From positions 1-64,000 of the IMG/VR virus record IMGVR_UViG_3300045988_137032: a DNA stretch of 64,000 nt; one strand, written 5' to 3'. Both the position numbers and the translations under genes were made by a program. Positions 1 through 64,000 of the stretch are shown here, piece by piece. The notes beneath the pieces were generated by a model that ran no database searches, had not been told where the DNA came from, and saw only the letters and a list, made by a program, of their open reading frames with translations. Within the stretch, counting starts at the first letter, position 1. Each line of letters begins with the position of its first letter. The stretch is from a virus.

Positions 1-116
1 TTACCGTAAAGTCTCGAATTATAATGATATATTATAAATGCGAATAATAAGAAGGATGAATAGTAGTAATCCTTCATTTTGTATGATCCTAAAAGGATTA
101 GAAAAGGAGATTCATT

Positions 117-707
117 ATGTCTATTTTCAAGAAAGAAACTCGCGGCCAGAAGATCATGAACGGTGTCAAGGATGTTGCATCTACCGTTGGTGCAATTGGT
201 CTTGCTACCATGTACGTTGCCGGCGCTGCAGTTGTTGAGGCTGCAGAAATCAACGCTGAGACTCAGGCATATTACAACAGCAACAACCGCTACAATAATT
301 ACAAGAGCAATTACAGCAGCAACAACTATCGCAGCGTTGCTAACAACACGAATGATATCACTCGTAACTTCATGAAGGAGTTCGTGAGATCCTTCGGTTC
401 TTTGGAGACCCCGGCTGTCCGTAATATGCGCTCTGGTTGTTTGCATGCTGTAAGCTACAACAGCAGCGTGTATAAGAGCTATTATAGCAACGCAAACTTC
501 CGTGTTGCATGCAGCGGATATGATTGGAAGCTGTACGCCGGTGTTGAGAATGGCGTTGTCATGATGGTTCTCACGACCCGTTATGACAGCATCATCGACA
601 TCGCAAGTTGCTACAGCAATGACCTGTACGAAAAGTTCCGTGAAGAAGCCACTGCAAACTATCGCGTGAACGATATCCACACTGCAGTCCTGAAGGCCCT
701 GCAGTAA
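117..707 (+). CDS. hypothetical protein with N-terminal hydrophobic anchor/signal and an Asn/Tyr/Ser-rich low-complexity stretch
   Basis: 196-aa ORF. AAGGAG lies 7 nt upstream of the ATG. The hydrophobic segment is VASTVGAIGLATMYVAGAAVV. C-ending codon bias (CTG, AAC, TAC, GGC) differs from most neighbours. Confidence 0.8.
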   Translation: MSIFKKETRGQKIMNGVKDVASTVGAIGLATMYVAGAAVVEAAEINAETQAYYNSNNRYNNYKSNYSSNNYRSVANNTNDITRNFMKEFVRSFGSLETPAVRNMRSGCLHAVSYNSSVYKSYYSNANFRVACSGYDWKLYAGVENGVVMMVLTTRYDSIIDIASCYSNDLYEKFREEATANYRVNDIHTAVLKALQ

Positions 708-741
708 TAAAAACGAGATAAAAGAAAAGGAGAAATTTACT

Positions 742-1347
742 ATGTTCCAGCGTTTTGAAGAGACCACCAAGTTCCGCAATGCAGATGAAGCCATGGAGGC
801 TATGAAGTACGCCAATGAGCTTATGAGCCAGGCCATCGCATATCTTACCAATACTGGCGTCAGCATGCCTTCCATGAAGGCATCTCCTCCTAAGCCCATC
901 GAGATCAGTATGAAGAATGCTGATACAACTGCCACTCATCTGTTCAATGGATTTTCCAACAACGACAAGCAGTATTCTGACGCTACCAAGCGTCAGAATA
1001 TCAAGAAGGTCAACGACCGGTATGTGATGGCTATGCAGTATAGCTTTGATCATCTTCCGGCAGGAGAAGATGCGCGGACCTATGATCGGATTGTCACCAA
1101 CCGCAATCGTGTCATCCACAGTTGGGAAGGTGATGATTGCGGTGTCTTCATCACGATTGATGGTGATACCACGATCATCCATATCACCGCCGATACCTTC
1201 AACGAGATCCTGAAGACAGTTATCAACAGGACCGAAAGCGTTCAGTCTTATCTCCGCCTCGCATTGAATGATGAGAGAAAGCCCAAAGAGGAGAAAGATA
1301 TTGCTGAGAAGATTCTGGCCTACATTGACTGGAAGTCTCGGCAGTAA
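742..1347 (+). CDS. hypothetical protein
   Basis: 201-aa ORF with AAGGAG upstream, followed by the intrinsic terminator at 1355..1394. Confidence 0.8.
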   Translation: MFQRFEETTKFRNADEAMEAMKYANELMSQAIAYLTNTGVSMPSMKASPPKPIEISMKNADTTATHLFNGFSNNDKQYSDATKRQNIKKVNDRYVMAMQYSFDHLPAGEDARTYDRIVTNRNRVIHSWEGDDCGVFITIDGDTTIIHITADTFNEILKTVINRTESVQSYLRLALNDERKPKEEKDIAEKILAYIDWKSRQ

Positions 1348-1354
1348 TCTAAAA

Positions 1355-1394
1355 AAGAAGGACCTAACATCCAGTTAGGTATCCTTCTTTTTTG
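1355..1394 (+). terminator. intrinsic terminator
   Basis: Stem GAAGGACCTAAC/GTTAGGtaTCCTTC followed by a T-run. Confidence 0.75.
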
Positions 1395-1448
1395 TTATTA
1401 TACCAATTACCTTATTCTAATTACTATGATCCTGAAAGGAGATCTATT

Positions 1449-1829
1449 ATGACTAAGAAATCTATTTTACGGCAGATTGGCCGTATGGCAAAATCTGTGG
1501 AACTGGTACAGAGAGATGAGAATGGTAAGATGCATGTTACCCACGAAGCCTTCAAACCTATCAGTGGTAGAACTGCTGGACGTATCCTCAATAATCAGGA
1601 TCTTCGTGGTATCCTTACTACTGCAACCGGTATTCTGATTATCGCTGATGATGTCCTGGATACCGATGCTTCCGGTAATATCAAGTTCCGGAAGTACGAT
1701 AAGAATAAGAAGTACGTTATCTCTGCTGAGGTAGTTCCTGAAAACGAAGGTGTCATGTATGCCGAAATTAAAGAACTTGGAGCACACGCCTTTGAGCATA
1801 CTGAAGCAAATGGGACCACTGTGGATTAG
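1449..1829 (+). CDS. hypothetical protein
   Basis: Start moved to the ATG at 1449 (MTKKSILRQIG), which has GAAAGGAG 8 nt upstream. The track start at 1392 has no RBS. Confidence 0.75.
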   Translation: MTKKSILRQIGRMAKSVELVQRDENGKMHVTHEAFKPISGRTAGRILNNQDLRGILTTATGILIIADDVLDTDASGNIKFRKYDKNKKYVISAEVVPENEGVMYAEIKELGAHAFEHTEANGTTVD

Positions 1830-1962
1830 TGACGATCCATTATTGCCTGATGTTGTTTTGGTACAAGACACTGAATGGCGTGAAATTTTCAAAAAGAATT
1901 TGATGCGAGCTGCTAAATATCGTCATAATGGCGAATGGCGCGTAGTTCAATTTTACGTTTAA
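1810..1962 (+). CDS. possible small overlapping ORF (50 aa) or +1-frame extension of the upstream gene
   Basis: The ATG at 1810 overlaps the end of 1449..1829 by 20 nt in the +1 frame. The ORF runs right up to the terminator at 1965..2008, so this 130-nt stretch lies inside the transcript. There is no clear SD. Confidence 0.25.
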   Translation: MGPLWISDDPLLPDVVLVQDTEWREIFKKNLMRAAKYRHNGEWRVVQFYV

Positions 1963-1964
1963 GA

Positions 1965-2008
1965 AGAAAGACTATACTGGAGTGATTCTGGTATAGTCTT
2001 TCTTTTTT
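1965..2008 (+). terminator. intrinsic terminator
   Basis: 13-bp stem AGAAAGACTATAC/GTATAGTCTTTCT followed by TTTTT. Confidence 0.8.
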
Positions 2009-2102
2009 CTATTCATTCCTATTTTAGCCTTGAAAACAGACTTGTAAGGGCTAAATAGTATAGACGAGTATAGTAGTCTACTCATCAAATGGAAAGGAGT
2101 GG

Positions 2103-5100
2103 ATGGATTCTATGGCGAATGATAAGCCGGATATTAAGAAAACTACCGGTAAGATTAACTCAAAATGGATGCAAAATGCTGTTAAGAGTCTTGGTCTTGC
2201 TGGTACGGAAGTAATCAAAGAAATCTTCCCCGCAACTACATCTGCTGTCACAAGCACAAGTAAGTTAGCCTCAGATGCTATTAAATCGGCTCGAGATGCC
2301 ACGAAAGATAGTAAGTCAATTTCTAATGCACTGAATCAAATGAGTGGCGTTAGAATGGCAAAGGAAGTTGTTGAAAACTCCATTGCTGACTTAAAGAGTG
2401 GCAAACTCTATAATCCTGACAGAGATCCATTTAGTAGCGGATCAGATGGATTCAGTGAAGATGACGTCGATACCATGTTTGGTGATATCGACGATATGTT
2501 CTCTGATGATGAATCTGGCAACGGAGATTCAGCACCTGATGTCCAAATCAATAATCAGGTAGTGAATCGTGATGGTAGCAGTCAGGATGCTACCATTCAA
2601 GTTCTTCAAAAGACTACCCAGCATCAGTTACAAGCTTCAAAAGCGCAGATTGATGCCATGGTGTCTATTTCTTCCATGCAGATGGCTCGTACGTCTGAAA
2701 TGGGAGCAAAGATCGTAGATGCATTGGATGCTATCAATAATAACATCGCATCTCTGATCGAATTCAATAATGATAATATGTCGAAGCTTATTAGCTCGTC
2801 TATCTCGTTCTACGAGCAGATGGGCATGAAGCGTGAAGAGGAATACTCTGGTGGCAAGGGCCAGGTTAAACCTGAGGATATTTTCTCTAACGGCTTCAAT
2901 GCTTCCACATATAAAGATTACATCAAGCAGAATATTAATAATTCACTGCTGATGTCTACGCTTGGAATGGTTACTGACCAAAAGGATATGATTGCATCAA
3001 ATCCTGTTGGTATGGTACTCCAAGCAACCATGAAGGGTCTGATTCCTAAAGTTGCACGTAGTGCAATGGAGGAATTTGATAAGACATTCTCCAACTTCCT
3101 TCCGAATATGTTGGAGAGGCTTTCTGATTGGGGTGAAGGTGGAGACACTCAATCTCTCGGAGGAATGGTCCGTAGAAGTATTGGCTCCGTGTTTGGTATT
3201 AAGAACCAGCGAACCAATTACATCAACCCTAAGAAAGCTGATCCTACGCCGATGCCTTGGAATGGCATGGCGAATCATGCCCTGATTGAAGTCATTCCTA
3301 AGTATCTTCGTGAGTCCACTGGTTACTTACAGGAAATTGCGGAAGTAATTACTGGTAAGACCAGAGATGAAATGAGCGATAAGTTTGTCGGTTACAACTG
3401 GGAAACTGGTCAATATCAAGGCATCAATGATCAGCGTAATCAGATTGCTGATACGTTTATCAATAATACCGTTGATGTACTTCAGAAGAGTGACTTCTAT
3501 AAGCAGCTTCAGATGTTCTCAAGCAGCCTTAAGAACAAAGAGCTTGGCAAACAGCTGATGGAGATGTTCCCTGAATTTGCTCTTCGTGTCGAACAGCATC
3601 AGGGTCCTATTAAGTGGGAGAATCAGTTAGATCGCGAGACCCTCTTCTCTACTATCAAGGGTGGTGATGCTGAAGCTAAGAAAGCCATGGAGGGCATGAT
3701 TCTCGATATGCTCGAGAATAATTCTGGTGCTCTTGGTGATCTTGCTACAGCAAAGCGTAAAGCGACGCAGTCTCGTAAAGAGATGATTTCGTCTTATGAG
3801 CGTAATGCTGATGAGAATAATATTCGTCAGGTTCTTGATGGCCGTTCCACGGATCAGTGGATTGAAGATCGTATTAATGCTAAGATTGCAGATAAGGGTC
3901 ATATTGAAGTTACTCCTGTAGCAAAGAAAGTCTCTGTACCTACGATTCTTAGTGAGATCAATAGCGTTCTTCATCGTGGTATCTACGTCGTTGTGAAGAA
4001 TCGTTTCCCTGGTGAAAAGGGTTCTGATGGTGATAAGAATGCTACAGTTGATACGAAATCTCGTATCGTTTCAGAGGGTAAGCCTTATGTGAAGAATGCC
4101 AGCGGTCTTATTGTACCTGCTCAAGCAACTCCGAAACCTGAGACGACGGCTACCGTATCTGATAATCCTAAAGCTACAGAAAAGAAGGAAGAACTGACAG
4201 CTCAGGACTATGCTGGTATTTATAATTTCCACCGGAAAGAAGCTGAGAAAGCTTCCATTCAGGGTGAACCTGATAAGTATCAGCTCGGTAATTATACTGC
4301 TGGTTTCTTCAACACGCTTAGTGGACTTATGAATGGTATTATGAATGGCGACGCGGATCGAGCATTCGATAACGTCATGAATAGTATCTATGATAAGTTT
4401 GCTAATGCTGGACGTGAAATTTCTGCAAAGTTCTTAACTCCTATTAAGCAGGAGCTCTTCGGCACGAAGAACGAAAAGACTGGGTACAAAGATGGTGGAT
4501 TGTTTTCTGGTGTAACGAACCGGATGCGTGAATCCATGTTTGCTCTCCGTCATATGATTACCGGTGAAGGTTATGTCGGTGCTGATGGTAAGAAGGTAGA
4601 AGCTGATACTTCTGGTAATACAGTGAAAGCCAAACTTACTGGAATGCTCCATAACCTGAGTAACGGTATCAAAGTTCGTATCTTCGGTGAAAAAGAAGAT
4701 GGGAAAGATACCAAGGAAGGTATTCTTCAGAAAGCACAGAATGGCATTGCAAAGACAGTAAGCACTTTCCATAAAGGACTTGCTGGTTGGAAGCATGCTA
4801 TTTTCGGTGATAAGTATGAAGATGATCAGGATCCTGAAAAGACAGGTAAAGAAGTCTGGGCTGAAATCAAAGAGAAAGCATCTAAGATGCTTCCTTCTGG
4901 ATTAGCCGGATCTGCTGTTGGCGCCATGGGCGGTATGATGTCTGGTGGCGTATTAGGAACACTTGTTGGTGGTCCTATTGGCGGCGCTTTGCTTGGCTTT
5001 GCTGGTGGTCTTGCGTCGAGATCCGAAAAGTTCAAGGATTGGCTGTTTGGTCCCGAAGATAAAGACGGTAACCGTGCTGGTGGTCTTATCAGTGCGAATA

Positions 5101-8100
5101 CTCAGAAATTCTTCAAGGAGCATGCTGCATTCTTAACTGGTGGTGCTGCGCTTGGCGCTGCTAAAGGAGCTATCACTGGCGGTGGTGTTCTTGGTAATCT
5201 TGTTGGTGGTCCTGTTGCAGGTGCACTGATGGGTCTTGGCACCGCTGTTGTTCTGAAGTCTAGCATCTTCCAGAAGTTCCTCTTCGGTGATGAAAAACTT
5301 GGTCAGCTCGGTATTGTCACTCTCGGTAAGCAGTGGATGCGTAATATCGTATCCAAGTCTGGTGAAGAAGGCGGAGTTGATGGTTCTAAGCTTTTCGGTA
5401 TGATGGGAATTGGTGCTGCAAGCGGTGGCCTCCTCGGTACACTTGTTGGTGGTCCTATTCTCGGCGCATCCATGGGCTTAGGCACAGCTATTCTTGCCCA
5501 GAAAGAAAACTTCCATGCATGGCTTTTCGGCGAAGATGACGAGAAGACCGGTGCTCATCGTGAAGGTATCTTTGGCCAGTTTAAGAATGCTATCAAGGTT
5601 TCTGTCCTTGATCCTATGAAGCATCGTATTGAGGAAACAGCTGCTGATGCAAAACGATTCCTCTACTACGACGTTTTAGCAAAGCTTAATATTGCACTTG
5701 AGCCTATTGGCAGGGGTATTTCTGATTTAGTTGGTAATATCTCAGCATCTGTCTGGGATACTACGAAGAGTGTCGGTAAGTACATTAAGGAAGACTTCCT
5801 TGGTGGCATGGTTGATGCTACAAGAAGTATTCTTACTCCTGTAACTGAAGCTGCTACGGCAGCAGGTTCTGCTATCTGGACTGCCACTAAAGCAATCGTT
5901 GCTGCTCCTGTCAATCTTCTTTATGCAGTTACAAGCCCTCTCATGGAGAGTGCAAAGCATGTCATTGGTACTGCTGTAAAGGTTATCACAACTCCTATCG
6001 GTCTTGCAATTAAGGGATCTATGAAAATCCTTACTACATCCATTGGTCTTGCTGCCAAGACTATCGGTAAAGCAGTTGCTTTGCCGTTTAATGTAGTAAG
6101 TAAGGCAATGCGATTCATCAACGATAAGGTTATAGGAACAGTTGCCCATATTGGTCGTGCCGGTATGCAGTTGGTTGCTGATGTAAAGGATGCTGTTCTT
6201 AATCACGGTCCTATTGGTTGGATCCGCAAGCAGTTTAGCAATGCCAAAGACTTCATGGGTGTAATAAAGACCCAGATCAGTGAGATGTTTGACCCAATGA
6301 AGGATGCCATGAAGTCTGCTATCAAATATGCGGCTCATAGCATCACTGATCATGTGAAGAAGACTTTCTCCGATTCCATTCATTCCTTCTTCAATATTCT
6401 CAATCCTATTAACTGGATCAAGAAGGGTGCACAGCTCCTTGGCTTTGGTAAGAATAAGGATAGTGATAATCAGTCTGGCGGTAAAAAAGGATACTTCGCA
6501 CGTCTTTGGGAAAGAACGAAGTATGGCCCTGAAGTCAAGGATTATTCTGGTAAGATGGTCCATGACGAAGATGGTAATCTGATTGGTCGTGTTAAGGGAT
6601 TCACTCGTGCACAGGCTGATAGAAACCGTAAGAACGCCAGCATCAATGAAGCGAATAAGATCAAAGAAACCAGAAAGGCAAATAAAGACCGCGAATACAA
6701 TCAGCGGATGATTGCTAAGTATACAAAGAACCAGCGTGGTACTGATACTGAAGAAAATCGTCTGCTTGCTCTTGCTGAGGCTAAGCGCCAAGGTAAGACG
6801 ATTGAATGGCGAGGAGAAGCTATTAAGGCTGAAAGCGTTAAGAAAACTGAACTCTTCCAGGATAAGTCTGTATCGATTCAGGAAGATACCAATAAGACTT
6901 TGAATCGTATTGCTGATTTCATTATGGGTCGTACTCCGAAGCAGAGCCTTTGGGATGAACGTGTTGACCAGTATAATGATGGTAAGCATCAAGGTAACCT
7001 TATTGGTATTCGTGATAAGACTCTTGAGGAAAAACGCGCTTCCGTAGTGACTGATGATCAAGATAGAGAAATGCATCGTATTCAGAAAAACGTGGATAAA
7101 GCACGTGCGCGTGAATCTAAGGCTCGTCAGGAAAACTACGATAAGCTTTTCCGGGAACGTGGTTTCTGGGGAGGCTTAGCTGCTGTCAATTCCAATATCC
7201 GTGGTATCCGTAAGGGTATTAAAGCTGGTAAAAACGGCCAGATGAAGTATGCCGAAGGCACTGACAATGCTAAGGCTGGCGAAGCTCTCACTGGTGAAAA
7301 TGGTCCCGAGATCATCGATGATAAGAAGGGTAATGCTGTCATTACTGGTGCTAATGGCCCTGAAGTCCGTGAGATGAGCGGTGGCGAAAAAGTTATTCCC
7401 AATGGCGGCATTATGGGTGTCTTTAACGGAATGCTTAACTATCTGCGTGATATTCGTGATAGTGTTAATGCTGGATTTAAGACTACCGTAGAAGCTGTTG
7501 ATGAGAATGCTGACGCTACTGCAACTATTGCAGATACTCCCGATCTCCCTGATAGCAACTGGGTAGATAAGAATTATACTCCCCAGATGAATACAAACAT
7601 TGCTCCTTATTTGACAAGACATGATCCGCCTAAGGCGACTGTCGAGTTCAATAAGGCAGTTGGTAAAACAGCTGAAGCACAAAAAGCTGCGGCAGCAGCA
7701 GCTGATGAAAAAGCAAGTGATGCTGAATTCAAAGAGAAGGTTACAGAAGGTATTGCTGATGTAAATGAGGGGGTTCGTTCTCATAATAGCATCTGGAATT
7801 CCATCTTCTCCAAGAAGGGTCTCATTACCGGTGCTTTGATTCTTGGTGCTCCGTTGATTTTTAAATTCCTGAAATCTATCCCTGGTCTTATCAATAAACT
7901 CATCAATGCATTTGGTGATGCAGGAGCTCGCTTTACTGAGGATCTTAAGTTTGGTCAGGATTCTCTTGGTGATGGTCGTAATAGCGGAAATGTCATCGGT
8001 GATGAACTGGAAGGATTAGGTCGTACTGCCGAGTCTCTTGGTCGTGGTGATCTTCCTGGCGCATTCAGAAATTTCGTTTATGATAAGGACGGCCAGGTAT

Positions 8101-11100
8101 ACAACGAGACTGGTGCTCGTGAAAAACTTCTTGCTCATGGTGCTATTGATGTAGCTAACACGGCAATGAAGCATGGTAAGCAGCTTCATGCAGCAGCTAA
8201 GGGCGCTCTGGCTACAGTCAAGGGTGTTGGTAGTGCTGCAAAGAGTGCTGGTAGATACCTCGTCTCAAACTTTAAGACTGGAGTCGGCCTTAGCAAGGGT
8301 CTTTATGGTGTTACTACTAATGAAGCTGTCAAAGCTCTGATTGAAAGCTCTGGTGGTTTATCCAGTCCTTCTGATATCGGCTATGTGGCTCAGTCTACTG
8401 CAAATAAGGCATCCGTTAAGGTTGGTGAAATTGCAGGTAAGACGGCTGAGAAGATTGGAAAAGCTGCTGAAAAAACTGGTGTTACTAAAGTCATTGACGT
8501 TGTCAAGAACTTCTTTGTGTCGCTTGCTACTAAAGCAAATGCAAAGTTCGGCGGTAAGATTTCCAATAATATCTTCACTAGACTTATCACAAAGGTAAGT
8601 GGTTGTATCAAGAAGGGTTGGAGCGTTCTCTCTCCGAAGATCTCTAGGATTCTTTCTGGTGCAGGTGCTCTTGCTTCTACTGGTATCGGTCTGCTTGCTA
8701 AGGAAGGAACCTGGGTCGTACTCGGTGCTGTGAACGGTGCAACTGGTGCAAAGCGTTTGTTCCGCTCAAAGGATTACGTTGATGCTAAGATGATCGCTAT
8801 CTCTGCTGTATTCGGCGGATTTGCTGGTACTACACTTGGTAGCGTCGTTGACTGTGTTAATGAGTTGATCGTTTCCGTTCTCGGAATTGATATGTTTACT
8901 GAAGCTGCAACGCTTATCTATCAGCTCGTCTCTTCTGAAGACGATATGAATAAGCTTGACGCTTCTCAGGATAGTCTTAAGAATGATTATACTGCAAGTG
9001 TGGATACAAGTTTGGATGAGCAGTATGATACCATGGTTAAGACTGGACTCATTGATTCCAGTATTGATAAGGAAACTTGGAAAGAACAGGCTAAGAACGG
9101 TGAAACTGCTGCCAATATTCAGTCCTTTGCTGATTATAACGATCAGCAGAATCAGACTCTTGGCTCTACTGTAAGTAAGGCTGTTAAGAATAGCTTTATT
9201 GGTAAGGGCGCTAGAGGAATTAAGAATGCTCTCTTTGGTTCTACCGAAGGCCGTTACTATGACACTCAGAATCAGAATGTCGAATATCGTAGAGGTGATG
9301 ATGGTAATTATTACGCCTATGATGTTAAGACTGGTAAACAGCTGAGTGAAACAGGCATTGATCGTTCTGTCTTTGAGTCTGATACTGAGCGTTTCCAGAG
9401 TGGTGATATTGTCAAGGAAGGTGCCATTAAGAAAGCCGTTACAGCTGTAAAGGATCTTCCTAGCAATATTTCTAATGGTATCAAAAACTTCAAAGCTGGC
9501 GCTGCTGAGAAAGCTAATGTTGTTAAAGCAAAATTCAGTGAAAGCTGGAAGAGTCTGAATGAGTGGGCATCTGGTACTTGGACCAATGCTACAACTGCTG
9601 CAAGTGAATGGGCATCCAATACATGGGCTTCTATTAAGACTGGTACTAAAGTCATGGGTAAGAAGTTCTCTGATAGTGCCAATAGTCTCGGTAAGTTCTT
9701 TACTTCTATTCCAGGCTCTGTGAATTCTGTCATGACTTCTGCTGGTAAGAAGATTAGTGATCTCTTTACAAGCACAAAAGAACAGGTTTCTACTGTAATC
9801 AATTCTACTGGAGAACTTGCAAGTGCAGCATTCACTGGTAATAGTGAGAAGTTCAATAATGCTGGTCAGGATATTGATGATAGCCAGCCTATCGCGAAAG
9901 CATTGATTGGCGTTAATAAATTCCTTCTGAGTCCCATTAGTGGTATTTCTGGTTTTGCTGTTAATATGGTGAAAACTATTAAGAACAGCATCGATGCGAC
10001 TAAGAATATCACAAAGGATGCTGCTAATTACGCTTCTACTCTGTCCAAGTATACTGACAGCAATAAGAGTATGAATGGCTTCTTCAATGAGAAGATGTCT
10101 AATGCCGATAAGAATCCTGTAGTGAAGATTGTCCAGTCAATGGTACAGTTCTTCATGAACATGTATGTTTCCCTTGGCCGTGCTATTTCTGGTGTGGTTA
10201 ACAAGGTGAAAGATACAGCAGGTAATGTCGGTAATTGGATTAAGAATCTTCTCGGTATCGGCGACAAGGAGCATGTCACAATCAATGGATTTGATCAATC
10301 TGATATTGATGCATACAATGCTGCGGTTGCTAGTGGTGAATTTGATCCGAATTCCGTCGGTATTCGATCTGCCAAGAGTGGTAGGGGTGGACGTGGCATC
10401 ATGCCTTCGTCTCTGAATGGTGGAACTTATTTCTCCCAGACGGATTCCCGTTGGGCTGGAGATAGTTACGCCGAAGCGAATGGTAATGATGCAAATGCTA
10501 CTATGGCAGACTCTGGCTGTGGCCCGACTGCTATGGCTATGGCACTTAGTGACGTTACCGGTAAGTCACCTACTCCAACGAATCTTGCTCGGCTTGCACA
10601 GAAGACTGGTGATCGTGATGATACCGGTACGAATGTAAACTTCATTACAAATGCAGCGAACGCATACGGCGTTCAGTCGGATGAGACAATCAATCCTACT
10701 CCGAATAAGATCATCAATGAACTTCGTTCTAGTGGTAATCCGATGGTTCTGCTTGGACAGAGTGATGGTGGTAATGGTCCTTATACTTCTTCCGGCCACT
10801 ACATTGTGGCTGAGGGCGTTGATAATAACGGAAATGTTGTTGTGAACGATCCTCGTGGTCCTGAGTATTCTGGTTCTGTAGCTCCGAGTCAGCTTGCTGG
10901 TACTACTTCTTCTGCTTGGTCCTTCGGTGGACGTGGAAAGCGTAAGAATGTAATTCATTCAGTGAATTCTGATATCGGTGGATACAGTGGTAACCGTGAA
11001 AAGTGGATCAACATCGTTGCTGAAGTTAAACGTCAGATTGCTGCTAGTAAGGCTGGCTACTCTAATACCGGTTCTGTCACAGTTACCATTGGCGGTAAGT

Positions 11101-13769
11101 CAATTCGTGTTCGCACCGACTGCTCTGGTTTGGTTTCTGCATGTCTGCAGTTCTATGGTGTAATGGATAAGGGTCAGACGCTGAACTCTGATTCTATTGC
11201 AGATATGAGCAACTCTATCATGCGTAGAACTGGATTTACTCCTAGGAAGTTCACAAGCTGGAAAGATCTTAATAAGGGTGATATCGTGGCTCGCCATGGT
11301 CATACCGAAATCTTTGCAGCTATTGTGGATGGCAAGAAGTATGTCTACAACGTAGGTTCTACTTCGTCTGCAAACGATCCGTATGCAACGCCTCCGCTCG
11401 ATCAGGATCATGAGACCGTTTGGTCTGTTGGTGCTCCTGGCAAGTATGCAGTTACTGCATCTGGCGATGGTAATGTCCAGGTCGATAAGAACTATAAGGG
11501 TTCTTCTGATGATAGAGGATCTACTGTCGATGATAGCGGTAGCAGCACTTCTACTAGCCTCTTCTCGAAGATCACTGGTGCATTCTCTGCTGTTACGAGT
11601 GCTCTGTTTGATTCTGCTATTTCTGGTCAGGCTCCTGACTGGGATAAGGTTGTCTCTGAGTACAAGGCTGAATACAATAACTCTTCTAATTCTTCCTCTT
11701 ATGGCGATGATGATAGCGTGGATCTTGGTGATGCAAGTCAGATCAATGCTGATATCATTGCTGGTGATAAGGGAATGACTACAACAGGTGGCGCTGCTAA
11801 TCAGTCTACTATCTGGAAGAGTCTCCGTGCATTTGGCCTGAGCAAGGCCGGTACAGCTGGTCTTATGGGTGCTTGGACAGCCGAATCTGGTCTGCGTCCA
11901 AATAACCTTGAGAATCAGTTTGAAAGCAAATACGGCAATGATAGGGAATACACTAACAAAGTCGACCGTGATCATAAGTGGCCTGATAGTCCGACAGACA
12001 ACGTCGGTTATGGCCTTGCACAGTGGACTGGTGCTAATGGCAATACGAAATCAGGTTCTAGTCGTAAGAATACCTTGCTCGCTCTTGCGAACGGCGCTGG
12101 CGCTTCTGTCGGTAACCTCGGTATTCAGTTACAGCACGCTGAAAGCGAACTTAAGAGCAGATATACGACTGCATATCAGCATCTTCGTGAAGCAACCACA
12201 GTTGCACAGGGTACTGCTGCAGCTCTTGGTGATTATGAGATGCCTGGTATGAAGCAAGCTAATGCTTATGAAAATAAGCGTTGGTATCCGACACGTTTGA
12301 AGTTCGCTACCGAAATCTATAATAAATTCGCCAATGAACGTAGAGCTGGCTATGGTGGCCGCGGTGGTCTCTCTGATGTTGCCGCTGACGTTGCTAGTGA
12401 GATGCTTGTCAACTACTACGATGAGAATGCTCCGAAGGTTTATGAGAAGCTTACTGGTAAAAATCCCGGTAAGATTGATCGTAAGGCTATTCGTGAGCAG
12501 AACGCTAAACGTGAAGCTGAAGCAGCCGAAGCAAAACGTCGTGCATCTCTGTCTACATCTGAGAAGTTCACTGAGGATGTGGTTGCTCCTATCATGGAAT
12601 CTCTTATCCGTAAGGGTATGGATGCTGGTATGGATTACCTTGAGACTCATGTGACTACAGCTGGCGTTGATGGCATGACTGGTGCTTCTCGTAAAGCTCC
12701 TGCTGGGCGTAAGAATCGTAGCACATCCAAGTCCTCTTCTAAGAAGTCTACGACTACAAAGAAGGGTAGAGGTGGACGTGGTAGCGCGCTGTCACTCGTT
12801 GATATCTTCGGTCAGGATACACTTGATCAGGTTAGTGCAATGACAAAGGACCTTGTCCTTGATCTTGCATCTGATGCTGTAAAGGATAATCGTGACTCTA
12901 TCAATAAGGCGATTTCTGACACTACTGCAAAGGCTACAGATACTGGCAATGATGTAGCAGCTAAGCTGGATGAGGTCTTCCCGGGCATGGGCTTGGGTGA
13001 TTCTCTTAAGACGAATCTCTCTAAGACGATTAATGAGAATATGCCTACTATCAATGAGAGTTTGGATATGCTCTCTGCTCGTCAGCAGAGTGAAACAACC
13101 AGCCGCAATCTTTATGATGAAGCTATCAAGGCTTACAATGATAAAGACTATGCTACCTTGCAGGCAGTTCTTAGTCCCAATGCAATTAGAACTGGTAGCA
13201 CTTACGTTGAGCCTTCGTCCAATGCTACGATTGCTCCTACTCAGAATGCAGCAGCTTCTTCGGATGCTTCTACGGTTCAGCCGCAGACTGAAGTTTCCGA
13301 TTCGAATGCTACTGTCAATAACGTCAACTACGGTTCTGTAACACCTGAGTCTGATGTAACTACGGAGCAGGCTACAGCCAATGCATCCAGTACTGGTTCT
13401 ATTTACACAACTACGACGACTCCGTCTAATGTGGAAATCATCAATCAGTATCAGAATGCTGGTGGTAGCTCTACGCAGACTACTTCTCAGATCGTTACTC
13501 TGATTGGTAAGGTCGTTGACATCTTGGGTAATATCTCTACCAATACTAATAACCTCAAGGAGCTTGAAGATATCAAGACGGGTATTAATAATATCCATAT
13601 TCCTACTCTTCCTGCATCCGGTGGTTCCGGTAATGGCTCCTCTGATACATCTAAGAAAACAACGAAGCCTTCCTTGAAGATTCCGTTTAGTAGATCTGAT
13701 GGTGGTTTTAGTAGTGAAGGTATTTCCAATGCAGAACTAACTGCACGTAAGATTGCTTTTGGTATTTAA
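2103..13769 (+). CDS. giant virion tail tape-measure-like / cell-wall-degrading protein (3888 aa)
   Basis: Uninterrupted 11.7-kb ORF. GGAAAGGAG lies upstream; an alternative ATG at 2112 has better spacing. The protein has three tandem glycine-zipper membrane segments typical of tape-measure proteins, followed by C39-like peptidase, NlpC/P60-like and phage-tail-lysozyme-like domains. The terminator at 13784..13830 follows. Confidence 0.85.
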   Translation: MDSMANDKPDIKKTTGKINSKWMQNAVKSLGLAGTEVIKEIFPATTSAVTSTSKLASDAIKSARDATKDSKSISNALNQMSGVRMAKEVVENSIADLKSGKLYNPDRDPFSSGSDGFSEDDVDTMFGDIDDMFSDDESGNGDSAPDVQINNQVVNRDGSSQDATIQVLQKTTQHQLQASKAQIDAMVSISSMQMARTSEMGAKIVDALDAINNNIASLIEFNNDNMSKLISSSISFYEQMGMKREEEYSGGKGQVKPEDIFSNGFNASTYKDYIKQNINNSLLMSTLGMVTDQKDMIASNPVGMVLQATMKGLIPKVARSAMEEFDKTFSNFLPNMLERLSDWGEGGDTQSLGGMVRRSIGSVFGIKNQRTNYINPKKADPTPMPWNGMANHALIEVIPKYLRESTGYLQEIAEVITGKTRDEMSDKFVGYNWETGQYQGINDQRNQIADTFINNTVDVLQKSDFYKQLQMFSSSLKNKELGKQLMEMFPEFALRVEQHQGPIKWENQLDRETLFSTIKGGDAEAKKAMEGMILDMLENNSGALGDLATAKRKATQSRKEMISSYERNADENNIRQVLDGRSTDQWIEDRINAKIADKGHIEVTPVAKKVSVPTILSEINSVLHRGIYVVVKNRFPGEKGSDGDKNATVDTKSRIVSEGKPYVKNASGLIVPAQATPKPETTATVSDNPKATEKKEELTAQDYAGIYNFHRKEAEKASIQGEPDKYQLGNYTAGFFNTLSGLMNGIMNGDADRAFDNVMNSIYDKFANAGREISAKFLTPIKQELFGTKNEKTGYKDGGLFSGVTNRMRESMFALRHMITGEGYVGADGKKVEADTSGNTVKAKLTGMLHNLSNGIKVRIFGEKEDGKDTKEGILQKAQNGIAKTVSTFHKGLAGWKHAIFGDKYEDDQDPEKTGKEVWAEIKEKASKMLPSGLAGSAVGAMGGMMSGGVLGTLVGGPIGGALLGFAGGLASRSEKFKDWLFGPEDKDGNRAGGLISANTQKFFKEHAAFLTGGAALGAAKGAITGGGVLGNLVGGPVAGALMGLGTAVVLKSSIFQKFLFGDEKLGQLGIVTLGKQWMRNIVSKSGEEGGVDGSKLFGMMGIGAASGGLLGTLVGGPILGASMGLGTAILAQKENFHAWLFGEDDEKTGAHREGIFGQFKNAIKVSVLDPMKHRIEETAADAKRFLYYDVLAKLNIALEPIGRGISDLVGNISASVWDTTKSVGKYIKEDFLGGMVDATRSILTPVTEAATAAGSAIWTATKAIVAAPVNLLYAVTSPLMESAKHVIGTAVKVITTPIGLAIKGSMKILTTSIGLAAKTIGKAVALPFNVVSKAMRFINDKVIGTVAHIGRAGMQLVADVKDAVLNHGPIGWIRKQFSNAKDFMGVIKTQISEMFDPMKDAMKSAIKYAAHSITDHVKKTFSDSIHSFFNILNPINWIKKGAQLLGFGKNKDSDNQSGGKKGYFARLWERTKYGPEVKDYSGKMVHDEDGNLIGRVKGFTRAQADRNRKNASINEANKIKETRKANKDREYNQRMIAKYTKNQRGTDTEENRLLALAEAKRQGKTIEWRGEAIKAESVKKTELFQDKSVSIQEDTNKTLNRIADFIMGRTPKQSLWDERVDQYNDGKHQGNLIGIRDKTLEEKRASVVTDDQDREMHRIQKNVDKARARESKARQENYDKLFRERGFWGGLAAVNSNIRGIRKGIKAGKNGQMKYAEGTDNAKAGEALTGENGPEIIDDKKGNAVITGANGPEVREMSGGEKVIPNGGIMGVFNGMLNYLRDIRDSVNAGFKTTVEAVDENADATATIADTPDLPDSNWVDKNYTPQMNTNIAPYLTRHDPPKATVEFNKAVGKTAEAQKAAAAAADEKASDAEFKEKVTEGIADVNEGVRSHNSIWNSIFSKKGLITGALILGAPLIFKFLKSIPGLINKLINAFGDAGARFTEDLKFGQDSLGDGRNSGNVIGDELEGLGRTAESLGRGDLPGAFRNFVYDKDGQVYNETGAREKLLAHGAIDVANTAMKHGKQLHAAAKGALATVKGVGSAAKSAGRYLVSNFKTGVGLSKGLYGVTTNEAVKALIESSGGLSSPSDIGYVAQSTANKASVKVGEIAGKTAEKIGKAAEKTGVTKVIDVVKNFFVSLATKANAKFGGKISNNIFTRLITKVSGCIKKGWSVLSPKISRILSGAGALASTGIGLLAKEGTWVVLGAVNGATGAKRLFRSKDYVDAKMIAISAVFGGFAGTTLGSVVDCVNELIVSVLGIDMFTEAATLIYQLVSSEDDMNKLDASQDSLKNDYTASVDTSLDEQYDTMVKTGLIDSSIDKETWKEQAKNGETAANIQSFADYNDQQNQTLGSTVSKAVKNSFIGKGARGIKNALFGSTEGRYYDTQNQNVEYRRGDDGNYYAYDVKTGKQLSETGIDRSVFESDTERFQSGDIVKEGAIKKAVTAVKDLPSNISNGIKNFKAGAAEKANVVKAKFSESWKSLNEWASGTWTNATTAASEWASNTWASIKTGTKVMGKKFSDSANSLGKFFTSIPGSVNSVMTSAGKKISDLFTSTKEQVSTVINSTGELASAAFTGNSEKFNNAGQDIDDSQPIAKALIGVNKFLLSPISGISGFAVNMVKTIKNSIDATKNITKDAANYASTLSKYTDSNKSMNGFFNEKMSNADKNPVVKIVQSMVQFFMNMYVSLGRAISGVVNKVKDTAGNVGNWIKNLLGIGDKEHVTINGFDQSDIDAYNAAVASGEFDPNSVGIRSAKSGRGGRGIMPSSLNGGTYFSQTDSRWAGDSYAEANGNDANATMADSGCGPTAMAMALSDVTGKSPTPTNLARLAQKTGDRDDTGTNVNFITNAANAYGVQSDETINPTPNKIINELRSSGNPMVLLGQSDGGNGPYTSSGHYIVAEGVDNNGNVVVNDPRGPEYSGSVAPSQLAGTTSSAWSFGGRGKRKNVIHSVNSDIGGYSGNREKWINIVAEVKRQIAASKAGYSNTGSVTVTIGGKSIRVRTDCSGLVSACLQFYGVMDKGQTLNSDSIADMSNSIMRRTGFTPRKFTSWKDLNKGDIVARHGHTEIFAAIVDGKKYVYNVGSTSSANDPYATPPLDQDHETVWSVGAPGKYAVTASGDGNVQVDKNYKGSSDDRGSTVDDSGSSTSTSLFSKITGAFSAVTSALFDSAISGQAPDWDKVVSEYKAEYNNSSNSSSYGDDDSVDLGDASQINADIIAGDKGMTTTGGAANQSTIWKSLRAFGLSKAGTAGLMGAWTAESGLRPNNLENQFESKYGNDREYTNKVDRDHKWPDSPTDNVGYGLAQWTGANGNTKSGSSRKNTLLALANGAGASVGNLGIQLQHAESELKSRYTTAYQHLREATTVAQGTAAALGDYEMPGMKQANAYENKRWYPTRLKFATEIYNKFANERRAGYGGRGGLSDVAADVASEMLVNYYDENAPKVYEKLTGKNPGKIDRKAIREQNAKREAEAAEAKRRASLSTSEKFTEDVVAPIMESLIRKGMDAGMDYLETHVTTAGVDGMTGASRKAPAGRKNRSTSKSSSKKSTTTKKGRGGRGSALSLVDIFGQDTLDQVSAMTKDLVLDLASDAVKDNRDSINKAISDTTAKATDTGNDVAAKLDEVFPGMGLGDSLKTNLSKTINENMPTINESLDMLSARQQSETTSRNLYDEAIKAYNDKDYATLQAVLSPNAIRTGSTYVEPSSNATIAPTQNAAASSDASTVQPQTEVSDSNATVNNVNYGSVTPESDVTTEQATANASSTGSIYTTTTTPSNVEIINQYQNAGGSSTQTTSQIVTLIGKVVDILGNISTNTNNLKELEDIKTGINNIHIPTLPASGGSGNGSSDTSKKTTKPSLKIPFSRSDGGFSSEGISNAELTARKIAFGI
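4895..5530 (+). other. three tandem glycine-zipper hydrophobic repeats within the giant protein
   Basis: The three repeats read GLAGSAVGAMGGMMSGGVLGTLVGGPIGGALLGFAGG..KFKDWLFG, then GGAALGAAKGAITGGGVLGNLVGGPVAGALMGLG..FQKFLFG, then GMMGIGAASGGLLGTLVGGPILGASMGLG..FHAWLFG. Confidence 0.8.
10418..10860 (+). other. peptidase C39-like (papain-fold) domain of the giant protein
   Basis: YFSQTDSRWAGDSY..ADSGCGPTAMAMALS supplies the catalytic Cys context (TGT at 10518..10520). Downstream, SSGHYIVAEGVDNNGNVVVNDP supplies the His and Asn/Asp. Confidence 0.7.
11085..11390 (+). other. NlpC/P60-like cysteine peptidase/amidase domain of the giant protein
   Basis: The Cys motif is RTDCSGLVSACLQFYG and the His motif is KGDIVARHGHTEIF. 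Confidence 0.65.
11808..12330 (+). other. phage-tail-lysozyme-like (lytic transglycosylase/muramidase) domain of the giant protein
   Basis: GTAGLMGAWTAESGLRPNNLE..GYGLAQWTG..RKNTLLALA matches the Glu-Ser plus GYG-x-xQWT pattern of phage tail lysozymes. Confidence 0.65.
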
Positions 13770-13783
13770 CCACTAGAAAACAA

Positions 13784-13830
13784 AATGGTAAGGAAAACTC
13801 TAATATGAGGAGTTTTCCTTACCATTTATT
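13784..13830 (+). terminator. intrinsic terminator after the giant gene
   Basis: 17-bp stem AATGGTAAGGAAAACTC/GAGTTTTCCTTACCATT with a 7-nt loop and a T-rich tail. Confidence 0.75.
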
Positions 13831-13859
13831 TCCGTATATGAAAGAGGTGGATAAGATAC

Positions 13860-15725
13860 ATGGGATTTAATAAAGGTGACAAAGTTACTTGTAGCGCGGA
13901 ACGAGATTACAACGGTGTCCATCTCGCAAGTTTCGTGAGACGTAACACATATGAAGTCATGCAAGTTGATGGTGACCGAGTTGTCATCGGTCGTAATGGT
14001 GTAGTTACAGCTGCCGTTAGTGCTAGTCAACTTAATAACCCAGCGGCAGCAGTCACTCAAACTAAGGCAGATTCACCTGCCCTTCCTACAGGTACTGCAA
14101 CATCACAAAATACATCAGTTCTTAATACAGCAGGTAATTTCGCACAGAATTATCTTACCACACTGGCAAGAGGATTTGATGCTAAAATCACAAATATGAT
14201 TGATAACTATGGTGAGGATATTACCAAGTATTCAATGAGACTATTTGGTATTCCTCATCAGTTTACTCAGTATTGTGATTATAGAACCTATTCTGTTTCT
14301 AATAAGCCGAAGTGCCAGCTTATTGGTAGAACCTTCATTGAGAATATCATGCTGGAAGCACCTGTTGTAACGATTCTTCCTGGTAAGCCTGTATATCTTC
14401 CTGCAAAGAAAGGTGAGAAAAAGGAAGGTGTTACAACCTCTTTGATTTCAGCGGCAAATGATTCTATTGCATTTGCAGCATATGCTCAAACACAGGATGA
14501 ACAGAAAACAGCTGATAAGGTTCGATATTATGACTTTGAGCAGGATTACACGAACTACATGCGATATGTAAATATCATGTGTCAGGTTGCAGCTGCATTC
14601 CTTGACCTTGATACAGAAAATATCGATGGTAGTACAGCGCTCACCACATATATGTGGGAGAACTATAAGTGGACTGCTGATCAGTATAGTACTGCATCTG
14701 GCAATATGTTTAATGCAGCAAAGAATCTTGTTGGTAAAACCATTTCGAAGATTTCTGCTGGACTTAAGAGCATTATCGGCGGCGGTGGTACAAAGGTTAC
14801 TGCATTGGACCAGAAGATGGATCCTGACAAAGAAGAGGGCATCCTTGCGAATGTCGAATATCTTTTGACTCAGATGCATTTCGTCCAATTCTATATTGAC
14901 TCATCTTCTAGTTCTACCGAAAATAGTTCAAACCAGACAAGTTCTTCGAAGCTTGAAGGCATGTTTGATTCTGCAAATGACGTCTTAAAAGAATTTGCAT
15001 TCATTGCAAACTCTGGCGGTTTAACGCAATCTCAGATGCAGGAATACACTAGCGGAGCTATGGGAGCTCTTAGTGGAATGCTGAATGATTCCAATAGCTA
15101 CGTCGGTGGCGTCATTGGACGTCTTCTTGGATCAGCAGGTAATGTGATTCGTGGTAATACCATGATTTTCCCGAAGATTTACCAGAGATCAGAGTACTCA
15201 AAGTCATATAATATTACTGTGGATCTTCGTAGTCCTTATGGTAATAAACTTAGTTTCTATCTGAATATCCTCGTTCCTCTCTTCCATCTGATGTGTCTTG
15301 CACTTCCGAAACAGGAAACTGCAAACACTTATGGCTCCCCGTTCCTTGTTAAAGCTTACTATCCCGGTGTCTTCTCTTGTAATTTAGGCATCGTACAGAG
15401 TCTTAGTATCGAACGTGCTCCCAATTCAGATTGGTCCGTAGACGGGTATCCTATGGAAATTAAAGTTAGTCTGAGTATCGAAGATCTTTATTCTGATCTA
15501 ACTATGACTCCAGCAGGCTCTACCCTGCTTTTCCTTGCTAACTCCAGTTTGATTGAATTCATTGCAACAAACTGCGGAATTAGCTTAATCACTCCTCAGC
15601 TTTCAAACCGTGTTAAATACGTTACTGCAATTTTTGAATCTGCTGCAAAGAATGCAAAAACAAATGTTGCAAATGCCGTGTTTAATAGTCTTGAAAGCAA
15701 GATTTCATCTTTTACAAGAACGTGA
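13860..15725 (+). CDS. hypothetical virion-associated protein with N-terminal SH3-like domain
   Basis: 621-aa ORF with an AAGAGGTGG RBS. The N-terminus KGDKVTCSAERDYNGVHLASFVRRNTYEVMQVDGDRVVIG is paralogous to the N-terminus of 22831..24609(-). Confidence 0.8.
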   Translation: MGFNKGDKVTCSAERDYNGVHLASFVRRNTYEVMQVDGDRVVIGRNGVVTAAVSASQLNNPAAAVTQTKADSPALPTGTATSQNTSVLNTAGNFAQNYLTTLARGFDAKITNMIDNYGEDITKYSMRLFGIPHQFTQYCDYRTYSVSNKPKCQLIGRTFIENIMLEAPVVTILPGKPVYLPAKKGEKKEGVTTSLISAANDSIAFAAYAQTQDEQKTADKVRYYDFEQDYTNYMRYVNIMCQVAAAFLDLDTENIDGSTALTTYMWENYKWTADQYSTASGNMFNAAKNLVGKTISKISAGLKSIIGGGGTKVTALDQKMDPDKEEGILANVEYLLTQMHFVQFYIDSSSSSTENSSNQTSSSKLEGMFDSANDVLKEFAFIANSGGLTQSQMQEYTSGAMGALSGMLNDSNSYVGGVIGRLLGSAGNVIRGNTMIFPKIYQRSEYSKSYNITVDLRSPYGNKLSFYLNILVPLFHLMCLALPKQETANTYGSPFLVKAYYPGVFSCNLGIVQSLSIERAPNSDWSVDGYPMEIKVSLSIEDLYSDLTMTPAGSTLLFLANSSLIEFIATNCGISLITPQLSNRVKYVTAIFESAAKNAKTNVANAVFNSLESKISSFTRT

Positions 15726-15735
15726 GAATCCTTTT

Positions 15736-16338
15736 ATGAAGAAGATAGAGAGAGACTATTTGTCGGAATATGGAAATATCCCGAAAGACGAGGCTGCACG
15801 ATTCGATTATATGCTCGATACTCTTAATCTTAAACTGAGAAAACCTCAGATAATGGATCGGATGTATCATATACGTAACATACATTGGAGCAGTTTGGAT
15901 TTCGTGATTTATCTCGTACCGACTGCAACTCCTAGACCTAGATTCTCTTCTCTCACCAATACATTTTATGTGGCTGGTGCGAAAGTAAATCGAGATATCT
16001 TTAGGGAGTTTGCTCGGAAAAACAAATTGCCTCATATCGTAACTCAATGCAAATTTGAGTGTACTTCATATTTACCCATTCCGAAATCTATGAAAAAAGT
16101 AGATGTTGTATTGGCTGAACTTGGATTGGTTCGCCCTATTACAAAACCGGATTGGGATAACCTCGGAAAGACGTATTCCGACATGATTCAATCAACGTTG
16201 TTGGAAGATGACTCGCTTATCATTGAGGGAATAAGCAGAAAGTACTATTCTTTAAAGCCTAGAATAGAAATCCATATAGAATGGGCGGATGAGCATGATA
16301 GCTCGTTCAATTATAATAAAATACGAAAGAAGGGTTAA
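15736..16338 (+). CDS. rusA: RusA-like Holliday junction resolvase
   Basis: Start moved to the ATG at 15736. The motif PITKPDWDNLGKTYSDMIQSTLLEDDSLIIEGISRKYYS..PRIEIHIEW fits the RusA KPD-x-DN..D..DD signature. Confidence 0.6.
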   Translation: MKKIERDYLSEYGNIPKDEAARFDYMLDTLNLKLRKPQIMDRMYHIRNIHWSSLDFVIYLVPTATPRPRFSSLTNTFYVAGAKVNRDIFREFARKNKLPHIVTQCKFECTSYLPIPKSMKKVDVVLAELGLVRPITKPDWDNLGKTYSDMIQSTLLEDDSLIIEGISRKYYSLKPRIEIHIEWADEHDSSFNYNKIRKKG

Positions 16339-16340
16339 TT

Positions 16341-17525
16341 ATGGCCACGCAACAGATGTTTGGATATTTCAATGGTCAGTATTTCATGATCGACGAATCT
16401 CCTAATATCGTAGTACCGGAAGGTGCTAATTATAAGAAGTCTGGTATTCAGGTGAATAAGAACCAGAATAACGAATACGAAGTGGACATGTATTGCTATC
16501 ATTCTGACTTAACCACAGAACGCAATAGTGAACGTATTGCATTCATGAAAGAGTACATTATCAATGAAAAAGTCAAAAGCATCCTTGGTGTTAACAACGA
16601 TTTCCTGCTCACTGCTGATTATGAGCTCTTTAATAAGGATGGAAAGTGCATCGCAAATGGCGCTCTTTCCACTCTTGCAAAAAGTTGCAATGGTATTATT
16701 CTTGATCCCATTGATAGCGAAAATAATCTGATGTATCGTAGGCTGTATGTCTTTGATGGTCGGATTGAAATTCCTATCCCAAATATTGCAAAGTACGGTA
16801 TTAAGAATTGCTATCAGCAGTATCCGTATACTCTGCGGATTAATTCTGTGAAGGCGACTACTACTTATGGCACCGATACTTACATGATCGGTCTTGATGA
16901 GCAGGTTTCACATGCAAATGATATCGATGGTCGTTATCATAATGCACAGTATAATCTGTATCATCATATGTGCGATTGTCGCAATGAGATCACTCATAAC
17001 AACTACTGCTCTCGTTTCCTGTCTAATGCAAAGATCGGCACATCTATCATTGATTCTATGGCAGTTCCTGTTGCATTGGAAGCTCCTGCTGATTACACTG
17101 AAGTTGTAATGGCAGATATTCCTTGTGCTACGAAGGATAATAGCTATACTGTCAAGATTGATGGTAAGGCTGATCAGATTGTGCTGAATGTGGAAGTTGT
17201 TGTCGATAACTTTAATACTGTCTATGACATTGCTGATATCAAGACTCTTGTAGAAGCAAATGGCGGTAGTATTGGTGATGACAATGAAGATACGGGCACG
17301 ACTGGATCGACTGGTGGTTGTAAGTGTGATTGCTGCACAAAAAAGGATAACAAGCCTGGTAACTCAGATACTACTGGTAAGGTTGATCCTCCGGTGTCGG
17401 GTTCGGAAGATGGTAAAACAGATACGCAGTCACCTGATGTAACCACTCCTCCTGAAGATAAGAAGGATGAGAATACTACGGAAGGTACTGGTGAATCTAC
17501 TGACAATACAGAAGGCGGTGAATAA
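16341..17525 (+). CDS. hypothetical protein with Cys-cluster and acidic Thr/Pro/Glu-rich C-terminal tail
   Basis: 394-aa ORF that starts 3 nt after the upstream stop. The C-terminus reads GGCKCDCCTKKDNKPG followed by low complexity. Confidence 0.75.
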   Translation: MATQQMFGYFNGQYFMIDESPNIVVPEGANYKKSGIQVNKNQNNEYEVDMYCYHSDLTTERNSERIAFMKEYIINEKVKSILGVNNDFLLTADYELFNKDGKCIANGALSTLAKSCNGIILDPIDSENNLMYRRLYVFDGRIEIPIPNIAKYGIKNCYQQYPYTLRINSVKATTTYGTDTYMIGLDEQVSHANDIDGRYHNAQYNLYHHMCDCRNEITHNNYCSRFLSNAKIGTSIIDSMAVPVALEAPADYTEVVMADIPCATKDNSYTVKIDGKADQIVLNVEVVVDNFNTVYDIADIKTLVEANGGSIGDDNEDTGTTGSTGGCKCDCCTKKDNKPGNSDTTGKVDPPVSGSEDGKTDTQSPDVTTPPEDKKDENTTEGTGESTDNTEGGE

Positions 17526-17527
17526 TC

Positions 17528-18001
17528 ATGATCTATGATTCCATTCTTGAAGCATCATCATCTGATTTAATTTCATCACATGAAGCTGCTAAGCTAATTG
17601 GTTTTATTTCTGAAAAGAAGAAAACTGATTTCCGTGGTGGAGATGTTGTGATCTTCGGTAAGAAGACAAAGATCAAACGTGTTAGTGCATATTACAATGA
17701 CACAATGACTGAAGCCGATGCTAAGAGATATATGCTTAAACTTAGATCAAGTGCATCGGAGATTGAAAAAAGCGTACTCAATTATATCAGATCGAATATG
17801 AAAGATTTTTCAGAATATGATTCTACGCTTCCTAATGTCAATGATGCTATTGGATTAGGTTTCCATGTAAAACCTCAGTATGTTATGGCTTCAAAGAATA
17901 CCGTTGTACTGATGTGTACTTGTAAATGGGATATCGAGCATGGTATCGGTATTCAGTTTATTCCTAGTATTAAAGTAGCTCCGCAGGATATTTTCCTGTA
18001 A
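17528..18001 (+). CDS. hypothetical protein carrying the shared N-terminal leader motif
   Basis: 157-aa ORF that starts 3 nt after the upstream stop. The N-terminal motif is SILEASSSDLISSHEAAKLIG (see findings). Confidence 0.75.
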   Translation: MIYDSILEASSSDLISSHEAAKLIGFISEKKKTDFRGGDVVIFGKKTKIKRVSAYYNDTMTEADAKRYMLKLRSSASEIEKSVLNYIRSNMKDFSEYDSTLPNVNDAIGLGFHVKPQYVMASKNTVVLMCTCKWDIEHGIGIQFIPSIKVAPQDIFL

Positions 18002-18005
18002 ATAA

Positions 18006-18070
18006 TTTTATGGTGATGCTTGATAGTAATGCATTAGTTAATAATGCTCTATCAAACATCACCATAAAAA
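18006..18070. terminator. long imperfect hairpin / bidirectional terminator
   Basis: TTTTATGGTGATGcTTGATAG pairs with CTATCAAaCATCACCATAAAAA. Confidence 0.6.
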
Positions 18071-18111
18071 TTTAAGCATTTGCGCTATTTAAGAAAGGAG
18101 CTTAAAATAAA

Positions 18112-18381
18112 ATGTCTAAAACTTTTCTGAATGAAGCTGCTAAATATACAGATACGATCATGAATTCCATTAAATCGATTCTTGACAAGAATGATATCTC
18201 TTACAAAGAAATTGATAAGATGAATTTGATCGTATCTTTTACAGAGGACAATTCAATTACTTCCGATGCTATCCGAGCTTTAACATCTGAAGAGATTGGA
18301 TGTGAGCCAAATGTGTTCGATGCTCTGATTGACATCGTTGATGTGAATGGGAAAGTTTACATCCGGCAGATTTTAAAGTAA
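18112..18381 (+). CDS. hypothetical small protein
   Basis: 89-aa ORF with an AAAGGAG RBS, followed by the bidirectional terminator at 18383..18433. Confidence 0.7.
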   Translation: MSKTFLNEAAKYTDTIMNSIKSILDKNDISYKEIDKMNLIVSFTEDNSITSDAIRALTSEEIGCEPNVFDALIDIVDVNGKVYIRQILK

Positions 18382-18382
18382 A

Positions 18383-18433
18383 AAAGACAGGCTTATGGAA
18401 CTATGATGTTTCCATAAGCCTGTCTTTATTTTT
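18383..18433. terminator. bidirectional terminator between convergent genes
   Basis: 18-bp perfect stem AAAGACAGGCTTATGGAA/TTCCATAAGCCTGTCTTT flanked by A- and T-runs. Confidence 0.85.
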
Positions 18434-18435
18434 GC

Positions 18436-19350
18436 TTAATACTTGCCGTTGATATAATCGTATGCCATTTCCTTTACGGACTGGAGATTAAAATCTTCCA
18501 GCTTGAGTGCCTTCAGCATAGCAAGCTTCGTGTACTCATGAACCGCTTCAGTAAAGATAGCAGACGGATCAGCGCCATCCATTTTCTCGGCCTTATTCAT
18601 CATGACGGCTTCAAACAGAGAAGGCTGATAAACCTTCGGTTGTCTGCAAGACTTAAAGTTTGTGATCTTAGCCATGGTAGATTCCATGGAAGCATCATCC
18701 ATAACTTTATCATCGGCTGCGAGTGTATCCTGAATGTCAGTCTTATACTGATCTTCAGCAGCAGCCTTCTGCTTTTCGTCATTGATGGCGTTAGCTACAT
18801 TGTTCTGGATGATTTCACTGATTTCGTCACCGCTCAGTTTACCAGTAATAGCATCGACGCTATCGTTCATTGCAGCAGGATCGTAATTGAGACTCATAAC
18901 ATCAATGTGGCCGACGTTATTCTTCTTCTTGTACGAAACTGCCTTTGAGCAAGCCTTTTCAGCTTCTGTTACGATGGTTTTCAGAACTCCTGAATTAGTA
19001 CGCTTCAGTGCCTCACGGACATAATATTCCGTCGGTTTACCGTCAGTACGCTTAGCAATAAAGTTATGAATTTCACCACCAACGTCTGACGGAGAAAGAT
19101 TCTTGTCAGGATCGTTGTAAGGCAGAGCATTCTGATAAATTTTGCCGAGTACTGTATCGATACAAACGGACTTGCCGTCTTCAGCAGCTTTAAGTGCCAT
19201 TGCATTCTGATGTGTGGGACTAGCTTTGAAGGCAGCCATGCCATCAATCTTTTCCTTTGCATCTTTCTTGGCCTGAATGAAATCGAGAACCTTAGCTTCT
19301 CGTTCGTCTAATCCAGCAGTATCCAGTGTTGCCTGAATTGCAGAATTCAT
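18436..19350 (-). CDS. hypothetical protein (acidic, helical; scaffold-like composition)
   Basis: 304-aa ORF with an AAAGGTGG RBS on the minus strand. It is convergent with 18112..18381. Confidence 0.8.
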   Translation of the reverse strand: MNSAIQATLDTAGLDEREAKVLDFIQAKKDAKEKIDGMAAFKASPTHQNAMALKAAEDGKSVCIDTVLGKIYQNALPYNDPDKNLSPSDVGGEIHNFIAKRTDGKPTEYYVREALKRTNSGVLKTIVTEAEKACSKAVSYKKKNNVGHIDVMSLNYDPAAMNDSVDAITGKLSGDEISEIIQNNVANAINDEKQKAAAEDQYKTDIQDTLAADDKVMDDASMESTMAKITNFKSCRQPKVYQPSLFEAVMMNKAEKMDGADPSAIFTEAVHEYTKLAMLKALKLEDFNLQSVKEMAYDYINGKY

Positions 19351-19404
19351 AATTCATAGCCACCTTTCATTATATATTTTAAAAATGTAATAGTAGTCAG
19401 AAAC

Positions 19405-22400
19405 TTAACTTAATGTTTTTACGACCTCGACGTTAAGAACGATGTCATCCGTGGACACAACCAGGACTTCCGGCACATATTCACGAAGTTCATCCTTAGT
19501 AAGATCATTCAGGTCAGTAACCTTCATACATACGGTCTGATACTTCGGGTCGTAATCATTGATACCAGTAAATCTCAAATGGTGGACAGACGGGAAGTTA
19601 TTCTCGATTGCCTTAATCATATTCGAGATATACAGATCGTTTGTACCAGAAGAATTAACCTTCTCAACGAATTCCTTAATGAAGCTCTTGATTTCAGTTG
19701 CAACGCTTGTTGCAGTGACACCATCAATCAGTTTCACATCATACGAAATTCCGATATTAACACGATCGATGAGTTCCTGATTATCACCAATGTAGTAGTT
19801 GTTACTACGGCCATAAGTGTTGTAGAACTTCACATCAAGGTTTGTGTTATTACGCAGTCTCGGGTTTGTCTCTTCCAGATAACGATAGTTATTCGTAACG
19901 TAAGTGATGAACGTATCGAAAGTATCCGCGTTATTAACCATATCTGCTTTCACCATAGGAAGCAAAGACATATTGCACATAACGCAATCTTCAGTACCAT
20001 CATCATTCAAAGAACCACGGGTGAATGTTACGGTGCTACGCATCATATTGAGAGGCTCAATAAACGTAAGACCTTCATCATCCGTAGAGTAGACATTGAC
20101 GATGGAATACTGGTCGATATCACCACCGGTAGTGGGATTACCCTTCTCATCACGAGGACGATAATAGTCGAAGAACTTCGGCTGTACGTCGCCACGACGA
20201 TCTCTCCAGCAGATGTAGATATTCACCTTGCAGTTTTCAATAGGAATGAAACTAACAGGTGATTCACCTTCTTTTACGAGATTCATGACTGCAAATGTCT
20301 TATTCACAGTAACGTAGTTATTCGTGATAATCTTACTGGAGAATGTTACCATGGAAGTATCTCCGGTATCAACTGCGGTCGGGAACAACTCAAGGTAACC
20401 AATCTCAGTCTTATTATCCATGAACTCAGCGAAGATTCTAACATCATTCAGCTTACCAGTCTTTTCGTTCTTATACCCATTCATGGTATAAACGTAGCCA
20501 TCCGGAAGCTCAATAGACGGAATGATACTCATGGAAATATCAAAGCTACGACTCTGTTCGAGTCTACGATTAAGCTTCAACTTTGATGTGATGAACTGAG
20601 ATGTGATCTCATCATTTGCACTCACGTATTCCAGTGTAGCAATCTGATTCTGGATATTCTTGTAGAGTCCAATCAGATTCGGATTCTTACTCATAGAAAT
20701 CAGGAACGGATTCGTATAGATGAATTCATATCCTTCTTTCTTCTCCAGTTTACCAGAGAGAACGTCAGGACGAATATCCTCAAAGTCAACACGACTCTCA
20801 AGCTTATTACCATCCCAATCATAGCGGGAATAACCGTTTGTATCCTGGACGTAGTATTGGCCGACATTTCGCATGTTATACATGGAAATATCCTTCATAT
20901 ACTTTTCATATCCAATATACTTATCTCCGATCATTGCACCGTCTTCATCACAAGGATAATAGACATTGTGGCTGAGAACTTTAAGGGTTACAGTACCATT
21001 CTCGATGAGAGTGGTCAGAGTATCAGTGGAGATGTCACCATCAATCTTTTCATCAGATGCACTGTAATGAGTACCATCAGACAGATAGTAAGTGCCATCA
21101 ATATCAATGTAATGCTTTACATTAATCTTCTCAGTACGATACCGGACGATTTTCTGCACAAGGGAAAGGCTATTGATCAAGCCATCTTCCTTTGTCATAT
21201 CTTCATCAGTATACTGAGAATAGCTGATGATATTACCATTGAAATCACACTGACGCCAATAGCCGTCATCATCCTTCATGAAGAAGTTGTCAACTCTACG
21301 ATCTTTTCCAGAACCAACGTAATGCTCCCAGATATTATCAGTAAACCAAATCTCTCCCGTTTCATAACGATCCTTGAAGAGATGATCAACGATTGTCTTG
21401 TTGTAAGACATGTATCGAGGAAGCAATCTTACGGTATTTCTGCTATCACCATCATATACAAACAGATGGCCAGGATTCAGAGTATAGACGTTGCTATTCT
21501 CAGCAAGGTCAAACTCATTGCCATTGATATTCAAGAAGAGTGTATTGGTAGGATAGATGAAGTCGTCTCTCTTAATCAGCAAGAATGCTGAGAAGAGACG
21601 CTCCGTGATATCATCTCGACGCTTCAAAACGAAGATCTCATTTCCGTAGCGGTACTTGTAGTTGTAGAAGTATTCACTAATATCGCTTTCCGTAGAAAGC
21701 TCAGTAGCAGTAGAGAATGCTTCAACGGTAAGAGCTTGAAGTGCATCCAGTGACAGTTTTCCAGCGCCACCAGCACAAGGAGATACTGTCTTACCAGCAA
21801 TGATCATCTTTTCATTATAATCAAAGCGTTCGTTATTCATCTGGAATCCGACATTCTTACCATTGTACTCTTCGAAGTTACCATCTGCACCCTTTGTAGT
21901 ATAAGTGATAACTTTAATCTCAGAGTTAAAGTCAGGCTGGAAGTAGCCATCCTTCGGAGAGAATGTAATTTCCAGAGTCTGGTCATCCTTTAACCGATAA
22001 TAACAGAAAGGCCTCTTAATAGGAAGTGAGAATTTCACTTTCTTCTCAAGAGCTGTATATTCACTATCGGTAGGAGACTTATAGAAGATATCAAATCCAG
22101 CCAGAGTATCAGAGAAATCAAATTCCAGCACGGGATAATTGATCTTCGTATTTGTGATGACAGATTCACTCATCTCAGTGCGTTCTACCTGATGGCAAGT
22201 GATCTCAAGCATCAGAAGTCCATTACCAACTTTACGAAGCTTCAGATAAGGATTCGTAATATCGGAAATAGAATTCTTCACAGACATATCATACTTTGCA
22301 CTGTAGATATATTCTGCTTCATAAGTACCAGTGTTATTCTTTCGCTTTTCTTCAATGATGATATCGTAGTCAGGAGTAAACGGAATATCTTCTACGGTAA

Positions 22401-22809
22401 TAATGGTTTCTTTTGCAATGTAGAAGGTACGAACTCCGTTTGCACTATTTTCACTACCATAATCATGAATATCAGACTGCTGTAAAAGAATGACAAAGGT
22501 ACATTCACCAGCTTTACCAAAAGAATTATCGAGCTGATGGATAGCTGCATGGGAATAAATAGATTCAGGAATAACTGCTTTATTTGGGAAAGCCTCATTG
22601 ATCAAAACGGATGCGGTATTCATTGCATCTTCGATAGCATTGGCATCCTGCTCCAGAGTAAAACCAAGCTCACCGACGTTCAATGCTGAGAGAGTTGCAT
22701 CTCCAAAGTATTTTTCACCGAGTGTGGTTAAAGCAGTATTTTTAATGGCATAGCCATCTGTATAGTCACGATCAACAACGATCTTTTCGACCGTAGATAC
22801 TTTAGCCAT
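19405..22809 (-). CDS. large hypothetical structural protein (1134 aa)
   Basis: Long ORF with a GAAAGGAG RBS. It starts 22 nt after the stop of 22831..24609. I recognise no motif. Confidence 0.85.
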   Translation of the reverse strand: MAKVSTVEKIVVDRDYTDGYAIKNTALTTLGEKYFGDATLSALNVGELGFTLEQDANAIEDAMNTASVLINEAFPNKAVIPESIYSHAAIHQLDNSFGKAGECTFVILLQQSDIHDYGSENSANGVRTFYIAKETIITVEDIPFTPDYDIIIEEKRKNNTGTYEAEYIYSAKYDMSVKNSISDITNPYLKLRKVGNGLLMLEITCHQVERTEMSESVITNTKINYPVLEFDFSDTLAGFDIFYKSPTDSEYTALEKKVKFSLPIKRPFCYYRLKDDQTLEITFSPKDGYFQPDFNSEIKVITYTTKGADGNFEEYNGKNVGFQMNNERFDYNEKMIIAGKTVSPCAGGAGKLSLDALQALTVEAFSTATELSTESDISEYFYNYKYRYGNEIFVLKRRDDITERLFSAFLLIKRDDFIYPTNTLFLNINGNEFDLAENSNVYTLNPGHLFVYDGDSRNTVRLLPRYMSYNKTIVDHLFKDRYETGEIWFTDNIWEHYVGSGKDRRVDNFFMKDDDGYWRQCDFNGNIISYSQYTDEDMTKEDGLINSLSLVQKIVRYRTEKINVKHYIDIDGTYYLSDGTHYSASDEKIDGDISTDTLTTLIENGTVTLKVLSHNVYYPCDEDGAMIGDKYIGYEKYMKDISMYNMRNVGQYYVQDTNGYSRYDWDGNKLESRVDFEDIRPDVLSGKLEKKEGYEFIYTNPFLISMSKNPNLIGLYKNIQNQIATLEYVSANDEITSQFITSKLKLNRRLEQSRSFDISMSIIPSIELPDGYVYTMNGYKNEKTGKLNDVRIFAEFMDNKTEIGYLELFPTAVDTGDTSMVTFSSKIITNNYVTVNKTFAVMNLVKEGESPVSFIPIENCKVNIYICWRDRRGDVQPKFFDYYRPRDEKGNPTTGGDIDQYSIVNVYSTDDEGLTFIEPLNMMRSTVTFTRGSLNDDGTEDCVMCNMSLLPMVKADMVNNADTFDTFITYVTNNYRYLEETNPRLRNNTNLDVKFYNTYGRSNNYYIGDNQELIDRVNIGISYDVKLIDGVTATSVATEIKSFIKEFVEKVNSSGTNDLYISNMIKAIENNFPSVHHLRFTGINDYDPKYQTVCMKVTDLNDLTKDELREYVPEVLVVSTDDIVLNVEVVKTLS

Positions 22810-22830
22810 GGGTTAATCTCCTTTCCGTTA

Positions 22831-24609
22831 TTATTCTGCTTTATGGAAGCGGAGTTTAAATGTGTAAGGAAGGTTACCGTCATTACGGTTACCACGGAAG
22901 GTTTCAATGAATGGAGTACCGGCCCAAGTATATCCAGTACCGAGTACAGAGCTCTGATACGTATTCACGTACTTCCAGTTACGTTTCCATCCATGAGTAT
23001 TGAACTCAACCAATGACAGAGGGTTGAAATCTTCCTTCCAAGAATATTTATAGCTAATGGTATATTCCGGGTTACTAATACGCTGACTATCATCAAACAT
23101 CAAGTTTGAAGACGGAGTCTTTGTAGGGAATACACCATAGTACTTACTCCAGAAGATAATCGTTTCTCCATCTTCTGCGGTAAGAATATAGTAAAGACAT
23201 GTGGGATAGTCAAGAATCTTATTCTTGACGTAATTAATATCAGGCCACACTTTACCACGGTAAACATGACTGATATAGTCAGTCCACAGTTTATGCAAGT
23301 GATAAATATGAAGATACTTATCATCGGTGTATTTGATATTAATTTCTCCAGCAGCTTTACTCTTGATATTATTCTTACCGTATGCAACTTTGTGACCTGT
23401 CAGTGCATCACCGTAGGATTCATCTTCAACGTATTCATCAGAAGTTTCAAACGATTTTGCTTTGTTTGACAGGAACATCATGAATTCATGATCATATCCA
23501 GCTTTGCCCTGAGTTAATTCACGGAGCAACTCAGGAGCATGCTGTAGTGCATAATAGTATTCAGACAGATTCTTTAAGTTGTCTGCAAGAGTAGGCGATG
23601 CATTTGCACCAGTAGATCCATCTGCATAAATATTACAGTCAGGTCTTACAAAGAATACATGACCGAATGCTTTTGTTAAAGCATCATTCGGATTTTGTAT
23701 TTTGTAGCGGTTGTAATATTTCGTATATTGACGGAATAATTGTTGGGGATTCATAAGATCCAGATTTACTGACCTACGAATTTCCTCCATGTCAGTGTAA
23801 TTCTTCTTATCATCGAATTCGGTTCCTGTATAGTAATCATATCGGTAAAGACCGTAATTCTTTGCACTCTTAGAAGAATTCTTACTGGGACTAGGAGAAG
23901 ATTTTAACTTCGGCCATACTCCAATCTTATGTCCATTTTCATCAAGAATTTGAGTCTGATATACTTCAGGAGCATTTCTATCCAAGTTATCAATCTGCTT
24001 TTTTGTCATCTGGTAACGAAGATCACCATATCGAAGCATATTCATAACCTTGTAATATTCAGCAGACTGCACTTCTTTGTAGGTATAATCAGCAGCAGAA
24101 GAAGCATTGTATCGTTTGCTGAGATACATAACTTTACTAGCTCCATCCAATGTACCACTAAAGAGATCTGATACATATCCACCGAGCTTATTAAAGAGCC
24201 TTGATGCTGCACCTGATAATAGAGTCATACCAATATTCATGAGACCATTGGTAAGCTTTTTACCTGCGCTAGATCCCATGAAGGTTTTTACTTTATTACC
24301 AGCATTCACCAATCCATTCGTTAGATTACCAAGTAAGCTAGTTTCAGCTACAGCATACTGGTCATCCATTGAAACACCTACGATTTTTTGTGGCATCAAT
24401 GTGGCAGGATTAAATCGAGTCAGAGTTTCAATATCGACTGTAGTAATTGCTTTTCCGCGTAAACCAAGAACGACATAGTTGTCTGGATAATTTTGACCAC
24501 CAATCTGTAAGACATCATACAGGTTGTCTTGTACAAAAGAGGCAAGGTGAACACCATTTACATCTTTAGATGCAGATGTACTCACCTTGTCACCAACCTT
24601 GATCTTCAT
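22831..24609 (-). CDS. hypothetical virion-associated protein with N-terminal SH3-like domain
   Basis: 592-aa ORF with a GAAAGGAG RBS. The N-terminus VGDKVSTSASKDVNGVHLASFVQDNLYDVLQIGG is paralogous to that of 13860..15725. Confidence 0.8.
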   Translation of the reverse strand: MKIKVGDKVSTSASKDVNGVHLASFVQDNLYDVLQIGGQNYPDNYVVLGLRGKAITTVDIETLTRFNPATLMPQKIVGVSMDDQYAVAETSLLGNLTNGLVNAGNKVKTFMGSSAGKKLTNGLMNIGMTLLSGAASRLFNKLGGYVSDLFSGTLDGASKVMYLSKRYNASSAADYTYKEVQSAEYYKVMNMLRYGDLRYQMTKKQIDNLDRNAPEVYQTQILDENGHKIGVWPKLKSSPSPSKNSSKSAKNYGLYRYDYYTGTEFDDKKNYTDMEEIRRSVNLDLMNPQQLFRQYTKYYNRYKIQNPNDALTKAFGHVFFVRPDCNIYADGSTGANASPTLADNLKNLSEYYYALQHAPELLRELTQGKAGYDHEFMMFLSNKAKSFETSDEYVEDESYGDALTGHKVAYGKNNIKSKAAGEINIKYTDDKYLHIYHLHKLWTDYISHVYRGKVWPDINYVKNKILDYPTCLYYILTAEDGETIIFWSKYYGVFPTKTPSSNLMFDDSQRISNPEYTISYKYSWKEDFNPLSLVEFNTHGWKRNWKYVNTYQSSVLGTGYTWAGTPFIETFRGNRNDGNLPYTFKLRFHKAE

Positions 24610-24757
24610 ACGAAGTCGCCACTCCTTTCTTTTCTAATTCTGGGTTATCCTCGTAATAGCTTACCCTATTGTTTTTTGGTACTATTTCTAGTGATACTAT
24701 AGAAAGTACATGTATTTAACGTCATATAATATTTCTTAATTGGAAAGGAGAATAGGT

Positions 24758-25042
24758 GTGACCAATAAACACGGTAAACGCAAAAGAGTAAAAACACGTG
24801 ATATGATGTTGATCATTTGCTCAGCAATGGTCATCATCTATACACTCGTAGATATCACTCTTGGATTTGTCGGTCTTAAGACGGGTGCACAGATTCAGCT
24901 TGATAGCACACTTACTTCCGAAGTATTCGGTTTTGCAAAGTGGGTTATCACAACTGGTGCTGGCATTACTGTCGCTAAGACACTGAAGGGAAATACCAAT
25001 AGTGATGAAACAGAATATCCTACCGATGAAGAACCCGACTAA
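24758..25042 (+). CDS. small two-TM membrane protein (holin-like topology)
   Basis: The GTG start at 24758 lies 7 nt after GAAAGGAG. The protein has a basic N-terminus, two hydrophobic helices (MMLIICSAMVIIYTLVDITLGFV and FAKWVITTGAGITVA) and an acidic C-terminus. The holin function is only inferred from this topology. Confidence 0.6.
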   Translation: MTNKHGKRKRVKTRDMMLIICSAMVIIYTLVDITLGFVGLKTGAQIQLDSTLTSEVFGFAKWVITTGAGITVAKTLKGNTNSDETEYPTDEEPD

Positions 25043-25079
25043 AATATAAAAAAAATAAAGAAATGTGAGGTACCTTAAA

Positions 25080-25685
25080 ATGACTAATAATCTGCAGATT
25101 GCTATTCTTGAAGCCGCGCATGACGGTGTCCTGTATAACCATGAGGCTATCGATCTGATCAATCAGACTTACGTCAGCGAGGGTGTGAACCTGGATGCTC
25201 GTCGTGAGTACAAGGATCGTAACAAGGCTGCTCGTGCACTGGTTAAGCAGTTCAAGGCGGCTAAGAAGGCTGGTAAGTTCAATGAGGCCAATACCTGCCT
25301 GGATAAGGCCATCAAGATTCTGGATGATCTTCAGGACAGCCTGAAGGATTACCAGGATATGAGCGGTTTTGGTTCCTTCGTCTTCTCTCTGTTCGTCCCC
25401 ACTCTGTGCGACTTCGTTCCTCTGTATGGCCTGAGCACCATGTATCTGAACCAGTTCGATACCTTCGTCAAGGCATTCAAGAAGTCCTGCTTTGGTAAGG
25501 GTGCTGAGATCAGCGACCTGAACCAGTATGTGTCTCGTCTGAACATGTACACTGGCGAGTTTAAGAAGTCTCTGCAACGTCAGAAGGCTGAGCTGCGGAA
25601 GTATCGTGATACAATCGCTAAGGAGTCCGTTGATGATGAAGTTACTCTGGATGACCTGCTGGCAGAGATGACTGATCTGGTCTAA
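25080..25685 (+). CDS. hypothetical helical membrane protein with shared N-terminal leader motif
   Basis: Start moved to the ATG at 25080. The N-terminal motif is AILEAAHDGVLYNHEAIDLIN and the central hydrophobic segment is FGSFVFSLFVPTLCDFVPLYGL. Codon bias is C/G-ending. Confidence 0.75.
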   Translation: MTNNLQIAILEAAHDGVLYNHEAIDLINQTYVSEGVNLDARREYKDRNKAARALVKQFKAAKKAGKFNEANTCLDKAIKILDDLQDSLKDYQDMSGFGSFVFSLFVPTLCDFVPLYGLSTMYLNQFDTFVKAFKKSCFGKGAEISDLNQYVSRLNMYTGEFKKSLQRQKAELRKYRDTIAKESVDDEVTLDDLLAEMTDLV

Positions 25686-25703
25686 TTGTGGAGGTGGACA
25701 TCA

Positions 25704-27305
25704 ATGAGTGTTGTTTCTGATGTCCTGATGGAAGCACTGGATAATCGTGATATTACTGCTGATGAGGCAGCGTTTATCATGAGGAATTATTATTCTGAAG
25801 GTGCTGTTCGTGATGCCGTTCATAATATTTCTCGTGTCATGGACGCTTCTCGTGAAGATAAAGCATCCACCATCGAGCAGCTGAAGTCCAATAAGGGTTT
25901 CAGCGATGCTGAAAAGAACGTGAAGTCTTATTGCGCTAAAGCGTATAAGACTATGACTAAGTATAGCAGAACGATTGCTATCAAAGATAATGCCAATGGT
26001 AAGGCTGATATGCAGAATATTATCAATGGTATTAATAGCGCTATGACAAAGTATAATAGCGCAAAGAAGGCAGCAGAGAAATCTGATCATGCCGATATTA
26101 CTCCGGTTGTCAATAAGATTATCAATAACCTGAAGAGTGCGCAGAAGTGCTTTGCTTCTGATGGTACTCCAAATAAGGAAGCCCTGAAGAAGCTGGCAAG
26201 TAATACTCGTATGGAGTATGGTAATCTTGGTGCCGTCAATGTTGACGCAAAGGCGCCGAAGCCGAAGGAAAAGGAATCTACCAATGAGAGTGCTCTTATC
26301 TCTTTTGATAATGATGTGCTCTCTGAGAGTTTCTTCAGTGATATGAAGAATAAGATTTCTAAGAAACATGATACTCAGGATAAGGCATCCAAGAATACTG
26401 GTGCTGAAAAGTCCCCCAAGAAGAAAGCCGATCCGATTGGTGGTATCGTGTCTAAAGTAATCAATATTCGTACGGCTGCGAATGGTGCGATGGGACGGAA
26501 GATTACTGCATTGAAGAAGAAGTCTGATGACTTTGAGTCTCAGGATGATATCAAGCAGGTTAATCGATCCATGACTGGCTATGCTGAAGATGTTAAGTCT
26601 AACATCGATAAGCTTGGCTCCATGCCTAATGGTAAGAAGTATATTCCTGGTCTTACTAAGATCATGAATTACATCAAGAACGCCATCTCTTCTAAGAGCC
26701 CCAACGATATTGAGACCTTCCGTGTTAATATGATGGGTCAGACAATTGCTCTGGTAGAATCATATCAGATGGAAAGCGTCAATACCTTCCTTGAGGCAGT
26801 TCCGTTTGTACCTACCATGGATGCTACGAATCGGATGGAGGCAATTGTCCAGCGGTTCAACTATCTTTCTGCATCTTATCGTACGCATATGAATGCTGGT
26901 GATAAGAGCGCAGCAAAGAAAGACCTGAAGGAAATGCAGGAAACCATCCATACGGCGGCTGGTATTATCGATGATGCGAACAAAAATTCTACCTTCGTCG
27001 AAACTACTCTTATTAACCTCTTATTCGATGGCATTGCGATTGCAGGTATTGCAATCAGTGTGATTAACGCACCTTGGATGGGTAGTTTTGGCGTTGTCAT
27101 GGCAGGCATGTATGGCGCATATGGTGGTATCTTTAGTGGTGGTCAGATTATGAATGTAATCAATGATTATAAAAAGACCGGTAAGTTTAATTATCGGGCC
27201 ACTAATGCTGCTCTCGGCATCCTTGCTCTTGAACTCAATAAGATGGAAAACATCCTTGGTCGCATGACCGTTGAGCTCGATAAAGCATATGCTGCATCCA
27301 AGTAA
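25704..27305 (+). CDS. hypothetical helical membrane protein with shared N-terminal leader motif
   Basis: The ATG at 25704 follows GGAGGTGG. The N-terminal motif is VLMEALDNRDITADEAAFIMR. Hydrophobic segments (LLFDGIAIAGIAISVI and GVVMAGMYGAYGGIFSGG) lie near the C-terminus. The terminator at 27330..27372 follows. Confidence 0.8.
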   Translation: MSVVSDVLMEALDNRDITADEAAFIMRNYYSEGAVRDAVHNISRVMDASREDKASTIEQLKSNKGFSDAEKNVKSYCAKAYKTMTKYSRTIAIKDNANGKADMQNIINGINSAMTKYNSAKKAAEKSDHADITPVVNKIINNLKSAQKCFASDGTPNKEALKKLASNTRMEYGNLGAVNVDAKAPKPKEKESTNESALISFDNDVLSESFFSDMKNKISKKHDTQDKASKNTGAEKSPKKKADPIGGIVSKVINIRTAANGAMGRKITALKKKSDDFESQDDIKQVNRSMTGYAEDVKSNIDKLGSMPNGKKYIPGLTKIMNYIKNAISSKSPNDIETFRVNMMGQTIALVESYQMESVNTFLEAVPFVPTMDATNRMEAIVQRFNYLSASYRTHMNAGDKSAAKKDLKEMQETIHTAAGIIDDANKNSTFVETTLINLLFDGIAIAGIAISVINAPWMGSFGVVMAGMYGAYGGIFSGGQIMNVINDYKKTGKFNYRATNAALGILALELNKMENILGRMTVELDKAYAASK

Positions 27306-27329
27306 CTTGTCTCAAAAGACATAAAATAT

Positions 27330-27372
27330 TCCCACTACATCAGATGGAATACTGATGTAGTGGGAAATATTT
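27330..27372 (+). terminator. intrinsic terminator
   Basis: 14-bp stem TCCCACTACATCAG/CTGATGTAGTGGGA followed by a T-rich tail. Confidence 0.7.
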
Positions 27373-27525
27373 TACTTAAAACGAATTTGTTATTAGATTG
27401 GTTGATAAACGGATTTTATAGAAATTGCATTTGTTAGTTTTTCAATTTCAGAAGGAATCGAAGTAACCTAAATATGATCGGCTCGGTATCTTCCAATCAT
27501 AAGTGGGGAAATGTAAGCAATCCTT

Positions 27526-27683
27526 CTCCGGCCATCTAGGTCTCCAGACAATACTGACATTTCTCTTATCATTCCAATATCGCTATATTTTATCTACGGC
27601 CATATAGGTCTCCGAAATATATCGAGTAAAGGTCTGAAGCTACTGAAAGATCCAAATCATTGTCTACGGCCATCTAGGTCTCG
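27526..27683. repeat. three spaced ~20-bp direct repeats (iteron-like)
   Basis: The copies are CTCCGGCCATCTAGGTCTCC (27526..27545), CTACGGCCATATAGGTCTCC (27594..27613) and CTACGGCCATCTAGGTCTCG (27664..27683). Centre-to-centre spacing is 68 and 70 nt. They lie in an ORF-free gap. Confidence 0.8.
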
Positions 27684-27715
27684 GATGACTCAGTTCAATC
27701 AACGCATAATAAATA

Positions 27716-27752
27716 GTTGAGCTGATGTAGTATTAGTCCACATCAGCTCAAC
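27716..27752 (-). terminator. intrinsic terminator of 27792..28070
   Basis: 13-bp stem GTTGAGCTGATGT/ACATCAGCTCAAC with a T-rich tail on the minus strand. Confidence 0.7.
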
Positions 27753-27791
27753 AAAACGTTTTTGCAAACGTCATGGACGCCAATGTGGTAA

Positions 27792-28070
27792 TTACATACC
27801 AGCCAGCTTGTCATCCACTTTCTGCAGAAGCTCAACACGCTCTTCAGCAGTAATAGAGCCGTTCATCTCAGCCTCGTAGATCTTGCAGCGCATAGCATCT
27901 GCCTTCTCTTCGACTGACTCTTCAGGCTCAGCATCTTCCGTAACGGAAGAGGAATCATCATTGGTCATATCGCTGTCAGTGTCTTCCAGGCATGCCAGCA
28001 TCAGATCCTTGGTGACTTCATCAATCTCGCCGCTCTTCGCAGCTTCGAAAATAGCGTTCTTGATTTTCAT
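27792..28070 (-). CDS. small acidic protein with shared N-terminal leader motif
   Basis: Start moved to the ATG at 28070 (MKIKNAIFEAAKSGEIDEV), which has GAAAGGAG 8 nt upstream. The terminator at 27716..27752 lies downstream. Confidence 0.7.
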   Translation of the reverse strand: MKIKNAIFEAAKSGEIDEVTKDLMLACLEDTDSDMTNDDSSSVTEDAEPEESVEEKADAMRCKIYEAEMNGSITAEERVELLQKVDDKLAGM

Positions 28071-28220
28071 AAGATGATATCTCCTTTCAGATATTTTAGG
28101 ATAACGTATAAGATCTATTCTTACACGTAATATCATGAGATTAATATAATGTAACAGTACTCCAAAAAACATTTCCTTAAGCTTACTAGGGAATTACATA
28201 GTAAAGGAGTGAGAATAACT

Positions 28221-29732
28221 GTGAAATATTCATTGCTGGATCAAATAGTAATGGAGAGCGATTACAACTCCATGCGTTTGAATCACTTCATGCAGTGTAA
28301 TATCGATAGTTTTGCTTTTGAGACAGCAGATATCTTCATGGATGCTGACTCAGGAGTCATTACAGAGCATGACGCAAATATTCTCTATGAGAATGCGTTT
28401 ACTGATATCGTTGATAAGCTGATGGCATTTATCCAGAAAATTATCGATAATATTGCAAAATTCTTCAATGAATTAAAGATCCGTATCTTCGGTAGTCCGA
28501 AGGAAAAGGAAAAACTTAAGAAGTTGAAGGAAGCAGCAAAGGCTGCTAGTAATAAGGGCATTAAGGGCAATGCTGTTACGAAGAAAGTAAAGGTCTTTAA
28601 GATCAAGCGTAACAAGAAAGCTCTTGATGCTTACATCAAAGAAATGAGCAAGCTTGAGCGTAGAATGCTGAATCTGAAATATCAGGCCGCGCAGGATTCT
28701 ACTAGAGTTTCTGATATTCCTGTTATTGGTAAGAAAATTGCATCTGATAATACAACTGCATCTACGATGATCGAATATAATGAACTTACGAAAGCTATTG
28801 ATGAATGCAATCGTAAGTATGATAAAATCGTTAAGTCGAACGCAGAAGTAGTTGAGCTTGCTCTCAATGATGCAATCCGTTTCTCTGATAAGGATCTGGA
28901 TTCTATTGGCCTTGATCTTGATGAGATTAAGAAAGGCTCTGATAGAGTTCTTGCTAAGTTTAAGTCTGATGCAAAAGGCGTTAAGACAAAGCAGCAAGCA
29001 AATCTGATTCAGAAAGCAGTACAGAGTATTGAAACTCGTGTTCGTAAGAGCATGAAAGACGGAGCTGAATATCAGACAAAGAATTCAACTGCTCTTTTTG
29101 CTTTCTTTACTGCTGCTGGCGTTATTGCTGGTGGTTCTGCTATTCTTAAGTTTACTGGTAAAGACCAGGTAATTAAAGATGCTATCTCCGATAAGATTGG
29201 TGACGGTGATATCATTAACAAGGGCATTGATATAGCAAACGCAAAATATGCTGAAGTATCAACAGCAATTAATACCAGTCAAAAGAAGAAAAAACTTAGT
29301 AATGCTAAGCCAGATGCTGCTGGTTACCACATATTGCACATGGCCGTTCTTAATTGGATTAATACCAATTTCCCTCTTAGTGCAGGAATTCCGAAAAACG
29401 CAAAAGATTATCTTGAAGCTGTTACGGATACATCTAAAGTCACTAAAATGTGGCAATTGCCGTTTTCTATTCCAAATGGTATGATGCTTAGAATTTGTGG
29501 CTATATCACCAATGATAATGGCCCTGTTGCTAGCATGAAAGTTAAAGCTTTTTTAAATTCACATCCGGAAATGCAAATTAAGTTTGAATCTGTAAGTGAT
29601 GGCGGTAAACTCACACAAGCAGGTTTACGTAAGTTCTTTAATTATTATGCGACGAATATTGCAGGTGTTAAAGATGTTATTAAATTTTCCGAAGAGATGA
29701 AAGCTTGTTGGAAAAATCAAGAAGAAGAATAA
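28221..29732 (+). CDS. hypothetical helical membrane protein
   Basis: The likely start is the GTG at 28221, 11 nt after AAAGGAG; the track start at 28209 overlaps the RBS. The hydrophobic segment is ALFAFFTAAGVIAGGSAILKF. Confidence 0.75.
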   Translation: MKYSLLDQIVMESDYNSMRLNHFMQCNIDSFAFETADIFMDADSGVITEHDANILYENAFTDIVDKLMAFIQKIIDNIAKFFNELKIRIFGSPKEKEKLKKLKEAAKAASNKGIKGNAVTKKVKVFKIKRNKKALDAYIKEMSKLERRMLNLKYQAAQDSTRVSDIPVIGKKIASDNTTASTMIEYNELTKAIDECNRKYDKIVKSNAEVVELALNDAIRFSDKDLDSIGLDLDEIKKGSDRVLAKFKSDAKGVKTKQQANLIQKAVQSIETRVRKSMKDGAEYQTKNSTALFAFFTAAGVIAGGSAILKFTGKDQVIKDAISDKIGDGDIINKGIDIANAKYAEVSTAINTSQKKKKLSNAKPDAAGYHILHMAVLNWINTNFPLSAGIPKNAKDYLEAVTDTSKVTKMWQLPFSIPNGMMLRICGYITNDNGPVASMKVKAFLNSHPEMQIKFESVSDGGKLTQAGLRKFFNYYATNIAGVKDVIKFSEEMKACWKNQEEE

Positions 29733-29757
29733 TTTTATTATAAAATCCCGCATTAGC

Positions 29758-29768
29758 GGGGGGGGGGG
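29758..29768 (+). repeat. G11 homopolymer tract
   Basis: Eleven consecutive G residues by direct count. The tract follows the CCCGC-ATTA-GCGGG hairpin (29747..29760) and lies 8 nt upstream of the ATG at 29777. Confidence 0.9.
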
Positions 29769-29776
29769 TAAATATC

Positions 29777-30448
29777 ATGATTAAAGAATCTATTCTCTCT
29801 GCAATGTCTTCAGATGTTATCACAGTAAATGAAGCGGCATCTCTTTTTGACATCTACGAGCGTGGTGGTATCACACGGGATTCAAAACATCGTATGGATA
29901 TCTACGAATATTTTAAGGATGCTACAGTTGAAGCTGCGCATCTTAAATTTGAATCCTATGAGGATAAGGCACTTTCTGCAAAAGCCAATGAAGATGTTAA
30001 GTATTCAGAAAATATGGAAGCTGTTGCTAAGAAGTTTGTAGCGGATTGTGATGAGATTCGTAATAAACTGATTGCTCAGAAGAAGAAACTGATTTCTGTA
30101 GCAAAATCTGATCCAAATGCATTCATGGATGATATTAAACTTACAGATGAAGGTATGGATAAGAATCTTCCTGAGAATGCATCTTTTGGTGGAGACTGTG
30201 GTAAAACTCAGTCTCTTGCAATTTCTGCAGCAGAGAGTTTTGGCAAGCTTCTTGTCAAATGCTCTTCGCGTGGCTGTAAGAAGCTTACAAGCAAATGCGC
30301 AAGTTATGCACATTCTTGTATGTATGATGTTGATGATATGGCATACGTGATTCTCGAGTTTATTCGTAGAGGTGATAAAGGTCTTCCTGATCCCGATAAG
30401 AATACATGGCGTAATGGTAAAGAACCCGAATATAAATTCGAGTTCTAA
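29777..30448 (+). CDS. hypothetical protein with shared N-terminal leader motif
   Basis: 223-aa ORF with the N-terminal motif SILSAMSSDVITVNEAASLFD. Instead of a normal SD it is preceded by an 11-G homopolymer (29758..29768), 8 nt upstream of the ATG. Confidence 0.75.
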   Translation: MIKESILSAMSSDVITVNEAASLFDIYERGGITRDSKHRMDIYEYFKDATVEAAHLKFESYEDKALSAKANEDVKYSENMEAVAKKFVADCDEIRNKLIAQKKKLISVAKSDPNAFMDDIKLTDEGMDKNLPENASFGGDCGKTQSLAISAAESFGKLLVKCSSRGCKKLTSKCASYAHSCMYDVDDMAYVILEFIRRGDKGLPDPDKNTWRNGKEPEYKFEF

Positions 30449-30457
30449 GAAAAAATA

Positions 30458-30497
30458 AAGAGAACGAGATAATCCAATACGGATATCTCGTTCTCTT
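30458..30497. terminator. bidirectional terminator between convergent genes
   Basis: 14-bp stem AAGAGAACGAGATA/TATCTCGTTCTCTT. Confidence 0.75.
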
Positions 30498-31525
30498 TAC
30501 AGCTCATAGGTTTGGAGCTTGATCTTATCTTTCTGTACACCACAATCTTTCTCAATCACATTGTAGTGTACATAGATTCCATTCGTTAATGGAATATATT
30601 GACTTAGTGTATTTCTCAGATAATTGATGTCAGTACCTTCAGATCCATCGTTATCTGCATAGATGTGATACTTCACATTATTACCGATGAATCCTTTATG
30701 CATCATTTCTTTCATCATATTACCGTAGAACTTACCGCAGGTTGCAATATTCAAAGTATTATCTTTGATTTGATCTAAGCCATATGCAATTCCCATGCAA
30801 TCAAATACACCTTCTGAAATATTAATTCGTATTTCATCTTGTGTAAATAAATCTACCATGGAAGATATGGCATAGTATGGTCTTATCATATTCTCACTTT
30901 GTAACAGAGAATATTTAAACCATCTTATTTTTGCATCTTCATCAGTATTACGGAATAATATCTGAGTTCCTGTCGTAGTAACAAATCCAACAAAGTTACT
31001 TTCCAGATATCTTGCTACTTCAGGTTTTGTAGTTATTGTGTGAATATCATTCTTTATCAAGAATGCTCTCAATGAAGTAATTACTTTGCAGTCTTCCAAT
31101 TCTTGATTAGAAAATTTTCTTCCTAATCTATCCTCGATATATTGGATTTTTCTTCTATCATATTCTTTCGGTAGTTCGTAGTTAAATATGATAGCTGGCC
31201 TACCTGGATTATTTCCTGCATTCTTATCAGATGTCTTAGCAACTTTACCAGCTCCATCCAATAAGTCTCTATCAGTAATTCCAAGTAGTTCCATTGTATC
31301 CTTATCGAGAATTCCTTTGGCAGGACAACGAAAGCAATTATATAAAATTGGTAAATTATCATTTGGAGAAATTCGGATATAAAAATGCCCTGTATTCTGG
31401 TTCTTCGAAGAGTCACCACAATACGGGCATCGAGTTCTCATATTAACTTCACTTACTTTCTGAGTGAAGATAGGTCTTTCCATCAGTTTCTTAATTAACT
31501 CTATTTTGAATTCTCTATTGGTCAT
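30497..31525 (-). CDS. DNA primase (zinc-ribbon + Toprim, DnaG/T7 gp4-like)
   Basis: The zinc ribbon is CPYCGDSSKNQNTGHFYI..LYNCFRCPAKG. The Toprim Glu lies in NISEGVFDCMGIAYG and the DxD motif in HIYADNDGSEG. Confidence 0.75.
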   Translation of the reverse strand: MTNREFKIELIKKLMERPIFTQKVSEVNMRTRCPYCGDSSKNQNTGHFYIRISPNDNLPILYNCFRCPAKGILDKDTMELLGITDRDLLDGAGKVAKTSDKNAGNNPGRPAIIFNYELPKEYDRRKIQYIEDRLGRKFSNQELEDCKVITSLRAFLIKNDIHTITTKPEVARYLESNFVGFVTTTGTQILFRNTDEDAKIRWFKYSLLQSENMIRPYYAISSMVDLFTQDEIRINISEGVFDCMGIAYGLDQIKDNTLNIATCGKFYGNMMKEMMHKGFIGNNVKYHIYADNDGSEGTDINYLRNTLSQYIPLTNGIYVHYNVIEKDCGVQKDKIKLQTYEL

Positions 31526-31592
31526 ATAGTCATCACTTCCAATACCAAAAATGTGTCTCTTAGTAGTCTGTCGTCATTTTCATAGGAAAAAA

Positions 31593-31632
31593 GAAACCCA
31601 GCGTAGTATGTATTTTAACTACGCTGGGTTTC
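31593..31632 (-). terminator. intrinsic terminator
   Basis: 15-bp stem GAAACCCAGCGTAGT/ACTACGCTGGGTTTC followed by TTTTTT on the minus strand. Confidence 0.8.
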
Positions 31633-31637
31633 ATTAT

Positions 31638-32432
31638 TTACAGGATATCTTCAGGATCAGATTCATCAACGGGTTCATCGGACTCCGTAGATTCCTCATT
31701 ACTGGAATGGTATTTGCCGGTGGGATCAAGCATCATGCTTGCAGTACGAGGCTGGACATCCGGAGTATAGTCATCTTCGTCCTTATCGGTCAGAGGCTCA
31801 CGTGTAGTGAAGTTTGCACCGGGAGTGACGAGATCACCTTCGATCACATCATCGTCGTCATCCTCCTCATCCTCACTGGAAACGATGGTTGCTGCGTTTG
31901 CAATCGCGTCACGCATGTCCTTAGGAGCATCGTTGATGAGCTTCTCGATGTCAACTTCTTCGTTGGCAGGTTTCTCATACACACGGTGATTGCGGTTTTC
32001 TTCATGCTCATAAATAGAGCAGGGATCTTCCTCCATAAGAAGATCGTTGTTGACATCCACCATAGCTTCTTCGAGCTCACCAATCCACTTGAAGATCGAA
32101 TTGATAAGGATGCGCTTGCAATGGCGAAGGTCTGCATGGTATTCATCCAGAACCATCTTCTTTGCAGTATTAAGCGCTTGCTGGTGAGTGACGGTAATCC
32201 CATCATACGCCTCGGTGAAGCTGTAGTTGTAGGGCATCATCATCTTCTCAAAGATGGTACCCTTGATGTCGTAGGGATCATGGCCAGGTGCATGGATGCC
32301 AAAGTTCTTGCATCCAGGAATCTGGTTATTCAGCTTCCGGAGAAGCTTCGGAGTATAGAAACGGATTGCGTCCCACTCGGTACCGGTCAGATGTACAGTG
32401 ACACATTTGCTGGTAGTATAGATCTTAAGCAT
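31638..32432 (-). CDS. hypothetical protein with long acidic C-terminal tail
   Basis: Start moved to the ATG at 32432 (MLKIYTTSK), which has AAGGAGG upstream. The terminator at 31593..31632 lies downstream. Confidence 0.75.
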   Translation of the reverse strand: MLKIYTTSKCVTVHLTGTEWDAIRFYTPKLLRKLNNQIPGCKNFGIHAPGHDPYDIKGTIFEKMMMPYNYSFTEAYDGITVTHQQALNTAKKMVLDEYHADLRHCKRILINSIFKWIGELEEAMVDVNNDLLMEEDPCSIYEHEENRNHRVYEKPANEEVDIEKLINDAPKDMRDAIANAATIVSSEDEEDDDDDVIEGDLVTPGANFTTREPLTDKDEDDYTPDVQPRTASMMLDPTGKYHSSNEESTESDEPVDESDPEDIL

Positions 32433-32445
32433 AATATTTTCCTCC

Positions 32446-33195
32446 TTATTTCTTGTCTTTGTTTGCGGTATTATCTTCAAGCGGTTCTCCGCTCTCAGGA
32501 TCTTCAACGGTTTCGATATAAACCTTATCGGTATAACTGCTGTATACGATATCATGCTTCAGGGGGAATTGAGTATCGACACCGGTGTCATATACACGGA
32601 CTTCATAACCTGCGCCAAGCAGTTCCATCCATGTATTGAAATTCTTGATACTCATTTTTGTGGGACCCATTAAAGCAGCTTTGATATTCGGAAGAGTATA
32701 CTTTTCCGTAGTCTGTGCTTTCAGGGTATTGATATTGCGACCTTTTGCCGCAATGAGCTTCTTAACGAGTTTCTTAAGTCCATCGTCGTCTTCGTTGATA
32801 ACAGGAGCGAATGTAGCCGTAGACGAATTCAATGCATACAGATCCTTTTCAGAGTAAAGGACCTCACCATCGGTGGTCTCCTTGATAATCTGAACCGGTT
32901 CGATGTATCTCGTCTTACTGAGATGAAATGCATTCATCACATCATCGCTCGTGGAGTAGTTACGAACTACTTTACCATCTTCGATCGTCAGGAACGGGAT
33001 CCCATGATATCTCGGGTTCCCGGATTTCGTATAGATGAAGATGTAGCCAGTTTTCTCTTCTACGTATCCTTTACCGTCTACATAGTATCCACTGGCAATC
33101 TTTTCGGGGTCATACGTAATATAGCCCCAAACGCTATAGACATCTTTCCGATTAGGAAGATATCTCGGAAAATTCGTTTCCTTTTCGTCCGCCAT
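32446..33195 (-). CDS. hypothetical protein
   Basis: 249-aa ORF with a GGAGG RBS. It sits in the replication-gene neighbourhood. Confidence 0.75.
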   Translation of the reverse strand: MADEKETNFPRYLPNRKDVYSVWGYITYDPEKIASGYYVDGKGYVEEKTGYIFIYTKSGNPRYHGIPFLTIEDGKVVRNYSTSDDVMNAFHLSKTRYIEPVQIIKETTDGEVLYSEKDLYALNSSTATFAPVINEDDDGLKKLVKKLIAAKGRNINTLKAQTTEKYTLPNIKAALMGPTKMSIKNFNTWMELLGAGYEVRVYDTGVDTQFPLKHDIVYSSYTDKVYIETVEDPESGEPLEDNTANKDKK

Positions 33196-33217
33196 AGTCT
33201 TTGTCCTCCATGTGTTC

Positions 33218-33436
33218 TTATAATTGGTTGATGTAAGCTTTGAATCGTTTCATATCCAAAACTTCATCTGCATCACCTGCTCTTAATTTCTTGATCGCCT
33301 TCTTGACTCTCTTGCAATCTTTCTTGTACTGTGCTCTCGTAAGATGTTTCAGAATGAAATATCTCTTCATCATCTTAAGATACGATTCCAAGCTATCTGC
33401 AATTTCGTCATAGTATTTTTGATAGTCTCTTGTCAT
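33218..33436 (-). CDS. hypothetical small basic protein
   Basis: 72-aa ORF with TAGGAGGTG 5-6 nt upstream of the ATG. Confidence 0.65.
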   Translation of the reverse strand: MTRDYQKYYDEIADSLESYLKMMKRYFILKHLTRAQYKKDCKRVKKAIKKLRAGDADEVLDMKRFKAYINQL

Positions 33437-33579
33437 AATATCACCTCCTAAAAGTTTAAGCAGGCTGAATTAAATTTAATGTCACTTGCTTATTACAAAT
33501 ATATAATATATAAACAAAAATTCCTTGGACATATTTGATTACCTATACATTGTGCTCTCCTTACTTTTATACATATGGA

Positions 33580-33630
33580 ACGAACCGATATCTGAGTAAT
33601 TAAAACCCAGATATCGGTTCGTCTCATTTT
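33580..33630 (+). terminator. hairpin with a plus-strand T-run, between two minus-strand genes
   Basis: 15-bp stem AACGAACCGATATCTG/CAGATATCGGTTCGT followed by CTCATTTTT on the plus strand only. Confidence 0.5.
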
Positions 33631-33656
33631 TCATATGAAAAACTTTGGTGGAAAGA

Positions 33657-34310
33657 TCACTTCTTCTTCTTGAAGAACTTGTTAGCGAGCTTGGACAGAA
33701 GACCAGACTTGGACATGCGAGCACGCTTCAGGTACTCCTTCAGCTTCATGTTAGCCTGGTTGTTGTACTTAACGCGCAGCTTAGCCTTCAGGATACGCTC
33801 CATCTTATAAGCAAGATTCAGCTTCTTCCACAGAGGATCGCGGTGCTCCATAGCGCAAGCACGGACAGCAACTTCCTTCAGCTGAGCCTTACGCGCGTTA
33901 TTATCGAACTTGACGATCGTACGCTCAGTCATGAAGCCCTCGTTCACCAGAGTATCAAACTCCTCAGAGTTCACAAACTCCTCGAACTCCTCATCAGTCA
34001 TGCTTTCCTTCAGCAGCATGGGAGTCAGGACAGCAGTCATGACATCATCCACATGCTGACTCTGCTCAGGAGACAGCGGAGGAGGATCCTGCAGTTCAGT
34101 ATCAGAAGAAGTCATTGCCTTGACGGTAGCGTCACCGGCAACAGGAGAAGTCACAGGAGGCTCAATTGGAGCGGCAGCAGGATCAGTGCAGAACGGATCT
34201 GCGGGATCACAAATGCTACCATCAGCACCGAAGCCTTCCAGAGTATATGCATCTGCGGAATCCAGAGAGGACTGCAGAGGCTTAGACATCAGTTCAGAAA
34301 ACTTTGACAT
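33657..34310 (-). CDS. hypothetical protein (acidic N-half, basic helical C-half)
   Basis: The likely start is the ATG at 34310 (MSKFSEL), about 12 nt after AGAAAGGA; the track start at 34322 abuts the RBS. Codon bias is strongly C/G-ending. Confidence 0.75.
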   Translation of the reverse strand: MSKFSELMSKPLQSSLDSADAYTLEGFGADGSICDPADPFCTDPAAAPIEPPVTSPVAGDATVKAMTSSDTELQDPPPLSPEQSQHVDDVMTAVLTPMLLKESMTDEEFEEFVNSEEFDTLVNEGFMTERTIVKFDNNARKAQLKEVAVRACAMEHRDPLWKKLNLAYKMERILKAKLRVKYNNQANMKLKEYLKRARMSKSGLLSKLANKFFKKKK

Positions 34311-34461
34311 GTGATTACTCATCCTTTCTTTAATAGTGTAAAGACCATAGAGTCATTACACTAATGTTTTCATAGTAGTCTATTACCTGCACTACTGATT
34401 ATTCAGATTGTCGCTTACTTTACCTTAAAATTTTAAGTTCTTAATGAAAGGACTGATCTTA

Positions 34462-36561
34462 ATGATTCGATTAAATGAAGCTTCTCTTGAGAGAAGTGAT
34501 TTTATCAAGTTATGGAAAGATGAAATGACTCTCAATATGACCCGTATGAATCCGGAATGGGATCATGATGATATTGAGAAGGTTTTGGATAAAATGCTTC
34601 TGGAACAAATGATGATTCCGGAAGTAGAGCTAGATAATAACTATACAGGCGAGCATAAAGATGCTTCGTCATTGAGTGTTTTGGATTGGGTATTAAAGCG
34701 GAAACCAATTGTCGCTGGTAATGCCACATTTTATAAGAATCAATTGGAGGCTATTAACCCGATTGCAGACATGGTTAATGGCTTCCTTATTGAGCGTAAA
34801 GCTGTGAAAAAGAAGATGTTCCAAATTGAGGATGATCAATCCGATGAGTATAAAGATTTGGATCGTCTTCAGGGTAACGTGAAGCGTCTGGCAAACTCTT
34901 ACTATGGCGCTTCTGGTATGCCAAAGGCAGCATTCTATTCCAGATGGTCTGGCCCTGCAACAACAGGTACAGCACAGTCTGTTATTTCCACTACGGAAAC
35001 TTTGTTTGAAGGTTATCTCGTTGATAATTACAAGTTCGTTGATGATAATGAATGCTATCATTTTATCAATGAGATTCTTAAGCAAGACTATAAGATTCCG
35101 AAGTGGGTTAAACGGGTATCTGAAGGTGAGTTGGTTGAAAGACTCGTTGGAATGTTTTATGAAGATACCTATGTAACTAACTGGGGAGTTGCTGTAGCAG
35201 ATATGGTTCATAATCTTAGTGAAGATGATAGAACCAGAATCTATTACAAGAATAACTTCCTTGAATTTACGAGAGTACATGAAAAGGTTCTTGATCTGTA
35301 TGACGATCTTTTTGCAGCAGTTAAGAATCTTCCCTATGCAGAAACTTATGATGAAATTCCTGATGAATTCAAACCGATGTTCACGAAGGGTAAAGATCAT
35401 GATAAGGTAAAAGCATACAATGAATTCGTGAATACAGAATATTTCTTGAATCCGAATTCTCCTCCTGATTCTGTCCATGGAATTCTGGATGAATTGAAAG
35501 ATCTCTATATGAAATTCGTTTATATTCCGTTTATGTCCATTGACAGAATTCACAGACTGAAATACTTCATGCGGAAAACTGTTTGCATCGTTGATACAGA
35601 TTCTAATATTCTGAATATTGATGCTTGGGTAGATTTCTGTAATGAGTATATCCTTAAGAATTCTTCTTATGGTAGAAGTGCAGAGAATAATAAGTTCATT
35701 TGTGTTAATACTCTGACTTATTATATCACTGCTGCTGTCCAGCATACTCTGAATGAGTATGGACTTCATTCTTATATTCCGGATGATTATCGTCCTATTT
35801 TCAATATGAAGAATGAGTTCTACTTCCAGAAGCTGGTTGTTGGTAAGAAGAAAAAGCGTTATATCTCTGCAATTAAACTGCGTGAGGGTAACATGTTCCA
35901 TCCCTATAAACCTGACGTTAAAGGTTTCGATTATATGAAAGCTGGTACAGCAGAACTTGCTAAGGGCCGCTTTGATATGATCGTAAAGAAATATGTCCTT
36001 GAGTCTGAGGTTCCGGATGTATCGGCTATCTTGAGTGAACTTGCAGCGTTTGAGAATGATATTCGTGATTCTCTCCGTAGAGGTGAACTTACATATCTTT
36101 CTCTTGCATCTGCAAAAGATAAAGAAGCATATGCAAATCCGTATTCTCAGCAAGCATTCCGTGGAGCAATTGCATGGAACGCATTGTATCCTGCGGATGC
36201 AATTGAGTATCCGTCTAAGGTCAGTATTCTGAAGCTTACTACGTTTACAGAGAATGACTTGAAGGATTTGAATAAAACCTATCCTGAAGTATACGATTGT
36301 CTCATGAAGAATGTATTCCATTCTCCTGATAGAGAAATTGCAAAGAAGGGATTGCAAGTTCTTGCTATTCCTTCTGGTCATACCATTCCTGAATGGTGTC
36401 AGCCATTTATTGATGTCCAGACTGTTATCGGCAACATCATGGCTCCGTTTAAGGGAGTTCTTGATATCTTTGGTATCAATAATAGTACGGTTGGTAAGAC
36501 TTATAGTGCAGCTTCCGTAAATCGTAAAACTTCGAAGTTCTCTAATATAGTTAGATTCTAA
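34462..36561 (+). CDS. family B DNA polymerase, C-terminal portion (fingers/palm/thumb) encoded as a separate gene
   Basis: Motif B is KRLANSYYGASG, motif C is VCIVDTDSNIL, and the KKRY motif is GKKKKRYISA. The ERKAVKKKM..LDRLQ segment precedes motif B as in PolB fingers. This ORF has no exonuclease motifs and no DxxSLYPS motif A. The start is set at the ATG at 34462, after AAAGGA. Confidence 0.8.
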   Translation: MIRLNEASLERSDFIKLWKDEMTLNMTRMNPEWDHDDIEKVLDKMLLEQMMIPEVELDNNYTGEHKDASSLSVLDWVLKRKPIVAGNATFYKNQLEAINPIADMVNGFLIERKAVKKKMFQIEDDQSDEYKDLDRLQGNVKRLANSYYGASGMPKAAFYSRWSGPATTGTAQSVISTTETLFEGYLVDNYKFVDDNECYHFINEILKQDYKIPKWVKRVSEGELVERLVGMFYEDTYVTNWGVAVADMVHNLSEDDRTRIYYKNNFLEFTRVHEKVLDLYDDLFAAVKNLPYAETYDEIPDEFKPMFTKGKDHDKVKAYNEFVNTEYFLNPNSPPDSVHGILDELKDLYMKFVYIPFMSIDRIHRLKYFMRKTVCIVDTDSNILNIDAWVDFCNEYILKNSSYGRSAENNKFICVNTLTYYITAAVQHTLNEYGLHSYIPDDYRPIFNMKNEFYFQKLVVGKKKKRYISAIKLREGNMFHPYKPDVKGFDYMKAGTAELAKGRFDMIVKKYVLESEVPDVSAILSELAAFENDIRDSLRRGELTYLSLASAKDKEAYANPYSQQAFRGAIAWNALYPADAIEYPSKVSILKLTTFTENDLKDLNKTYPEVYDCLMKNVFHSPDREIAKKGLQVLAIPSGHTIPEWCQPFIDVQTVIGNIMAPFKGVLDIFGINNSTVGKTYSAASVNRKTSKFSNIVRF

Positions 36562-36607
36562 TGATAACTATTAGCTATTTTATATAAAAAGAAAGGATTG
36601 GCACAAT

Positions 36608-37360
36608 ATGAGCGATTATGGTTACACCCCGAATGATATTTCTTATGAGGAGTTTCTTTCGGAAGCTCCTCTGGATTTAATCAAGGAAAGCATCAGAACC
36701 CAATTCTCAGATCCAATCGATTATAATAAAAAGGACTATATCGCATCCTTCATCAACATGTACAAGTACTCTGAGGAGAAAGCAAGTGCATTTGAAGATG
36801 AGGATACCGATAGCATCCATTATCTCCGTGATAATTTCTATGCATTCATGATGTCCATGTTTTCGAAGAAGCTTGGTGTTGGAATCAATGATTTCGATGA
36901 GATGAGCATGGATGATCAGGATGAAATGATTCATTACGTTTACAGATTCTTCCTGAGTAATTGCAAGAAGAATTTCACAAATATCGTAATGAATCACATC
37001 GAAGAAAATCATGATGTTTATGCATCTATTGCAGATGATGAAGAAGATGTCACTAAGAATTCCATGAAGCGATATGTGGATGACCCTGCTGATGTATATG
37101 TGCTGAGTCATCTTCGTGAAATCATTCAAGAAGCTTTGAATGGCGACATGGATGTTGACGAATTCCTTGATCAGTGTGATAGCACAGAAGATCCTTGTCT
37201 TGAAACTGCTTTCGTCAGAAATAAGTATGAAGACTTTACTCTGACTGGTAATTTCGTTCCTCTGTATTTTGATCTCACTGATTACAAAGACTTCTTAACA
37301 GAAGTTGAGTCTAAAGTACGACATAAAATCCTTAAGAAGTATAATAAAAAGAAGGATTGA
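36608..37360 (+). CDS. hypothetical acidic protein
   Basis: 250-aa ORF with an AAAGGA RBS. Confidence 0.75.
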   Translation: MSDYGYTPNDISYEEFLSEAPLDLIKESIRTQFSDPIDYNKKDYIASFINMYKYSEEKASAFEDEDTDSIHYLRDNFYAFMMSMFSKKLGVGINDFDEMSMDDQDEMIHYVYRFFLSNCKKNFTNIVMNHIEENHDVYASIADDEEDVTKNSMKRYVDDPADVYVLSHLREIIQEALNGDMDVDEFLDQCDSTEDPCLETAFVRNKYEDFTLTGNFVPLYFDLTDYKDFLTEVESKVRHKILKKYNKKKD

Positions 37361-37441
37361 TTTTTTGTCATATTCGAGGTTACATGTACGTAATTTCGAG
37401 ACCACAACACTTGAAACACATTTCAAAAGGAGATTTTAATT

Positions 37442-38149
37442 ATGGCTTATAACAACAATAATCGTCGTAGTGTTTCCACTAACATCAAGACTCTTTACGG
37501 AGACACTGCATCTATGAGTCTGTCTTACTGGAATGATATGATTTCCATTAAGATGAATCCTTGCACTGGTACCAACGCAGATGGCGTTCGTCAGTACGAT
37601 CGTAACCGTAGTTTCTCCACTGCTCTGTCCATTCAGAAGTCCAAGGCTCTCGTTGACCTGATCGAGGAGAATATTCTGCCTCTGATTAAGAGTGTCTCTG
37701 AGGGAAATAAGCTTGAGCATCCTGTTAACGTGGCAGTTCAGTGTGGTGTTAAGAAGGCTATGGTCATTATTCAGTACAGCAATGATGATCGTGGCAAGCC
37801 GTTCGTTTGCCTGTACGGTTACACCTCCAGCAACGATGACGGTACTTGCGAGCAGCAGAATATGTACGCTTACAAGTTTGGTAAGACCAACGTCATCAAG
37901 AACTACAATCCGAACACTGGTGAGGGTGATGTAGTTCAGGTGGAGTCTGAGTTTGAGTTCTTCTACAACGTCCTGAAGAATCAGGCCAGTGCATTTGGTG
38001 CAGCCAGCCACTCTAACAGTTACTTCACTTCTTGGAGCAATGGTGGTGACAATGGTAACCACGGCAATGCGCCTTCTAACTACGGCAACAATTTCCCCAC
38101 CAGCAATGGCGGTAATTCCGACACGTCTGGCGACGATATGCCCTTCTAA
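37442..38149 (+). CDS. ssb: single-stranded DNA-binding protein (SSB-like)
   Basis: A Gly/Asn-rich linker ends in the acidic tip SGDDMPF, matching the canonical SSB C-terminal D-D-D-I-P-F-type tail. Codon bias is of the high-expression type. The gene sits next to replication genes. Confidence 0.6.
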   Translation: MAYNNNNRRSVSTNIKTLYGDTASMSLSYWNDMISIKMNPCTGTNADGVRQYDRNRSFSTALSIQKSKALVDLIEENILPLIKSVSEGNKLEHPVNVAVQCGVKKAMVIIQYSNDDRGKPFVCLYGYTSSNDDGTCEQQNMYAYKFGKTNVIKNYNPNTGEGDVVQVESEFEFFYNVLKNQASAFGAASHSNSYFTSWSNGGDNGNHGNAPSNYGNNFPTSNGGNSDTSGDDMPF

Positions 38150-38165
38150 ATAATTCTGATATCTT

Positions 38166-38214
38166 AAAGGCTATCACACACTTATATAGAGTGCTGTGAT
38201 AGCCTTTTATTTTA
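38166..38214 (+). terminator. intrinsic terminator after ssb
   Basis: Stem AAAGGCTATCACA/TGTGATAGCCTTT followed by a T-run. Confidence 0.8.
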
Positions 38215-38233
38215 TAGGAAAGGAATGATACAC

Positions 38234-38989
38234 ATGGCGGAAGGAGCACAATCAGTATTTTTAAATTCTGATTATGTCGTAATCCAGTATATTGATATGA
38301 TTAAATCACCATATCTCGTACTACTTGATATTATCAGAACGAATCCGAATCTGAGAGAAGTCCTTAAGATTGAAGAGATTGAAACTTTCGATACTGCTGC
38401 TCTTTATGAGTGGTATGTAAATAGAAAGCATCAGAATTTCTTCATTGATTTAAACCGTGATCGTGAGAAGTATCCAGATGAATTCATGGATGGTTTACTT
38501 GCAGATCAAATGTGCCTGGCAAAAGAATTCTATACGAATACCAATATGCTCTGTACTGAATTCATGCTCAAATTCTTAAAGAGTAAGAATGATATGGTGA
38601 AAGATGTCATTATCTATTTCCCATTCAATACTCCTTATGCAAAAGAAGATTTGAGAGAGAATATCGGACATAGCTTTACTTTCATGAGTGACTTTGATGA
38701 GATTTGTAAGAAGTGTGGTAGTAACTGCACTTACTTCTTATCTGATATTGATCTCATTAATCGTATGGAGAAAAATAAAGTACTTGAATTTTCTTCTGTT
38801 ATTCTTCCGATTGAATATCGGTATAATAAGAAGAATATGAATGACTTCAAAATTGACTTCGATAAGAAGTTGAAAGATGTTGTATTTAAGCTCTCTTTCA
38901 TGAGAGCATGTACTGTTGAAGATCATGACAATGGATCTTTTGATAGAACGGATGTGAATCTGAATACCTATCAGAATCCAGTCATGTAA
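38234..38989 (+). CDS. hypothetical protein
   Basis: Start moved to the ATG at 38234, which has GGAAAGGA upstream. Confidence 0.7.
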   Translation: MAEGAQSVFLNSDYVVIQYIDMIKSPYLVLLDIIRTNPNLREVLKIEEIETFDTAALYEWYVNRKHQNFFIDLNRDREKYPDEFMDGLLADQMCLAKEFYTNTNMLCTEFMLKFLKSKNDMVKDVIIYFPFNTPYAKEDLRENIGHSFTFMSDFDEICKKCGSNCTYFLSDIDLINRMEKNKVLEFSSVILPIEYRYNKKNMNDFKIDFDKKLKDVVFKLSFMRACTVEDHDNGSFDRTDVNLNTYQNPVM

Positions 38990-39026
38990 CACAACCATAA
39001 TCAAAAACCATAGGAGGTATTACCAA

Positions 39027-41114
39027 ATGAATCGAGAAGATATGGATTTTGGCAGAGGTGATCTGAAGTTTGCACCTCTGATCAATGTGTACTCCAAGGA
39101 AGAATTCGATAAGCGAGTCAAGAAGGTATTCGACGTAATCTGGGATAAGCTTGTTATGTCGTTCGGCCCTGCTGGTGCTGGTACTTTCATTGTCATTCCT
39201 TCCTCTACTCAGTCTACCTTCTTTAACACGAAGGATGGCTATACCATCATGAAGAATCTTCAGTTCAATACGAAGATTGATCATACCATCAAGAATATGA
39301 TGTCGACTATCTGTGATCGACTGAACTTCACTGTTGGTGATGGTACTACTACCGCAGTTGTCGCAACTGGCGGTGTTTACAACTCCTATATGGAAATGAA
39401 GAAGAATCCTGATAGTGAACTGAATCGGGTTCTTCCTCGTAAGATCATGTCTATGATGGATACCGTTAAGAATGATATTATCAATGAGCTGAATAGCCAT
39501 GCAGTTTCTATTCAGTCTGATAACCAAACTACCCTTGCAGAGAATATCCGCAAGGTCGTATACGTATCTTCTAACGGTAATGAAGAAATCACGGATATGA
39601 TTTCTAAGCTTTACTATAAGCTTCAGTATCCGGCAATCTCCGTGGCTAACTCTAAGGATGGTTCTACCCATGCTTATACCGTGGATGGCTACAAGATTGA
39701 TGTTTCCCTTACTGATCAGTCTTATATCAACAGCGATGACAATACCATGATTTCTGGTGGTATGGACTACATCATCTTCGATAATAAGGTCGACCAGCAG
39801 ATTTACGATAAGATTCTGAAGCCTCTGTGTGATGCATCTAAGCAGCGTGGTCGTAAACTTGCATGTATTGCACCTTGGTACGATGATGTTGCTCTCGGTG
39901 GTCCGATTCGTCGTGATCTTCTGAATGAGCTGAAGCAAACCGGATCTATTTCTCTGGTTCTGCTTGTCTGCAATAAGACAAATGCATATGCCCGTACTCT
40001 GTTGAGTGACTTTGCTATGCTGCTGAATACTCCCATCATTACTCGTGTAGTGAAGGATCAGATTCTGGAAGAGCTGGATAAGAATCCCGATATCTATTCT
40101 CAGTTTGATATGGATAATCGTAATATTGAGGGTATCAATATTGCAGTGAAGAATCCTATTGCTGGTTTGGACAGTAATCAGCTGGAACTCCGTCTCACTC
40201 AGTATAATAAGGAGACTACTCCTGCTCAGCTGATCTTCAATCGTGACAAGAAGAATCTTATTCGTGTTGGTTATTGCGATAAGGCAGTTATCGGCATGAA
40301 AGAATCTACTTTCTCTGGATTTTTCTATGATCCGGACATGTATGAGAAGACTCTGTCAGTTGCAAAGGCTGAGCTTGCTGATGAGAAGGCAAAGCTTCAG
40401 ATGATTGGTTCTTTCAGCCTTGGTGTTGTTGAGAAGCAGCAGCGTATCAATGCACTTGGTCTGAAGACTGGTGTCATTGAAGTTGGTGCAGCTTCTCAGA
40501 TGTCTCAGGGTTATTTGAAGGACTCTGTGGATGATGCTGTTAAGGCAGCGGCTTCTGCATTCAATAATGGTGTAGTTCTTGGATGTAATTGCAGTCTGAT
40601 TGATTCCATTAAGAATCTTATTGATAAGCAGCCTGCTTCTAAGGACGGTATTGTATCCGATGAAAATAAGCTGTATTATGAGATTCTCAATATGCTGTAT
40701 AACGGTTACGTTACCGTGTATCAGACTATTCTCAATAGTATCTATCCTGAGGGTGCTGTTATCAACATGGATTTCTACACTAAGAATGCTGAGTTTGCGA
40801 AGAAGGAAGGCACTTCTCATATCATCGCATATATCGACGATAAGACTCATCGTACCATTTCTGTGAATCGTCGAGTTGCTGATCGTATCTTCAAAAAGAT
40901 GAGTAAGCAGGCTTTGGATGATACTCCGGATACGGTTCCTCTGATCTGGTTTGTGCTTGAGTATTCTCGTGTTACCAATACGGTGCTTGATGTAACTACC
41001 GGTGAATTCACTTCGGATGTTATCAACTCTACTGAAACTGATCGTGAAGTTCTCAATGCAACTGTCGATCTTCTTAGCCTTCTGATTACTGGTAATCAGC
41101 TGGTTCTCTGCTAA
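39027..41114 (+). CDS. phage-encoded GroEL-like (group I-type) chaperonin, 695 aa
   Basis: The N-terminal equatorial-domain pattern reads SFGPAGAGTFIV..NTKDGYTIMKNL..TVGDGTTTAVVATGG, which includes the GDGTTT nucleotide-binding motif. There is a GGAGG RBS, and the terminator at 41121..41168 follows. Confidence 0.8.
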   Translation: MNREDMDFGRGDLKFAPLINVYSKEEFDKRVKKVFDVIWDKLVMSFGPAGAGTFIVIPSSTQSTFFNTKDGYTIMKNLQFNTKIDHTIKNMMSTICDRLNFTVGDGTTTAVVATGGVYNSYMEMKKNPDSELNRVLPRKIMSMMDTVKNDIINELNSHAVSIQSDNQTTLAENIRKVVYVSSNGNEEITDMISKLYYKLQYPAISVANSKDGSTHAYTVDGYKIDVSLTDQSYINSDDNTMISGGMDYIIFDNKVDQQIYDKILKPLCDASKQRGRKLACIAPWYDDVALGGPIRRDLLNELKQTGSISLVLLVCNKTNAYARTLLSDFAMLLNTPIITRVVKDQILEELDKNPDIYSQFDMDNRNIEGINIAVKNPIAGLDSNQLELRLTQYNKETTPAQLIFNRDKKNLIRVGYCDKAVIGMKESTFSGFFYDPDMYEKTLSVAKAELADEKAKLQMIGSFSLGVVEKQQRINALGLKTGVIEVGAASQMSQGYLKDSVDDAVKAAASAFNNGVVLGCNCSLIDSIKNLIDKQPASKDGIVSDENKLYYEILNMLYNGYVTVYQTILNSIYPEGAVINMDFYTKNAEFAKKEGTSHIIAYIDDKTHRTISVNRRVADRIFKKMSKQALDDTPDTVPLIWFVLEYSRVTNTVLDVTTGEFTSDVINSTETDREVLNATVDLLSLLITGNQLVLC

Positions 41115-41120
41115 TGCATT

Positions 41121-41168
41121 AAAAGAGCAGGTATTCATGAACAAAATGAATACCTGCTCTTTATTTTT
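41121..41168 (+). terminator. intrinsic terminator after the chaperonin gene
   Basis: 17-bp stem AAAGAGCAGGTATTCAT/ATGAATACCTGCTCTTT followed by a T-run. Confidence 0.85.
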
Positions 41169-41247
41169 ATAAAGGCAATTACAACCGAATAAGTTAATTA
41201 TTGTTATCTCGTCTATATTTTTATCCCTAGAAAGGTGATGAGACAAT

Positions 41248-42126
41248 ATGGAATCCTTAAGTGTATCTACGCAAACTTTGGAGCAATTTTTGGAAGCTCC
41301 TTTTTATCAGAAAGACACACAGCAGAAACACCTTATGTATGAATCCCGATATCAAGCGTATCGGAAAGCAAATCGTATTCGTATTAAATCAGTTGTCGAA
41401 GTAGATCATAACTATTTTATTCTTTTTAATGTCCCATCCGAAACTGCTAAAGAGAAATTTGACTATGATGTCGTAATTCAATTTACCCCACCGGATAATG
41501 ATCATGCAATGAGCCCTTCTTTAAGACAGTACTGGGTGCAGTTCTTCTCGAATAGTCCTGGATTTGTCTATAAGTATGCAGCTCTTTATAAACTTCAAGG
41601 TTACTTGATTGAAACTTTACAGATGAAGTTTGCTCCAGGTACTCTGGATACACTTCCTGATAAAGCTAATTCAAATTACACCCTGTATTTCGATTCCAGT
41701 ATCTATTATGCATGCCGATTCATGATTGATAATAAGCTCACTTATTTCAATAAGATCGCTTTGACTTTCTGGAAACGAAATAAGTTTTCTCAGTTCGTTG
41801 ATAATATTAGAGATTTCCAATCTTCACAAGCTGCCCGTAATGGAGGCGGTACTGTAGAGTTGGACTCTAAGATCAAAACTGAGATCAATAAAGATCGTAA
41901 GCTTTCCAATGTGGAACGTCATAAGTTAGCTTCTCGTAGTAAAGTATATTCGGATCAGATAAAAAAGAAAGATAAGCTTGAGAAGAAAGTTGCTAAGATG
42001 AGCACGGACAAAGATGCTCCTCCCAGTATCGTACGTCCTGTCAAGTCTACTTCTCAAGTTCATACAACAACGAAAGTGAATCCTACCAAAAAGAAAACAG
42101 CATCCAAATCAACAAGGCGAAAATGA
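41248..42126 (+). CDS. hypothetical protein with Lys/Thr-rich basic C-terminal tail
   Basis: 292-aa ORF with an AGAAAGGTG RBS. Confidence 0.75.
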   Translation: MESLSVSTQTLEQFLEAPFYQKDTQQKHLMYESRYQAYRKANRIRIKSVVEVDHNYFILFNVPSETAKEKFDYDVVIQFTPPDNDHAMSPSLRQYWVQFFSNSPGFVYKYAALYKLQGYLIETLQMKFAPGTLDTLPDKANSNYTLYFDSSIYYACRFMIDNKLTYFNKIALTFWKRNKFSQFVDNIRDFQSSQAARNGGGTVELDSKIKTEINKDRKLSNVERHKLASRSKVYSDQIKKKDKLEKKVAKMSTDKDAPPSIVRPVKSTSQVHTTTKVNPTKKKTASKSTRRK

Positions 42127-42212
42127 TTTTTTACTAACACGCTCAGTGAATGATATGTTATATACTTGGGCACGTTAGTATAACTGAATTTTTTGAGAGG
42201 AGAGACCATTCA

Positions 42213-43907
42213 ATGAACACAGACAGCAAGACAACTGAAACGGCCGTAAGTGCGACTTCGTTACGACCGAAGTTCCCGAATATCCCTCGGTCTGAGTGGA
42301 CCGAGAAAACCGCACCCAAAGCACCAATTACTCAGTGGAAACCTAAGCGCGATAAAAGTGATCTTTATTCGGAAGCAGATGGAAGAGTATTTATCTTCCA
42401 TTTTGAGAAGTTTGACTTACCTGATAAGGTAGCAACTTACGATCGATTCTTCGTGAATAAGTTGTCTTACGGTAGTCAGCTTCCTACAATCTGCTCCTAT
42501 ATCAATTACTTCATTAAGAAGTATGATTTGGATCATGAAATTCCCACAGCATATCTGAAGCTCAAGTTCTCCATTGATAAACTGGTCGATGAGGATACTG
42601 GACTGAACGTCTATAATGAAGAAACGATGGATCAGTTCATTAGTCTCATCTATGAAGTGATGTTCACCCCGACAGTTGTTGACAAGATCAAACGATTGGT
42701 TGAAGATAACTATCTGGATGACATTGAGTCTACGGATAATTCTCGTTATCTGAAAGATTCTAAGAAGCATCTTGAAAGTCTTGAATTCAGAAATATCCAT
42801 GTGAAAGTGATGCTTCGCATTAGTTTTGGTATGAAGCTGATTGCCCCCGTTATGTGCCACTTCTTCTACGTGAACCATATGAAACCGGAGCGAGACAGTG
42901 ACGTTATCTATAACTTCTATGCCAGACTCTTTGATCTGTTCAATGAGCCGGGTATGAGCCTTTATAACAAACTCTTCGTTTATGTCAAAGCGAAGGTTCT
43001 GGAGAATAAGTCTCATAATACCGTGATCTTTGAGCAGCGTGAGATTCTCGGCTGGGATGGTTATGTCGTCATTAATTCCTTCCTTCGTAAGGTTCTGATC
43101 AGTGAAACGATCATCAAGTATACGTTCAGTGAGCACTATAGCCCGAAGACGAAGAAATACCAAGAGAATATCATCGGCTTCAACAAAACGATTATCAAAT
43201 ATCAGTTGATGTACTTCTTGAAAGAGCAGTATGCGAAGAACATGACTGAAGTAACATCCACAAAGAACACCGACGGATTGTCCGGACAGGATAAGATGGA
43301 GATGAACCTCACCAAGATTGATGAGGGCATGGTTGTTATTGCGGATGCAAACATCTCTTCCGAAATCGAACGCTTGAGAAGAGAAATCGATTTCGACATC
43401 ACTGATGATGAAATCAATTATTATGTGAAGAACCATAGTCCGTCTCCTCTGCAAGTCCAGATGGTATATTCCTACTGGGCAAAGGACTTTGGTGTCTATC
43501 GCAATATGAGCCTCGCAAGTCGTGTCGAATACACGATTCTTATGCTTATCCTGAAAAAGCGTTTGCTTATCAATGCTGGTAATTCTGAGGATAGTGTCAC
43601 AAATACTTGTGCACTGGCTTACATCATTTCCGGTAACGTGAATGGTACCGTGAATACCAGACAGATTCGCAAGAGTCGCTTTGTCGATAAGGTTGAGAAG
43701 AGTGCTCTCTACAAAGATTTGTGTGAGAATAAGTATAGTCAGCTCATTTCGATTCGTCCTGAATACATCAAAGAAATCCTCTCGAAGTTTATCAATACTT
43801 CCTTTACCTATGTGGTTTACGAAGCTCCTGATCTGTTAGGTCAACCTATTGAATACGATGAGGATACCATTTCTGATGAGCTGCTCTTCTTCCTCAAGAG
43901 CATTTAA
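42213..43907 (+). CDS. hypothetical protein
   Basis: Start moved to the ATG at 42213 (MNTDSK), which has GAGAGGAG upstream. The terminator at 43916..43956 follows. Confidence 0.75.
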   Translation: MNTDSKTTETAVSATSLRPKFPNIPRSEWTEKTAPKAPITQWKPKRDKSDLYSEADGRVFIFHFEKFDLPDKVATYDRFFVNKLSYGSQLPTICSYINYFIKKYDLDHEIPTAYLKLKFSIDKLVDEDTGLNVYNEETMDQFISLIYEVMFTPTVVDKIKRLVEDNYLDDIESTDNSRYLKDSKKHLESLEFRNIHVKVMLRISFGMKLIAPVMCHFFYVNHMKPERDSDVIYNFYARLFDLFNEPGMSLYNKLFVYVKAKVLENKSHNTVIFEQREILGWDGYVVINSFLRKVLISETIIKYTFSEHYSPKTKKYQENIIGFNKTIIKYQLMYFLKEQYAKNMTEVTSTKNTDGLSGQDKMEMNLTKIDEGMVVIADANISSEIERLRREIDFDITDDEINYYVKNHSPSPLQVQMVYSYWAKDFGVYRNMSLASRVEYTILMLILKKRLLINAGNSEDSVTNTCALAYIISGNVNGTVNTRQIRKSRFVDKVEKSALYKDLCENKYSQLISIRPEYIKEILSKFINTSFTYVVYEAPDLLGQPIEYDEDTISDELLFFLKSI

Positions 43908-43915
43908 CTAATATT

Positions 43916-43956
43916 ATCCACCAACTGTATTATCTCTTGCAGTTGGTGGATTTCTT
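43916..43956 (+). terminator. intrinsic terminator
   Basis: 12-bp stem ATCCACCAACTG/CAGTTGGTGGAT followed by TTTCTTC. Confidence 0.7.
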
Positions 43957-44037
43957 CATATAAGTTATACTAAGTTGCCCAAACTTGTATTGAATTATAT
44001 ATCATATATTTGAATAGATAGAAAGGTGAGTGATAGA

Positions 44038-44415
44038 ATGGTCAATCTATTCATACACGGATGGGAGATTGTGCCTATCTGGTTTAAGATAATCTTTATC
44101 TTTGCAGTGCTTAATGCCGCTTGGGACATATGCATGAAAGTCATAACTCGTATTGTCACATTTTATTTTGCAAAAGAACTCGTAAAAGAGAAACTAAAAT
44201 TTCTCATATCAAAACGAGATTTGATTCGAGACTGTATGATAGAGTACGGCTGGAAATGCTATGAAAAAGACAAAGTACGGTATTATGAATCAGGTCTGGT
44301 TAAAATGACGGAGATGGAACTTTTTAAAAATATCATGCGCAATAATTGTGCAAGTGATCCTTCGGAAGTCACGACAAGCATTGATTCCGCTAATAACAGC
44401 ACGAATACAAAATGA
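44038..44415 (+). CDS. small membrane protein, tandem paralog 1 of 4
   Basis: The ATG at 44038 follows AGAAAGGTG. An N-terminal TM helix is followed by a DCMIEYGWKCYEKD module. Confidence 0.7.
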   Translation: MVNLFIHGWEIVPIWFKIIFIFAVLNAAWDICMKVITRIVTFYFAKELVKEKLKFLISKRDLIRDCMIEYGWKCYEKDKVRYYESGLVKMTEMELFKNIMRNNCASDPSEVTTSIDSANNSTNTK

Positions 44416-44427
44416 AAGGATAATTGA

Positions 44428-44787
44428 ATGGAAATATATGGAAGAGTTTTCTGGTTTTTATTAGGCTCCTCGTTATTCATTTGCAGTCTAATGCTTCTTT
44501 TCATTGATCCTGTCACGGACTTCATGTGGAAGATTCACTGTATCAGGGTGGATAATAAACTGGAACGTCTTGTTCGTGACTACATGAAAGAATGTGGATG
44601 GAGGATCGTATGGGATAAGAGCATTCGTGGTTGGATGTGTATCAGTAGAAGTGGTTTTAGAATCACTTTGAAGAATGCATGTAACTACGTAAAAGATCAC
44701 AACGATGAAAACGATCCATATTATTGGGCAAACGATTTTATGGTGTGGAATTATGTGGACGAAAGGGATACTAAAAAATGGACTTAG
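44428..44787 (+). CDS. small membrane protein, tandem paralog 2 of 4
   Basis: An N-terminal TM helix is followed by VRDYMKECGWRIVWDKSIRGWMCISRSGFRITLKNACNYVKDH..YYWANDFMVWN. Confidence 0.75.
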   Translation: MEIYGRVFWFLLGSSLFICSLMLLFIDPVTDFMWKIHCIRVDNKLERLVRDYMKECGWRIVWDKSIRGWMCISRSGFRITLKNACNYVKDHNDENDPYYWANDFMVWNYVDERDTKKWT

Positions 44788-45185
44788 TATTGAAATGGAT
44801 CCTGGTTATCTATTTCGCGGTTCTCTTAATCATTATCACTGGATTCATATTTTCGTATCAGATATGTTTCGTAGTGATTTACATAGCAACCTTTATCAAG
44901 GATAAGGAGTTTAGAGACGCTGTAATATCCCTCCGTTTTAATTATTTTAAGCGGAGTATTCTTCTGTATAAATTTCATCGTCATGTACGGAGTTATTTAA
45001 AGCATGATGGATGGAAAATCGTTTGGGATATAAAAACCTTCAGGAGAGTATGCATCAGTAGAAGAGGATTTCGTATCCCTTTGAAAGATGCGTATTCATA
45101 TATCAGGAAACATGGAGATCCAATGGATATATTCTATTGGGGTGATGTGTTTGATCTGTGGAATCGTACGAGTGAGGAGATGTAG
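44778..45185 (+). CDS. small membrane protein, tandem paralog 3 of 4
   Basis: It overlaps the upstream stop by 10 nt. The conserved module reads VRSYLKHDGWKIVWDIKTFRRVCISRRGFRIPLKDAYSYIRKH..FYWGDVFDLWN. Confidence 0.75.
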   Translation: MDLVLKWILVIYFAVLLIIITGFIFSYQICFVVIYIATFIKDKEFRDAVISLRFNYFKRSILLYKFHRHVRSYLKHDGWKIVWDIKTFRRVCISRRGFRIPLKDAYSYIRKHGDPMDIFYWGDVFDLWNRTSEEM

Positions 45186-45187
45186 AA

Positions 45188-45448
45188 ATGATTGAATTGA
45201 ACGGGTACAATGTAACGGCGGCATTCATTATCGGAGCAGGAGCAATCGAACTCTACAAGCAGTGGAAGGTTGGTCATGACCTTGCTAAGATGTGCAAGGA
45301 AGAAATCTGTGAGTTCATGTCCAACCGTGGGTACAAAGTGCATACAGATAACTTCGGAGATACTTACTTCGTGAAGGACAGTAAGCTTTATACCTATAAG
45401 TACATTCATGATCTTGCCGGAGAGAATAAGCTCAACGAAATCTATTAA
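45188..45448 (+). CDS. small protein, divergent tandem paralog 4 of 4
   Basis: GAGGAG RBS. The module CEFMSNRGYKVHTDNFGDTYFVKDSKLYTYKYIHD resembles the conserved module of the three upstream genes. Confidence 0.65.
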   Translation: MIELNGYNVTAAFIIGAGAIELYKQWKVGHDLAKMCKEEICEFMSNRGYKVHTDNFGDTYFVKDSKLYTYKYIHDLAGENKLNEIY

Positions 45449-45531
45449 TTGATTTACTTGCTAACCTGTAAGTAATTACAGGGAAGCTTGTAATATAAGC
45501 AAATCAAATGAAACACAAAGGAGAAAGTATT

Positions 45532-45903
45532 ATGAACCTGACAGAGAAATTCAACGACCTCGAGCGGTATCAGCCCAACCAGCTTTGGATGATGAAGGAT
45601 GGTAGCCTGTTCTTCGTCACTGGTATCGATCCCATCAGCAAACTCCGTACGTCCAACAAAGAGCGTACTGTCTCTGGCCGTAAGGTTAAACCCCGTTCTC
45701 AGGACAAGACTCTGAGCGATGACCTCGTGATGTTCACTGAGCCTCAGAGTGGTGTCGTCTATCAGATGGACATCCGTTCCACCATCAGCATGTCCATGAA
45801 GGATATGCGCAACAATGAGGCTGCATACATTGCAACTCTCACTTCCTCTCTGCTGGATAAGATCAATCGCCAGCTGAACGATTACAACCAGAACAACTGG
45901 TAA
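45532..45903 (+). CDS. hypothetical protein
   Basis: The ATG at 45532 lies 8 nt after AAAGGAG. Codon bias is C/G-ending. The terminator at 45916..45959 follows. Confidence 0.75.
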   Translation: MNLTEKFNDLERYQPNQLWMMKDGSLFFVTGIDPISKLRTSNKERTVSGRKVKPRSQDKTLSDDLVMFTEPQSGVVYQMDIRSTISMSMKDMRNNEAAYIATLTSSLLDKINRQLNDYNQNNW

Positions 45904-45915
45904 TTCCCTAGCATA

Positions 45916-45959
45916 AATAAGGAGTATGTGTACTGTGTTACACATACTCCTTATTTTTT
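45916..45959 (+). terminator. intrinsic terminator
   Basis: 17-bp stem AATAAGGAGTATGTGTA/TACACATACTCCTTATT followed by TTTTT. Confidence 0.85.
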
Positions 45960-46023
45960 GTATTGATACTGCCTAAAAACAAACTCTTAAGTCGATAACT
46001 CTAAAGTAAAGGAGATGAGACAA

Positions 46024-46860
46024 ATGAATTATGAATCCAGACTGACTGATCTTCAATGTGAGATTGCTTGTGAGAAAGCAGTATCAGATGCAATGTATGC
46101 AAGTGATAAATTTGTGATTTCTGTAATGGAAAATGCGAATGATCCTGATTTTCATTTCCTTTATGAGATGAATATGGAGGATGTTCGATCTGCATTTATT
46201 ACTGCGATCCAAAATATTCTGGATGCTCTTGCTGAGTTTGCTCGTAAGGTTTCTGTTGCTATGGCATCTGCTATTCAGGCTAAGAAGCTGAATGAGAAGC
46301 TTAGTGAAGTGAAAGCTATCATGGCAAAGAATCGTTCCAAATTCCTTGATAAGAAAATCAATATTTTTGATATTTACAAGTTTAATAAGTATTATACTGA
46401 GTATATCAATAAATATACGAAGGATATTAAGGATATGGCTTCAAGGAAATTTAATTCTATTGAAGACTACGAGAAGTGGCGTGATAAGATGCAGGAAGAT
46501 CTTGCTGAGTTTAACTTCAAACTTACGGATGAAGAGCAGTGGAAACTCTCCGTTTCTATCAATAAGGCCATTGAATTGAGTGATGATGAAGTCACCAATT
46601 ACAAGAAGAATATTGCTCTTGCCCATCAGTATGGTGAAAAGACTATTACTGACTTAAAGGGTTCCTTTAAGAGTGAAGAGAAGATGAGTGATTCCGAAGT
46701 GAATCCGGATACAAAAGCAGCTTCTCTGTTACGAATGTCGAATAATCTCGTTATTAGCTTCTGTAATCAGATTGCTAGTATTGCGAGAACCGTTATTCGT
46801 ACTATCGAGAAACATCCGTTTGCTACACTTGCACTTGTCATCGTTGCAATTGCTATGTAA
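46024..46860 (+). CDS. hypothetical helical protein with C-terminal membrane anchor
   Basis: The ATG at 46024 follows AAAGGAG. The C-terminus is HPFATLALVIVAIAM. Its architecture resembles 28221..29732. Confidence 0.75.
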   Translation: MNYESRLTDLQCEIACEKAVSDAMYASDKFVISVMENANDPDFHFLYEMNMEDVRSAFITAIQNILDALAEFARKVSVAMASAIQAKKLNEKLSEVKAIMAKNRSKFLDKKINIFDIYKFNKYYTEYINKYTKDIKDMASRKFNSIEDYEKWRDKMQEDLAEFNFKLTDEEQWKLSVSINKAIELSDDEVTNYKKNIALAHQYGEKTITDLKGSFKSEEKMSDSEVNPDTKAASLLRMSNNLVISFCNQIASIARTVIRTIEKHPFATLALVIVAIAM

Positions 46861-46861
46861 T

Positions 46862-46909
46862 AAAAGTACCAATGAAGAATCTATTAAAGATATCTTCATT
46901 GGTACTTTT
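46862..46909. terminator. bidirectional terminator between convergent genes
   Basis: 17-bp stem AAAAGTACCAATGAAGA/TCTTCATTGGTACTTTT. Confidence 0.8.
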
Positions 46910-46911
46910 CA

Positions 46912-47313
46912 TTATTTCTTTGGATAGTTATTCTTTGCCTTAATTTTATTATAGAAATATTTCTCGATAAAGTTCAAAGTTCTAGGTTCTACCTGAGGGA
47001 AATCTTCTTTCCCTAAGAACTGGATAGCAAACTCATCCGGATGCTCTTTGATACGCTGCAATAGTTGAGTTGTGAAAGATCTCAACCTACGAATACTTCT
47101 GTCATCATGAGCCATCTTCTCTTTATTCATATAAAGAGGGCACTCATGACACATTTTGTAGCTCATGATATTTGCAAGAACCGGAATATGCGGATATAAA
47201 CCATACTTGCAGTAATGATGTTCCTCATCGTTTCTTTTCCTTACGATATGATACAGACATTCTGTGCATAGGCAATTGGTTTGAACCAATTCCGGCTGTG
47301 ATTTATTTTCCAT
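46912..47313 (-). CDS. Cys/His-rich (zinc-binding-like) protein, paralog A
   Basis: Start moved to the ATG at 47313 (MENKSQPE), which follows AAGGAG and overlaps the upstream stop by 11 nt. The Cys/His pattern is CLCTECLYH..HHYCKYGLYP..MCHECPLYM, followed by RIKEHPDEF. Confidence 0.7.
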   Translation of the reverse strand: MENKSQPELVQTNCLCTECLYHIVRKRNDEEHHYCKYGLYPHIPVLANIMSYKMCHECPLYMNKEKMAHDDRSIRRLRSFTTQLLQRIKEHPDEFAIQFLGKEDFPQVEPRTLNFIEKYFYNKIKAKNNYPKK

Positions 47314-47755
47314 CTTTATTTTTCTCCTTGATATATTTTTTCTCAGCAGCTTCTCTCCGGAGATCCCATCCAATTGGATGCACTTTATCTGCAATACGCT
47401 TTAACATCCATTTCTGGAACCAATTCAAATTGATTCCCATATAGTCCGTAAGGAACTGATCCGGATGAGACTTAATCCGTTCGATAAGTTGATACGACAA
47501 TTTCCGAATACCATTTCTGGTAACTTTATTCTTTGTAATCGTATCACCATCCATATAGAATGGACATCTTCCATATGTGCTCTGGTGTCCGTATGACATA
47601 ATTTGATTATCCGGCACAGGATACATACCGAGCTTACAGAAATCTGCACTCGTACTAATTGGACTATCATCAGGCCCAACCATTTTGTACTCATGATAGA
47701 TGCATTCCGATAAGCCGCAATGTGTGCATTTCGGATTTTCCGCATTTAATTCCAT
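47303..47755 (-). CDS. Cys/His-rich (zinc-binding-like) protein, paralog B
   Basis: AAGGAGG RBS. The pattern is CTHCGLSECIYH..DFCKLGMYP..GRCPFYM, followed by RIKSHPDQF. Confidence 0.75.
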   Translation of the reverse strand: MELNAENPKCTHCGLSECIYHEYKMVGPDDSPISTSADFCKLGMYPVPDNQIMSYGHQSTYGRCPFYMDGDTITKNKVTRNGIRKLSYQLIERIKSHPDQFLTDYMGINLNWFQKWMLKRIADKVHPIGWDLRREAAEKKYIKEKNKDGK

Positions 47756-47769
47756 GACTAAATCCTCCT

Positions 47770-48312
47770 TTATTTTCCGGTGGAACCAATGCCACCGTTT
47801 CTTGTTCCAAGTTCATCTTTATTTTCGATTGCAACACCATACTGCAAGAAAATACCCTGACAGAACTTCTGACCCTTCTCAATAGTAAGCGCTGTCGTAG
47901 AATCACTCGGTACATGAATCTTCACCATGATATGCCCTTCATTTGTTTCATCATTGCTCTCACTATTATAATAGTCAGCATCTACAATGCCGATTGTATT
48001 AGCAAGAGTCATACCATATCTAAAGCCAAGACCGCTCTTCGGGCACAATACAAGTACCCAATTAGGATCAATCTCACATTTGATACCGGTTTTTACTACT
48101 ACAGATTCACCAGGTTTGATGGTGAAGTCTTCTGTGCTGTAGAAATCATATCCTGCACTGTGCTTTGTAGCACGCGTAGGAAGCTTGATTTCATCATACT
48201 CGCACAGTTTAGTTTCTCCGTTAATAATTAAATTATTACGGAGTTTATCCCACTGCCGGATATTATCCCACTGCTTCTCAGATACTTTTTCGAAATTTGC
48301 AATGTAACCCAT
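47770..48312 (-). CDS. dut: dUTP diphosphatase (trimeric dUTPase)
   Basis: The motifs present are SAGYDFYS, CPKSGLG, IGIVDADYY, and the C-terminal RNGGIGSTGK. Confidence 0.85.
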   Translation of the reverse strand: MGYIANFEKVSEKQWDNIRQWDKLRNNLIINGETKLCEYDEIKLPTRATKHSAGYDFYSTEDFTIKPGESVVVKTGIKCEIDPNWVLVLCPKSGLGFRYGMTLANTIGIVDADYYNSESNDETNEGHIMVKIHVPSDSTTALTIEKGQKFCQGIFLQYGVAIENKDELGTRNGGIGSTGK

Positions 48313-48381
48313 GATAACATTTTCCTTTCTTGATTCAAGAGGGTTTATTTGTCTTATGTGTTTGTGAAGTCAATAGCAGAA

Positions 48382-48422
48382 AAATACTCCTATACTAGAT
48401 AGATTCCAGTATAGGAGTATTT
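48382..48422. terminator. hairpin terminator at the 3-prime end of the tRNA cluster
   Basis: 15-bp stem AAATACTCCTATACT/AGTATAGGAGTATTT. Confidence 0.7.
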
Positions 48423-48426
48423 AAGT

Positions 48427-48500
48427 TGGCTGCCCTGTCCTGTTACGATCAGGATTCAGTAGTTTCAAAGACTACTGGCTTACCATTGGCCTACAGGGCA
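48427..48500 (-). tRNA. tRNA-Gln (anticodon UUG), CCA encoded
   Basis: Hand-folded cloverleaf from the reverse complement: TGCCCTG TA GGC CAATGGTAA GCC A GTAGT CTTTGAA ACTAC TGAA TCCTG ATCGTAA CAGGA CAGGGCA G CCA. It has the U1-A72 pair typical of tRNA-Gln. Confidence 0.8.
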
Positions 48501-48513
48501 ATATGTATTTATC

Positions 48514-48568
48514 CAGTATATGATCTGCTATCCAAGGTCAAGCAGGAAGGATAGCAGATCATATACTG
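48514..48568. repeat. perfect 20-bp inverted repeat (hairpin) inside the tRNA cluster
   Basis: CAGTATATGATCTGCTATCC (48514..48533) pairs with GGATAGCAGATCATATACTG (48549..48568). The loop is 15 nt. Confidence 0.85.
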
Positions 48569-48667
48569 ATTCTAGGAGGTTATCTATACGCAGCACAAAT
48601 GGTAAAGACTACACCCATTGCACGTGCGGTAATGTCTTAGAAGAGGATATATTTTGTATACCCTCCA

Positions 48668-48758
48668 TGGCGCCAGCACTCGGGTACGATCCGAGGATAC
48701 GTTGTTAGCGTATGCCGGTTTTCAAGACCGGTGTATTCGACCACTCTACCATACTGGC
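48668..48758 (-). tRNA. tRNA-Ser (anticodon UGA), class II, CCA encoded
   Basis: The acceptor stem is GCCAGTA/TGCTGGC. The anticodon arm is CCGGT CTTGAAA ACCGG. The long variable arm is CATACG-CTAACAA-CGTATC. The T arm is CTCGG ATCGTAC CCGAG. The discriminator is G73. Confidence 0.8.
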
Positions 48759-48765
48759 TTATAAT

Positions 48766-48802
48766 GAATATCCATCCCATATCCTGTATACAATGGATAT
48801 TC
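48766..48802. repeat. 10-bp perfect inverted repeat between tRNA-Ser and tRNA-Thr
   Basis: GAATATCCAT (48766..48775) pairs with ATGGATATTC (48793..48802). Confidence 0.8.
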
Positions 48803-48803
48803 T

Positions 48804-48878
48804 TGGTGCCGGATGTTGGGATTGAGCCAACTTTTGAGAATTACAAATTCCCTGTCTTCACCATTGGACGAATCCGGC
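48804..48878 (-). tRNA. tRNA-Thr (anticodon UGU), CCA encoded
   Basis: The acceptor stem is GCCGGAT/ATCCGGC. The anticodon arm is GGGAA TTTGTAA TTCTC. The T arm is GTTGG CTCAATC CCAAC. Confidence 0.75.
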
Positions 48879-48884
48879 TAGATA

Positions 48885-48963
48885 TGTCAATACTCGGACT
48901 TGAACCGAGACCCTTTCGGACTACCACCTCAAAGTAGCGTGTCTGCCTTTCCACCATATTGAC
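48885..48963 (-). tRNA. tRNA-Leu (anticodon GAG), class II, no encoded CCA
   Basis: The acceptor stem is GTCAATA/TATTGAC. The anticodon arm is CTACT TTGAGGT GGTAG. The variable arm is TCCGAAAGGGT. The T arm is the canonical CTCGG TTCAAGT CCGAG. The discriminator is A73. Confidence 0.75.
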
Positions 48964-49154
48964 ACATATTATTTCTTTTTATTAGAGATAACTATTTGTT
49001 CTTGTGAGTGAATCTTTATATTTATATATTATATACTTGAGTTACAATAAAGGAGGCAATTATTATATGTAGCTTTATAAAAAAGAATCCAGTAGATTAC
49101 AGAATCCTAAACCCTATAAGACTACAGATAACGACAACAAGGAGTGACTAGAAT

Positions 49155-51221
49155 ATGAGTATGACAGTTCCTGCTATTCCGGATACGAAAGAACTCGAAA
49201 AGTATATCAAACCGATTTACTTTATCGAAGATTACATGGTAAGCGAAGAAACCTATAGTGCATTTGAAGATCGAATTTATGATGTGGTGAAAGGGTGTTT
49301 TGAAATTAAAGAATGCAGGGAATACCCTGTGAAGTTTAAGTTCTATAAGGATGACAAAGAGATGCATGAATTGCAGCTCCGTCATTTCTTGATCAATGTA
49401 TTCATGTGGCATCCGTTTGTGAATCTGTATGATACGGATTTTCATATGGATAAAACCTTCATTGTGGATTGCTTTACTGAGATTCCTCATTTGGAGGATT
49501 TCATTAATCCAAAGATCATTGAGGTTCTGAGAGATTACAGTGTACGAAATACTGTGATTAACGAAAGCGTATCCAACGTACTACACAATCTGAGAAGCAT
49601 TTCGATCAATTTCGCATTGATTATGGGATTGACGATCTCTACGAATACCTTCTTGGATTGGTATACGGAAGATAAAGAACTTCATGATATCATGAATACG
49701 ACTTTCCCGCTTGATAAACAGCCTAGTGAAATCGAAGAAGCACTGGCTGATATTCAGGTAAGAGAAATCGAAGAGATCAAAACTCGTAAGGATGATCCGG
49801 TTGGTATTATTCTGAGAGCAGATACCGGCATTAAGCACAAGCAGCTTGTTGAGTTTACTGCTCATATGGGCTTGAAACCCGACCTTGCAGGTGTTACGAT
49901 TCCTCTGCCTATCAACTCTTCTACTTTGATTAGAGGTTTGGATAAACCCAGTTCTCATTACATTGATGCACTGGGCGGCCGTAAGTCTCTGATTATGAAT
50001 AAGAAGGTCATGGGTAGAGCTGGTTATTTCGGCAAGGTTGTGCTGCTTCTGGCACGTACTCTGTCTCTGTCCATGGATGTATCTGATTGTGGTAGTAAGC
50101 ATTATCTAAAGATTATGATTACTTCCAAGAAGATGCTCCAGAAGTACAATAACCGTTACTACCTTGATCATTCCACTGGTGATCTCAAGTGTCTGAATGC
50201 GGAAACCGATACCCATTTGATTGGTACCTACGTAGATTTTCGCAGTCCGATTACTTGTAAGTGTGGTGATAAAGTTTGCCATGTCTGCTTCGGCCGTACT
50301 TCTCTGCTGAACCTTGATATCGCTGATGGCGTTACTGGCTTTGAAGTTGAGGAAGTTACCAAGGTTGTCAACCAGATGATTCTGTCCACGAAGCATCTTT
50401 TGACTACTGTGTCTGAGAAGATCAGCTTCAATGATGACTTCCATCGGTTCTTCCGTCTGTACTGTGGTGAGATTATTCCTCTCACTGCTGAAGAAGCAAT
50501 CCCTGACATTGATGATTGGGCAGTCTGGGTTGATCCCACTACCATTCAGAGATCCGATGATCTGGATGAAGATTCTTCCTTCAACAGCTATGTGCTGGGT
50601 GGATTCTATGTCCAGAATATGAAGACTGGTGAGGTCATCCAGATTAAGACTGACGAAGGCCGTGAGCTTTATCTGACAGATGAACTGATCGATCTCGTTA
50701 AGAAGGGACATGGATATGCAAAGTTCTCTGAGATGACGGAGTTCACTACGCTGTTCAAGATCATTATCATGAACAACGAATTGACGAAGCCTCTGTATTC
50801 TCTGATGAACCTGCTGAATAATTCGAAGTCTACTTCGAATGGTACCATCACCTATCATGAGATGGCTCAGAAGTTTACTGAGCTTCTGCTGGATGCCGGT
50901 ATTAAGGCGACTGCACTGTCTGGCGAGCTTATCATCAACCGTTTGATTCGCAATGATCCCGACGTTGATTATGATCGTCCTGACTTCTCCAAGGAGGATA
51001 TTGGTAAGTATAAGATCGTCAATGTCCTGAACGCTATCGAGTACAACAAGTCTCCTTTGCTTGGTCTGGCCGGTCAGAATCTGAAGCGTCAGCTTCTGTC
51101 GGATGCTCTGGTTACTACGAAGGATTCTCCGTCTTATATTGATGCATACTTCAAGAAGAAGACTTCTACGGAAAACTTTATCCGTAAGCATCACAAACCT
51201 GAAGAATCCTCTGACTGTTAA
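49155..51221 (+). CDS. multisubunit RNA polymerase beta-prime-like subunit, C-terminal fragment (stand-alone gene)
   Basis: ILRADTGIKHKQLVEFTAHMGLKPDLAGVTIPLPINS..RGL..HYIDALGGRKSLIMNKKVMGRAGYFGKVVLLLARTL..DCGSK aligns with the bacterial beta-prime SGARGS..GMRGL..P.G..PI..EGL..YF.S..GARKGL.DTALKTA.SGYLTRRLVDV..DCGT region. FRSPITCKCGDKVCHVCFGRTSL aligns with VRS..C..GVC..CYGRDL. Confidence 0.8.
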   Translation: MSMTVPAIPDTKELEKYIKPIYFIEDYMVSEETYSAFEDRIYDVVKGCFEIKECREYPVKFKFYKDDKEMHELQLRHFLINVFMWHPFVNLYDTDFHMDKTFIVDCFTEIPHLEDFINPKIIEVLRDYSVRNTVINESVSNVLHNLRSISINFALIMGLTISTNTFLDWYTEDKELHDIMNTTFPLDKQPSEIEEALADIQVREIEEIKTRKDDPVGIILRADTGIKHKQLVEFTAHMGLKPDLAGVTIPLPINSSTLIRGLDKPSSHYIDALGGRKSLIMNKKVMGRAGYFGKVVLLLARTLSLSMDVSDCGSKHYLKIMITSKKMLQKYNNRYYLDHSTGDLKCLNAETDTHLIGTYVDFRSPITCKCGDKVCHVCFGRTSLLNLDIADGVTGFEVEEVTKVVNQMILSTKHLLTTVSEKISFNDDFHRFFRLYCGEIIPLTAEEAIPDIDDWAVWVDPTTIQRSDDLDEDSSFNSYVLGGFYVQNMKTGEVIQIKTDEGRELYLTDELIDLVKKGHGYAKFSEMTEFTTLFKIIIMNNELTKPLYSLMNLLNNSKSTSNGTITYHEMAQKFTELLLDAGIKATALSGELIINRLIRNDPDVDYDRPDFSKEDIGKYKIVNVLNAIEYNKSPLLGLAGQNLKRQLLSDALVTTKDSPSYIDAYFKKKTSTENFIRKHHKPEESSDC

Positions 51222-51232
51222 TTAATTAAAAA

Positions 51233-51269
51233 CCCGACTATCAACTAACGATAGTCGGGCTTATTTTTT
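51233..51269 (+). terminator. intrinsic terminator after the RNAP beta-prime fragment gene
   Basis: 10-bp stem CCCGACTATC/GATAGTCGGG followed by CTTATTTTTT. Confidence 0.8.
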
Positions 51270-51288
51270 ATGAAGGAGGTAATTATAT

Positions 51289-52155
51289 ATGGCATCTGAT
51301 GAGTTTTTCAAATTATCTAAGATGGCCCATAATCGTATCAATATCAAGCAGACTCAAAAGGGTGGAAACAATATCATCCAGTGTCAGAATATCCACATCG
51401 ATCAGAATATGAATATTACTGGTGATGGAAACCATGTAACTGGTATTCATATCGGAGTTGATGGAGATGTCATTGACGATTTTAACAATGGGAAGAAATC
51501 TGCTAATGATGTCAGGAATACAGCTCTCTATGGTGGATCTACCAAGAAAGAAAAATATCTGAAGAGAAAAAGGTATCACGGAATTCTCAATAGTGATCCA
51601 GAAGACTATAAAACTGCAGAACCACTTGAGGATTTCCTTCACTTCTACGAAACGAATGCTTATAAGGAAGGATATCTTCTGGAACGAAAAATCAAAGGAG
51701 TTATTCACGATAGTGAGAACTTTAGGATTCTTCCTGCGTTTATGTCGAATAAGTTTAGTAAGCTTTTCTCGACAAGGAATATCTACAGTGAATCTGCTAA
51801 AGATCCGATTCTTGGTATTGAGGTAGATAGGGCATATAATATCTACTATCGAATTACAGATAACGCTGTATTCTATATCATCAGTAAAGATGTGCCTGGA
51901 TTCAAATCGTTTTGTCCTTTTAGTCTTGAAATGTGTCATCTCGTTGAGCTTCGGTATTTCAGGAAAGATAATACTTCGGCTCCCGTTTTCTATGATCCTA
52001 AGAATGATTATCTGTATACAAAAGATGATAATACGATCATTCTTAGTAAGGTTACAGAAACCAGTTTTCAGAAGTTCCTCGATCTCTTATGGGCAATGAA
52101 ATTTGAAATCTTCATTGTAATTCTTATTATTCTCATCTATATCAATTTTCACTAA
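51289..52155 (+). CDS. hypothetical protein with C-terminal membrane anchor
   Basis: 288-aa ORF with a GAAGGAGG RBS. The C-terminus is FEIFIVILIILIYINF. The bidirectional terminator at 52159..52200 follows. Confidence 0.75.
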   Translation: MASDEFFKLSKMAHNRINIKQTQKGGNNIIQCQNIHIDQNMNITGDGNHVTGIHIGVDGDVIDDFNNGKKSANDVRNTALYGGSTKKEKYLKRKRYHGILNSDPEDYKTAEPLEDFLHFYETNAYKEGYLLERKIKGVIHDSENFRILPAFMSNKFSKLFSTRNIYSESAKDPILGIEVDRAYNIYYRITDNAVFYIISKDVPGFKSFCPFSLEMCHLVELRYFRKDNTSAPVFYDPKNDYLYTKDDNTIILSKVTETSFQKFLDLLWAMKFEIFIVILIILIYINFH

Positions 52156-52158
52156 AAG

Positions 52159-52200
52159 AATAACCGCTGTGGAAGATTTATATCAACCACAGCGGTTATT
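52159..52200. terminator. bidirectional terminator between convergent genes
   Basis: 14-bp stem AATAACCGCTGTGG/CCACAGCGGTTATT. Confidence 0.8.
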
Positions 52201-52671
52201 TTATTTTTTCTTCTTATTGAGATAATACTCTTTCATCTCAAACTTATCACATGTCTCAAATCCATGCTTTGCATGATAATTACCTACATGCTTTCTTGGG
52301 AAATCCTTTTCATTCATTCCTCGAATACAACTACCAAGGAATTGTCGATTCTTTCCATTCGTAATGAAATGCTTACACAGATAACAGCATCTACTCCTGT
52401 GATGTGCTCTCACACAGTCATGTTCTTTTTTATAGTAATACTGAAGATAATCCATGTAGTCCATTACAAGATTCTCTTTCGTCCAATCAACTTCTTCTCC
52501 AACGTCTACTTCTTCAAAGAAGTAGGAATATACGTCATCATATCGACTGTCTGTATTTGTTAGAAAGTCTTCCATCCTAGCACCCGGAATTCCCTTGTAG
52601 ACATAAGGATGGTTATTCTCTACCCAGGTATCATCGTGGTGAGGAAAAAAGGAGACACGATACGTGCTCAT
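52201..52671 (-). CDS. Cys/His-rich protein, distant relative of 46912..47755 pair
   Basis: 156-aa ORF with an AGAAAGGA RBS. The Cys/His pattern is HDCVRAHHRSRCCYLCKHF..GSCIRG..HAKHGFETCDKFE. Confidence 0.7.
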   Translation of the reverse strand: MSTYRVSFFPHHDDTWVENNHPYVYKGIPGARMEDFLTNTDSRYDDVYSYFFEEVDVGEEVDWTKENLVMDYMDYLQYYYKKEHDCVRAHHRSRCCYLCKHFITNGKNRQFLGSCIRGMNEKDFPRKHVGNYHAKHGFETCDKFEMKEYYLNKKKK

Positions 52672-52759
52672 ACATAATCAGTCCTTTCTATATATTTTTA
52701 CATACACCATTACACTAACGTAATCTCGAAAGTAGAATGGTAGTCAGTGTTTTTAATAA

Positions 52760-53366
52760 TTACTACCACTACATAGAGATAGCAAGGTTTTAATTCGGTG
52801 TAATCCCGAAGCGATGTCGTGATGACATTCGTAACGCTTAATTCCTTCCATTCATAGTCCAAGCCTGGGCACCGACGCGCCTATTCGTAGCTGGATTAGA
52901 CTACCGTTTTTAGTAGCGGGCTAGGTGATAAATAATAGGGTGTTTGGAAGGACGTGTGGTTTAAACGAATTAAACTGAGTTGCTAGTAATCTCCATACAT
53001 GGAAAACTAGCAGACAGGTAAATGCGGACCTGTCGGAGAGTAGACTTGTATACGCATCCTTGGAGGTGTAGAGGATCGCCGTTGTTTTCGGGATCAGTAA
53101 ACGATATCAGAAACCGCTTGTCAGGATATCCTAGCGCCTAACGGCGTTTTGATTTTCTGGCGAATAACAGCGTGTTATTGGTATTGCAGGTTAACCCTCC
53201 CTCTCTAGCGATTACTGTAAATGATTTCATTTGCAGTTGTTCTATATTTGCTGTTTGAAGACGAAAGTCCCCTTCAGATGGCCATAATGCCTTTCAAAAT
53301 TGATTGATAATCACCACATGTACGGCTTCGTTGTTTCACCGTATATGTGGTGATTATCAATACCCT
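52760..53366 (+). ncRNA. candidate large structured noncoding RNA 1 (or structured 5-prime leader of 53425..54141)
   Basis: The track shows no ORF of 60 aa or more in any frame across 52672..53424. G+C is locally elevated (32/60 in 52861..52920 by my count). There are many hairpins, including GACAGGT/ACCTGTC at 53013..53034 and GCTAGT/ACTAGC at 52982..53011. A long-range 8-bp pairing joins 52803..52810 to 53087..53094. A 22-bp stem at 53304..53360 contains a G-T wobble that is only compatible with the plus strand. Confidence 0.4.
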
Positions 53367-53424
53367 ATACGACATGTAGTTAATTTTACCCACGGAAATA
53401 AATAACGGAAAGGGTGTTTTAACT

Positions 53425-54141
53425 ATGCCGAAATATAAACTTCTTCCTGTGCAAGGAAAAACTACAGTAAATGCTCCTCCTCTTTATATTGTGGTTGCAC
53501 AGGAAGATTTCATTGCTATGGATGGAACTTTTATTCCCTGTGGCACTGAAGGAGGATTTGTAGAAAGCGAAGCTTGCATGCCAAATACATCCAAAGATAA
53601 AAGCTGGATTTATGCTACCAATGGTTATGTAGTTGACAATGCAAAAATTACGAATAGCGTTATCAAGAATGGGTACATATCCGGAAATGCTACCATTGAG
53701 AATTCTATCATCGATAAGAAATGCAATATCATGGAGAATGCAGTTGTAGTTGATTCTACAGTGGATAGTAGTGTGATTGGTGTATGCTCAAGAATCGTTC
53801 GTTGTAAATTGATTGGTGATAATTGCATCAATCTTTATGAGAATACTCATATCTTAGATTCTACGATTGAGGATTCTTCTATTTCTGGAAATATTCTTAT
53901 CTGGAATTCTAATATCGCAAATTGTGCTATTCATAACACTGAATCGAAATGTAGGTCTTATGAATCCACTCATTTATCCGATAAGACGGAATTGGATTCT
54001 CTCAATTACAATTATCGTGATAAGCATGGTACTGGTGAGTTTGCTAAACGTAATAGACAACTCATGAAAGAATTGGAGCGTGCTTTTGCATCAGGAGAAC
54101 TCCGTGCTGGCTACGATATCCATCAGAAATCTGATAAGTAA
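53425..54141 (+). CDS. beta-helix (hexapeptide-like repeat) protein of unknown function
   Basis: 238-aa ORF with a GGAAAGGGTG RBS. It has about 15 short repeats of the type x-I-x-N/D-S-x-[IV], for example NSVIKNGYISGNATIENSIIDKKCNIMENAVVVDSTVDSSVIG. Confidence 0.75.
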   Translation: MPKYKLLPVQGKTTVNAPPLYIVVAQEDFIAMDGTFIPCGTEGGFVESEACMPNTSKDKSWIYATNGYVVDNAKITNSVIKNGYISGNATIENSIIDKKCNIMENAVVVDSTVDSSVIGVCSRIVRCKLIGDNCINLYENTHILDSTIEDSSISGNILIWNSNIANCAIHNTESKCRSYESTHLSDKTELDSLNYNYRDKHGTGEFAKRNRQLMKELERAFASGELRAGYDIHQKSDK

Positions 54142-54999
54142 ATTAATATTTTAATATCTTCTAAACTATATGGTATGAGAACATGATTAAGAAGATCTTC
54201 TTCTCATGCAATTTGCTTAACGATTGGTGCCATTTGTTAAGCAAGACAGTTTAGAATTATTACCTTTTCCTCTCACGAATTTCTCATCGTAATAATTCTA
54301 AATTTAGGGTTGAGAGCCCGAAGTTCAAAGCCGTACAACTCCCATTCCTACGGCCGGTCCAGTAAGATTCTGGAGATCAAGAACGAAAGTAACTTTAGCA
54401 TGATTTATGGATAGACAGAAGTTACCAATTGCGATATCAGCCGATATCTGCTTGTCATTTGAATGTTACTGCATCATATGGTAATTGGTAGCTCTCCACA
54501 TCTGTCTTACATTCATATGCACATGCTCCACTCTTTTGTAACGTACTTTGCTAGTATTGATCAACGTTCACAGCTCTCACAATAAATCGCGTACGGTTTG
54601 ACGTTGGCCAGTCTCTCCTAAGTCGTGTAAGAGATGCTGTATGCAATTGCATTATAAGGAGTTCGATGATATTGAATCTGTAGCGATTCTATCTAGTCAG
54701 GTAAAATTCCTGTGCTTCAAGCTGTTAAGAAGTTTACCATCCTTTTGGTGATACGCTGAACCACTGTCGCGTATACGCCCCAATAAGTTTATATATAGAG
54801 TATAGGATTATGAACTTTGGGTATACTCAGTCCAGAGTGGGTCATTACCGCTGGTTCCTAGATATACTCGATAGACATACCCCGTCGACTATTCTATGTA
54901 TAACAATAAGAGTGATGAAAACGACACCTTGAAGTAACTCCATTTTAGACTATTCAAATACACAGTAGATGTGAGATAAAACATCTACTGTGTATTTTT
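54142..54999 (+). ncRNA. candidate large structured noncoding RNA 2
   Basis: There is no ORF of 60 aa or more across 54142..54984. Perfect hairpins occur at 54213..54244 (9 bp) and 54252..54300 (12 bp). A nested long-range helix pairs 54413..54430 with 54483..54507; it includes a T-G wobble that favours the plus strand. An internal GATATC/GATATC hairpin lies at 54433..54448. The region ends in the terminator at 54956..54999. Confidence 0.45.
54956..54999 (+). terminator. intrinsic terminator closing the second noncoding block
   Basis: 16-bp stem AAATACACAGTAGATG/CATCTACTGTGTATTT followed by TTT. Confidence 0.75.
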
Positions 55000-55053
55000 A
55001 CTATTATAACAAATAGGTATGAATGCGTATGGATCTTTTATGATTATATATGC

Positions 55054-55147
55054 CCTCCTGTAGTGTAATGGTAACACGCCGGATTTATGACCCGGATAAG
55101 TTCTAGATTGGAGCAAGATGGGGGTTGGAGTCCCTCCAGGAGGACCA
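55054..55147 (+). tRNA. aberrant tRNA-like gene (94 nt); nominal anticodon UAU, 24-nt extra region, CCA encoded
   Basis: Hand fold: CCTCCTG TA GTGT AATGGTA ACAC G CCGGA TTTATGA CCCGG [24 nt ATAAGTTCTAGATTGGAGCAAGAT] GGGGG TTGGAGT CCCTC CAGGAGG A CCA. The acceptor stem is a perfect 7 bp. There is an A31-C39 mismatch and a G at T-loop position 56. Confidence 0.5.
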
Positions 55148-55193
55148 CTTTGTTTTCCATATAAATAGATCCTTTCAAACACATTCATTTGAC

Positions 55194-55238
55194 TGATACA
55201 GAGACTGATGACTATTATGGTTGTCAGTCTCTGTATCA
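55194..55238 (+). terminator. strong hairpin downstream of the tRNA-like gene (no T-run)
   Basis: 15-bp stem TGATACAGAGACTGA/TCAGTCTCTGTATCA. Confidence 0.45.
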
Positions 55239-55322
55239 TCTAGCCCTAAAAACAGTATTCTAATCAGTTAGGTTTTTCTCTTGTATTCTTAAATACTAAA
55301 GAAAGGGGAGATAATATAAGTT

Positions 55323-58300
55323 ATGGGTAATACAACTTCAGAGCTGATTCCGAACTACGATGCTATTATCAATAACACGTATGACGAAAGTTGGCTCAAT
55401 AAGCTTCTCCATACTACTGTCGAGAACTCGTTTCAGTTTCTGAAGAGATTGCAGCTCAGCTACTGTAGTGTGGATAGATTCCATTTTACACAGAAAGATT
55501 TCTTTGTGTGTACGGATTATCCGAATAATCTTTGTATCTCTATTCCGAAAGACTTCATTGATGCTACAAAGCGTAAAACTTATCGCTATTCAAAATATTA
55601 TGGTGAATATATCACCTATAATGATATTGCAGAAGATTTGGAGCATCAGTTTGATCCGAGTGATTTGAAACAGACTACATTTGAGTTTACACCATGTATC
55701 CACGTGGATGGAAGAGTTGCTACGAACGTGTTGTTCCGTTGTACTCTGGATGGACGTACTCAGGTTGTCTTTTTGGACATTCCTCCGTATTCGGAATGGA
55801 TTGGTGAAGATGCCAAGCATACGATCGAAGTATTCATGCTTCGGAATACATGGACTCATTCGTTCCTTACGAATAGTAAGGTGATGAGAAATCGACTGAG
55901 ACTTCTTGATACACAGGATGCTGATGATAGCGTAGAAGAGAGAAACGGCTATTATGTCTTTAACTCTACCCTTACTGGTGTTTTAATGACAAAATCTCCC
56001 ATTTTCTATTCTATCCGTTGTGTGAGTAAGCGGAGTGATGACTGCTATGAGACGTTCGGAAATTCCTTGGCTTTTGGTCATGTGGATGCTGATGGTAATC
56101 TCTGCATTCCGGCTACTACTTGGCTGAAAGAATATGTTACGAAGCATACTCTTCTGAATCTGGAAGTTACAATTTTCCATCCGAATTACACCTACGAGAT
56201 TCCGAATCTTCGTGAGGTAAAACAGCGTACTACGAACAAGGATATTTATTCTTGTATTGCAGTATGCCAGCAGGAAGAGATGCTTCACTGGGCTATGCCG
56301 ATTCCGGAAGAAAACATCATGGTTTTCTTTGTGGATAAAAAGACTGGTGAAACTACTTATCTCAATTCTTCCGAACTCACAAATCTTCATTATCCGAATA
56401 TTTATGAGATTCGTACAACAAAGGATATTGCAGATAAGTACTACATCAAACTCTTCTATCTGTACCGTCCTCTGTATAAGAGTCTCACTTATGTGGATCA
56501 ATTTTATTACATTCATAAATTCTTTAAATACCAATACAAGACTTCATACGGTCAGGAAGCTACTTTTGAGGATACTTGCAATAAGTTCCTGTATGATCAA
56601 GTCGATCCGTCTCTCGAGGGTACTCGCAAGTACTTTGATCAGATTTGGAACTATGAGGATGTTAATTACGTCTATAACATTAACGATTATGACCATAGCT
56701 CTGAGTATCCTAATTCTTATGCCTATAAACTTGATAAGGCGAAAGAATTTGGGTTATTGGCACCTGACAAGACAAGTGATTACATTGGCAATGTCAATAC
56801 AACTTCTGATCTTTACTATCTGGACGTAAGCAAAGTAGATTTGACTAACCGTGAGCGTACTACAACGCATGGTGAGGATAAGTCTTCCAATGTTGAGTTC
56901 GGTGAAGTACGATATCTGTTTATTTTCCGTAATGATGGTTCTAAGGCATTGAATCTTCGTTATTGGGTAGACGGATTGCTGTGCAATCGCTATACACAGA
57001 TTCATGTTGGCAATTACGATTATATCTACATTCCGAAAGAATATGTGACTCCGAGTTCTCATATTTACATTGAGAAGTTCTGGACTTACACATATTCTAA
57101 GCACCATGCTTTCTCAAGCATGGATGACATGTTTGATATTGAAGTAAAAGCTCCGAGTTATGTCGTTCCTACATGGCATGACCTCTTTGTCCGTCATAAT
57201 GAGACGGAGAAGATTGATAAGGATCGCTTTATCTTCTATAGTCGTGTCAATATGAATGATTATGAGAAGAGTATGCCTCTTGAAGAGCGGAAGCATCAGT
57301 GTGGTATTCCGGATGATGTCGAAGTCATTGACGGTGATGATGGCTACATGTATATGCGGATTACTCAGAATTATGATACTGATATGCCGCGGTATATGCA
57401 TCTCAGCAAGATTAAAGTAAAGCTTGCTAATGAATCTGATCTGAATAAGGACTTCCAGTTCATTATCAATAAGGATTCGTTTATCAGTCATGATACAATT
57501 CCTGCAAAAACACCTGTGCAGCGTATTCGTATTATGGATAGCACGCTTCCTTGGATTGAAGAAGGTACGTATCTTCGTACTTTCGTTGATCGTCGTCGTA
57601 TTGTATGTAACATCAAGATTGAAGCACTTACTCCGTATGATCTTCGTGCTCGTACTGACTACTATCCGACAATAATTCCTTATATTCAGTCTACTGATGT
57701 TACTCCATATTCGTATAAGCGAGTCTGCTTTGTTCCGGAGATTCCCGAGAACTTCATGATTGACATGTCTCAGTATATTGATACTCCGTTTAGTCTTGAC
57801 TACTACGAAGTATATCTGAACGGTCGTCGTCTGTTTGACTATAATATTGAGTGCATTACTCATCGTTATATCAAGCTTTTCAATGTAAGTTCTCGTTTGA
57901 ACTTTGCTGTGTATCGCAGGGATATGGATCCTTTCATCCTTGGTCATGCTCCTAATAAAGAGAAGACACCGATGGATGAATTCATCACGAATGGTCTCAT
58001 TGATCAGACTACGAAGGATAACTTCATTGATAATCTGATTGCTGAGAAACATCCCGGTAGTACTCCTGGTGAGAATACTGAGATCAATGTCAATGATGCA
58101 GTTACACCTGATGATACGACTACTGATCTTAAGAGATTCTACACAGATGTCATTATTCCTGAAGGTGTCACTAAGCCCCAGACTTGGATGCTCGATGAGA
58201 ATGATATCAAAAATAATTATCCCGCAGTATATGAAACTTACACCAAGAAGCATAAAGTTGTCATTCGTCCCAATGTCAACTTCGATGCTCTCCTGTGCAT

Positions 58301-58328
58301 GATGGTTGGTGAATATACTGAGGTTTAA
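55323..58328 (+). CDS. large hypothetical protein (1001 aa), probably structural
   Basis: Long ORF with an AAAGGGGAG RBS. I recognise no motif. Confidence 0.85.
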   Translation: MGNTTSELIPNYDAIINNTYDESWLNKLLHTTVENSFQFLKRLQLSYCSVDRFHFTQKDFFVCTDYPNNLCISIPKDFIDATKRKTYRYSKYYGEYITYNDIAEDLEHQFDPSDLKQTTFEFTPCIHVDGRVATNVLFRCTLDGRTQVVFLDIPPYSEWIGEDAKHTIEVFMLRNTWTHSFLTNSKVMRNRLRLLDTQDADDSVEERNGYYVFNSTLTGVLMTKSPIFYSIRCVSKRSDDCYETFGNSLAFGHVDADGNLCIPATTWLKEYVTKHTLLNLEVTIFHPNYTYEIPNLREVKQRTTNKDIYSCIAVCQQEEMLHWAMPIPEENIMVFFVDKKTGETTYLNSSELTNLHYPNIYEIRTTKDIADKYYIKLFYLYRPLYKSLTYVDQFYYIHKFFKYQYKTSYGQEATFEDTCNKFLYDQVDPSLEGTRKYFDQIWNYEDVNYVYNINDYDHSSEYPNSYAYKLDKAKEFGLLAPDKTSDYIGNVNTTSDLYYLDVSKVDLTNRERTTTHGEDKSSNVEFGEVRYLFIFRNDGSKALNLRYWVDGLLCNRYTQIHVGNYDYIYIPKEYVTPSSHIYIEKFWTYTYSKHHAFSSMDDMFDIEVKAPSYVVPTWHDLFVRHNETEKIDKDRFIFYSRVNMNDYEKSMPLEERKHQCGIPDDVEVIDGDDGYMYMRITQNYDTDMPRYMHLSKIKVKLANESDLNKDFQFIINKDSFISHDTIPAKTPVQRIRIMDSTLPWIEEGTYLRTFVDRRRIVCNIKIEALTPYDLRARTDYYPTIIPYIQSTDVTPYSYKRVCFVPEIPENFMIDMSQYIDTPFSLDYYEVYLNGRRLFDYNIECITHRYIKLFNVSSRLNFAVYRRDMDPFILGHAPNKEKTPMDEFITNGLIDQTTKDNFIDNLIAEKHPGSTPGENTEINVNDAVTPDDTTTDLKRFYTDVIIPEGVTKPQTWMLDENDIKNNYPAVYETYTKKHKVVIRPNVNFDALLCMMVGEYTEV

Positions 58329-58403
58329 ATAACGATGATTGTATTCTAAGAACTAATTGCTAAAGTTCTTGAAATTACAATCAAAGAGAAAGGTGGCTAA
58401 AAT

Positions 58404-59306
58404 ATGGCTGGTGCTCAGGCACGCTACGGTATTTCAGCACTGGACCTTGGGTATAAAGATTATGCCCAGAATGACGAGCTCATGGTCCATGGTGATGACG
58501 GCCGTATGTATTATAAGCGCACAGACGGTACTATTGTGTCGTATAGCGATAAAGATCTTACTGAATCCCAGGTCGTTGATAAGACGATGGGTGTTCTTCT
58601 TGGCATCGATGGCCTTACTCTTCCTGAAAACGAGTACATCGTTTATCGTACTTTTGATACGACTGGTAAGCTGGATCTGGCTACAAGTACAGATGTTGCG
58701 ATCTCTCGTGGGGCTACTCTGTCGAAGAATGTGCCCGGTTTCTTCTTCCGGATTCGTGGTAATGATGCAGTATCTTCTTCTGCTGCTATCATGAAGGCCG
58801 TCTATGCAAATAAGGTGAAGAATGGTTCTGATGCTGAAGTATCTGTGAAGATTAATGTCTCCAATAATGGTGCTAATCAGCAGACTATCACCGTTAATAC
58901 TCACCTTGATACGCTCACATATGTGAAGTTCCCGACATTTACTGGTACGCTTACGAACTACATTGTGACAATTGCATCGGTTTCTTTCCCGATGTTCAAA
59001 GCTGCATATGCTGCTGCTGGCGAAGCAGATAAGGTTACAATTCTTAAGGTGAATCGCGGCAATGCGAAGTTTGAAGTAAACTGCATTGACTTCATTGGCT
59101 ATGCAAGTAGCATTGCTGCTCTTGCTGATGATGTAACGGATGATGTTGCTATCAAGAGTGTAACTTTGAGTAAGGAAGCTTCCAAAGCATACGCTAATGA
59201 AAACTCTGCTGTTGCAAATGTCGGCGGTATTCCGAAGACCGCATTTGTCATCAGTAAGGATAATCCCAAGTCCGAATGTGTATGGGGTAAAATCGTAGAA
59301 GGTTAA
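58404..59306 (+). CDS. hypothetical structural protein
   Basis: 300-aa ORF with an AAAGGTGG RBS. The terminator at 59310..59354 follows. Confidence 0.8.
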   Translation: MAGAQARYGISALDLGYKDYAQNDELMVHGDDGRMYYKRTDGTIVSYSDKDLTESQVVDKTMGVLLGIDGLTLPENEYIVYRTFDTTGKLDLATSTDVAISRGATLSKNVPGFFFRIRGNDAVSSSAAIMKAVYANKVKNGSDAEVSVKINVSNNGANQQTITVNTHLDTLTYVKFPTFTGTLTNYIVTIASVSFPMFKAAYAAAGEADKVTILKVNRGNAKFEVNCIDFIGYASSIAALADDVTDDVAIKSVTLSKEASKAYANENSAVANVGGIPKTAFVISKDNPKSECVWGKIVEG

Positions 59307-59309
59307 ATT

Positions 59310-59354
59310 AAATGGCTTACACCTGATTTTTAACGGGTGTAAGCCATTTATTCT
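59310..59354 (+). terminator. intrinsic terminator
   Basis: 14-bp stem AAATGGCTTACACC/GGTGTAAGCCATTT followed by a T-rich tail. Confidence 0.75.
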
Positions 59355-59468
59355 TCTATCTGACGGAAGACAAACACCTTATTAAATGCTATGATATACT
59401 GAAGATGGCAATCCGGCTATCTTCATTTTATATCCATAGAAAATATACTTTAAGGAGTGATTTTTCAT

Positions 59469-60539
59469 ATGGCAAATAATATGAAGCAGGTCCTGCTGAA
59501 GAAGAAGATTGAGGGCGTCATTTACGATCTGTACGTGAAGACCTCTGCTGCTCTGGTTCAGTATGACGAGAACACTACTGTTGCTGCTAAGGTTGCTGCA
59601 GTTGAGGCTGTTGCTAACCAGGCTAAGGCTGATCTGTCTACCCTGATGGGTGCCGACGGCGGCACGTCTATCTCTGCAATGATCGATGAGAAGGTCAATG
59701 CTCTGAAGACTGCTCTGACCAATGAGGCGGATTCTGCCTCTCTGGCTGGTAAGATCAAGGCTAATGCTACTGCTATTGCAGCAGCACAGAAGGCTGCTTC
59801 CGATGAGGCTACTCGCGCTAAGGCTGCTGAGAAGACTCTGACCGACAACCTGTCTGCTGCTAACACCAAGCTGACCACCCTGATTGGTACTGATGCCAAC
59901 AAGTCTGCTCGTGCCATCGCTGCTGAGGAGATCGCTAAGCAGCTGATTCCCGAGCATGCTTCTGAGGCTCTGGACAGCCTGCGGGAGATCGCAGCTTGGA
60001 TTCAGGCTCACCCCGCTGAGGCCTCTGCGATGAACGCAAAGATCACCGCTCTGGAGACCAAGACTGGTACCATCGATGACGAGTCCGCTGACCTTGTCAC
60101 CTACGTTAAGAATCAGGTTAATGCTGAGAAGACTCGCGCTACCGCCGCTGAGGAAGCTAACGCAGCTGCTGCTTCCGCCGCTTCTACCGCTGCTGGTAAG
60201 GCTCAGACTGCTGCTGACGCCGCAAAGAAGGCTGCTTCCGATGAGGCTACTCGCGCTCAGGCCGCTGAGAAGACTCTGACCGACAATCTGAGTGCTCTGA
60301 CCACTAAGGTTGGCGAGATTCCCGCTACCGGTATTGGTGGCAAGGCCGCTTCCGTGGTCGCTTACGCTGCTGCTGTTGCTGCAGACGCTAAGAAGGCTGC
60401 TACCGATGAGGCTACTCGCGCTCAGGCTGCTGAGGGCGCTCTGACCACCAAGGTCAACGCTCGTGCTCGTTTCCTGGTTTCTGTAACCGAGCCTGACGAT
60501 CTGACCGAGTCTGATGTATGGGCTCAGATCATTGAGTAA
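59469..60539 (+). CDS. tail-fibre-like Ala-rich coiled-coil protein with three internal repeats
   Basis: The ATG at 59469 lies 11 nt after AAGGAG. The module KKAASDEATRAQAAEKTLTDNLSA occurs three times. Codon bias is strongly C/G-ending. Confidence 0.75.
   Translation: MANNMKQVLLKKKIEGVIYDLYVKTSAALVQYDENTTVAAKVAAVEAVANQAKADLSTLMGADGGTSISAMIDEKVNALKTALTNEADSASLAGKIKANATAIAAAQKAASDEATRAKAAEKTLTDNLSAANTKLTTLIGTDANKSARAIAAEEIAKQLIPEHASEALDSLREIAAWIQAHPAEASAMNAKITALETKTGTIDDESADLVTYVKNQVNAEKTRATAAEEANAAAASAASTAAGKAQTAADAAKKAASDEATRAQAAEKTLTDNLSALTTKVGEIPATGIGGKAASVVAYAAAVAADAKKAATDEATRAQAAEGALTTKVNARARFLVSVTEPDDLTESDVWAQIIE
59790..60448 (+). repeat. three in-frame ~55-70-nt DNA repeats inside the fibre gene
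   Basis: AAGGCTGCTTCCGATGAGGCTACTCGCGCT..GCTGAGAAGACTCTGACCGACAA occurs at 59790..59858 and 60228..60296. A shorter copy lies at 60393..60448. Confidence 0.85.
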
Positions 60540-60610
60540 TCTTATAGATAGTAAGTATACTATCTAAGCAATAGGGTTACTTTGATTACTTCTTCATGAA
60601 GTAAATTCGA

Positions 60611-60651
60611 CCGCTAGATTACTACAAAAATGGTAATCTAGCGGCCTTTTT
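60611..60651 (+). terminator. intrinsic terminator after the fibre gene
   Basis: 12-bp stem CCGCTAGATTAC/GTAATCTAGCGG followed by CCTTTTT. Confidence 0.8.
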
Positions 60652-60729
60652 ATGGTTATAGCTTTGGAACGTAAGTATAACCTAGTACTAGCTAATATAA
60701 ATTCTTTCATGAAAGGAAGGTATTAACCT

Positions 60730-60987
60730 ATGCTTCTTACTACTTCGATGGGTGCTAAGCATATCATCATGAATAAGGTTGATAAGCAGGGTAACGCCAA
60801 TGTTATTTTACCTGCAAACACAGCAGATGACGTTATCTGTGATGAGAACTCTAATACCCTGTCTGAGTATCTTTGCACTGTGTCTACGAGTGAGACTGTT
60901 GTTGGCGCCCCAATGTTTGCTATGCCGTATGGTTCTGGTCTTACACTCAATGCAGCAACTCTTAGTGCACTGACTAAAACAACTTAA
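60730..60987 (+). CDS. small fibre-associated protein
   Basis: 85-aa ORF with a GAAAGGAAGG RBS. The N-terminal segment LPANTADDVICDENSNTLSEYL resembles VKTSAALVQYDENTTVAAKV in 59469..60539. Confidence 0.6.
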   Translation: MLLTTSMGAKHIIMNKVDKQGNANVILPANTADDVICDENSNTLSEYLCTVSTSETVVGAPMFAMPYGSGLTLNAATLSALTKTT

Positions 60988-61052
60988 TAAGATCCTCTTG
61001 ATTCATTTTCTTTCTTTTTATTGCCTGTTTGGTAATTCCTCTCTTATAATAT

Positions 61053-61114
61053 TGAAGTCACATGATTTACTATGTAACTCGCACGCATAGTAATCATGTG
61101 ACTTCATATTTTAT
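61053..61114 (+). terminator. intrinsic terminator
   Basis: A stem of about 21 bp, TGAAGTCACATGATTTACTATG/CATAGTAATCATGTGACTTCA with one bulge, followed by a T-rich tail. Confidence 0.75.
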
Positions 61115-61157
61115 TTATATATTATACCTATAGTATGAAGAAAGGAGGTATAAAGAA

Positions 61158-61385
61158 ATGGATAAAGAACTTTTGACAACTCTTGGCAGTATCGTGCTGG
61201 ATGCTGCTGGGAATCGTCAAGTGCAAAGAGTTGTTCTTGGTACTTACACAGATGGATCGACTCGAAATCTTTTCGATGCTGCTTCTGGTGAATTTCTCTC
61301 TCCGAAAGATCGTGAGAAGTATTTCATGAAGAAACAGAAGAAGCACAAGAAGAAAAAGAAGCATAAGAAGATTCATCTCGACTAA
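61158..61385 (+). CDS. small protein with poly-Lys/His C-terminal tail
   Basis: 75-aa ORF with a GAAAGGAGG RBS. The tail is KKQKKHKKKKKHKKIHLD. The terminator at 61397..61445 follows. Confidence 0.65.
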   Translation: MDKELLTTLGSIVLDAAGNRQVQRVVLGTYTDGSTRNLFDAASGEFLSPKDREKYFMKKQKKHKKKKKHKKIHLD

Positions 61386-61396
61386 GTAATAGTCGA

Positions 61397-61445
61397 AAAG
61401 ACAAATGACGTTTGGAGTAGCATTCGTCATTTGTCTTTTTTTGTT
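61397..61445 (+). terminator. intrinsic terminator
   Basis: 14-bp stem AAAGACAAATGACG/CGTCATTTGTCTTT followed by TTTTTTT. Confidence 0.85.
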
Positions 61446-61534
61446 TTCCTATGCTGAAAAACGCCTAGAAAACAATAAGGTAAGTTTTCTAAGGGTTTTC
61501 CCTTAAATATAATAAAGAAAGGACAGGTGGTATT

Positions 61535-62893
61535 ATGTCATCACCGATTAGTGATATTATTTCTGCTATGCGTGATGCTCGTAGAGCTGGTGCTGAAATT
61601 GCCCATGCAGGCAATGAGCTGTCTCACAAGAGTATCGTACGCGGTGCAAAAGATAGTACCATGCAATTCCCCTGCCTCGTTAGTAGCACTGTCCCGATCG
61701 ATTATGCTTCTGTCGTGGCAAAAACTATGGAGCGTGTTTATGCATCCTTTGTCCAGACTTACCTGTCTGCAAATAATGTCATGAACATCTCTGATTATAA
61801 GGATGTAAATCAGTATATTCAGAGATTCCATCGTAATGTGAAATTAGAATCAACTGCCGTTGATACCTATCTGGAAAATTGTGTTGTTCCTGATCCTGAT
61901 TACGACAAGCTCTTTGAGAGAATCGATAATGGTTCTACCAAGGCATACATCAATGAGTCTACTGGTCAGATTCTGGCATTCAATTTCTCTGATAAGTTCA
62001 ATAAGGCAGTTTTTGAATCCAATCAGGAACAGCTGGATGTTGCCCTGAAGGATATCGACTTTAGGCCGATTCCCAATGTTGGTAATAGTCCATTCTACGC
62101 TACGGAAGCTGAAGTGGATCCGAAGGAATACAATAAGAAGGTTCTGGATACTCAGTTTGATCGCTATAAGCAGCAAGCCGACCGTGATAAGGAAGCATAT
62201 AAGGCAACTATTAATGGTACGAAGGTTCCTGAGGTTCTTAAGGATCAGGATGTCAAGAAAACAAACGATATGCAGCCGTATCTGATGCAGGTCCGTCTGT
62301 CTGCTGTCAATGATCAGGATGAGTTCGTTCAGTTCATTGATTTCGTCCTTGGTGTTAAGGTTGTCTTGCATGTTGTGAAGTCTGATGAGATGGCTATGAA
62401 CCTTATTAATTCTATTCAGAATAAGGGCGTTCTCTTTAACTTCATTCGTTGGACAACTGGTGAGAAGAGTCTGATTAAGGATATCCTTCTGAATATCAAT
62501 GATACAAAGCTGGATGCCGCAAACCGTTCTCTGGGTGCATCTCCTTGGTGGACTACTCTGAAGCGCATGAAGGCTACTTCCAAAGCTCAGATGTCTGTCA
62601 TGTCTCGTACTCAGCTGGTTCCTCAGACTACTATCGTTCTGCATTCTATGGACGTTGATTCCATTATGCGCTCTTCTGGTTATGATCTCCATAATCCGAA
62701 GTTTGCAGTTCCTCTGATGCGTTCTCTCTTCCTGATGACATTTATCATTGTGGATGAGGGCACTCGTACTGTGGATATTCTCTATGATGGAAGCAATACG
62801 TTCCAGACTTACGCTCTGGAGGCACTGGAGCGTGAAATTACCATGAGCTCCAATAAGATCGGTCGTGAACTTACCCGTATGATCGGTCATTAA
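61535..62893 (+). CDS. hypothetical protein (452 aa)
   Basis: AAAGGACAGGTGG RBS. The ORF is long with consistent codon usage. Confidence 0.8.
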   Translation: MSSPISDIISAMRDARRAGAEIAHAGNELSHKSIVRGAKDSTMQFPCLVSSTVPIDYASVVAKTMERVYASFVQTYLSANNVMNISDYKDVNQYIQRFHRNVKLESTAVDTYLENCVVPDPDYDKLFERIDNGSTKAYINESTGQILAFNFSDKFNKAVFESNQEQLDVALKDIDFRPIPNVGNSPFYATEAEVDPKEYNKKVLDTQFDRYKQQADRDKEAYKATINGTKVPEVLKDQDVKKTNDMQPYLMQVRLSAVNDQDEFVQFIDFVLGVKVVLHVVKSDEMAMNLINSIQNKGVLFNFIRWTTGEKSLIKDILLNINDTKLDAANRSLGASPWWTTLKRMKATSKAQMSVMSRTQLVPQTTIVLHSMDVDSIMRSSGYDLHNPKFAVPLMRSLFLMTFIIVDEGTRTVDILYDGSNTFQTYALEALEREITMSSNKIGRELTRMIGH

Positions 62894-62919
62894 TTTTTTG
62901 ATAAAGGAGGTTAATGAAA

Positions 62920-63936
62920 ATGCTGATTCAGCCTATTCTCGTAAGGGAATCCGTGCGGATTCTCAGTGGCTGTGAGAAGCCTTCTATGAAGCAAGAGCGT
63001 GAAATCATGACTTGCTTTGAAGATGCGAATTCTCCTGTCACGGCACGTTATCTGGAAAAGCTCTATATGAGCGTTATTTCCAAGTCTCACATTGACTTTG
63101 ATAATATTCCGCAGTCTGCTGGTGATATTGAGAAGTATGTCGGTTATAAGAATATGGTTCAGGTACTCGATAACATCGATGGTATCTGTGCTAATGCTCA
63201 TAACAAGCAGGTACAGCAATATACGCTGACTGTACGTGAGGCCATCAATAATATTCGTAAGCTTGCTCCTATCTACAAGAAAGGCTTCATGGCTAAGAAT
63301 GAATATGTCATGATGGAGTATAACACCTTTGTGTATACTTGCGTTCAGGCTACATCTTCACTGCTCTATGAGTTTGTGGATTACATGAAGCGTCCGGATA
63401 TGACAACCGTTACGATTACACTGAAGAATACAAAGTATCGTGCAAATACTTTCTATATTGATCAGCTTGCAAAGTATAACGCTGTCAATAAAAAGATGCA
63501 GTATGCAAAGTATCTGGAAGGTATGCTTACAAATGGTAAGGATAACTTCATTGGTACTTATACTGTGATTGGTGCTACCGCTGTTGTTGCAGTTGCTCTG
63601 GCAATCATCCCTGTTATGCGTGAGCTGGTTTACCAGTTCTATAATGTACGTACTAATATCAGTGATGCTCTCTCACAGCAGGCATATTTCCTTGAGCTGA
63701 ATAAGGCATGTGTGGAAGCCAATTCTTCTTTCTCTAAGGAGAAGAAGGCTGATATCCTTATGAAGCAGGAAAAGGCAAGAAATATCTGCATGCGGTTATC
63801 TGATAAGCTTCGGGTTACCCATGCTAAGAGCATGAGTGCTGGTGAGGCAGCTATTCGGAATGATTCGAAATATCTCACCCTCGATAACATCAAGAATGGT
63901 GATGATGGTTCCGCATCTTCCTTGCAGCTGCTGTAA
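62920..63936 (+). CDS. hypothetical helical protein with one TM segment
   Basis: The ATG at 62920 lies 9 nt after AAGGAGG; the ATG at 62914 is too close to the RBS. The TM segment is IGTYTVIGATAVVAVALAIIPVM. Confidence 0.75.
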   Translation: MLIQPILVRESVRILSGCEKPSMKQEREIMTCFEDANSPVTARYLEKLYMSVISKSHIDFDNIPQSAGDIEKYVGYKNMVQVLDNIDGICANAHNKQVQQYTLTVREAINNIRKLAPIYKKGFMAKNEYVMMEYNTFVYTCVQATSSLLYEFVDYMKRPDMTTVTITLKNTKYRANTFYIDQLAKYNAVNKKMQYAKYLEGMLTNGKDNFIGTYTVIGATAVVAVALAIIPVMRELVYQFYNVRTNISDALSQQAYFLELNKACVEANSSFSKEKKADILMKQEKARNICMRLSDKLRVTHAKSMSAGEAAIRNDSKYLTLDNIKNGDDGSASSLQLL

Positions 63937-63954
63937 GAAAGGGAGATGCAGACA

Positions 63955-64000
63955 ATGGAATGGTATGATGTTAGAGACAGTTTGAAGAGTCTCTATGATT
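63955..64000 (+). CDS. 5-prime end of a further gene, truncated by the window edge
   Basis: The ATG at 63955 follows AAAGGGAG, and the frame is open to the end of the window. Confidence 0.4.
   Translation, partial: MEWYDVRDSLKSLYD

Follow-up and report, generated by a model that had tools for sequence, protein, structure and literature searches.

Introduction

In phage T4, otherwise unrelated proteins (IPI-III, Alt; gp21 processing) have in common a short N-terminal leader, the capsid-targeting sequence (CTS), by which cargo is recruited into the assembling particle (PMC5694885). The tag described here was found in a window of 64,000 nucleotides (the whole stretch of viral DNA analysed), from an uncultured gut jumbo phage, and resembles the CTS in being a short N-terminal leader on otherwise unrelated proteins, with a hydrophobic-x-Glu at a similar distance from Met; recruitment of its carriers would follow the same logic. 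The CTS comprises approximately 10–20 residues, is strictly N-terminal and is removed, whereas the tag is a two-helix unit of approximately 30 residues which also occurs at C-termini and internally, and the two have no sequence similarity. The propeptides of phiKZ, 201phi2-1 and SPN3US belong to the same broad lineage (phages with multisubunit RNA polymerases). As for the tag, diverged proteins have conserved N-termini, some carriers contain transmembrane helices and the genes adjoin conserved virion genes. Most of these propeptides, however, are 111–254 residues long, and their known cleavage motifs are S/A/G-x-E or A-x-E; the tag motif has no sequence or profile similarity to them and is unreported in those phages.

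Units of approximately 28–30 residues with two amphipathic helices, like the tag, are known from SHOCT and SHOCT-like domains (PF09851, PF08044 DUF1707, PF22746, PF10925 DUF2680), Phage_XkdX and SPP1 gp23.1, and these modules also have the conserved Gly and Glu (G-x-I-T-x-E-E). SHOCT is terminal on many unrelated architectures and is suspected to act in binding or oligomerisation (PMC3581485). However, it is mostly C-terminal, and three of our five leaders do not keep the Gly. No leader or whole protein reached the Pfam models of SHOCT, SHOCT-like, XkdX or gp23.1 proteins, and membership was rejected. EF-hands have the same 12-residue loop spacing (6 Gly, 8 Ile, 12 Glu), clearest in the C-type motif E-A-E-[LM]-N-G-x-I-T-x-E-E, and work as pairs, which would fit the pairing of N-type and C-type copies; unlike in EF-hands, the calcium ligands 1, 3 and 5 are not conserved in the tag (Glu/Ala/Ser for Asp/Asn). 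EF-hand membership was likewise rejected, as no window protein had a Pfam EF-hand match and pairing was unsupported by the structural model (pTM 0.38). Terminal helical peptides with a linker, N- or C-terminal, load diverse cargo into protein shells such as encapsulins and bacterial microcompartments, and the P22 scaffolding protein binds coat protein via a terminal helix-turn-helix. The short terminal helical tag with linker may be compared with these by analogy; there is no sequence relationship.

Results

Five proteins carry a common N-terminal leader

A sequence-only reading had described five otherwise unrelated proteins with a common leader. All five leaders were found exactly at the claimed coordinates with exact sequences; they begin 5–8 residues past Met (residues 5, 8, 7, 5 and 6, in the order listed), the 21-mers align without gaps, and each of the five ORFs is preceded by a Shine-Dalgarno sequence.

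17540..17602, + strand: leader SILEASSSDLISSHEAAKLIG, residues 5–25 of the 157-aa protein 17528–18001
25101..25163, + strand: leader AILEAAHDGVLYNHEAIDLIN, residues 8–28 of the 201-aa protein 25080–25685
25722..25784, + strand: leader VLMEALDNRDITADEAAFIMR, residues 7–27 of the 533-aa protein 25704–27305
29789..29851, + strand: leader SILSAMSSDVITVNEAASLFD, residues 5–25 of the 223-aa protein 29777–30448
27993..28055, − strand: N-terminal copy AIFEAAKSGEIDEVTKDLMLA, residues 6–26 of the 92-aa protein 27792–28070

That the bodies are unrelated was borne out, since no BLAST similarity was left once the leaders were removed; hhalign gave a weak hint (probability 15%) for leaderless 25080 and 25704. 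The body of 17528–18001 is a DUF6985 domain (residues 39–156; PF22481, E=2.9e-10), and its gene is the final one of a tightly packed co-oriented block that begins at a late-type promoter at 13779. The 25080–25685 body is helical and contains a single hydrophobic segment (residues 97–118), and 25704–27305 has a transmembrane-like segment at residues 436–467.

Three further copies in the window had been missed by the earlier reading, one of them a weak candidate.

27822..27884, − strand: second copy KIYEAEMNGSITAEERVELLQ, residues 63–83, towards the C-terminal end of the 92-aa protein 27792–28070
28326..28388, + strand: divergent internal copy ADIFMDADSGVITEHDANILY in the protein 28221/28251–29732, with a loop one residue shorter
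19279..19341, − strand: weak candidate AIQATLDTAGLDEREAKVLDF, residues 4–24 of the 304-aa protein 18436–19350

An independent N-type HMM from distant phages matched the N-terminal copy of the 92-aa protein (E=4.5e-4) and an independent C-type HMM its C-terminal copy (E=4.9e-11). The internal copy was the steady top non-training match of the leader HMMs (E=0.05–0.1) and is conserved in the relative L007 as ELYTEAASHIISDHETSILYE; the protein that carries it contains a transmembrane-like segment and has a paralog in 46015–46860 (hhalign to the 46015 family, probability 95.8%). The candidate in 18436–19350 fits the L-D-x-x-E-A-x-x-L register by eye, has an N-terminal pair score with 17528 of 32 and is conserved in L007. 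It fell below the HMM threshold and was excluded from the members.

The module is a helix-loop-helix

The core of the proposed leader of approximately 21 residues was retained, but its length had to be extended, as the likeness runs approximately 10 residues further to a conserved Glu (Y-x-S-E-G). The module is a helix-loop-helix of roughly 30–35 residues. Helix 1, which is amphipathic ([SA]-I-[LF]-E-A), is linked by a short turn (G/D-x-[IL]-[TD]) to helix 2 (x-x-E-A-x-x-L-[IL]), and a conserved Glu closes the unit. For the 92-aa protein, AlphaFold2 predicted two confident hairpins, one for the N-terminal copy (helix 2–13, loop, helix 18–35; pLDDT 83–89) and one for the C-terminal copy (helix 53–69, loop, helix 75–91; pLDDT 89–94), joined by a disordered linker; at a pTM of 0.38 there was no evidence of packing between the two hairpins.

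G-x-I-T-x-x-E-A, the core of the module, doubles as a generic helix-capping corner, and the leader profile also matches residues 55–69 of T4 lysozyme (NGVITKDEAEKLF), eukaryotic plectin repeats, bacterial SHOCT-like repeats and GA-like domains, so that part of the likeness could be convergent. Its cross-matches to proteins built of SHOCT-like repeats may stem from this generic corner, given the matches in plectin and T4 lysozyme. The best viral fold matches, all non-significant, were Bacillus-phage proteins of approximately 40 aa and SHOCT-annotated phage proteins.

Leader similarity exceeds chance at the level of pattern

Pairwise identity between leaders is low (3–12 of 21 residues in protein, 33–59% in DNA); the likeness is therefore pattern-level and does not stem from a recent duplication. 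When the N-terminal 35 residues of 46 proteins from the window were compared by all-versus-all local alignment, the ten leader pairs ranked 2–94 of 1035. The summed score of the five leaders, a set picked after the fact, was reached by 3 of 200,000 random five-sets and their minimum score by none of the 200,000; the few better-scoring random sets all include the true paralog pair 13860/22831. Using leave-one-out HMMs, 17528 (E=0.001) and 29777 (E=0.025) were recovered as top non-training match, 25080 and 27792 ranked second, and 25704 was not recovered. HMMs built exclusively from the distant bi-terminal family described below matched the 92-aa protein alone in the window and missed the other four leaders; homology of all leaders is therefore not proven. 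The residues preceding the motif, M-T-N-(N)-L-x-x-x-I-x-E-A, are common to 25080, its 428-aa homolog in L007 and the N-type family.

The tag is widespread in related jumbo phages

An exhaustive profile search yielded orthologs, a pair of proteins with the same leader and different bodies, and a bi-terminal phage family. This family of more than 100 proteins is encoded by related uncultured gut jumbo phages of 200–270 kb (AR9/PBS1-like), with 3–5 paralogs per 200–240 kb contig. Most members have the module at both ends of a variable middle (N-terminal in 98 of 113, C-terminal in 96, both in 82). Outside phages, the family had no match in 185,579 species genomes. The pair, P0044 and P0046, has the same or a near-identical 47-residue leader on two different bodies, and in P0167 the leader is joined to a complete HAD-IA domain (HAD nucleotidase-like enzyme).

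Within the clade, leaders are more conserved than bodies (81–95% versus 56–68%), as seen for 17528 against L002 (leader 86% identical, rest 68%) and for 25080 against L001 (95% and 58%). The pattern is also conserved beyond it, being retained in a second clade, in which identity of the core proteins is 55–70%; the 428-aa homolog of 25080 in L007, which belongs to this distant clade, keeps it as MATNLDFVIMEAAQSGLLSNDEAVSMF. For 25704, 31 homologs, each at least 54% identical, were found on contigs of 260–271 kb, and here the entire N-terminal 190 residues are conserved, not the leader alone. The 29777 locus is a variable accessory locus; the gene is missing from L001, L002 and L007 and is replaced in L005 by a 118-aa gene. 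P0046, noted alongside 29777, has the same first 47 residues and an unrelated body. Because the module occurs on unrelated bodies and relatives encode a bi-terminal family, we conclude with high confidence that it is a real, modular and mobile terminal tag.

Tagged genes lie at the position of AR9 virion genes and follow late or late-like promoter motifs

The five tagged genes are clustered within 13 kb, divergent from 22831 and 19405, the homologs of AR9 g213/g212. They occupy the position of AR9 g214–g216, which encode virion proteins identified by mass spectrometry, some with transmembrane domains, including a transmembrane 'minor virion structural protein'. The neighbouring features are as follows.

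24707..24719, + strand: conserved promoter-like motif TACA-N6-TAA, ahead of the 24758-25080-25704 block
24758..25042, + strand: small two-transmembrane protein, no tag (context only), first gene of this block
28141..28153, − strand: conserved TACA-N6-TAA promoter-like motif, upstream of 27792–28070
28168..28179, + strand: late promoter motif of the AR9 type, AACA-N6-TA AAAAACATTTCCTTAAG, ahead of the 28221–29732 gene

AR9-type late (consensus from PMC5312081) or late-like motifs precede the tagged genes, and no early promoter motif was found upstream of them. Both 25080/25704 and 27792 have promoters of the TACA variant, a class enriched in intergenic regions (8 of 10 occurrences); the motif at 24707 was seen in the window, L001, L002, L005 and L007. 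The 29777 gene starts 44 bp after the 28221–29732 gene. The small protein 24758–25042, described as holin-like, is 81–86% identical even in the distant clade.

Discussion

Our best reading is a previously undescribed docking or targeting tag. Docking or targeting is probably what the tag does. Its destination is less certain: a virion location is a tentative suggestion, ahead of the alternatives below.

The leaders had been likened to T4-type capsid-targeting sequences, which bind the prohead core and are then cut after Glu by the prohead protease. The modular, N-terminal placement on diverse, unrelated bodies agrees with this, as do the synteny with AR9 virion proteins and the variable 29777 locus; the internal-protein genes of T-even phages also lie at hypervariable accessory loci. 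The C-terminal (96 of 113) and internal copies are, however, unexplained by such a leader, and as the unit is approximately 30 residues long with two helices, most of the tag would stay on the mature protein if the cut fell behind helix 1. For the proposed [LI]-x-E cleavage, [IL]-x-E-A does occur in helix 1 of four of the five leaders, the N-type and C-type motifs contain it too, a second conserved hydrophobic-x-E lies at the tag end (candidate cuts marked by a slash: ISE/K, VSE/G, YSE/G, IYE/R, CLE/D, LYE/N), and phiKZ-like phages cut many head proteins after Glu. Yet the P3 residue is I, L, V or Y, against the S/A/G-x-E specificity of phiKZ-type proteases, including that of SPN3US (PMC5694885, PMC10052503); Ser replaces the first Glu in 29777, P0044 and P0046, and orthologs do not conserve the S/A-x-E strings at the second Glu. 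The window yielded no identifiable prohead protease, and known packaged proteins have no sequence or profile similarity to the tag. We consider the T4-type scheme unlikely. Removal of the tag by a prohead protease, which is neither required nor supported by the data, seems if anything slightly less likely.

Equally unlikely as the T4-type scheme is docking to a non-virion assembly, either a membrane complex (lysis control, superinfection exclusion, envelope remodelling) or a replication/nucleotide-metabolism compartment. Transmembrane-like segments in three carriers and in the bi-terminal relatives P0047 and P0056, and the holin-like protein that opens the operon, point towards a membrane, but 17528, 29777 and the 92-aa protein lack a hydrophobic segment, and the vicinity showed no recognisable endolysin or other lysis gene. 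The resemblance to XkdX, SPP1 gp23.1 and SHOCT-like modules points the same way; Bacillus phages encode XkdX and gp23.1 where their tail genes border on the lysis genes. In the 221-kb relative L009, the family cluster sits amid nucleotide-metabolism and replication rather than structural genes (flanked by NrdD, NrdG, dUTPase, DnaB and primase), one carrier is HAD nucleotidase-like, and TACA-type promoters precede non-structural genes too. Against this, AR9 encodes virion components at the syntenic position. Finally, the leaders might have no common function, the generic corner (helix, Schellman/Gly turn, hydrophobic staple, Thr/Asp N-cap, x-x-Glu) being one that recurs in helical proteins and stands by chance at several N-termini. 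The profile matches in unrelated repeats and lysozyme, identities down to 3 of 21, the 25704 leader missed by leave-one-out and the four missed by the family HMMs would all fit. This is improbable nevertheless, given the fixed position 4–8 residues from Met, common to the five proteins of the window and 98 of 113 family members, the gene clustering, the permutation result (3 of 200,000), leaders conserved above bodies, a near-identical 47-residue leader on unrelated bodies and the common pre-motif residues.

Taken as a whole, the reading as a protein–protein docking or targeting tag with bivalent adaptors, and with the interior of the procapsid or virion as the likeliest destination, has in our view somewhat less than an even chance of being right. 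Late in infection, such a tag would gather its carriers at a single shared partner or assembly, and bi-terminal proteins, here the 92-aa protein, would act as bivalent adaptors or scaffold-like components. The synteny with AR9 virion genes and the late-type promoters make virion packaging the likeliest destination. [quoted passage not shown] The carriers, several of which have a membrane-inserting helix, may enter the interior of the procapsid or virion to be packaged or ejected, by a logic that would be the same as that of the T4 capsid-targeting sequence.

A shared N-terminal leader on unrelated proteins

The leader of about 21 residues reported in the sequence-only reading was found exactly at the following genes:

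17528-18001, plus strand, 157-aa protein, leader from residue 5
25080-25685, plus strand, 201-aa protein, leader from residue 8
25704-27305, plus strand, 533-aa protein, leader from residue 7
29777-30448, plus strand, 223-aa protein, leader from residue 5
27792-28070, minus strand, 92-aa protein, leader from residue 6

Good ribosome-binding sites precede all five ORFs. Pairs of leaders are identical at 3–12 of 21 residues and at 33–59% of the DNA, a modest identity that reflects a common pattern and no recent duplication. The similarity exceeds chance: in a comparison of 46 proteins from the window over their N-terminal 35 residues, the ten pairs within the five occupied ranks 2–94 of 1035, and only 3 of 200,000 random five-sets matched their summed score and none their minimum. 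Leave-one-out HMMs recovered 17528 and 29777 clearly and 25080 and 27792 marginally, and missed 25704. Conservation continues for about 10 residues to a Glu (…Y-x-S-E-G…), which extends the unit to approximately 30–35 residues. The carriers are, as had been claimed, otherwise unrelated, since their bodies without the leader lack BLAST similarity; the one exception is a faint hint, at profile level, that links the C-terminal third of 25704 with 25080.

Additional copies are present in the window. The 92-aa protein has a second one near its C-terminus (KIYEAEMNGSITAEERVELLQ), and the protein encoded by 28221-29732 (alternative start 28251) contains a divergent copy some 35–45 residues in, with a loop shorter by one residue, which is kept by its homolog in a distant clade. 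The N-terminus of 18436-19350 is a weak candidate. The N-terminus of 59457-60539 (MANNMKQVLLKKKIEGVIYD) scored 41 against 25080; helix 2 is absent and the match was judged to be due to chance. This gene lies behind a late-type promoter at 59373; its product, 360 aa long and rich in Ala, contains AASDEATRAQAAEKTLTDNLSA-like repeats in tandem and is probably structural, of a fibrous or coiled-coil type.

The 28221-29732 protein also belongs to a group of paralogous long helical proteins, together with 46015-46860 and with 8930-9967 and 12278-14040 of the related contigs L007 and L009. They share one C-terminal transmembrane-like helix and an N-terminal pattern of their own (…YFLEFDL… / …LEAEM-x-[FW]NN…), and hhalign connected the two window members with a probability of 95.8%. 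The N-termini of AR9 g216 and g217 look similar to this group, with no significance in the profile comparison.

Conservation of the leader in related phages

The nearest relatives are contigs of 250–271 kb from human-gut metagenomes. In agreement with the expected conservation among orthologs, the leaders are kept in four relatives, and within this clade they are 81–95% identical compared with 56–68% for the remaining protein. A second clade is syntenic (70% identity for the 1134-aa protein, 55% for the 592-aa protein), and three families retain the pattern there. The 25080 homolog of this clade has 428 aa and begins MATNLDFVIMEAAQSGLLSNDEAVSMF, and a 292–297-aa protein with both terminal copies takes the place of the 92-aa protein; 17528 and 29777 are absent. 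The 29777 locus varies among relatives, the gene being missing or replaced by one of 118 aa. The 118-aa protein of relative L005 (YISALTNVKITDADGHDL) resembles the motif by eye only and was left out of the counts. Word-seeded homolog searches with 25704 and 17528 returned close orthologs only.

A bi-terminal protein family with a similar module

A six-instance profile was searched exhaustively with HMMER against 1.84 billion representative proteins, and the 31 matches at E ≤ 1e-3 fall into three classes. Class 1 comprises orthologs whose leader is placed at residue 1. Here P0046 resembles P0044, the 29777 ortholog, over the first 47 residues (45/47 identical) and then continues into an unrelated body of 240 residues. 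Class 2 comprises phage proteins in which the N- and the C-terminus each bear the motif. The third class contains bacterial proteins of SHOCT-like, DUF1707, DUF2680, SPP1_GP23-1 or GA-like repeats and eukaryotic plakins matched among their plectin repeats, which shows that the specificity of the profile is not confined to a single homologous family.

A search with the class 2 alignment (A3/A4) yielded 113 proteins, which define a bi-terminal family with an N-type copy at residues ~4–30 (MTNLELAICEAENSGEIDLDTRDMML…; 98/113) and a C-type copy at most ~30 residues from the C-terminus (…ESVLEEIYEAELCGDITPEERMALIDYMD; 96/113); 82 of the 113 have both. The termini are almost invariant, and the middles range from ~30 to ~350 residues and include acidic linkers, Lys/Glu-rich helices and, in some, transmembrane segments. 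Other members possess the N-terminal tag alone on a different body, such as P0167, in which residues 1–34 precede a complete HAD-IA hydrolase domain. The supposition that the leader is a modular tag on diverse proteins was borne out. Single contigs of 201, 221 and 241 kb encode three to five paralogs, and on the 221-kb contig the cluster adjoins primase and 28251/46015-like genes. On this contig (L009, 5633-8863) a precomputed Pfam annotation also indicates an anaerobic ribonucleotide reductase NrdD split by an intein that contains a homing-endonuclease domain of the LAGLIDADG type.

The family has no Pfam or PHROG model and no relative in the 185,579 bacterial and archaeal genomes that represent species in GTDB, which therefore give no clue to the host. 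It also lacks members among isolated phages; tblastn and megablast of the region, 25704, 28251 and the bi-terminal P0102 against 50,697 such phages gave no match. Within the window the 92-aa protein is the only bi-terminal member, and HMMs built from distant members alone detected it at E=4.5e-4 (N-type) and 4.9e-11 (C-type). These HMMs missed the other four leaders, whose homology to the family thus rests on the common pattern, most clearly on M-T-N-(N)-L-x-x-x-I-x-E-A-x-x-x-G, which 25080 and the 428-aa protein have in common with the N-type motif.

Predicted structure and comparison with known domains

AlphaFold2 with the family alignment predicted two helical hairpins in the 92-aa protein (helices 2–13/18–35 and 53–69/75–91; pLDDT 83–94) joined by a disordered linker (33–49). 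The pTM of 0.38 neither supports nor opposes packing of the hairpins against each other. Foldseek found nothing significant for this model in PDB and BFVD; the best viral fold matches, below significance, were ~40-aa Bacillus-phage proteins and a few SHOCT-annotated phage proteins. The model of 17528 reached a pLDDT of only 39. Its body is a DUF6985 domain (PF22481; residues 39–156, 41.3 bits against a gathering cut-off of 24.5) with the leader outside, the only hit of NCBIfam, Pfam and PHROGs on the carriers.

SHOCT domains consist of ~30 residues in two amphipathic helices, are free of indels and have a strongly conserved Gly and Glu (PMC3581485). For the module here the prediction gives two helices and the Glu is kept; the Gly occurs in some leaders only and 28221-29732 has a one-residue deletion. 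SHOCT and SHOCT-like models (PF09851, PF08044, PF22746) gave no hit at E ≤ 0.1 for the whole proteins or at E ≤ 10 for the isolated leaders. The spacing of Gly6, Ile8 and Glu12 in the 12-residue EF-hand loop fits, but positions 1, 3 and 5 have not kept the calcium ligands of this loop, which are acidic or amide residues, and Pfam EF-hand models matched neither leaders nor whole proteins. As the defining features failed, both assignments were dropped.

Genomic position and promoters

The window comes from an uncultured jumbo phage whose kin, among the phiKZ-like phages, are the branch of AR9/PBS1, Staphylococcus S6 and phiR1-37. Among the window's genes are those of a multisubunit RNA polymerase, which are split (42150-43907 and 49155-51221), of a family-B DNA polymerase and of a primase, as well as several that fall into PHROGs annotated 'virion structural protein'. 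The 1134-aa protein (19405-22809) matches only Staphylococcus, Listeria, Bacillus AR9/PBS1 and Yersinia phiR1-37 jumbo phages, with 25–28% identity. The window is clearly syntenic with AR9: g212 matches 19405, the virion protein g213 matches 22831 (E=1e-27) and RusA g208 is the counterpart of 15733-16338. Divergent from g213, AR9 encodes g214, which contains a transmembrane domain and is annotated 'minor virion structural protein', and the virion proteins g215 and g216, a position occupied in the window by 24758-25080-25704 and 28221-29732. These AR9 proteins have no leader and neither sequence nor profile similarity to the window proteins, and hhalign against g214–g218 was negative for the families of 25080, 25704, 28251 and 46015. 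Of the SPN3US proteins, gp45, gp47, gp50, gp51, gp53 and gp54 showed no similarity to window proteins, and gp49 matched 22831 weakly (E=0.002). Three carriers have a transmembrane-like helix.

Several neighbouring genes have features of their own. The 3888-aa ORF 2103-13769 lies at the syntenic place of the AR9 tail tape-measure gene g204 (1925 aa); if it has this role, its length is roughly double that of the AR9 protein. The paralogous virion proteins of 621 and 592 aa share another, unrelated N-terminal module (13860-13995; 24475-24609, minus strand) of the form K-x-GDKV-x(5-6)-[RK]-D-x-NGVHLASFV…, SH3-like in appearance; with a score of 107, no other pair of N-termini in the window scores as high. 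Among precomputed matches, the 592-aa protein, which is the one matched by AR9 g213 at E=1e-27, has a weak hit to Phage_TTP_15 (tail tube). The operon of two leader proteins is headed by 24758-25042, whose small product has two transmembrane segments, a charged C-terminal tail and a holin-like layout and is 81–86% identical across clades whose neighbouring genes share 37–55%.

The promoter consensi of AR9 (PMC5312081) are recognisable in the window (plus strand unless marked; late and TACA positions are examples):

33502 (minus), 49021, 61114: early-type motif TTTATATATTATA
13779, 24673 (minus), 28168, 34368 (minus), 45978, 55251, 61471: late-type motif AACA-N6-TA
24707, 28153 (minus), 37381, 41180, 49098: variant TACA-N6-TAA

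None of the three exact early-type occurrences precedes a leader gene. The late-type motif (fuller form AAAACA-N6-TAAG) shows a tenfold enrichment between genes. It stands before virion genes, before the block 13860…17528 and before 28221-29732, which 29777 follows after 44 bp. The variant (also TTACA-N6-TAA; 8/10 intergenic) lies upstream of 24758-25080-25704 and of 27792, where it is kept in all relatives, and also precedes some non-structural genes; TTACA-N6-TAA may mark a separate temporal class. Because of these upstream motifs, the leader genes are probably non-early.

Between the convergent genes 25704-27305 and 27792-28070 lie 486 ORF-free base pairs (27306-27791) with a direct repeat of 26 nt (core CTACGGCCATCTAGGTCTC) present three times, at 27522, 27590 and 27660, spaced by 68–70 nt and flanked by perfect hairpins (27329-27366 and 27716-27752) that are probably terminators. 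In relatives, gene callers place a 36-aa ORF at the equivalent position (L002 11765-11875). Rfam gave nothing relevant across 17–31 kb, this region included.

Cleavage and destination of the tagged proteins

The T4 prohead protease cleaves at [LI]-x-E, and [IL]-x-E-A is conserved in four of the five leaders; 29777 has ILS and so lacks the first Glu. With a second hydrophobic-x-E at the end of the tag, there are two conserved hydrophobic-x-Glu positions in all. These strings differ from the A/S/G-x-E specificity of the known phiKZ-type prohead proteases (PMC5694885, PMC10052503), and a conserved S/A/G-x-E was not found. This mismatch, the missing Glu of 29777 and the C-terminal and internal copies weaken the cleavage reading. 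No prohead protease was recognised among the ORFs scanned in these 64 kb of a ~260-kb genome. The comparison with T4 capsid-targeting sequences (CTS) holds as far as an N-terminal leader shared by unrelated bodies is concerned; an action confined to the N-terminus does not agree with the C-terminal copies in the 92-aa protein and 96/113 family members or with the internal copy in 28221-29732.

Our data show a conserved terminal two-helix module that is shuffled onto unrelated bodies and forms a phage-restricted multigene family, and we infer that this module serves as a tag for docking or targeting. An alternative for some of the similarity is convergence, in part, on a generic capping motif. 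In a profile search of PDB sequences the top match was T4 lysozyme 55–69 (NGVITKDEAEKLFNQ), which comprises the loop, Thr59 as N-cap and the beginning of a helix, so that the G-x-I-T-x-x-E-A half is a generic helix-capping corner. As for the destination, the capsid, as suggested in the sequence-only reading, appears most attractive, given the synteny with AR9 virion genes, promoters of late type, an accessory locus that varies and the precedents in SPN3US, where N-termini are shared and ejection proteins combine a propeptide with a transmembrane helix (PMC5694885, PMC10052503). Alternatively, the tagged proteins might be bound for a non-virion site, such as a membrane complex or a replication/nucleotide compartment. 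Even then the module would represent an uncharacterised, phage-restricted, multi-copy docking system beyond the present Pfam and PHROG models.

A bolder form of the docking-tag reading, which we offer tentatively and consider rather unlikely as it stands, is that a clade of uncultured gut jumbo phages of 200–270 kb has a previously undescribed pair of tags, N-type and C-type, which dock on each other or on a common receptor and build a modular cargo-loading or scaffold network. Such a network would recruit arbitrary proteins, among them enzymes, small inhibitor-like domains and membrane-inserting ejection proteins, into the procapsid or another phage-built compartment. The system would be a counterpart, in jumbo phages, of the T4 CTS or of the cargo-loading peptides of encapsulins, and its tag might be programmable for packaging. 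A recognisable and transferable terminal tag would make it directly testable how giant phages choose the dozens of proteins that they package and inject and what serves as their equivalent of the T4 scaffold or core. Such a tag would flag candidate injected effectors at variable loci, and it could serve to load foreign proteins, for which the T4 CTS has been used.

Follow-up and report, generated by a model that had tools for sequence, protein, structure and literature searches.

A conserved cassette of gut jumbo phages that probably encodes two undescribed large structured noncoding RNAs

The window, a stretch of 64,000 nucleotides of viral DNA, contains a cassette consisting of RNA1, the gene of a left-handed beta-helix (LβH) protein, RNA2, and a tRNA-like gene, in that order, bounded by two gene starts (Table 1). 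The left-flank gene is found in all relatives, and its product gave no family match. The initial annotation had described ORF-free blocks with one credible CDS, and this description was correct. No ORF of ≥60 aa occurs in 52672–53424 or 54142–55053; the longest ORFs are 50 aa (between the start of the left-flank gene and the LβH gene) and 40 aa (within 54142–54984), and an 84-aa ORF on the minus strand (54985–55239) overlaps the tRNA-like gene. TAA, TAG, and TGA are present in all six frames of both blocks (11–22 stops per frame), and a reassigned stop codon or recoding is therefore excluded. The gaps between ORFs of ≥100 aa in the window are mostly short, as had also been claimed, with a median of approximately 45 nt and 34 of 45 gaps at ≤150 nt. 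The 753-nt (gap1) and 1181-nt (gap2) gaps of the cassette are among the three largest; the third (842 nt) contains a minus-strand tRNA cluster.

Table 1. Features of the cassette and its borders.
Feature	Position	Strand	Description
Left-flank gene	52201–52671	-	156-aa Cys/His-rich protein; conserved; transcribed away from the cassette
RNA1	~52705–53245	+	Conserved structured noncoding RNA, about 540 nt
RNA1 sub-element	53013–53059	+	Hairpin 53013–53019/53028–53034; covarying stem; invariant 8-nt loop AAAUGCGG
Long hairpin	53303–53361	+	Near-perfect; 23-nt arms, 96% paired; no U-tract; 10 nt 5′ of the LβH promoter-like motif
Promoter-like motif, LβH gene	53371–53382	+	GACA-TGTAGT-TA; variant of the AR9 late consensus; putative function
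LβH gene	53425–54141	+	238-aa left-handed beta-helix (hexapeptide-repeat) protein; sole CDS of the cassette
Promoter-like motif, RNA2	54164–54175	+	AACT-ATATGG-TA; one base off AACA-N6-TA; putative function
RNA2	~54175–55002	+	Conserved structured noncoding RNA, about 830 nt
Hairpin	54250–54302	+	14-nt arms, 100% paired
RNA2 palindromic hairpin	54641–54652	+	AUGC-AAUU-GCAU; tetraloop palindromic, clade-variable
RNA2 intrinsic terminator	54956–55002	+	Perfect 17-bp stem, 8-nt loop, TTTTT
Hairpin	54956–54997	+	Stem-loop of this terminator; 17-nt arms, 100% paired
AR9-type late promoter motif, tRNA-like gene	55008–55019	+	AACA-AATAGG-TA; 35 nt upstream
tRNA-like gene	55054–55147	+	Non-canonical; encoded CCA, A73
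Conserved hairpin	55194–55238	+	22 bp; 22-nt arms, 86% paired; after the tRNA-like gene, 13 nt 5′ of the next late promoter
AR9-type late promoter, 1001-aa gene (55323–58328)	55251–55262	+	AACA-GTATTC-TA

The G+C contents of gap1 and gap2 were 0.405 and 0.370, respectively, compared with 0.406 for the whole window and 0.35–0.39 for the immediate neighbours. The enrichment in G+C noted by the initial annotation was thus slight relative to the neighbours. The folding-energy z values on the plus strand were approximately −7 for the 753-nt and 912-nt blocks, and those of the trimmed RNA1 and RNA2 were −4.3 and −8.8, respectively; length-matched coding controls had means of −2.9 to −3.9 with an extreme of −8.4, and the background mean in sliding 200-nt windows was −1.8. 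Four hairpins were found in the region, as the earlier description of hairpin-rich blocks implied, but hairpin density did not discriminate. Neither folding energy nor G+C is distinctive, and the folding-energy z values fail to set the two RNAs apart from the coding DNA of this genome.

Relatives were found with the RNA1 sub-element motif (53013–53059) as the query. The RNAs were aligned with MAFFT, and the structure predicted from the window alone was projected onto 17–19 homologs of 4–5 clades, with slid structures as the control. For RNA1 (19 sequences), 74.9% of the cells were paired and 311 were double-change cells, compared with 38–43% and 59–99 in the slid controls. For RNA2 (17 sequences), the values were 77.7% and 330, compared with 37–43% and 55–83, and 91 pairs were changed on both sides, compared with 21–35; for both RNAs, many of the counted cells are not independent events because all homologs belong to one phage family of about 4–5 clades. 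The covariation scores of RNA1 and RNA2 were 0.205 and 0.196, respectively, compared with ≤0.089 in the controls, and none of 500 shuffles reached the observed percentage paired, number of double-change cells, or covariation score of either RNA. In the RNAalifold consensus, 35 of the 124 pairs of RNA1 and 70 of the 186 pairs of the entire gap2 carried compensatory changes, with parts of the drawn structure uncertain because the alignment is imperfect at the most distant clade.

Substitutions had no 3-nt periodicity in the two RNAs (0.28/0.26/0.32 and 0.30/0.28/0.33), whereas the adjacent genes showed codon periodicity (0.49/0.28/0.23 for the LβH gene and 0.40/0.13/0.11 for the 156-aa gene). 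The lengths of gap1 and gap2 are kept across the relatives (716–778 and 1008–1188 nt, respectively), although the LβH protein is only 50–60% identical. These results show that both RNAs are conserved, that their pairing is upheld by compensatory substitutions, and that they are neither coding sequences nor decayed genes. The claim of large structured noncoding RNAs is thereby supported by length and synteny kept in every relative, abundant compensatory changes, and the lack of codon periodicity. G·U pairs outnumbered A·C pairs two-fold or more (570 and 283 in RNA1; 369 and 143 in RNA2), and this excess, together with the T-tract terminators on the plus strand, indicates that both RNAs lie on that strand. 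In an nhmmer search, RNA1 and RNA2 showed no resemblance to each other, and neither had another copy in the window; by sequence, the two RNAs are non-paralogous.

The 5′ limit of RNA1 was placed at the onset of invariant sequence (TTACACTAACGTAATCTC at 52710), and the 3′ limit at a terminator-like hairpin (53214–53237) followed by a T-rich tail, which was identified in a terminator scan. RNA1 has a multi-domain fold with long-range helices at 52782–52790/52972–52980, 52843–52855/52940–52952, and 53062–53069/53194–53200. Alignment pairs 412/429, 413/428, and 414/427 in the stem of the sub-element change on both sides (RNAalifold), and this hairpin (helix 20) was 97.7% paired with double changes at 3 pairs. 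The AUGCG in its loop is complementary to the invariant CGCAU at 53053–53057, a possible pseudoknot of which neither side ever varies. The identity of the 5′ core of RNA1 was 84–85%, compared with 62–63% for the LβH CDS and 62–77% for the flanking CDSs (relatives L016 and L014); the core is conserved above the adjacent genes. Downstream of RNA1, the long hairpin at 53303–53361 is kept with compensatory changes (alignment pairs 748–750/767–769, RNAalifold) and, as helix 30, was 89% paired with double changes at 6 pairs. It is probably a transcript-end or processing structure. Its positional counterpart is the 55194–55238 hairpin ahead of the late promoter of the 1001-aa gene, in which several of the alignment pairs 1172–1192/1196–1216 are compensatory in the L015 clade (RNAalifold) and at which the transcript of the tRNA unit probably ends.

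RNA2 consists of a variable 5′ hairpin part (54175–54305), a conserved core (approximately 54306–54940), and the intrinsic terminator, whose stem (helix 40) has both-side changes in 10 of 17 pairs across the clades. Its long-range helices are 54311–54325/54563–54579, 54375–54380/54557–54562, 54383–54389/54533–54539, 54397–54417/54503–54527, and 54659–54664/54934–54940. The tetraloop at 54645–54648 is AAUU, AGCU, or CAUG depending on the clade and is palindromic in 16 of 17 sequences; one palindrome is swapped for another, and the whole 12-mer (54641–54652) therefore remains self-complementary. This was the sole palindrome-switching site among approximately 730 variable ungapped 4-nt windows in both RNA alignments; a naive model puts the number of such sites arising by chance at roughly 0.2. 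Palindrome-switching loops mark intermolecular contacts in OLE (L9.3) and GOLLD (L21a) (PMC12286853), and the hairpin is a candidate symmetric RNA–RNA (homodimer or oligomer) contact. A palindrome at the DNA level could also explain the signal.

The product of the LβH gene contains hexapeptide/LβH repeats, in agreement with its earlier identification as a beta-helix protein. Its N-terminal region is conserved (MPKYK...QEDF...FIPCGTEGGF), and its C-terminus is helical and basic. The match to Pfam Hexapep_GlmU (21.5 bits) was below the cut-off, as was that to NCBIfam YdcK_fam (36.7 bits against a cut-off of 350). A PDB profile search matched only the LβH domains of ADP-glucose pyrophosphorylase and eIF2B, the AF2 model (pLDDT 55) has a beta-solenoid core, and Foldseek gave weak solenoid matches only. 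Homologs are confined to this gut jumbo phage family, and none was found among GenBank phage records.

ARAGORN called the tRNA-like gene with the anticodon TAT, and Rfam scored it at 55.2 bits with a 21-nt insertion in the variable region. It shares the cloverleaf, the encoded CCA, and a promoter of its own with canonical phage tRNAs, and the genome also carries a tRNA cluster. It differs from them in combining a variable arm of class II length with a UAU anticodon, in a mostly mismatched 31:39 pair, in C33 in many clades (position 33 is U or C), and in non-standard T-loops in several clades. The UAU is invariant and is followed by a purine, and in the long variable arm the stem covaries and the loop, UAGAUWG, is conserved. 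Over 16 loci, ARAGORN left the gene uncalled in 8, assigned it CTA in 2, and gave it a 4-base anticodon in 1; the Rfam tRNA model had no match in the three relatives scanned (L023, L016, and L014). The initial annotation had called this tRNA aberrant, and several clades were indeed missed by both tools. Despite the invariant UAU, AUA codons are nearly absent from the phage genes (13 of 13,123 codons), and unlike a canonical tRNA this one would decode a codon almost eliminated from them. The gene does not descend from the Leu or Ser tRNAs of the phage.

A single family of gut jumbo phages (about 250–263 kb) accounts for all occurrences of the cassette. Every relative has it at one and the same locus and nowhere else, with the phage RNA-polymerase/tRNA region on one side and the late structural genes on the other. 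The phage showed no DNA similarity to any GenBank phage. The best cultured relatives of its RNA polymerase subunit (phrog_3015) are PBS1, AR9, and Staphylococcus jumbo phages of the S6 type, at 27–29% identity. The family resembles AR9/PBS1-type phages in its split multisubunit RNA polymerase, in a genome of approximately 250–260 kb, and in the enrichment of the AACA-N6-TA motif before genes, but the relatives are only distant. The papers searched described no RNA cassette of this kind.

AACA-N6-TA is the late-promoter consensus of AR9 (PMC5312081). In the window, 16 of 29 matches fall in intergenic DNA, which makes up 12.9% of the window, typically 37–96 nt before gene starts. Ahead of the LβH gene, the promoter-like motif lies 43 nt from the start codon, and its form RAC[AG]-N6-TA is kept in all clades, at alignment columns of about 797–808. 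That of RNA2 lies just 3′ of the LβH stop codon, with AACTAT..GGTAT, spanning A23–T35 of the window row in the alignment, invariant in all clades, and places the predicted start of RNA2 at A54175. The motif of the tRNA-like gene is conserved in most clades, the exception being the L015/L023 clade, and the 120 nt around the late promoter of the 1001-aa gene are nearly invariant across all clades.

All Rfam models were searched at E≤10 against the window and three divergent homologs (L023, L016, and L014), and nothing besides tRNA matched; ROOL, GOLLD, HEARO, raiA, OLE, and group I and II introns were all negative. The initial annotation had left the choice between relatives of ROOL or GOLLD and a new RNA class. 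The context it described, phage-encoded and adjoining tRNA genes, is like that of both families, but the lack of any Rfam match leaves the new class as the branch that holds. Fragments of RNA1 and RNA2 may already sit unnamed among 8,495 candidate motifs from IMG/VR (PMC10690425).

GOLLD is a large structured RNA of phages and prophages, with many members >800 nt, that frequently adjoins tRNA genes; a conserved region is combined with a less conserved 5′ part, tRNAs sometimes lie within or adjacent to it, and its homo-oligomer contacts are marked by covarying palindromic loops (PMC12286853). RNA2 similarly has a variable 5′ part, a conserved core, one palindromic loop, and a following tRNA-like gene at a length of approximately 830 nt. 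It differs in lacking detectable sequence or structure homology at E≤10, in its host range (a gut jumbo phage family related to AR9/PBS1), and in being one of two distinct RNAs with a fixed protein partner gene, and its oligomerisation is putative. ROOL is a multi-pseudoknotted RNA of approximately 600–660 nt in phages and prophages, often near tRNA islands, without a known protein partner or function (PMC12286853). RNA1 is comparable in length (approximately 540 nt), multi-domain fold, candidate pseudoknot, and context; in contrast to ROOL, it has no Rfam homology to that family and no palindromic-loop signature, and it is always accompanied by RNA2 and the LβH gene. OLE is an ornate RNA of approximately 600 nt with dedicated small proteins and a symmetric dimer formed via a palindromic loop (PMC12286853). 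The cassette likewise joins large RNAs to a dedicated small protein gene, but OLE is encoded on bacterial chromosomes and works with the Oap proteins, and no homology to it was found here.

We consider it probable that the two ORF-free blocks are the genes of distinct large structured noncoding RNAs on the plus strand, neither of them described before, in a four-part cassette. A less likely reading, though one that retains some weight, is that the blocks are long cis-acting untranslated regions instead of free RNAs. RNA1 would then be a 5′ leader controlling the LβH gene through attenuation at 53214–53237 or 53303–53361 or through masking of the ribosome-binding site, and RNA2 would serve as 3′ UTR to the LβH mRNA, or as a leader/attenuator on which read-through into the tRNA-like gene and late operon depends. 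All parts of the cassette are tightly packed on one strand, no promoter was found for RNA1, the terminator scan found none between the LβH stop codon and RNA2, and the RNA2 terminator lies directly 5′ of the tRNA-like gene and late genes, all as such regulation would have it. RNAalifold also pairs 52685–52689 (CCUUU) with the LβH ribosome-binding site (the commonest pair in 6–9 of 10 sequences at the five positions); this has a trivial explanation, since the divergent 156-aa gene has its ribosome-binding site on the opposite strand of this segment. Against regulation in cis, conserved multi-domain structures of 540 and 830 nt greatly exceed every known leader or riboswitch. Furthermore, the LβH, tRNA-like, and 1001-aa genes each have their own conserved promoter-like motif 3′ of the would-be regulator RNA, and the RNA1 core is conserved above its would-be target gene.

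Ribozymes, or the remains of a self-splicing or mobile intron (of group I, group II, or derived type), are a very unlikely reading of the blocks, in which the LβH ORF would ride as a passenger between two RNA halves. The RNA–ORF–RNA layout is that of ORF-carrying introns, large size and strong conservation are often read as hints of catalysis, and AR9-type phages do carry introns, for example in g189 (PMC5312081). However, the Intron_gpI, Intron_gpII, group II D1–D4, and ribozyme models were negative at E≤10 in the window and the three divergent homologs. The cassette has no exons, being bounded by gene starts, and stands at one fixed locus in all relatives; the LβH ORF encodes no homing endonuclease or reverse transcriptase; and RNA2 has a terminator and each unit its own promoter motif. 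We give marginally less credence still to a DNA element, such as a replication origin, packaging site, or protein-binding region, with the hairpins and palindromes as features of the DNA. Large ORF-free hairpin regions and the perfect 12-bp palindrome at 54641–54652 could form protein-binding or cruciform DNA, and the folding z of trimmed RNA1 is similar on both strands, but hundreds of compensatory changes keep long-range pairing that DNA sites do not require. G·U pairs, many of them invariant, are 2 to 2.6 times as frequent as A·C pairs and would be mismatches in DNA or on the other strand; neither repeats nor iterons were found, and the GC-skew profile has no sustained switch across the cassette. 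Decayed protein-coding genes, the reading under which the initial annotation would have been wrong, have almost no chance of being the explanation: public gene calls of 160 and 188 aa exist inside gap1 of L014 and L019/L020 (on the minus strand in some relatives) and match gap1 of the window at 44–47% identity in tblastn, but this is the identity expected in any frame at 75–80% nucleotide identity, the L014 and L019 ORFs agree over only approximately 76 residues before diverging in frame, those of L014, L019, and L020 shift frame relative to one another, most clades have no gap1 ORF longer than about 60–100 aa, and the blocks lack codon periodicity, conserve length, sequence, and base-pairing across clades, and are closed in all six frames of the window.

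As two undescribed noncoding RNAs, RNA1 and RNA2 would each be a discrete, stable, trans-acting molecule made by the phage's own multisubunit RNA polymerase. The RNA2 transcript would run from the AR9-like promoter variant to the classical intrinsic terminator, and that of RNA1 would end at its terminator-like hairpin. By analogy with proposals for ROOL and GOLLD, they may act as self-folding architectural RNAs and not as regulators of single mRNAs, and RNA2 probably self-associates via the palindromic hairpin. That the four parts form one unit, as the initial annotation proposed, is consistent with their conserved synteny; no direct link was found, and no covarying complementarity between RNA1 and RNA2. 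The weakest step of this scheme concerns the field of action, which is likely to be the translation/tRNA apparatus during infection because the cassette is permanently linked to the tRNA-like gene. The cassette would enlarge the very small group of large structured phage RNAs of unknown function.

RNA1, in the ORF-free block 5′ of the gene for a left-handed beta-helix (LβH) protein (gap 1), and RNA2, in the block 3′ of it (gap 2), represent two new large-RNA classes, structured and phage-encoded, and form a conserved cassette with the LβH and tRNA-like genes. The segment 52672-55322 had been described as ORF-poor in the initial annotation, and a six-frame ORF check confirmed this. The longest ORF was 50 aa between the starts of 52201-52671(-) and 53425-54141(+), and 40 aa between 54142 and 54984. 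Every frame of both blocks contained 11–22 stops, with TAA, TAG, and TGA each represented. Reassigned stop codons are common in large gut phages; given this stop content and the absence of TAG-split genes, stop-codon recoding cannot account for the gaps. At 753 and 1181 nt, the gaps are among the three largest in the window, where the median is ~45 nt in a simple gene set. The near-perfect hairpins were also present, and the tRNA at 55054-55147 was called by both ARAGORN and Rfam. In regard to composition, the claim that the blocks are rich in G+C did not hold: the values were 0.405 and 0.370 against 0.406 for the window, only slightly over the immediate neighbours, and the enrichment is not real relative to the window. 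Folding energy also failed as support. The z-scores of RNA1 (-4.3) and RNA2 (-8.8) are not distinctive in the phage genome and do not discriminate the RNAs from length-matched coding segments (mean -2.9 to -3.9, extreme -8.4).

We compared the locus with its relatives to evaluate conservation. Homologs of the 238-aa LβH protein ranged in identity from 94% down to 50%. The gene order was constant in every LβH-bearing contig (RNAP subunit, 288-aa gene, 156-aa gene on the minus strand, gap 1, LβH, gap 2, and 1001-aa gene), and the gap lengths were maintained at 716–778 nt (gap 1) and 1008–1188 nt (gap 2). Profile HMMs derived from the gaps recovered the full length of both in every distant contig (E values of 1e-130 to 1e-277). 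The 5′ core of RNA1 kept 84–85% identity in clades in which identity fell to 62–63% for the LβH gene and 72–77% for the 156-aa gene. The RNA1 core pattern was absent from 185,579 GTDB bacterial and archaeal species, represented by one genome each, and was confined to the same phage family in IMG/VR and the metagenome collection; an apparent case of wider distribution, the compared locus L036, was a chance 18-nt match. The contigs with exact or near-exact copies of the locus were metagenomic, came from gut samples, and reached 264 kb, and four of the six related contigs in IMG/VR were 250–262 kb long. RNA1 and RNA2 are not paralogs: nhmmer detected no relation between them, and neither had a second copy in the window.

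RNAalifold analysis of 9–10 representatives gave 124 pairs in gap 1, 35 of them with compensatory double changes, and 186 pairs in gap 2, 70 of them with such changes. To avoid circularity, the structure was predicted from the window sequence alone and then projected on alignments of 19 sequences (A4, RNA1 region) and 17 sequences (A5, RNA2 region). The 3′ partners were slid by 1–3 columns as a control, and 500 shuffles were also examined. Standard pairs filled 74.9% of the cells in RNA1 and 77.7% in RNA2, compared with 37–43% in the slid controls. The pair-keeping cells altered on both sides numbered 311 in RNA1 and 330 in RNA2 (55–99 in the slid controls), and the covariation scores were 0.205 and 0.196, respectively (≤0.089 in the slid controls). 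None of the 500 shuffles reached the observed percentage of pairs, number of double changes, or covariation score. A G·U pair becomes an A·C mismatch on the opposite strand. G·U outnumbered A·C by 570 to 283 in RNA1 and by 369 to 143 in RNA2, which indicates that both RNAs are read from the plus strand.

The initial annotation had itself named decayed protein-coding genes as the rival explanation of the blocks, and public records carry minus-strand gene calls of 160 and 188 aa within gap 1 in three compared loci (L014, L019, and L020). These ORFs agree over ~76 residues only and then run in different frames, and most clades have no ORF above ~60–100 aa at that position. In tblastn searches against the window, the gap 1 ORFs gave 44–47% identity, which is the yield of 75–80% nucleotide identity in any frame. 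The further call in locus L011 lengthens the N terminus of the LβH protein (P0003) by 35 residues. Substitutions were distributed evenly over the codon positions in the RNAs (0.28/0.26/0.32 and 0.30/0.28/0.33), and in the two adjacent genes they were in excess at the third position, as expected (0.49/0.28/0.23 and 0.40/0.13/0.11). The frame-shifting chance ORFs, together with the absence of codon periodicity, reject the decayed-gene explanation. The public calls over RNA1 lack frame conservation and probably represent annotation artefacts from an unrecognised RNA gene. The conservation, the compensatory changes, and the non-coding pattern support the main interpretation of the initial annotation that the blocks hold large structured RNAs.

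The features of the cassette are summarized in the table below. RNA1 contains at least 15 predicted helices, and a pairing of its loop AAAUGCGG with the invariant CGCAU (53053-57) is possible. Neither an early-promoter motif (AAATATATATTAT-N6-G) nor a late-promoter motif was conserved 5′ of RNA1, as judged by eye against the published consensus (PMC5312081). RNA2 would start at the promoter-like AACT-ATATGG-TA motif, at 54175. In the RNA2 terminator stem, 10 of the 17 pairs are altered on both sides across clades.

Features of the cassette and related sites (transcript boundaries across the cassette are predicted from sequence)
Feature	Position	Strand	Description
RNA1	~52705-53245	+	~540 nt; begins where invariant sequence begins (TTACACTAACGTAATCTC)
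RNA1 5′ and multi-branch domains	52782-52790/52972-52980		5′ hairpin domain, then large multi-branch domain closed by this helix
RNA1 hairpin	53013-53034	+	Covarying stem, never-varying 8-nt loop (AAAUGCGG)
RNA1 3′ domain	53062-53069/53194-53200		Closing helix
RNA1 terminator-like hairpin	53214-53237	+	With T-rich tail
23-bp hairpin	53303-53361		Between RNA1 and LβH gene; precedes promoter-like motif
Promoter-like motif GACA-N6-TA	53371-53382	+	Conserved; just 5′ of LβH gene
LβH gene	53425-54141	+	238 aa
Promoter-like motif AACT-ATATGG-TA	54164-54175	+	Invariant; one base off late consensus; directly 3′ of LβH stop codon
RNA2	~54175-55002	+	~830 nt; 5′ part of ~130 nt with clade-variable hairpins
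RNA2 conserved core	54306-54940		Nested long-range helices
RNA2 intrinsic terminator	54956-54997 + TTTTT	+	Textbook form
Late promoter (predicted)	55008	+	Consensus; 5′ of tRNA-like gene
tRNA-like gene	55054-55147	+	
22-bp hairpin	55194-55238		3′ of tRNA-like gene, before promoter 55251
Late promoter (predicted)	55251	+	Consensus; leads into 1001-aa gene
AACA-N6-TA sites	1366, 2035, 13779, 24673(-), 34368(-), 45978, 49000(-), 55008, 55251, 59373, 61471		Usual form AAAACA-N6-TAAG
Hairpin followed by promoter motif	53303-53361, then 53371; 55194-55238, then 55251		
Public calls over RNA1	L014:4470-4952(-), L019:4364-4930(-), L020:1473-2039(-), L011:5001-5105		

According to a cryo-EM study of OLE, ROOL, and GOLLD, symmetric intermolecular contacts appear in alignments as loop tetranucleotides switching between different palindromes (PMC12286853). 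A scan of alignments A4 and A5 for such switches gave one qualifying site among ~730 variable windows. This site is the RNA2 hairpin 54641-54652, in which the loop at 54645-54648 is AAUU, AGCU, or CAUG in 16 of the 17 sequences and the entire 12-mer remains self-complementary through the switches. Since each switch requires two compensating changes in a tetraloop that is unable to pair within one chain, the pattern suggests that RNA2 forms a homodimer or oligomer through this loop; with a single palindromic site and a naive chance expectation of ~0.2, it is a lead and not proof. The alignments gave no covarying complementarity that would link the two RNAs, nor any linking one of them to the tRNA-like gene. 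A base-paired RNA1-RNA2 or RNA-tRNA complex was rejected on 6 weak matches at k=6, against 4 in the null orientation, and 0 at k=7.

To compare the RNAs with known classes, the complete Rfam 15 set (4227 models) was searched with cmscan, using the gathering score, E≤10 for 52400-55500, and E≤5 for three divergent homologous loci (L023, L016, and L014). No Rfam family other than tRNA matched in the window or the three homologs, the output consisting of tRNAs and noise. The initial annotation had allowed for homology to ROOL or GOLLD and for a new RNA class; the former found no Rfam match in either the window or the homologs, and the latter agrees with the all-Rfam check of the region. Neither the ROOL covariance model (at the gathering score, at E≤10, or at E≤5 in the homologs) nor the GOLLD model, including the universally conserved 3′ region, gave a match. 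GOLLD RNAs are often >800 nt long and adjoin or enclose tRNA genes, and RNA2 is likewise a large phage RNA, ~830 nt in length, with the tRNA-like gene starting 52 nt after it. ROOL RNAs are found in phages and prophages, often beside tRNA genes, and are multi-stem RNAs of ~600 nt (PMC12286853). RNA1 shares the phage setting, the tRNA genes (48427-48964 and 55054-55147), the size of ~540 nt, and an ornate fold. For symmetric RNA-only multimers of the OLE/ROOL/GOLLD kind, the palindrome switching of the RNA2 loop at 54645-54648 is an indirect signature, resembling that of the OLE and GOLLD contacts. ROOL and GOLLD lack three features of the cassette: a dedicated co-conserved small protein gene, a permanently linked non-canonical tRNA-like gene, and a single candidate self-association loop. 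We infer that ROOL and GOLLD are the closest counterparts of RNA1 and RNA2 by context and scale, and possibly, for RNA2, by self-association as well. Because the sole available test of ROOL or GOLLD membership recognised neither RNA, they should not be filed as members.

Other classes were weighed in the same searches. A by-eye likeness of GTAAATGCGGAC...ACGCATCC to the R/S elements pointed to a group I intron, for which the P3/P7 topology is unfit and exons are absent; Intron_gpI (P3-P9 core, guanosine-binding P7) had no match at E≤10 in the window or at E≤5 in the homologs. A group II intron was rejected on the absence of a Domain V/VI or D1-D4 match, the only ORF encoding the LβH protein and not a reverse transcriptase. 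An intron of either group within a host gene is out because the cassette sits between two gene starts, 52671(-) and 55323(+). HEARO/IscB-TnpB omega RNAs, OLE, raiA, RNase P, tmRNA, T-box, 6S, and SRP gave no Rfam or ARAGORN tmRNA match, and no nuclease or transposase gene was found in the cassette. Unnamed motifs of a large IMG/VR phage csRNA screen aside, no earlier description of RNA1 or RNA2 was found in the literature searched.

The 238-aa cassette protein carries the repeats of the left-handed beta-helix (hexapeptide) superfamily. It matched Pfam Hexapep_GlmU (E=2.5e-4, 21.5 vs a cut-off of 23.3), NCBIfam YdcK_fam (E=2e-9, 36.7 vs a cut-off of 350), and the LβH domains of sugar-nucleotidyltransferases. 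Weak PDB profile matches to the LβH domains of GlgC (ADP-glucose pyrophosphorylase) and eIF2B were also obtained. No catalytic or nucleotidyltransferase domain was found, and all family scores were far below the curated cut-offs. The AF2 model was confident in the beta-solenoid core only, and Foldseek returned no match at E≤1e-3. No homolog was detected in cultured phages or the defence-system library. As a functional clue, PHROGs, Pfam, NCBIfam, PADLOC, PDB sequences, AF2, and Foldseek yielded the generic beta-solenoid/LβH fold only, and the sole informative trait of the protein is its constant place between RNA1 and RNA2.

The tRNA-like gene was kept in all clades, uninterrupted, with encoded CCA, A73, and the invariant triplet UAU. 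In the window it scored 55.2 bits with Rfam and was read as Ile-TAT by ARAGORN, with a 21-nt insertion in the variable region. The orthologous gene was not called by ARAGORN in L023, L025, L026, L027, L029, L031, L034, and L035, was read as CTA in L016 and L032, and was given a 4-base anticodon in one locus; the Rfam tRNA model did not match it in L023, L016, and L014. A canonical tRNA has a 7-nt anticodon loop with U33, a paired 31:39, and T54-Psi55-C56. In this gene, most clades have a mismatch at 31:39 (A·C, C·C, or C·U), C replaces U at position 33 in the L016, L023, and L027 clades, and the T-loops are non-standard (UUGGAGU in the window and CCCGAUA in L023). The gene also has a class-II-length variable arm, in which the stem covaries and the loop UAGAUWG is conserved. 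By these sequence traits the gene is clearly non-canonical, and the earlier view of it as an aberrant tRNA stands on the mismatched 31:39, C33, the T-loops, and the eight loci missed by ARAGORN. The gene showed no similarity to the phage Leu or Ser tRNAs, and derivation from them was rejected.

The orthologs in L007, L011, L012, L014, L016, L018, L023, and L027 fall into two body types, window/L018-like and L012/L014/L023-like; one has the D-arm TAGTGTAATGGTAACAC and the T-arm GGGGGTTGGAGTCCCTCC, and the other has the D-arm TAGCTTAAGGAAAGC and a T-arm containing GGTTCGATACC. L012 differs from the window in body type despite 88% identical gap 1 DNA, and L018 differs from L014. The independence of the body types from the relatedness of the flanking DNA suggests replacement of tRNA-like alleles by recombination. 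In the window, the invariant RNA1 5′ end (52706-52717, ACCATTACACTA) has a 12-nt perfect complement in the D-arm of the tRNA-like gene (55061-55072). It was rejected as a real contact: chance would give ~0.2 such matches in 2.8 kb, and the complement is lost in clades with the other body type, where RNA1 stays invariant.

A tRNA-Ile(UAU) decoder would serve AUA codons in use and carry A37 for t6A. The window clade has G at position 37, and ATA occurred in frame 13 times among the 13,123 codons of the window genes (13 of 906 Ile codons, 1%), several of these adjoining doubtful start codons. The count was ~420 per off-frame, and the ATA trinucleotide was not depleted (observed/expected 0.92). 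Other clades contained 0–1 ATA per 680–1,690 codons, and the avoidance was family-wide (L011, L012, L014, L015, L016, and L027). Codon usage is strongly biased overall, with ATA, CTA (10), and GGG (13) the least frequent, so the phage probably reflects avoidance of AUA in its host. A nonsense suppressor with the anticodon CUA, UUA, or UCA is an unlikely role for the gene. The CTA reads in L016 and L032 arise from a shifted register; the invariant triplet is UAU and not YUA; no recoded genes were found; and a UAA suppressor would act on the main stop codon. The stop codons of 45 window genes were TAA in 34, TGA in 7, and TAG in 4, all four of the last being small and doubtful, and no TAG-split long ORFs were found on the coding strands of the window. 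The TAG trinucleotide is strongly depleted in the window (observed/expected 0.46).

The window also contains a four-tRNA cluster at 48427-48964(-), composed of Gln-UUG, Ser-UGA, Thr-UGU, and Leu-GAG. Three of the four have U34 anticodons for A-ending codons that are rare in the phage (CAA 18%, TCA 7%, and ACA 22%). CCA is encoded by all except Leu, and the composition varies by clade, with Leu-AAG in L012 and L016.

The window codes for split RNA polymerase beta-type subunits (phrog_3015 and phrog_25005), a 3,888-aa ORF, and virion proteins. The single 3,888-aa ORF, at 2103-13769(+), holds 2 of the 13 in-frame ATA codons of the window (codons 1344 and 1388). Among cultured phages, the RNAP subunit was closest to PBS1 and AR9 (Bacillus) and to Staphylococcus jumbo phages, with an identity of only 27–29%. 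The region showed no DNA similarity to any GenBank phage, and no DNA or LβH-protein match to the cassette was found among 50,697 phage records. AACA-N6-TA has been published as the late-promoter consensus for the non-virion RNA polymerase of AR9 (PMC5312081). It had 29 matches in the window, 16 of them in the intergenic 12.9%, typically 37–96 nt 5′ of a same-strand gene start. The sequence agrees with the AR9-type late promoter (AACA-N6-TA/G, the last base being the TSS, upstream of late genes), and the sites are predicted promoters; the motif also lies 5′ of both tRNA loci. Through this predicted late-promoter motif, the uncultured family of gut jumbo phages is linked to transcription of the AR9/PBS1 type.

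A repeated layout was observed in which a long near-perfect hairpin without a U-tract is followed 10–13 nt on by a late-promoter motif. Windows beside other late promoters also gave very negative z values (13672-13871, 45872-46071, 59272-59471, and 61272-61471). The hairpins just 5′ of late promoters may serve the phage RNA polymerase as terminators. Four more gaps of 425–588 nt were found between ORFs of at least 100 aa (18002-18435, 27306-27791, 33232-33656, and 60540-61127). Local folding was strongly negative at several of them (z+ of -7.6 at 27272-27471, -7.6 at 60472-60671, and ~-5 to -6 at 17872-18471). The stretch 60540-61534 contains AACA-N6-TA at 60978, 557 nt 5′ of the next gene, as well as ORFs of 75–100 aa. 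Further small genes or RNAs could lie in these four gaps.

The cassette might be proposed as a translation-takeover module with codon-selective host shut-off, to which we give a very low probability. RNA2, and perhaps RNA1, would assemble in the ROOL/GOLLD manner, as RNA alone or with the LβH protein bound, and act on the tRNA-like molecule. This molecule carries the class-II-length arm, A73, and the invariant UAU; were its charging Leu-, Ser-, or Tyr-like, by an anticodon-blind enzyme, it would be given a non-isoleucine amino acid, or AUA decoding would be disturbed otherwise. Host translation would then be corrupted or stalled. Because AUA is purged from the phage frames, such a tRNA would spare the phage proteins, and the shut-off, if this proposal were true, would be codon-selective.

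The finding of two new structured RNA classes has its own meaning. Few bacterial and phage ncRNAs exceed 500 nt and have conserved intricate folds; they comprise rRNAs, RNase P, tmRNA, group I/II introns, OLE, GOLLD, ROOL, HEARO, and raiA. Each new large-RNA class has either brought new biochemistry or stands as a prominent unsolved problem. RNA-only nanocages have recently been demonstrated for ROOL and GOLLD. The locus adds two unrelated large-RNA classes in a ROOL/GOLLD-like context, phage-encoded and beside tRNA genes. A protein gene, a linked tRNA-like gene, and a loop open to mutation and restoration make the question more testable here than for ROOL and GOLLD. RNA genes, over which public gene callers place what are probably spurious ORFs, are thereby documented in uncultured gut jumbo phages related to AR9/PBS1.

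Follow-up and report, generated by a model that had tools for sequence, protein, structure and literature searches.

The gap of about 750 bases between two genes of a human-gut jumbo phage (spacer 52672-53424 of the 64,000-nucleotide stretch of DNA analysed here, referred to below as the window) is rich in hairpins, and the question is whether these belong to an RNA, to a control region of the downstream gene, to a DNA-level element, or to spacer in which they arose by chance.

The Locus and Its Homologous Copies

The RNA region is always flanked by the same two genes, and their order (156-aa gene, RNA, beta-helix gene) is the same in every lineage:

52201-52671, minus strand: gene for an orphan Cys/His-rich protein of 156 aa, divergent from the RNA and adjoining it in every copy
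53425-54141, plus strand: gene for a left-handed beta-helix (hexapeptide-like) protein of 238 aa, always adjoining the RNA on its downstream side

Among 1.84 billion representative proteins the 156-aa protein has relatives only within the clade, and neither PDB, Pfam, PHROG, NCBIfam nor PADLOC gave a match for it. Structure predictions for the two flanking proteins were poor (pLDDT 39 and 55), too low for fold searches. Four tRNA genes lie about 3.7 kb upstream of the RNA (48427-48964) and a tRNA-Ile gene 1.7 kb downstream (55054-55147). The plus-strand operon upstream runs up to the 156-aa gene, which is convergent to it, and ends there. Beyond the beta-helix gene there is a second structured RNA at 54142-54955 (~800 nt), which suggests that the locus is RNA-rich; the next canonical terminator on the strand of the RNA, a hairpin plus U-run found in the terminator scan, follows at 54956-54997.

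For comparison we used 22 distinct copies including that of the window (21 others), later 26 with L097-L099 and L101, drawn from gut jumbo-phage contigs of roughly 250-264 kb that fall into five lineages (W, A, B, C and E). Between lineages the region is 54-76% identical and contains near-invariant blocks. Co-occurrence of the RNA with the 156-aa and beta-helix genes is limited to phages whose RNA polymerase beta' is at least 72% identical to that of the window, and in 40 more distant relatives none of the three was found within 6 kb. A distant blastn search of GenBank phages with the region gave no match, and looser motif scans of IMG/VR returned the same family plus chance matches. The 38 matches among 185,579 bacterial and archaeal genomes to 18 specified invariant bases were set aside as chance, since nhmmer recovered only the pattern itself. 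Coding of a small protein was likewise rejected: no open reading frame is held in one frame across the lineages.

Covariation, Strand and Folding Energy

On the MAFFT alignment A3, which was not fitted to the structure, 40 pairs in 7 helices were scored, and 96.2% of their cells are paired, compared with 29.8-43.8% when the partners are slid. Changes on both sides occur in 17 of the 40 pairs (2-4 in the slid-partner controls), and the covariation score of 0.308, against at most 0.057 in controls, was reached by none of 500 shuffles; it should be noted that these changes come from five lineages with many near-identical copies, so that independent covariation events are few. MAFFT sets three of the helices in different registers in different lineages, and we corrected these registers by hand; in the hand-registered set 28 of 59 pairs covary across nine helices, with 96.5% of cells paired. 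Owing to the same register shifts, RNAalifold on the full-spacer MAFFT alignment is unreliable in the variable parts.

The pair types of the core in the hand-registered set include 18 G·U or U·G pairs as against 3 A·C or C·A pairs, which indicates that the plus strand is the RNA. A sequence-only reading had arrived at the same direction from a single G·T pair; the direction stands, and its actual support is this excess of 18 to 3.

Folding energies were compared with those of shuffled sequences. The whole spacer 52672-53424 folds better than shuffles on both strands (z = -6.98 on the plus strand and -4.76 on the minus strand). The second domain (53066-53300) is strongly plus-biased, with z = -4.94 against -1.30. 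The core alone (52781-53065) is only modestly better than shuffles on the plus strand (z = -2.29), and here the minus strand does better (z = -3.69).

Taken together, the conservation of the helices in the homologs through compensatory changes across the 22 copies strongly supports reading the region as a conserved plus-strand structured RNA rather than as spacer, which was the central idea of the sequence-only reading. All of the pairings listed there are present in the window at the coordinates given; as described below, not all of them belong to the conserved fold.

The Conserved Core (Domain I)

The fold derived from the alignments has a core with the following elements, all on the plus strand:

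52781-53063: Domain I, from AGCAAGG to ATCCTTGG, a highly conserved multi-junction core (alignment A3)
52794-52810: P3a, TTCGG/CCGAA, a 5-bp stem with the 7-nt loop UGNAAUC closed by G-C
52811-52832: P3b, GCG/CGT plus ATGTC/GACAT, with loop GTGAY
52843-52952: P4-P4a arm, which runs into a three-way junction with P4b and P4c
52843-50/52945-52: P4, TCCTTCCA/TGGAAGGA, 5 of 8 pairs covarying (hand-registered)
52870-73/52924-27 plus 52877-78/52920-21: P4a, CACC/GGTG plus GC/GC
52879-52901: P4b hairpin, 5 of 8 stem pairs covarying, with loop GTAGCTG (52887-52893)
52904-52919: P4c hairpin, CCGTT/AGCGG in the window and CCG-GAAA-CGG in lineage C
52958-52976: P5 hairpin, GGTTTAA/TTAAACT, 3 of 5 pairs covarying after register correction
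52982-53011: P6, GCTAG/CTAGC around conserved internal-loop bases (CTC, AAAAC) and an inner hairpin of variable length
53013-53034: P7, GACAGGT/ACCTGTC with the invariant loop AAATGCGG, 3 of 7 pairs covarying
53035-53061: near-invariant single-stranded or tertiary segment with GGAGAG (53035-40) and ATACGCATCCTT (53050-61)

The core may be closed by a helix between CAAGG (52783-87) and CCTTG (53058-62), which appears in most single-sequence minimum-energy folds and whose two strands are both invariant. P3a is invariant in 22 of 22 sequences except for loop position 3, and its sequence resembles a tRNA T-arm with its T-loop. In P3b, where 100% of cells are paired, two pairs covary (G-C to A-U; A-U to C-G to U-A). 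This hairpin corresponds to the inner part of a compound hairpin that had been proposed at 52809-52839: the ATGTC/GACAT stem (52814-18/52824-28) is borne out by compensatory changes, whereas the outer AAGCG/CGCTT stem is not, because the partner proposed for position 52813 never changes, and this position instead covaries with 52830 to give GCG/CGT.

In P4a, 5 of 8 pairs covary in the hand-registered set, the two inner pairs also on the unfitted alignment. P4c changes even within the lineage of the window, from U-A to C-G and from U·G to C-G. The two other core stems noticed from the sequence, GCTAG/CTAGC (52982-86/53007-11) and GACAGGT/ACCTGTC (53013-19/53028-34), both show compensatory changes. 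The former, P6, covaries in 4 of 5 pairs (GCUAG to GCCAG to GGCUG), and its inner hairpin of 4-8 bp has a different sequence in each lineage; the latter, P7, shows many G·U intermediates among the copies. A pseudoknot could form between ATGCG in the P7 loop and CGCAT (53053-57), both of which are invariant, and ATACGCATCCTT is invariant in all sequences that cover it. GGAGAG could pair with CTCTCT (53201-06) of the second domain; in three lineage-A copies (L037, L038, L046) it reads GGGGAG, and this A-to-G change would yield a G·U pair.

The long-range pairing of 8 bp between ATCCCGAA and TTCGGGAT that had also been suggested does not belong to this fold. It is found only in the window's own lineage, each of its strands has a conserved local partner (P3a and the hairpin 53074-53095, respectively), and by our arithmetic chance would produce about 2-3 such 8-mers in a stretch of 600 nt. 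A GAAA tetraloop with an 11-nt receptor, considered for lineage C because its sequence has both UAUGG and CCUAAG, was also discarded as probably coincidence, since the lineage-E homologue of the CCUAAG hairpin lacks CCUAAG.

The picture is more speculative for the P4b loop. It contains the self-complementary UAGCUG, invariant in four lineages, and in lineage E the loop is replaced by AUUGCAAG, which contains another palindrome, UUGCAA. This switch, seen in one lineage-E sequence and noticed after the fact, hints at self-association of the RNA: two copies could pair symmetrically loop to loop and form a dimer or multimer, as in OLE, ROOL and GOLLD. The same signature of palindrome covariation has been used for intermolecular kissing loops in OLE and GOLLD (PMC12286853).

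The Variable Second Domain and the Internal Hairpin

Downstream of the core the order of the hairpins is common to lineages W, A, B, C and E, while their sequences differ:

53064-53300, plus strand: Domain II, more variable, with a hairpin at 53074-53095 and a long arm at 53102-53186 (tip 53133-53148)
53186-53206, 53214-53237 and ~53250-53282, plus strand: 3' part of Domain II, the motif GCAGGTTAAC...CCCTCTCT and two hairpins

A closing helix for Domain II is weakly supported, its duplex energies being no better than those of shuffles (p = 0.03-0.46). The hairpin TGAAG/CTTCA of the sequence-only reading keeps its position in the lineages, and its sequence differs between them.

The hairpin AGCGCC/GGCGTT (53133-53148) had been described as terminator-like and taken as the possible end of an ncRNA of about 390 nt at 53150. 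The hairpin itself is real and is reinterpreted here: it forms the tip of the long arm 53102-53186, the U-run present there in lineages W and A pairs back into the arm, and lineages C and E have none. Further evidence against an end at 53150 comes from the invariant motifs AGGTTAAC and CCTCTCT and the position-conserved hairpins, which extend past it to 53361.

The Terminal Hairpin

The 3' side of the region consists of two further elements:

53303-53361, plus strand: terminal hairpin with a 23-bp stem and a 13-nt loop, 3' arm GTGATTATC invariant
53362-53424, plus strand: spacer before the beta-helix gene, with conserved TGTAGTTAATT (53375-85) and the Shine-Dalgarno sequence GGAAAGGG (53407-14)

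The long terminal stem noticed in the window proved to be general: the inverted repeat 53303-53325/53339-53361 has 23-nt arms that are 96% complementary, and all lineages have a stem of 19-23 bp (-29 to -35 kcal/mol) that covaries at 8 of the 19 positions counted. The G·U pair of the window is an intermediate between A-U (L097) and G-C (L056, L098). The stem is followed by AATACCCTATACG and has no U-run, so that it does not qualify as an intrinsic terminator and is absent from the terminator-scan list. Its near-continuous duplex has the length of an RNase III substrate (~20 bp or more), with cleavage as a prediction only. RNase III hairpins in phage early transcripts (T7, and SP82 in Bacillus) are duplexes between functional units; the terminal hairpin shares with them a duplex of roughly two turns and a conserved sequence in one arm, while T7 RNase III sites carry internal loops and the stem here is nearly perfect. 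Given this RNase III-site length and the lack of a terminator U-run, the hairpin may be a protector of the 3' end or a processing site that parts the RNA from the beta-helix mRNA.

Between the terminal hairpin and the Shine-Dalgarno sequence there are 45 nt, and no conserved helix includes the latter. A pairing of this sequence with the CU-rich motif, proposed by the first alifold run, was rejected, GGAAAGGG being the phage's standard GAAAGG-type Shine-Dalgarno.

The 5' Block and the Candidate Promoter

Two overlapping features precede the core:

52710-52727, plus strand: near-invariant block TTACACTAACGTAATCTC with the dyad ATTAC-N6-GTAAT, occurring once in the 64-kb window
52709-52738, plus strand: sigma-70-like candidate promoter, ATTACA-18 nt-TAGAAT, 9/12 positions

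The block TTACACTAACGTAATCTC is near-invariant in the five lineages, with three differences in lineage E (L034) and one in L049. It would either serve the divergent transcription units as promoter/operator or form a hairpin at the 5' side of the RNA. The candidate promoter is the sole plus-strand promoter-like match in the spacer; it is weak (9/12) and was scored against the sigma-70 consensus, while the RNA polymerases encoded by the phage itself may use other promoters. A start from it would fall near 52745. TAGAATGG is kept in four lineages and duplicated in lineage C, and the promoter spacing is 3 nt shorter in lineage E. As repeated promoter or terminator motifs of the phage, TAACGTAAT, TAGAATGG, TGTAGTTAATT and GTGGTGATTATC were looked for in the window and none is enriched there. 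The AR9 promoter consensus sequences (PMC5312081) are not recognisable here.

Comparison with Known RNA Families

A search with the Rfam 15 covariance models gave no match at E<=10 to the window or to six lineage representatives (five lineages in all), the sole matches being spurious ones of the miRNA-precursor type on the long hairpin, far below gathering scores. The model of phi29 pRNA is among those without a match here, and ARAGORN found no tmRNA in the region.

In its general features the RNA agrees with the large ornate phage RNAs. Like ROOL and GOLLD it exceeds 500 nt, has several domains with covariation-supported stems and invariant loops or junctions, is encoded in a phage genome near tRNA genes, has no associated function, and has loops able to kiss symmetrically. 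One half of GOLLD is well conserved and the other variable (PMC12286853), which matches Domain I and Domain II of this RNA. Unlike ROOL and GOLLD, which are widespread, it is confined to one gut jumbo-phage clade, and the two protein genes on either side of it are the same in every case. It resembles neither ROOL nor GOLLD in sequence or by covariance model, and its oligomerisation is a prediction.

The prohead RNA of phi29 is also phage-encoded, multimerises by loop-loop pairing and is part of a phage machine. It differs in size (about 120-174 nt), in its loop pairing, which is hetero-typic rather than palindromic, and in belonging to unrelated phages. OLE works with dedicated partner proteins encoded nearby; it is a cellular RNA of anaerobic extremophilic Firmicutes, its model gives no match here, and its partner proteins are unrelated. 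OLE dimerises partly via a palindromic kissing loop, and palindrome covariation was taken as evidence for this (PMC12286853). Riboswitch and T-box leaders resemble the RNA in lying upstream of a co-oriented gene and in having a structured, conserved aptamer-like core. The present RNA is three to six times larger, matches no known aptamer and has no terminator/antiterminator or Shine-Dalgarno-sequestering platform, and its downstream gene is not recognisably metabolic or related to transport.

Interpretation and Alternative Explanations

We lean, with some reserve, towards a stand-alone large plus-strand ncRNA of ~580-650 nt with a maintained fold that matches no described family. Most likely it is a stable ncRNA that acts through its three-dimensional fold, and not a message or a simple regulator. 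We infer both of its ends from the sequence. Transcription would start within the conserved block 52709-52745, at a promoter belonging to the RNA itself; such a promoter is needed because rightward transcription of the upstream operon runs into the convergent 156-aa gene. The transcript would then fold into the multi-junction core with its covarying stems and invariant loops and junctions, followed by a Domain II that keeps a series of hairpins with lineage-specific sequences, and the near-perfect terminal hairpin would close the unit. The RNA may act together with the divergent 156-aa protein, as judged from adjacency alone.

The main competitor, rather unlikely in our estimate, is a giant structured 5' leader controlling the beta-helix gene 53425-54141 in cis, which might respond to a ligand, to a protein or to temperature, or might stabilise the mRNA, with the terminal hairpin or the hairpin at 53133-53150 as attenuator. 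In every lineage this gene follows the RNA immediately and in the same orientation, no hairpin-plus-U-run terminator separates the two, the next canonical one on this strand comes only at 54956-54997, and lineages W and A have the internal terminator-like hairpin with its U-run. However, that U-run pairs back into the long arm and is absent from lineages C and E, the Shine-Dalgarno sequence, 45 nt beyond the terminal hairpin, takes part in no conserved pairing, and about 600 nt in two domains is far beyond known riboswitches, T-boxes and protein-binding leaders. Moreover, no Rfam cis-regulatory family matches, and the second large structured RNA after the gene suggests an RNA-rich locus and not a gene-specific switch. 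The riboswitch or attenuator role offered by the sequence-only reading is thus left without positive support: there is no Rfam aptamer or T-box, no terminal U-run, and no hairpin touching the Shine-Dalgarno sequence.

The remaining possibilities are much less probable. Improbable, though with some indications in its favour, is a DNA-level element (a replication origin, a packaging site or a protein-binding array) whose hairpins would be cruciform or single-stranded DNA structures: the site lies between divergent genes, the 5' block has the ATTAC-N6-GTAAT dyad, the outer half GTGATTATC of the terminal inverted repeat is invariant, and the minus strand too folds better than shuffles. Yet the 18 to 3 excess of G·U has meaning only if the plus strand is transcribed, and an architecture of nine nested helices, multi-way junctions and invariant loops is of the RNA type. 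The region contains neither direct repeats or iterons nor an AT-rich unwinding block, and the cumulative GC skew does not turn there. Hardly more credible, and if anything less so, is the view that the RNA belongs, in highly diverged form, to a known large RNA class (group I or II intron, RNase P RNA, tmRNA, ROOL, GOLLD, OLE or HEARO). Size and complexity are comparable, P3a is T-arm-like, and GACGAAAGTCC in the window copy recalls P4 of RNase P; this string, however, is not conserved even within the lineage of the window, the seven sequences of five lineages gave no covariance-model match at E<=10, ARAGORN found no tmRNA, and a self-splicing intron would lie inside a gene, whereas this RNA is flanked by two complete divergent genes. 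Single complementarities of 5-8 bp are expected by chance, as in the long-range pairing of 8 bp discussed above, but non-functional spacer with chance hairpins or leftover terminators has a negligible probability, because invariant blocks amid 54-76% identity, the covariation and the slid-partner controls contradict chance.

Significance

A more far-reaching suggestion, which we put forward tentatively and think doubtful as a whole, is that ROOL and GOLLD are joined here by a third class of ornate phage RNA, self-assembling and unrelated to them, that is specific to human-gut jumbo phages with multisubunit RNA polymerases of their own: a dimer or multimer held by the P4b loop, possibly an RNP with the 156-aa protein, and paired with the equally novel RNA of ~800 nt at 54142-54955.

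To our knowledge, there are very few bacterial or phage ncRNA classes above 500 nt, and each so far has been biochemically unusual: ribozymes, RNA cages or membrane-associated RNPs. The present RNA is a candidate for addition to the very short list of large "ornate" phage ncRNAs, with clear covariation, a defined protein neighbourhood and a second structured RNA nearby in its favour, and its invariant loops imply contacts at the tertiary or quaternary level. Being short enough to be transcribed in vitro, probed chemically and studied by cryo-EM, it would provide a new independent system for asking what large phage RNAs do. More generally, these results would mean that annotation centred on proteins has overlooked RNA genes in gut jumbo phages.

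Genomic Context of the Spacer

The source of the window is a jumbo phage, which codes for a split multisubunit RNA polymerase beta′ subunit (positions 49155–51221, PHROG 3015; about 27% identity to Bacillus phages AR9 and PBS1), a 3888-aa protein, and five tRNAs. The spacer and its neighbors are as follows.

52201–52671, (−) strand, leftward: 156-aa gene, bordering the spacer on one side
52672–53424, 753 bp: spacer holding the RNA
53425–54141, (+) strand, rightward: 238-aa gene with a hexapeptide/beta-helix-like product, bordering the spacer on the other side

The 156-aa protein carries invariant Cys/His motifs (PHHDD, EHDC, CC at residues 95–96, GSC, NYHAKH, and ETC), which suggest metal binding. 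Among 1.84 billion representative proteins, it has no homologues beyond the phage clade; PDB and family searches gave no match, and its AlphaFold model is poor and unusable (pLDDT 39). The beta-helix protein has weak hexapeptide/YdcK matches and nothing stronger, and the flanking genes give no clue to the function of the RNA.

It should be noted that the gap 52153–52200, which separates the 288-aa gene from the 156-aa gene convergent with it, matches relatives in both orientations at 86–90% identity and is therefore palindromic; it is probably a bidirectional terminator. In addition, tRNA-Ile(UAU) at 55054–55147 (+) has a length of 94 nt, of which ~21 nt are inserted between its anticodon and T arms (Rfam alignment; ARAGORN); Ile tRNAs do not usually have a long variable region.

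Relatives and Conserved Blocks

No sequence similar to the spacer was found in the GenBank phages searched. The same locus was retrieved from IMG/VR, ENA, JGI, and Logan assemblies by neighbor-protein searches and DNA-motif scans; many of these contigs are 250–264 kb long, and several come from human-gut samples. Deduplication left 22 distinct spacer sequences, to which four were later added, and they form five lineages (W, that of the window, and A, B, C, and E) with 54–76% identity between lineages across the spacer. The invariant or nearly invariant blocks are TTACACTAACGTAATCTC, AGCAAGGTT..TTCGGTG.AATCCCGAAGC, TGTCGTGAYGA, GTAACGCT, GAGTTG, GTAAATGCGGAC, TCGGRGAG, ATACGCATCCTT, AGGTTAAC, CCTCTCT, and GTGATTATC.

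Folding Energy and Covariation

The pairings listed in the sequence-only reading, which had described the spacer as hairpin-dense, were all found in place, with the inverted repeat at 53303–53325/53339–53361. Folding of the whole spacer is much stronger than that of its dinucleotide shuffles (z = −6.98 for the (+) strand, −4.76 for the (−) strand). Taken separately, the core, 52781–53065, has z = −2.29 (+) and −3.69 (−), and the second part, 53066–53300, has z = −4.94 (+) and −1.30 (−). Thermodynamics alone indicates excess structure but leaves the strand of the core undecided.

Between the invariant blocks, the core stems vary in sequence and remain paired. Seven helices (P3a, P3b, inner P4a, P4b, P4c, P6, and P7) are in register in the unfitted MAFFT alignment A3, where pairs were counted by a tool. 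In the named structure, 96.2% of the cells are paired (841 cells, 40 pairs), against 29.8–43.8% with partners slid by 1–3 columns and 84.9% in column shuffles; both sides changed in 17 pairs against 2–4 in the slid controls, and the covariation score of 0.308 (≤0.057 slid) was reached by 0 of 500 shuffles. The register of P4, outer P4a, and P5 differs between lineages through 1-nt indels. Anchoring these on invariant neighbors gives a full set of 59 pairs in nine helices, with 28 of the pairs covarying on both sides and 96.5% of cells paired; their registers are hand-fitted and carry less weight than the A3 count.

Across the nine helices, 18 pair-type events (108 cells) are G·U/U·G pairs, and 3 events (6 cells) are A·C/C·A pairs, which are what a wobble on the opposite strand would look like. 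This excess and the plus-biased folding of the second domain identify the plus strand as the RNA.

Architecture of the Core

The core consists of the pair of hairpins P3a and P3b, the long interrupted arm P4–P4a leading to a three-way junction with P4b and P4c, the P5 hairpin, P6, whose internal loop has conserved bases and whose inner hairpin varies in length, and the P7 hairpin with the invariant loop AAAUGCGG. This loop can pair with an invariant CGCAU 20 nt downstream as a candidate pseudoknot, and CAAGG (52783–87) and CCUUG (53058–62) may form a helix closing the whole core domain; both pairings involve invariant bases only and thus lie beyond covariation testing.

The P4b stem covaries, and its loop, UAGCUG, is invariant in four lineages and self-complementary (U·G, A-U, G-C, C-G, U-A, G·U). 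Lineage E, the most distant, has UUGCAA within this loop, a perfect palindrome in which positions 2 and 5 are swapped and position 6 is altered, restoring the pairing. Neighboring loop bases are unable to pair with each other within one chain, so a switch from palindrome to palindrome is a sign of intermolecular kissing. The same signature has served as support for symmetric kissing between molecules in OLE and GOLLD (PMC12286853); in P4b it comes from one sequence, was noticed post hoc, and suggests, as a lead only, dimer or multimer formation.

Lineage C (L002/L007) has a GAAA tetraloop on P4c and, in the equivalent of window positions ~53160–53240, the strings CAUAUGGG and CCCUAAGUG, from which a textbook 11-nt tetraloop receptor would result. 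We take this as coincidence: CCUAAG sits in a hairpin and is missing from the lineage-E homologue of that hairpin.

Second Domain and Terminal Hairpin

Conservation of 53064–53300 is much lower than that of the core. The order of elements is common to each lineage: a local hairpin, a long arm of ~15–25 bp, the conserved segment AGGUUAAC...CCUCUCU, and two more hairpins. The hairpin at 53133–53148, previously read as terminator-like, turned out to be the tip of the long arm. The arm takes up its U-run by pairing, and in lineages C and E there is no U-run at this place. A candidate helix closing the domain was not significant.

All lineages have the terminal hairpin (19–23 bp, −29 to −35 kcal/mol). 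Its lower stem is conserved, with the 3′ arm GUGAUUAUC invariant even where the 5′ arm is altered; changes in its upper stem are fully compensated, and covariation is seen at 8 of the 19 positions counted in the stem. The lone G·U in the window's copy of the stem is an intermediate state: related loci have A-U (L097) or G-C (L056 and L098) at this pair. No U-run follows this hairpin; the same phage uses a canonical hairpin with a U-run at 54956–54997.

Ends of the RNA

Rightward transcription from the operon upstream runs against the 156-aa gene, which is convergent with it, so a promoter of the RNA's own would be needed in 52672–52780. The sole plus-strand sigma-70-like site there, ATTACA-18-TAGAAT (52709–52738), lies within an invariant block and is a weak match; it would place the start near 52745, and its spacing is not retained in lineage E. 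AR9 promoter consensus sequences are not recognizable at the spacer, and the phage's own polymerases may use unknown promoters. Alternatively, part of the invariant 5′ block (ATCTC...GAGAT; ATCCGG...TCGGAT in lineage E) would be a 5′ hairpin of the RNA. The string TAGAATGG (52733–52740) is conserved in four lineages, with a tandem duplicate ~50 nt apart in lineage C, and would be the promoter's −10 element or else a recognition motif. The 3′ end would lie at or beyond 53361.

Nature of the RNA

An Rfam 15 covariance-model search of the window and six relatives gave no family at E ≤ 10, ARAGORN found no tmRNA, no ORF is conserved in frame across lineages, and the spacer has no iterons and no GC-skew turn. 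A purine-rich stretch before 53425 is the ordinary Shine–Dalgarno sequence of the phage. We are highly confident that the spacer encodes a conserved plus-strand structured RNA of ~0.6 kb outside every described family.

The most likely reading, at somewhat better than even chances, is that this RNA stands alone, as a stable ncRNA of the "large ornate phage RNA" kind. The main rival, a giant cis-acting leader, is about half as likely. With no terminator at 53361, transcription is likely to continue into the beta-helix gene, unless the terminal hairpin is a processing site.

Distribution and a Second Structured Region

Scanning of bacterial and archaeal genomes (185,579 of them) gave chance matches only. 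Of 45 IMG/VR loci carrying a related beta′ gene, five have the RNA together with both the 156-aa and the beta-helix genes, and their beta′ is at least 72% identical to that of the window; all three are missing within 6 kb in the other 40 (25–61% identical). The three are a clade-specific module.

Distant jumbo-phage relatives without the RNA (beta′ 42–46% identical) have ORF-free stretches of 1.3–2 kb a few kb downstream of beta′ (L127 11116–13092, L130 11596–13519, L131 7791–10673, and L133 10775–12148), which may represent tRNA islands or further large RNAs.

An ORF-free region of 814 nt, 54142–54955 (+), begins right where the beta-helix gene stops; the canonical terminator comes next, and then a tRNA gene. 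The folding z-score of this region is −6.63 for the (+) strand versus −1.71 for the (−) strand. Its sequence is conserved across lineages W, A, and B, in which long blocks such as GGUCCAGUAAGAUUCUGGAGAUCAAGAACGAAAGUAAC are invariant, and both sides have changed in 63 of 232 predicted consensus pairs versus 11–14 in the slid controls. The region has no Rfam match and is probably another novel large RNA, so that, together with the spacer RNA, the beta-helix gene would be flanked by two large structured RNAs.
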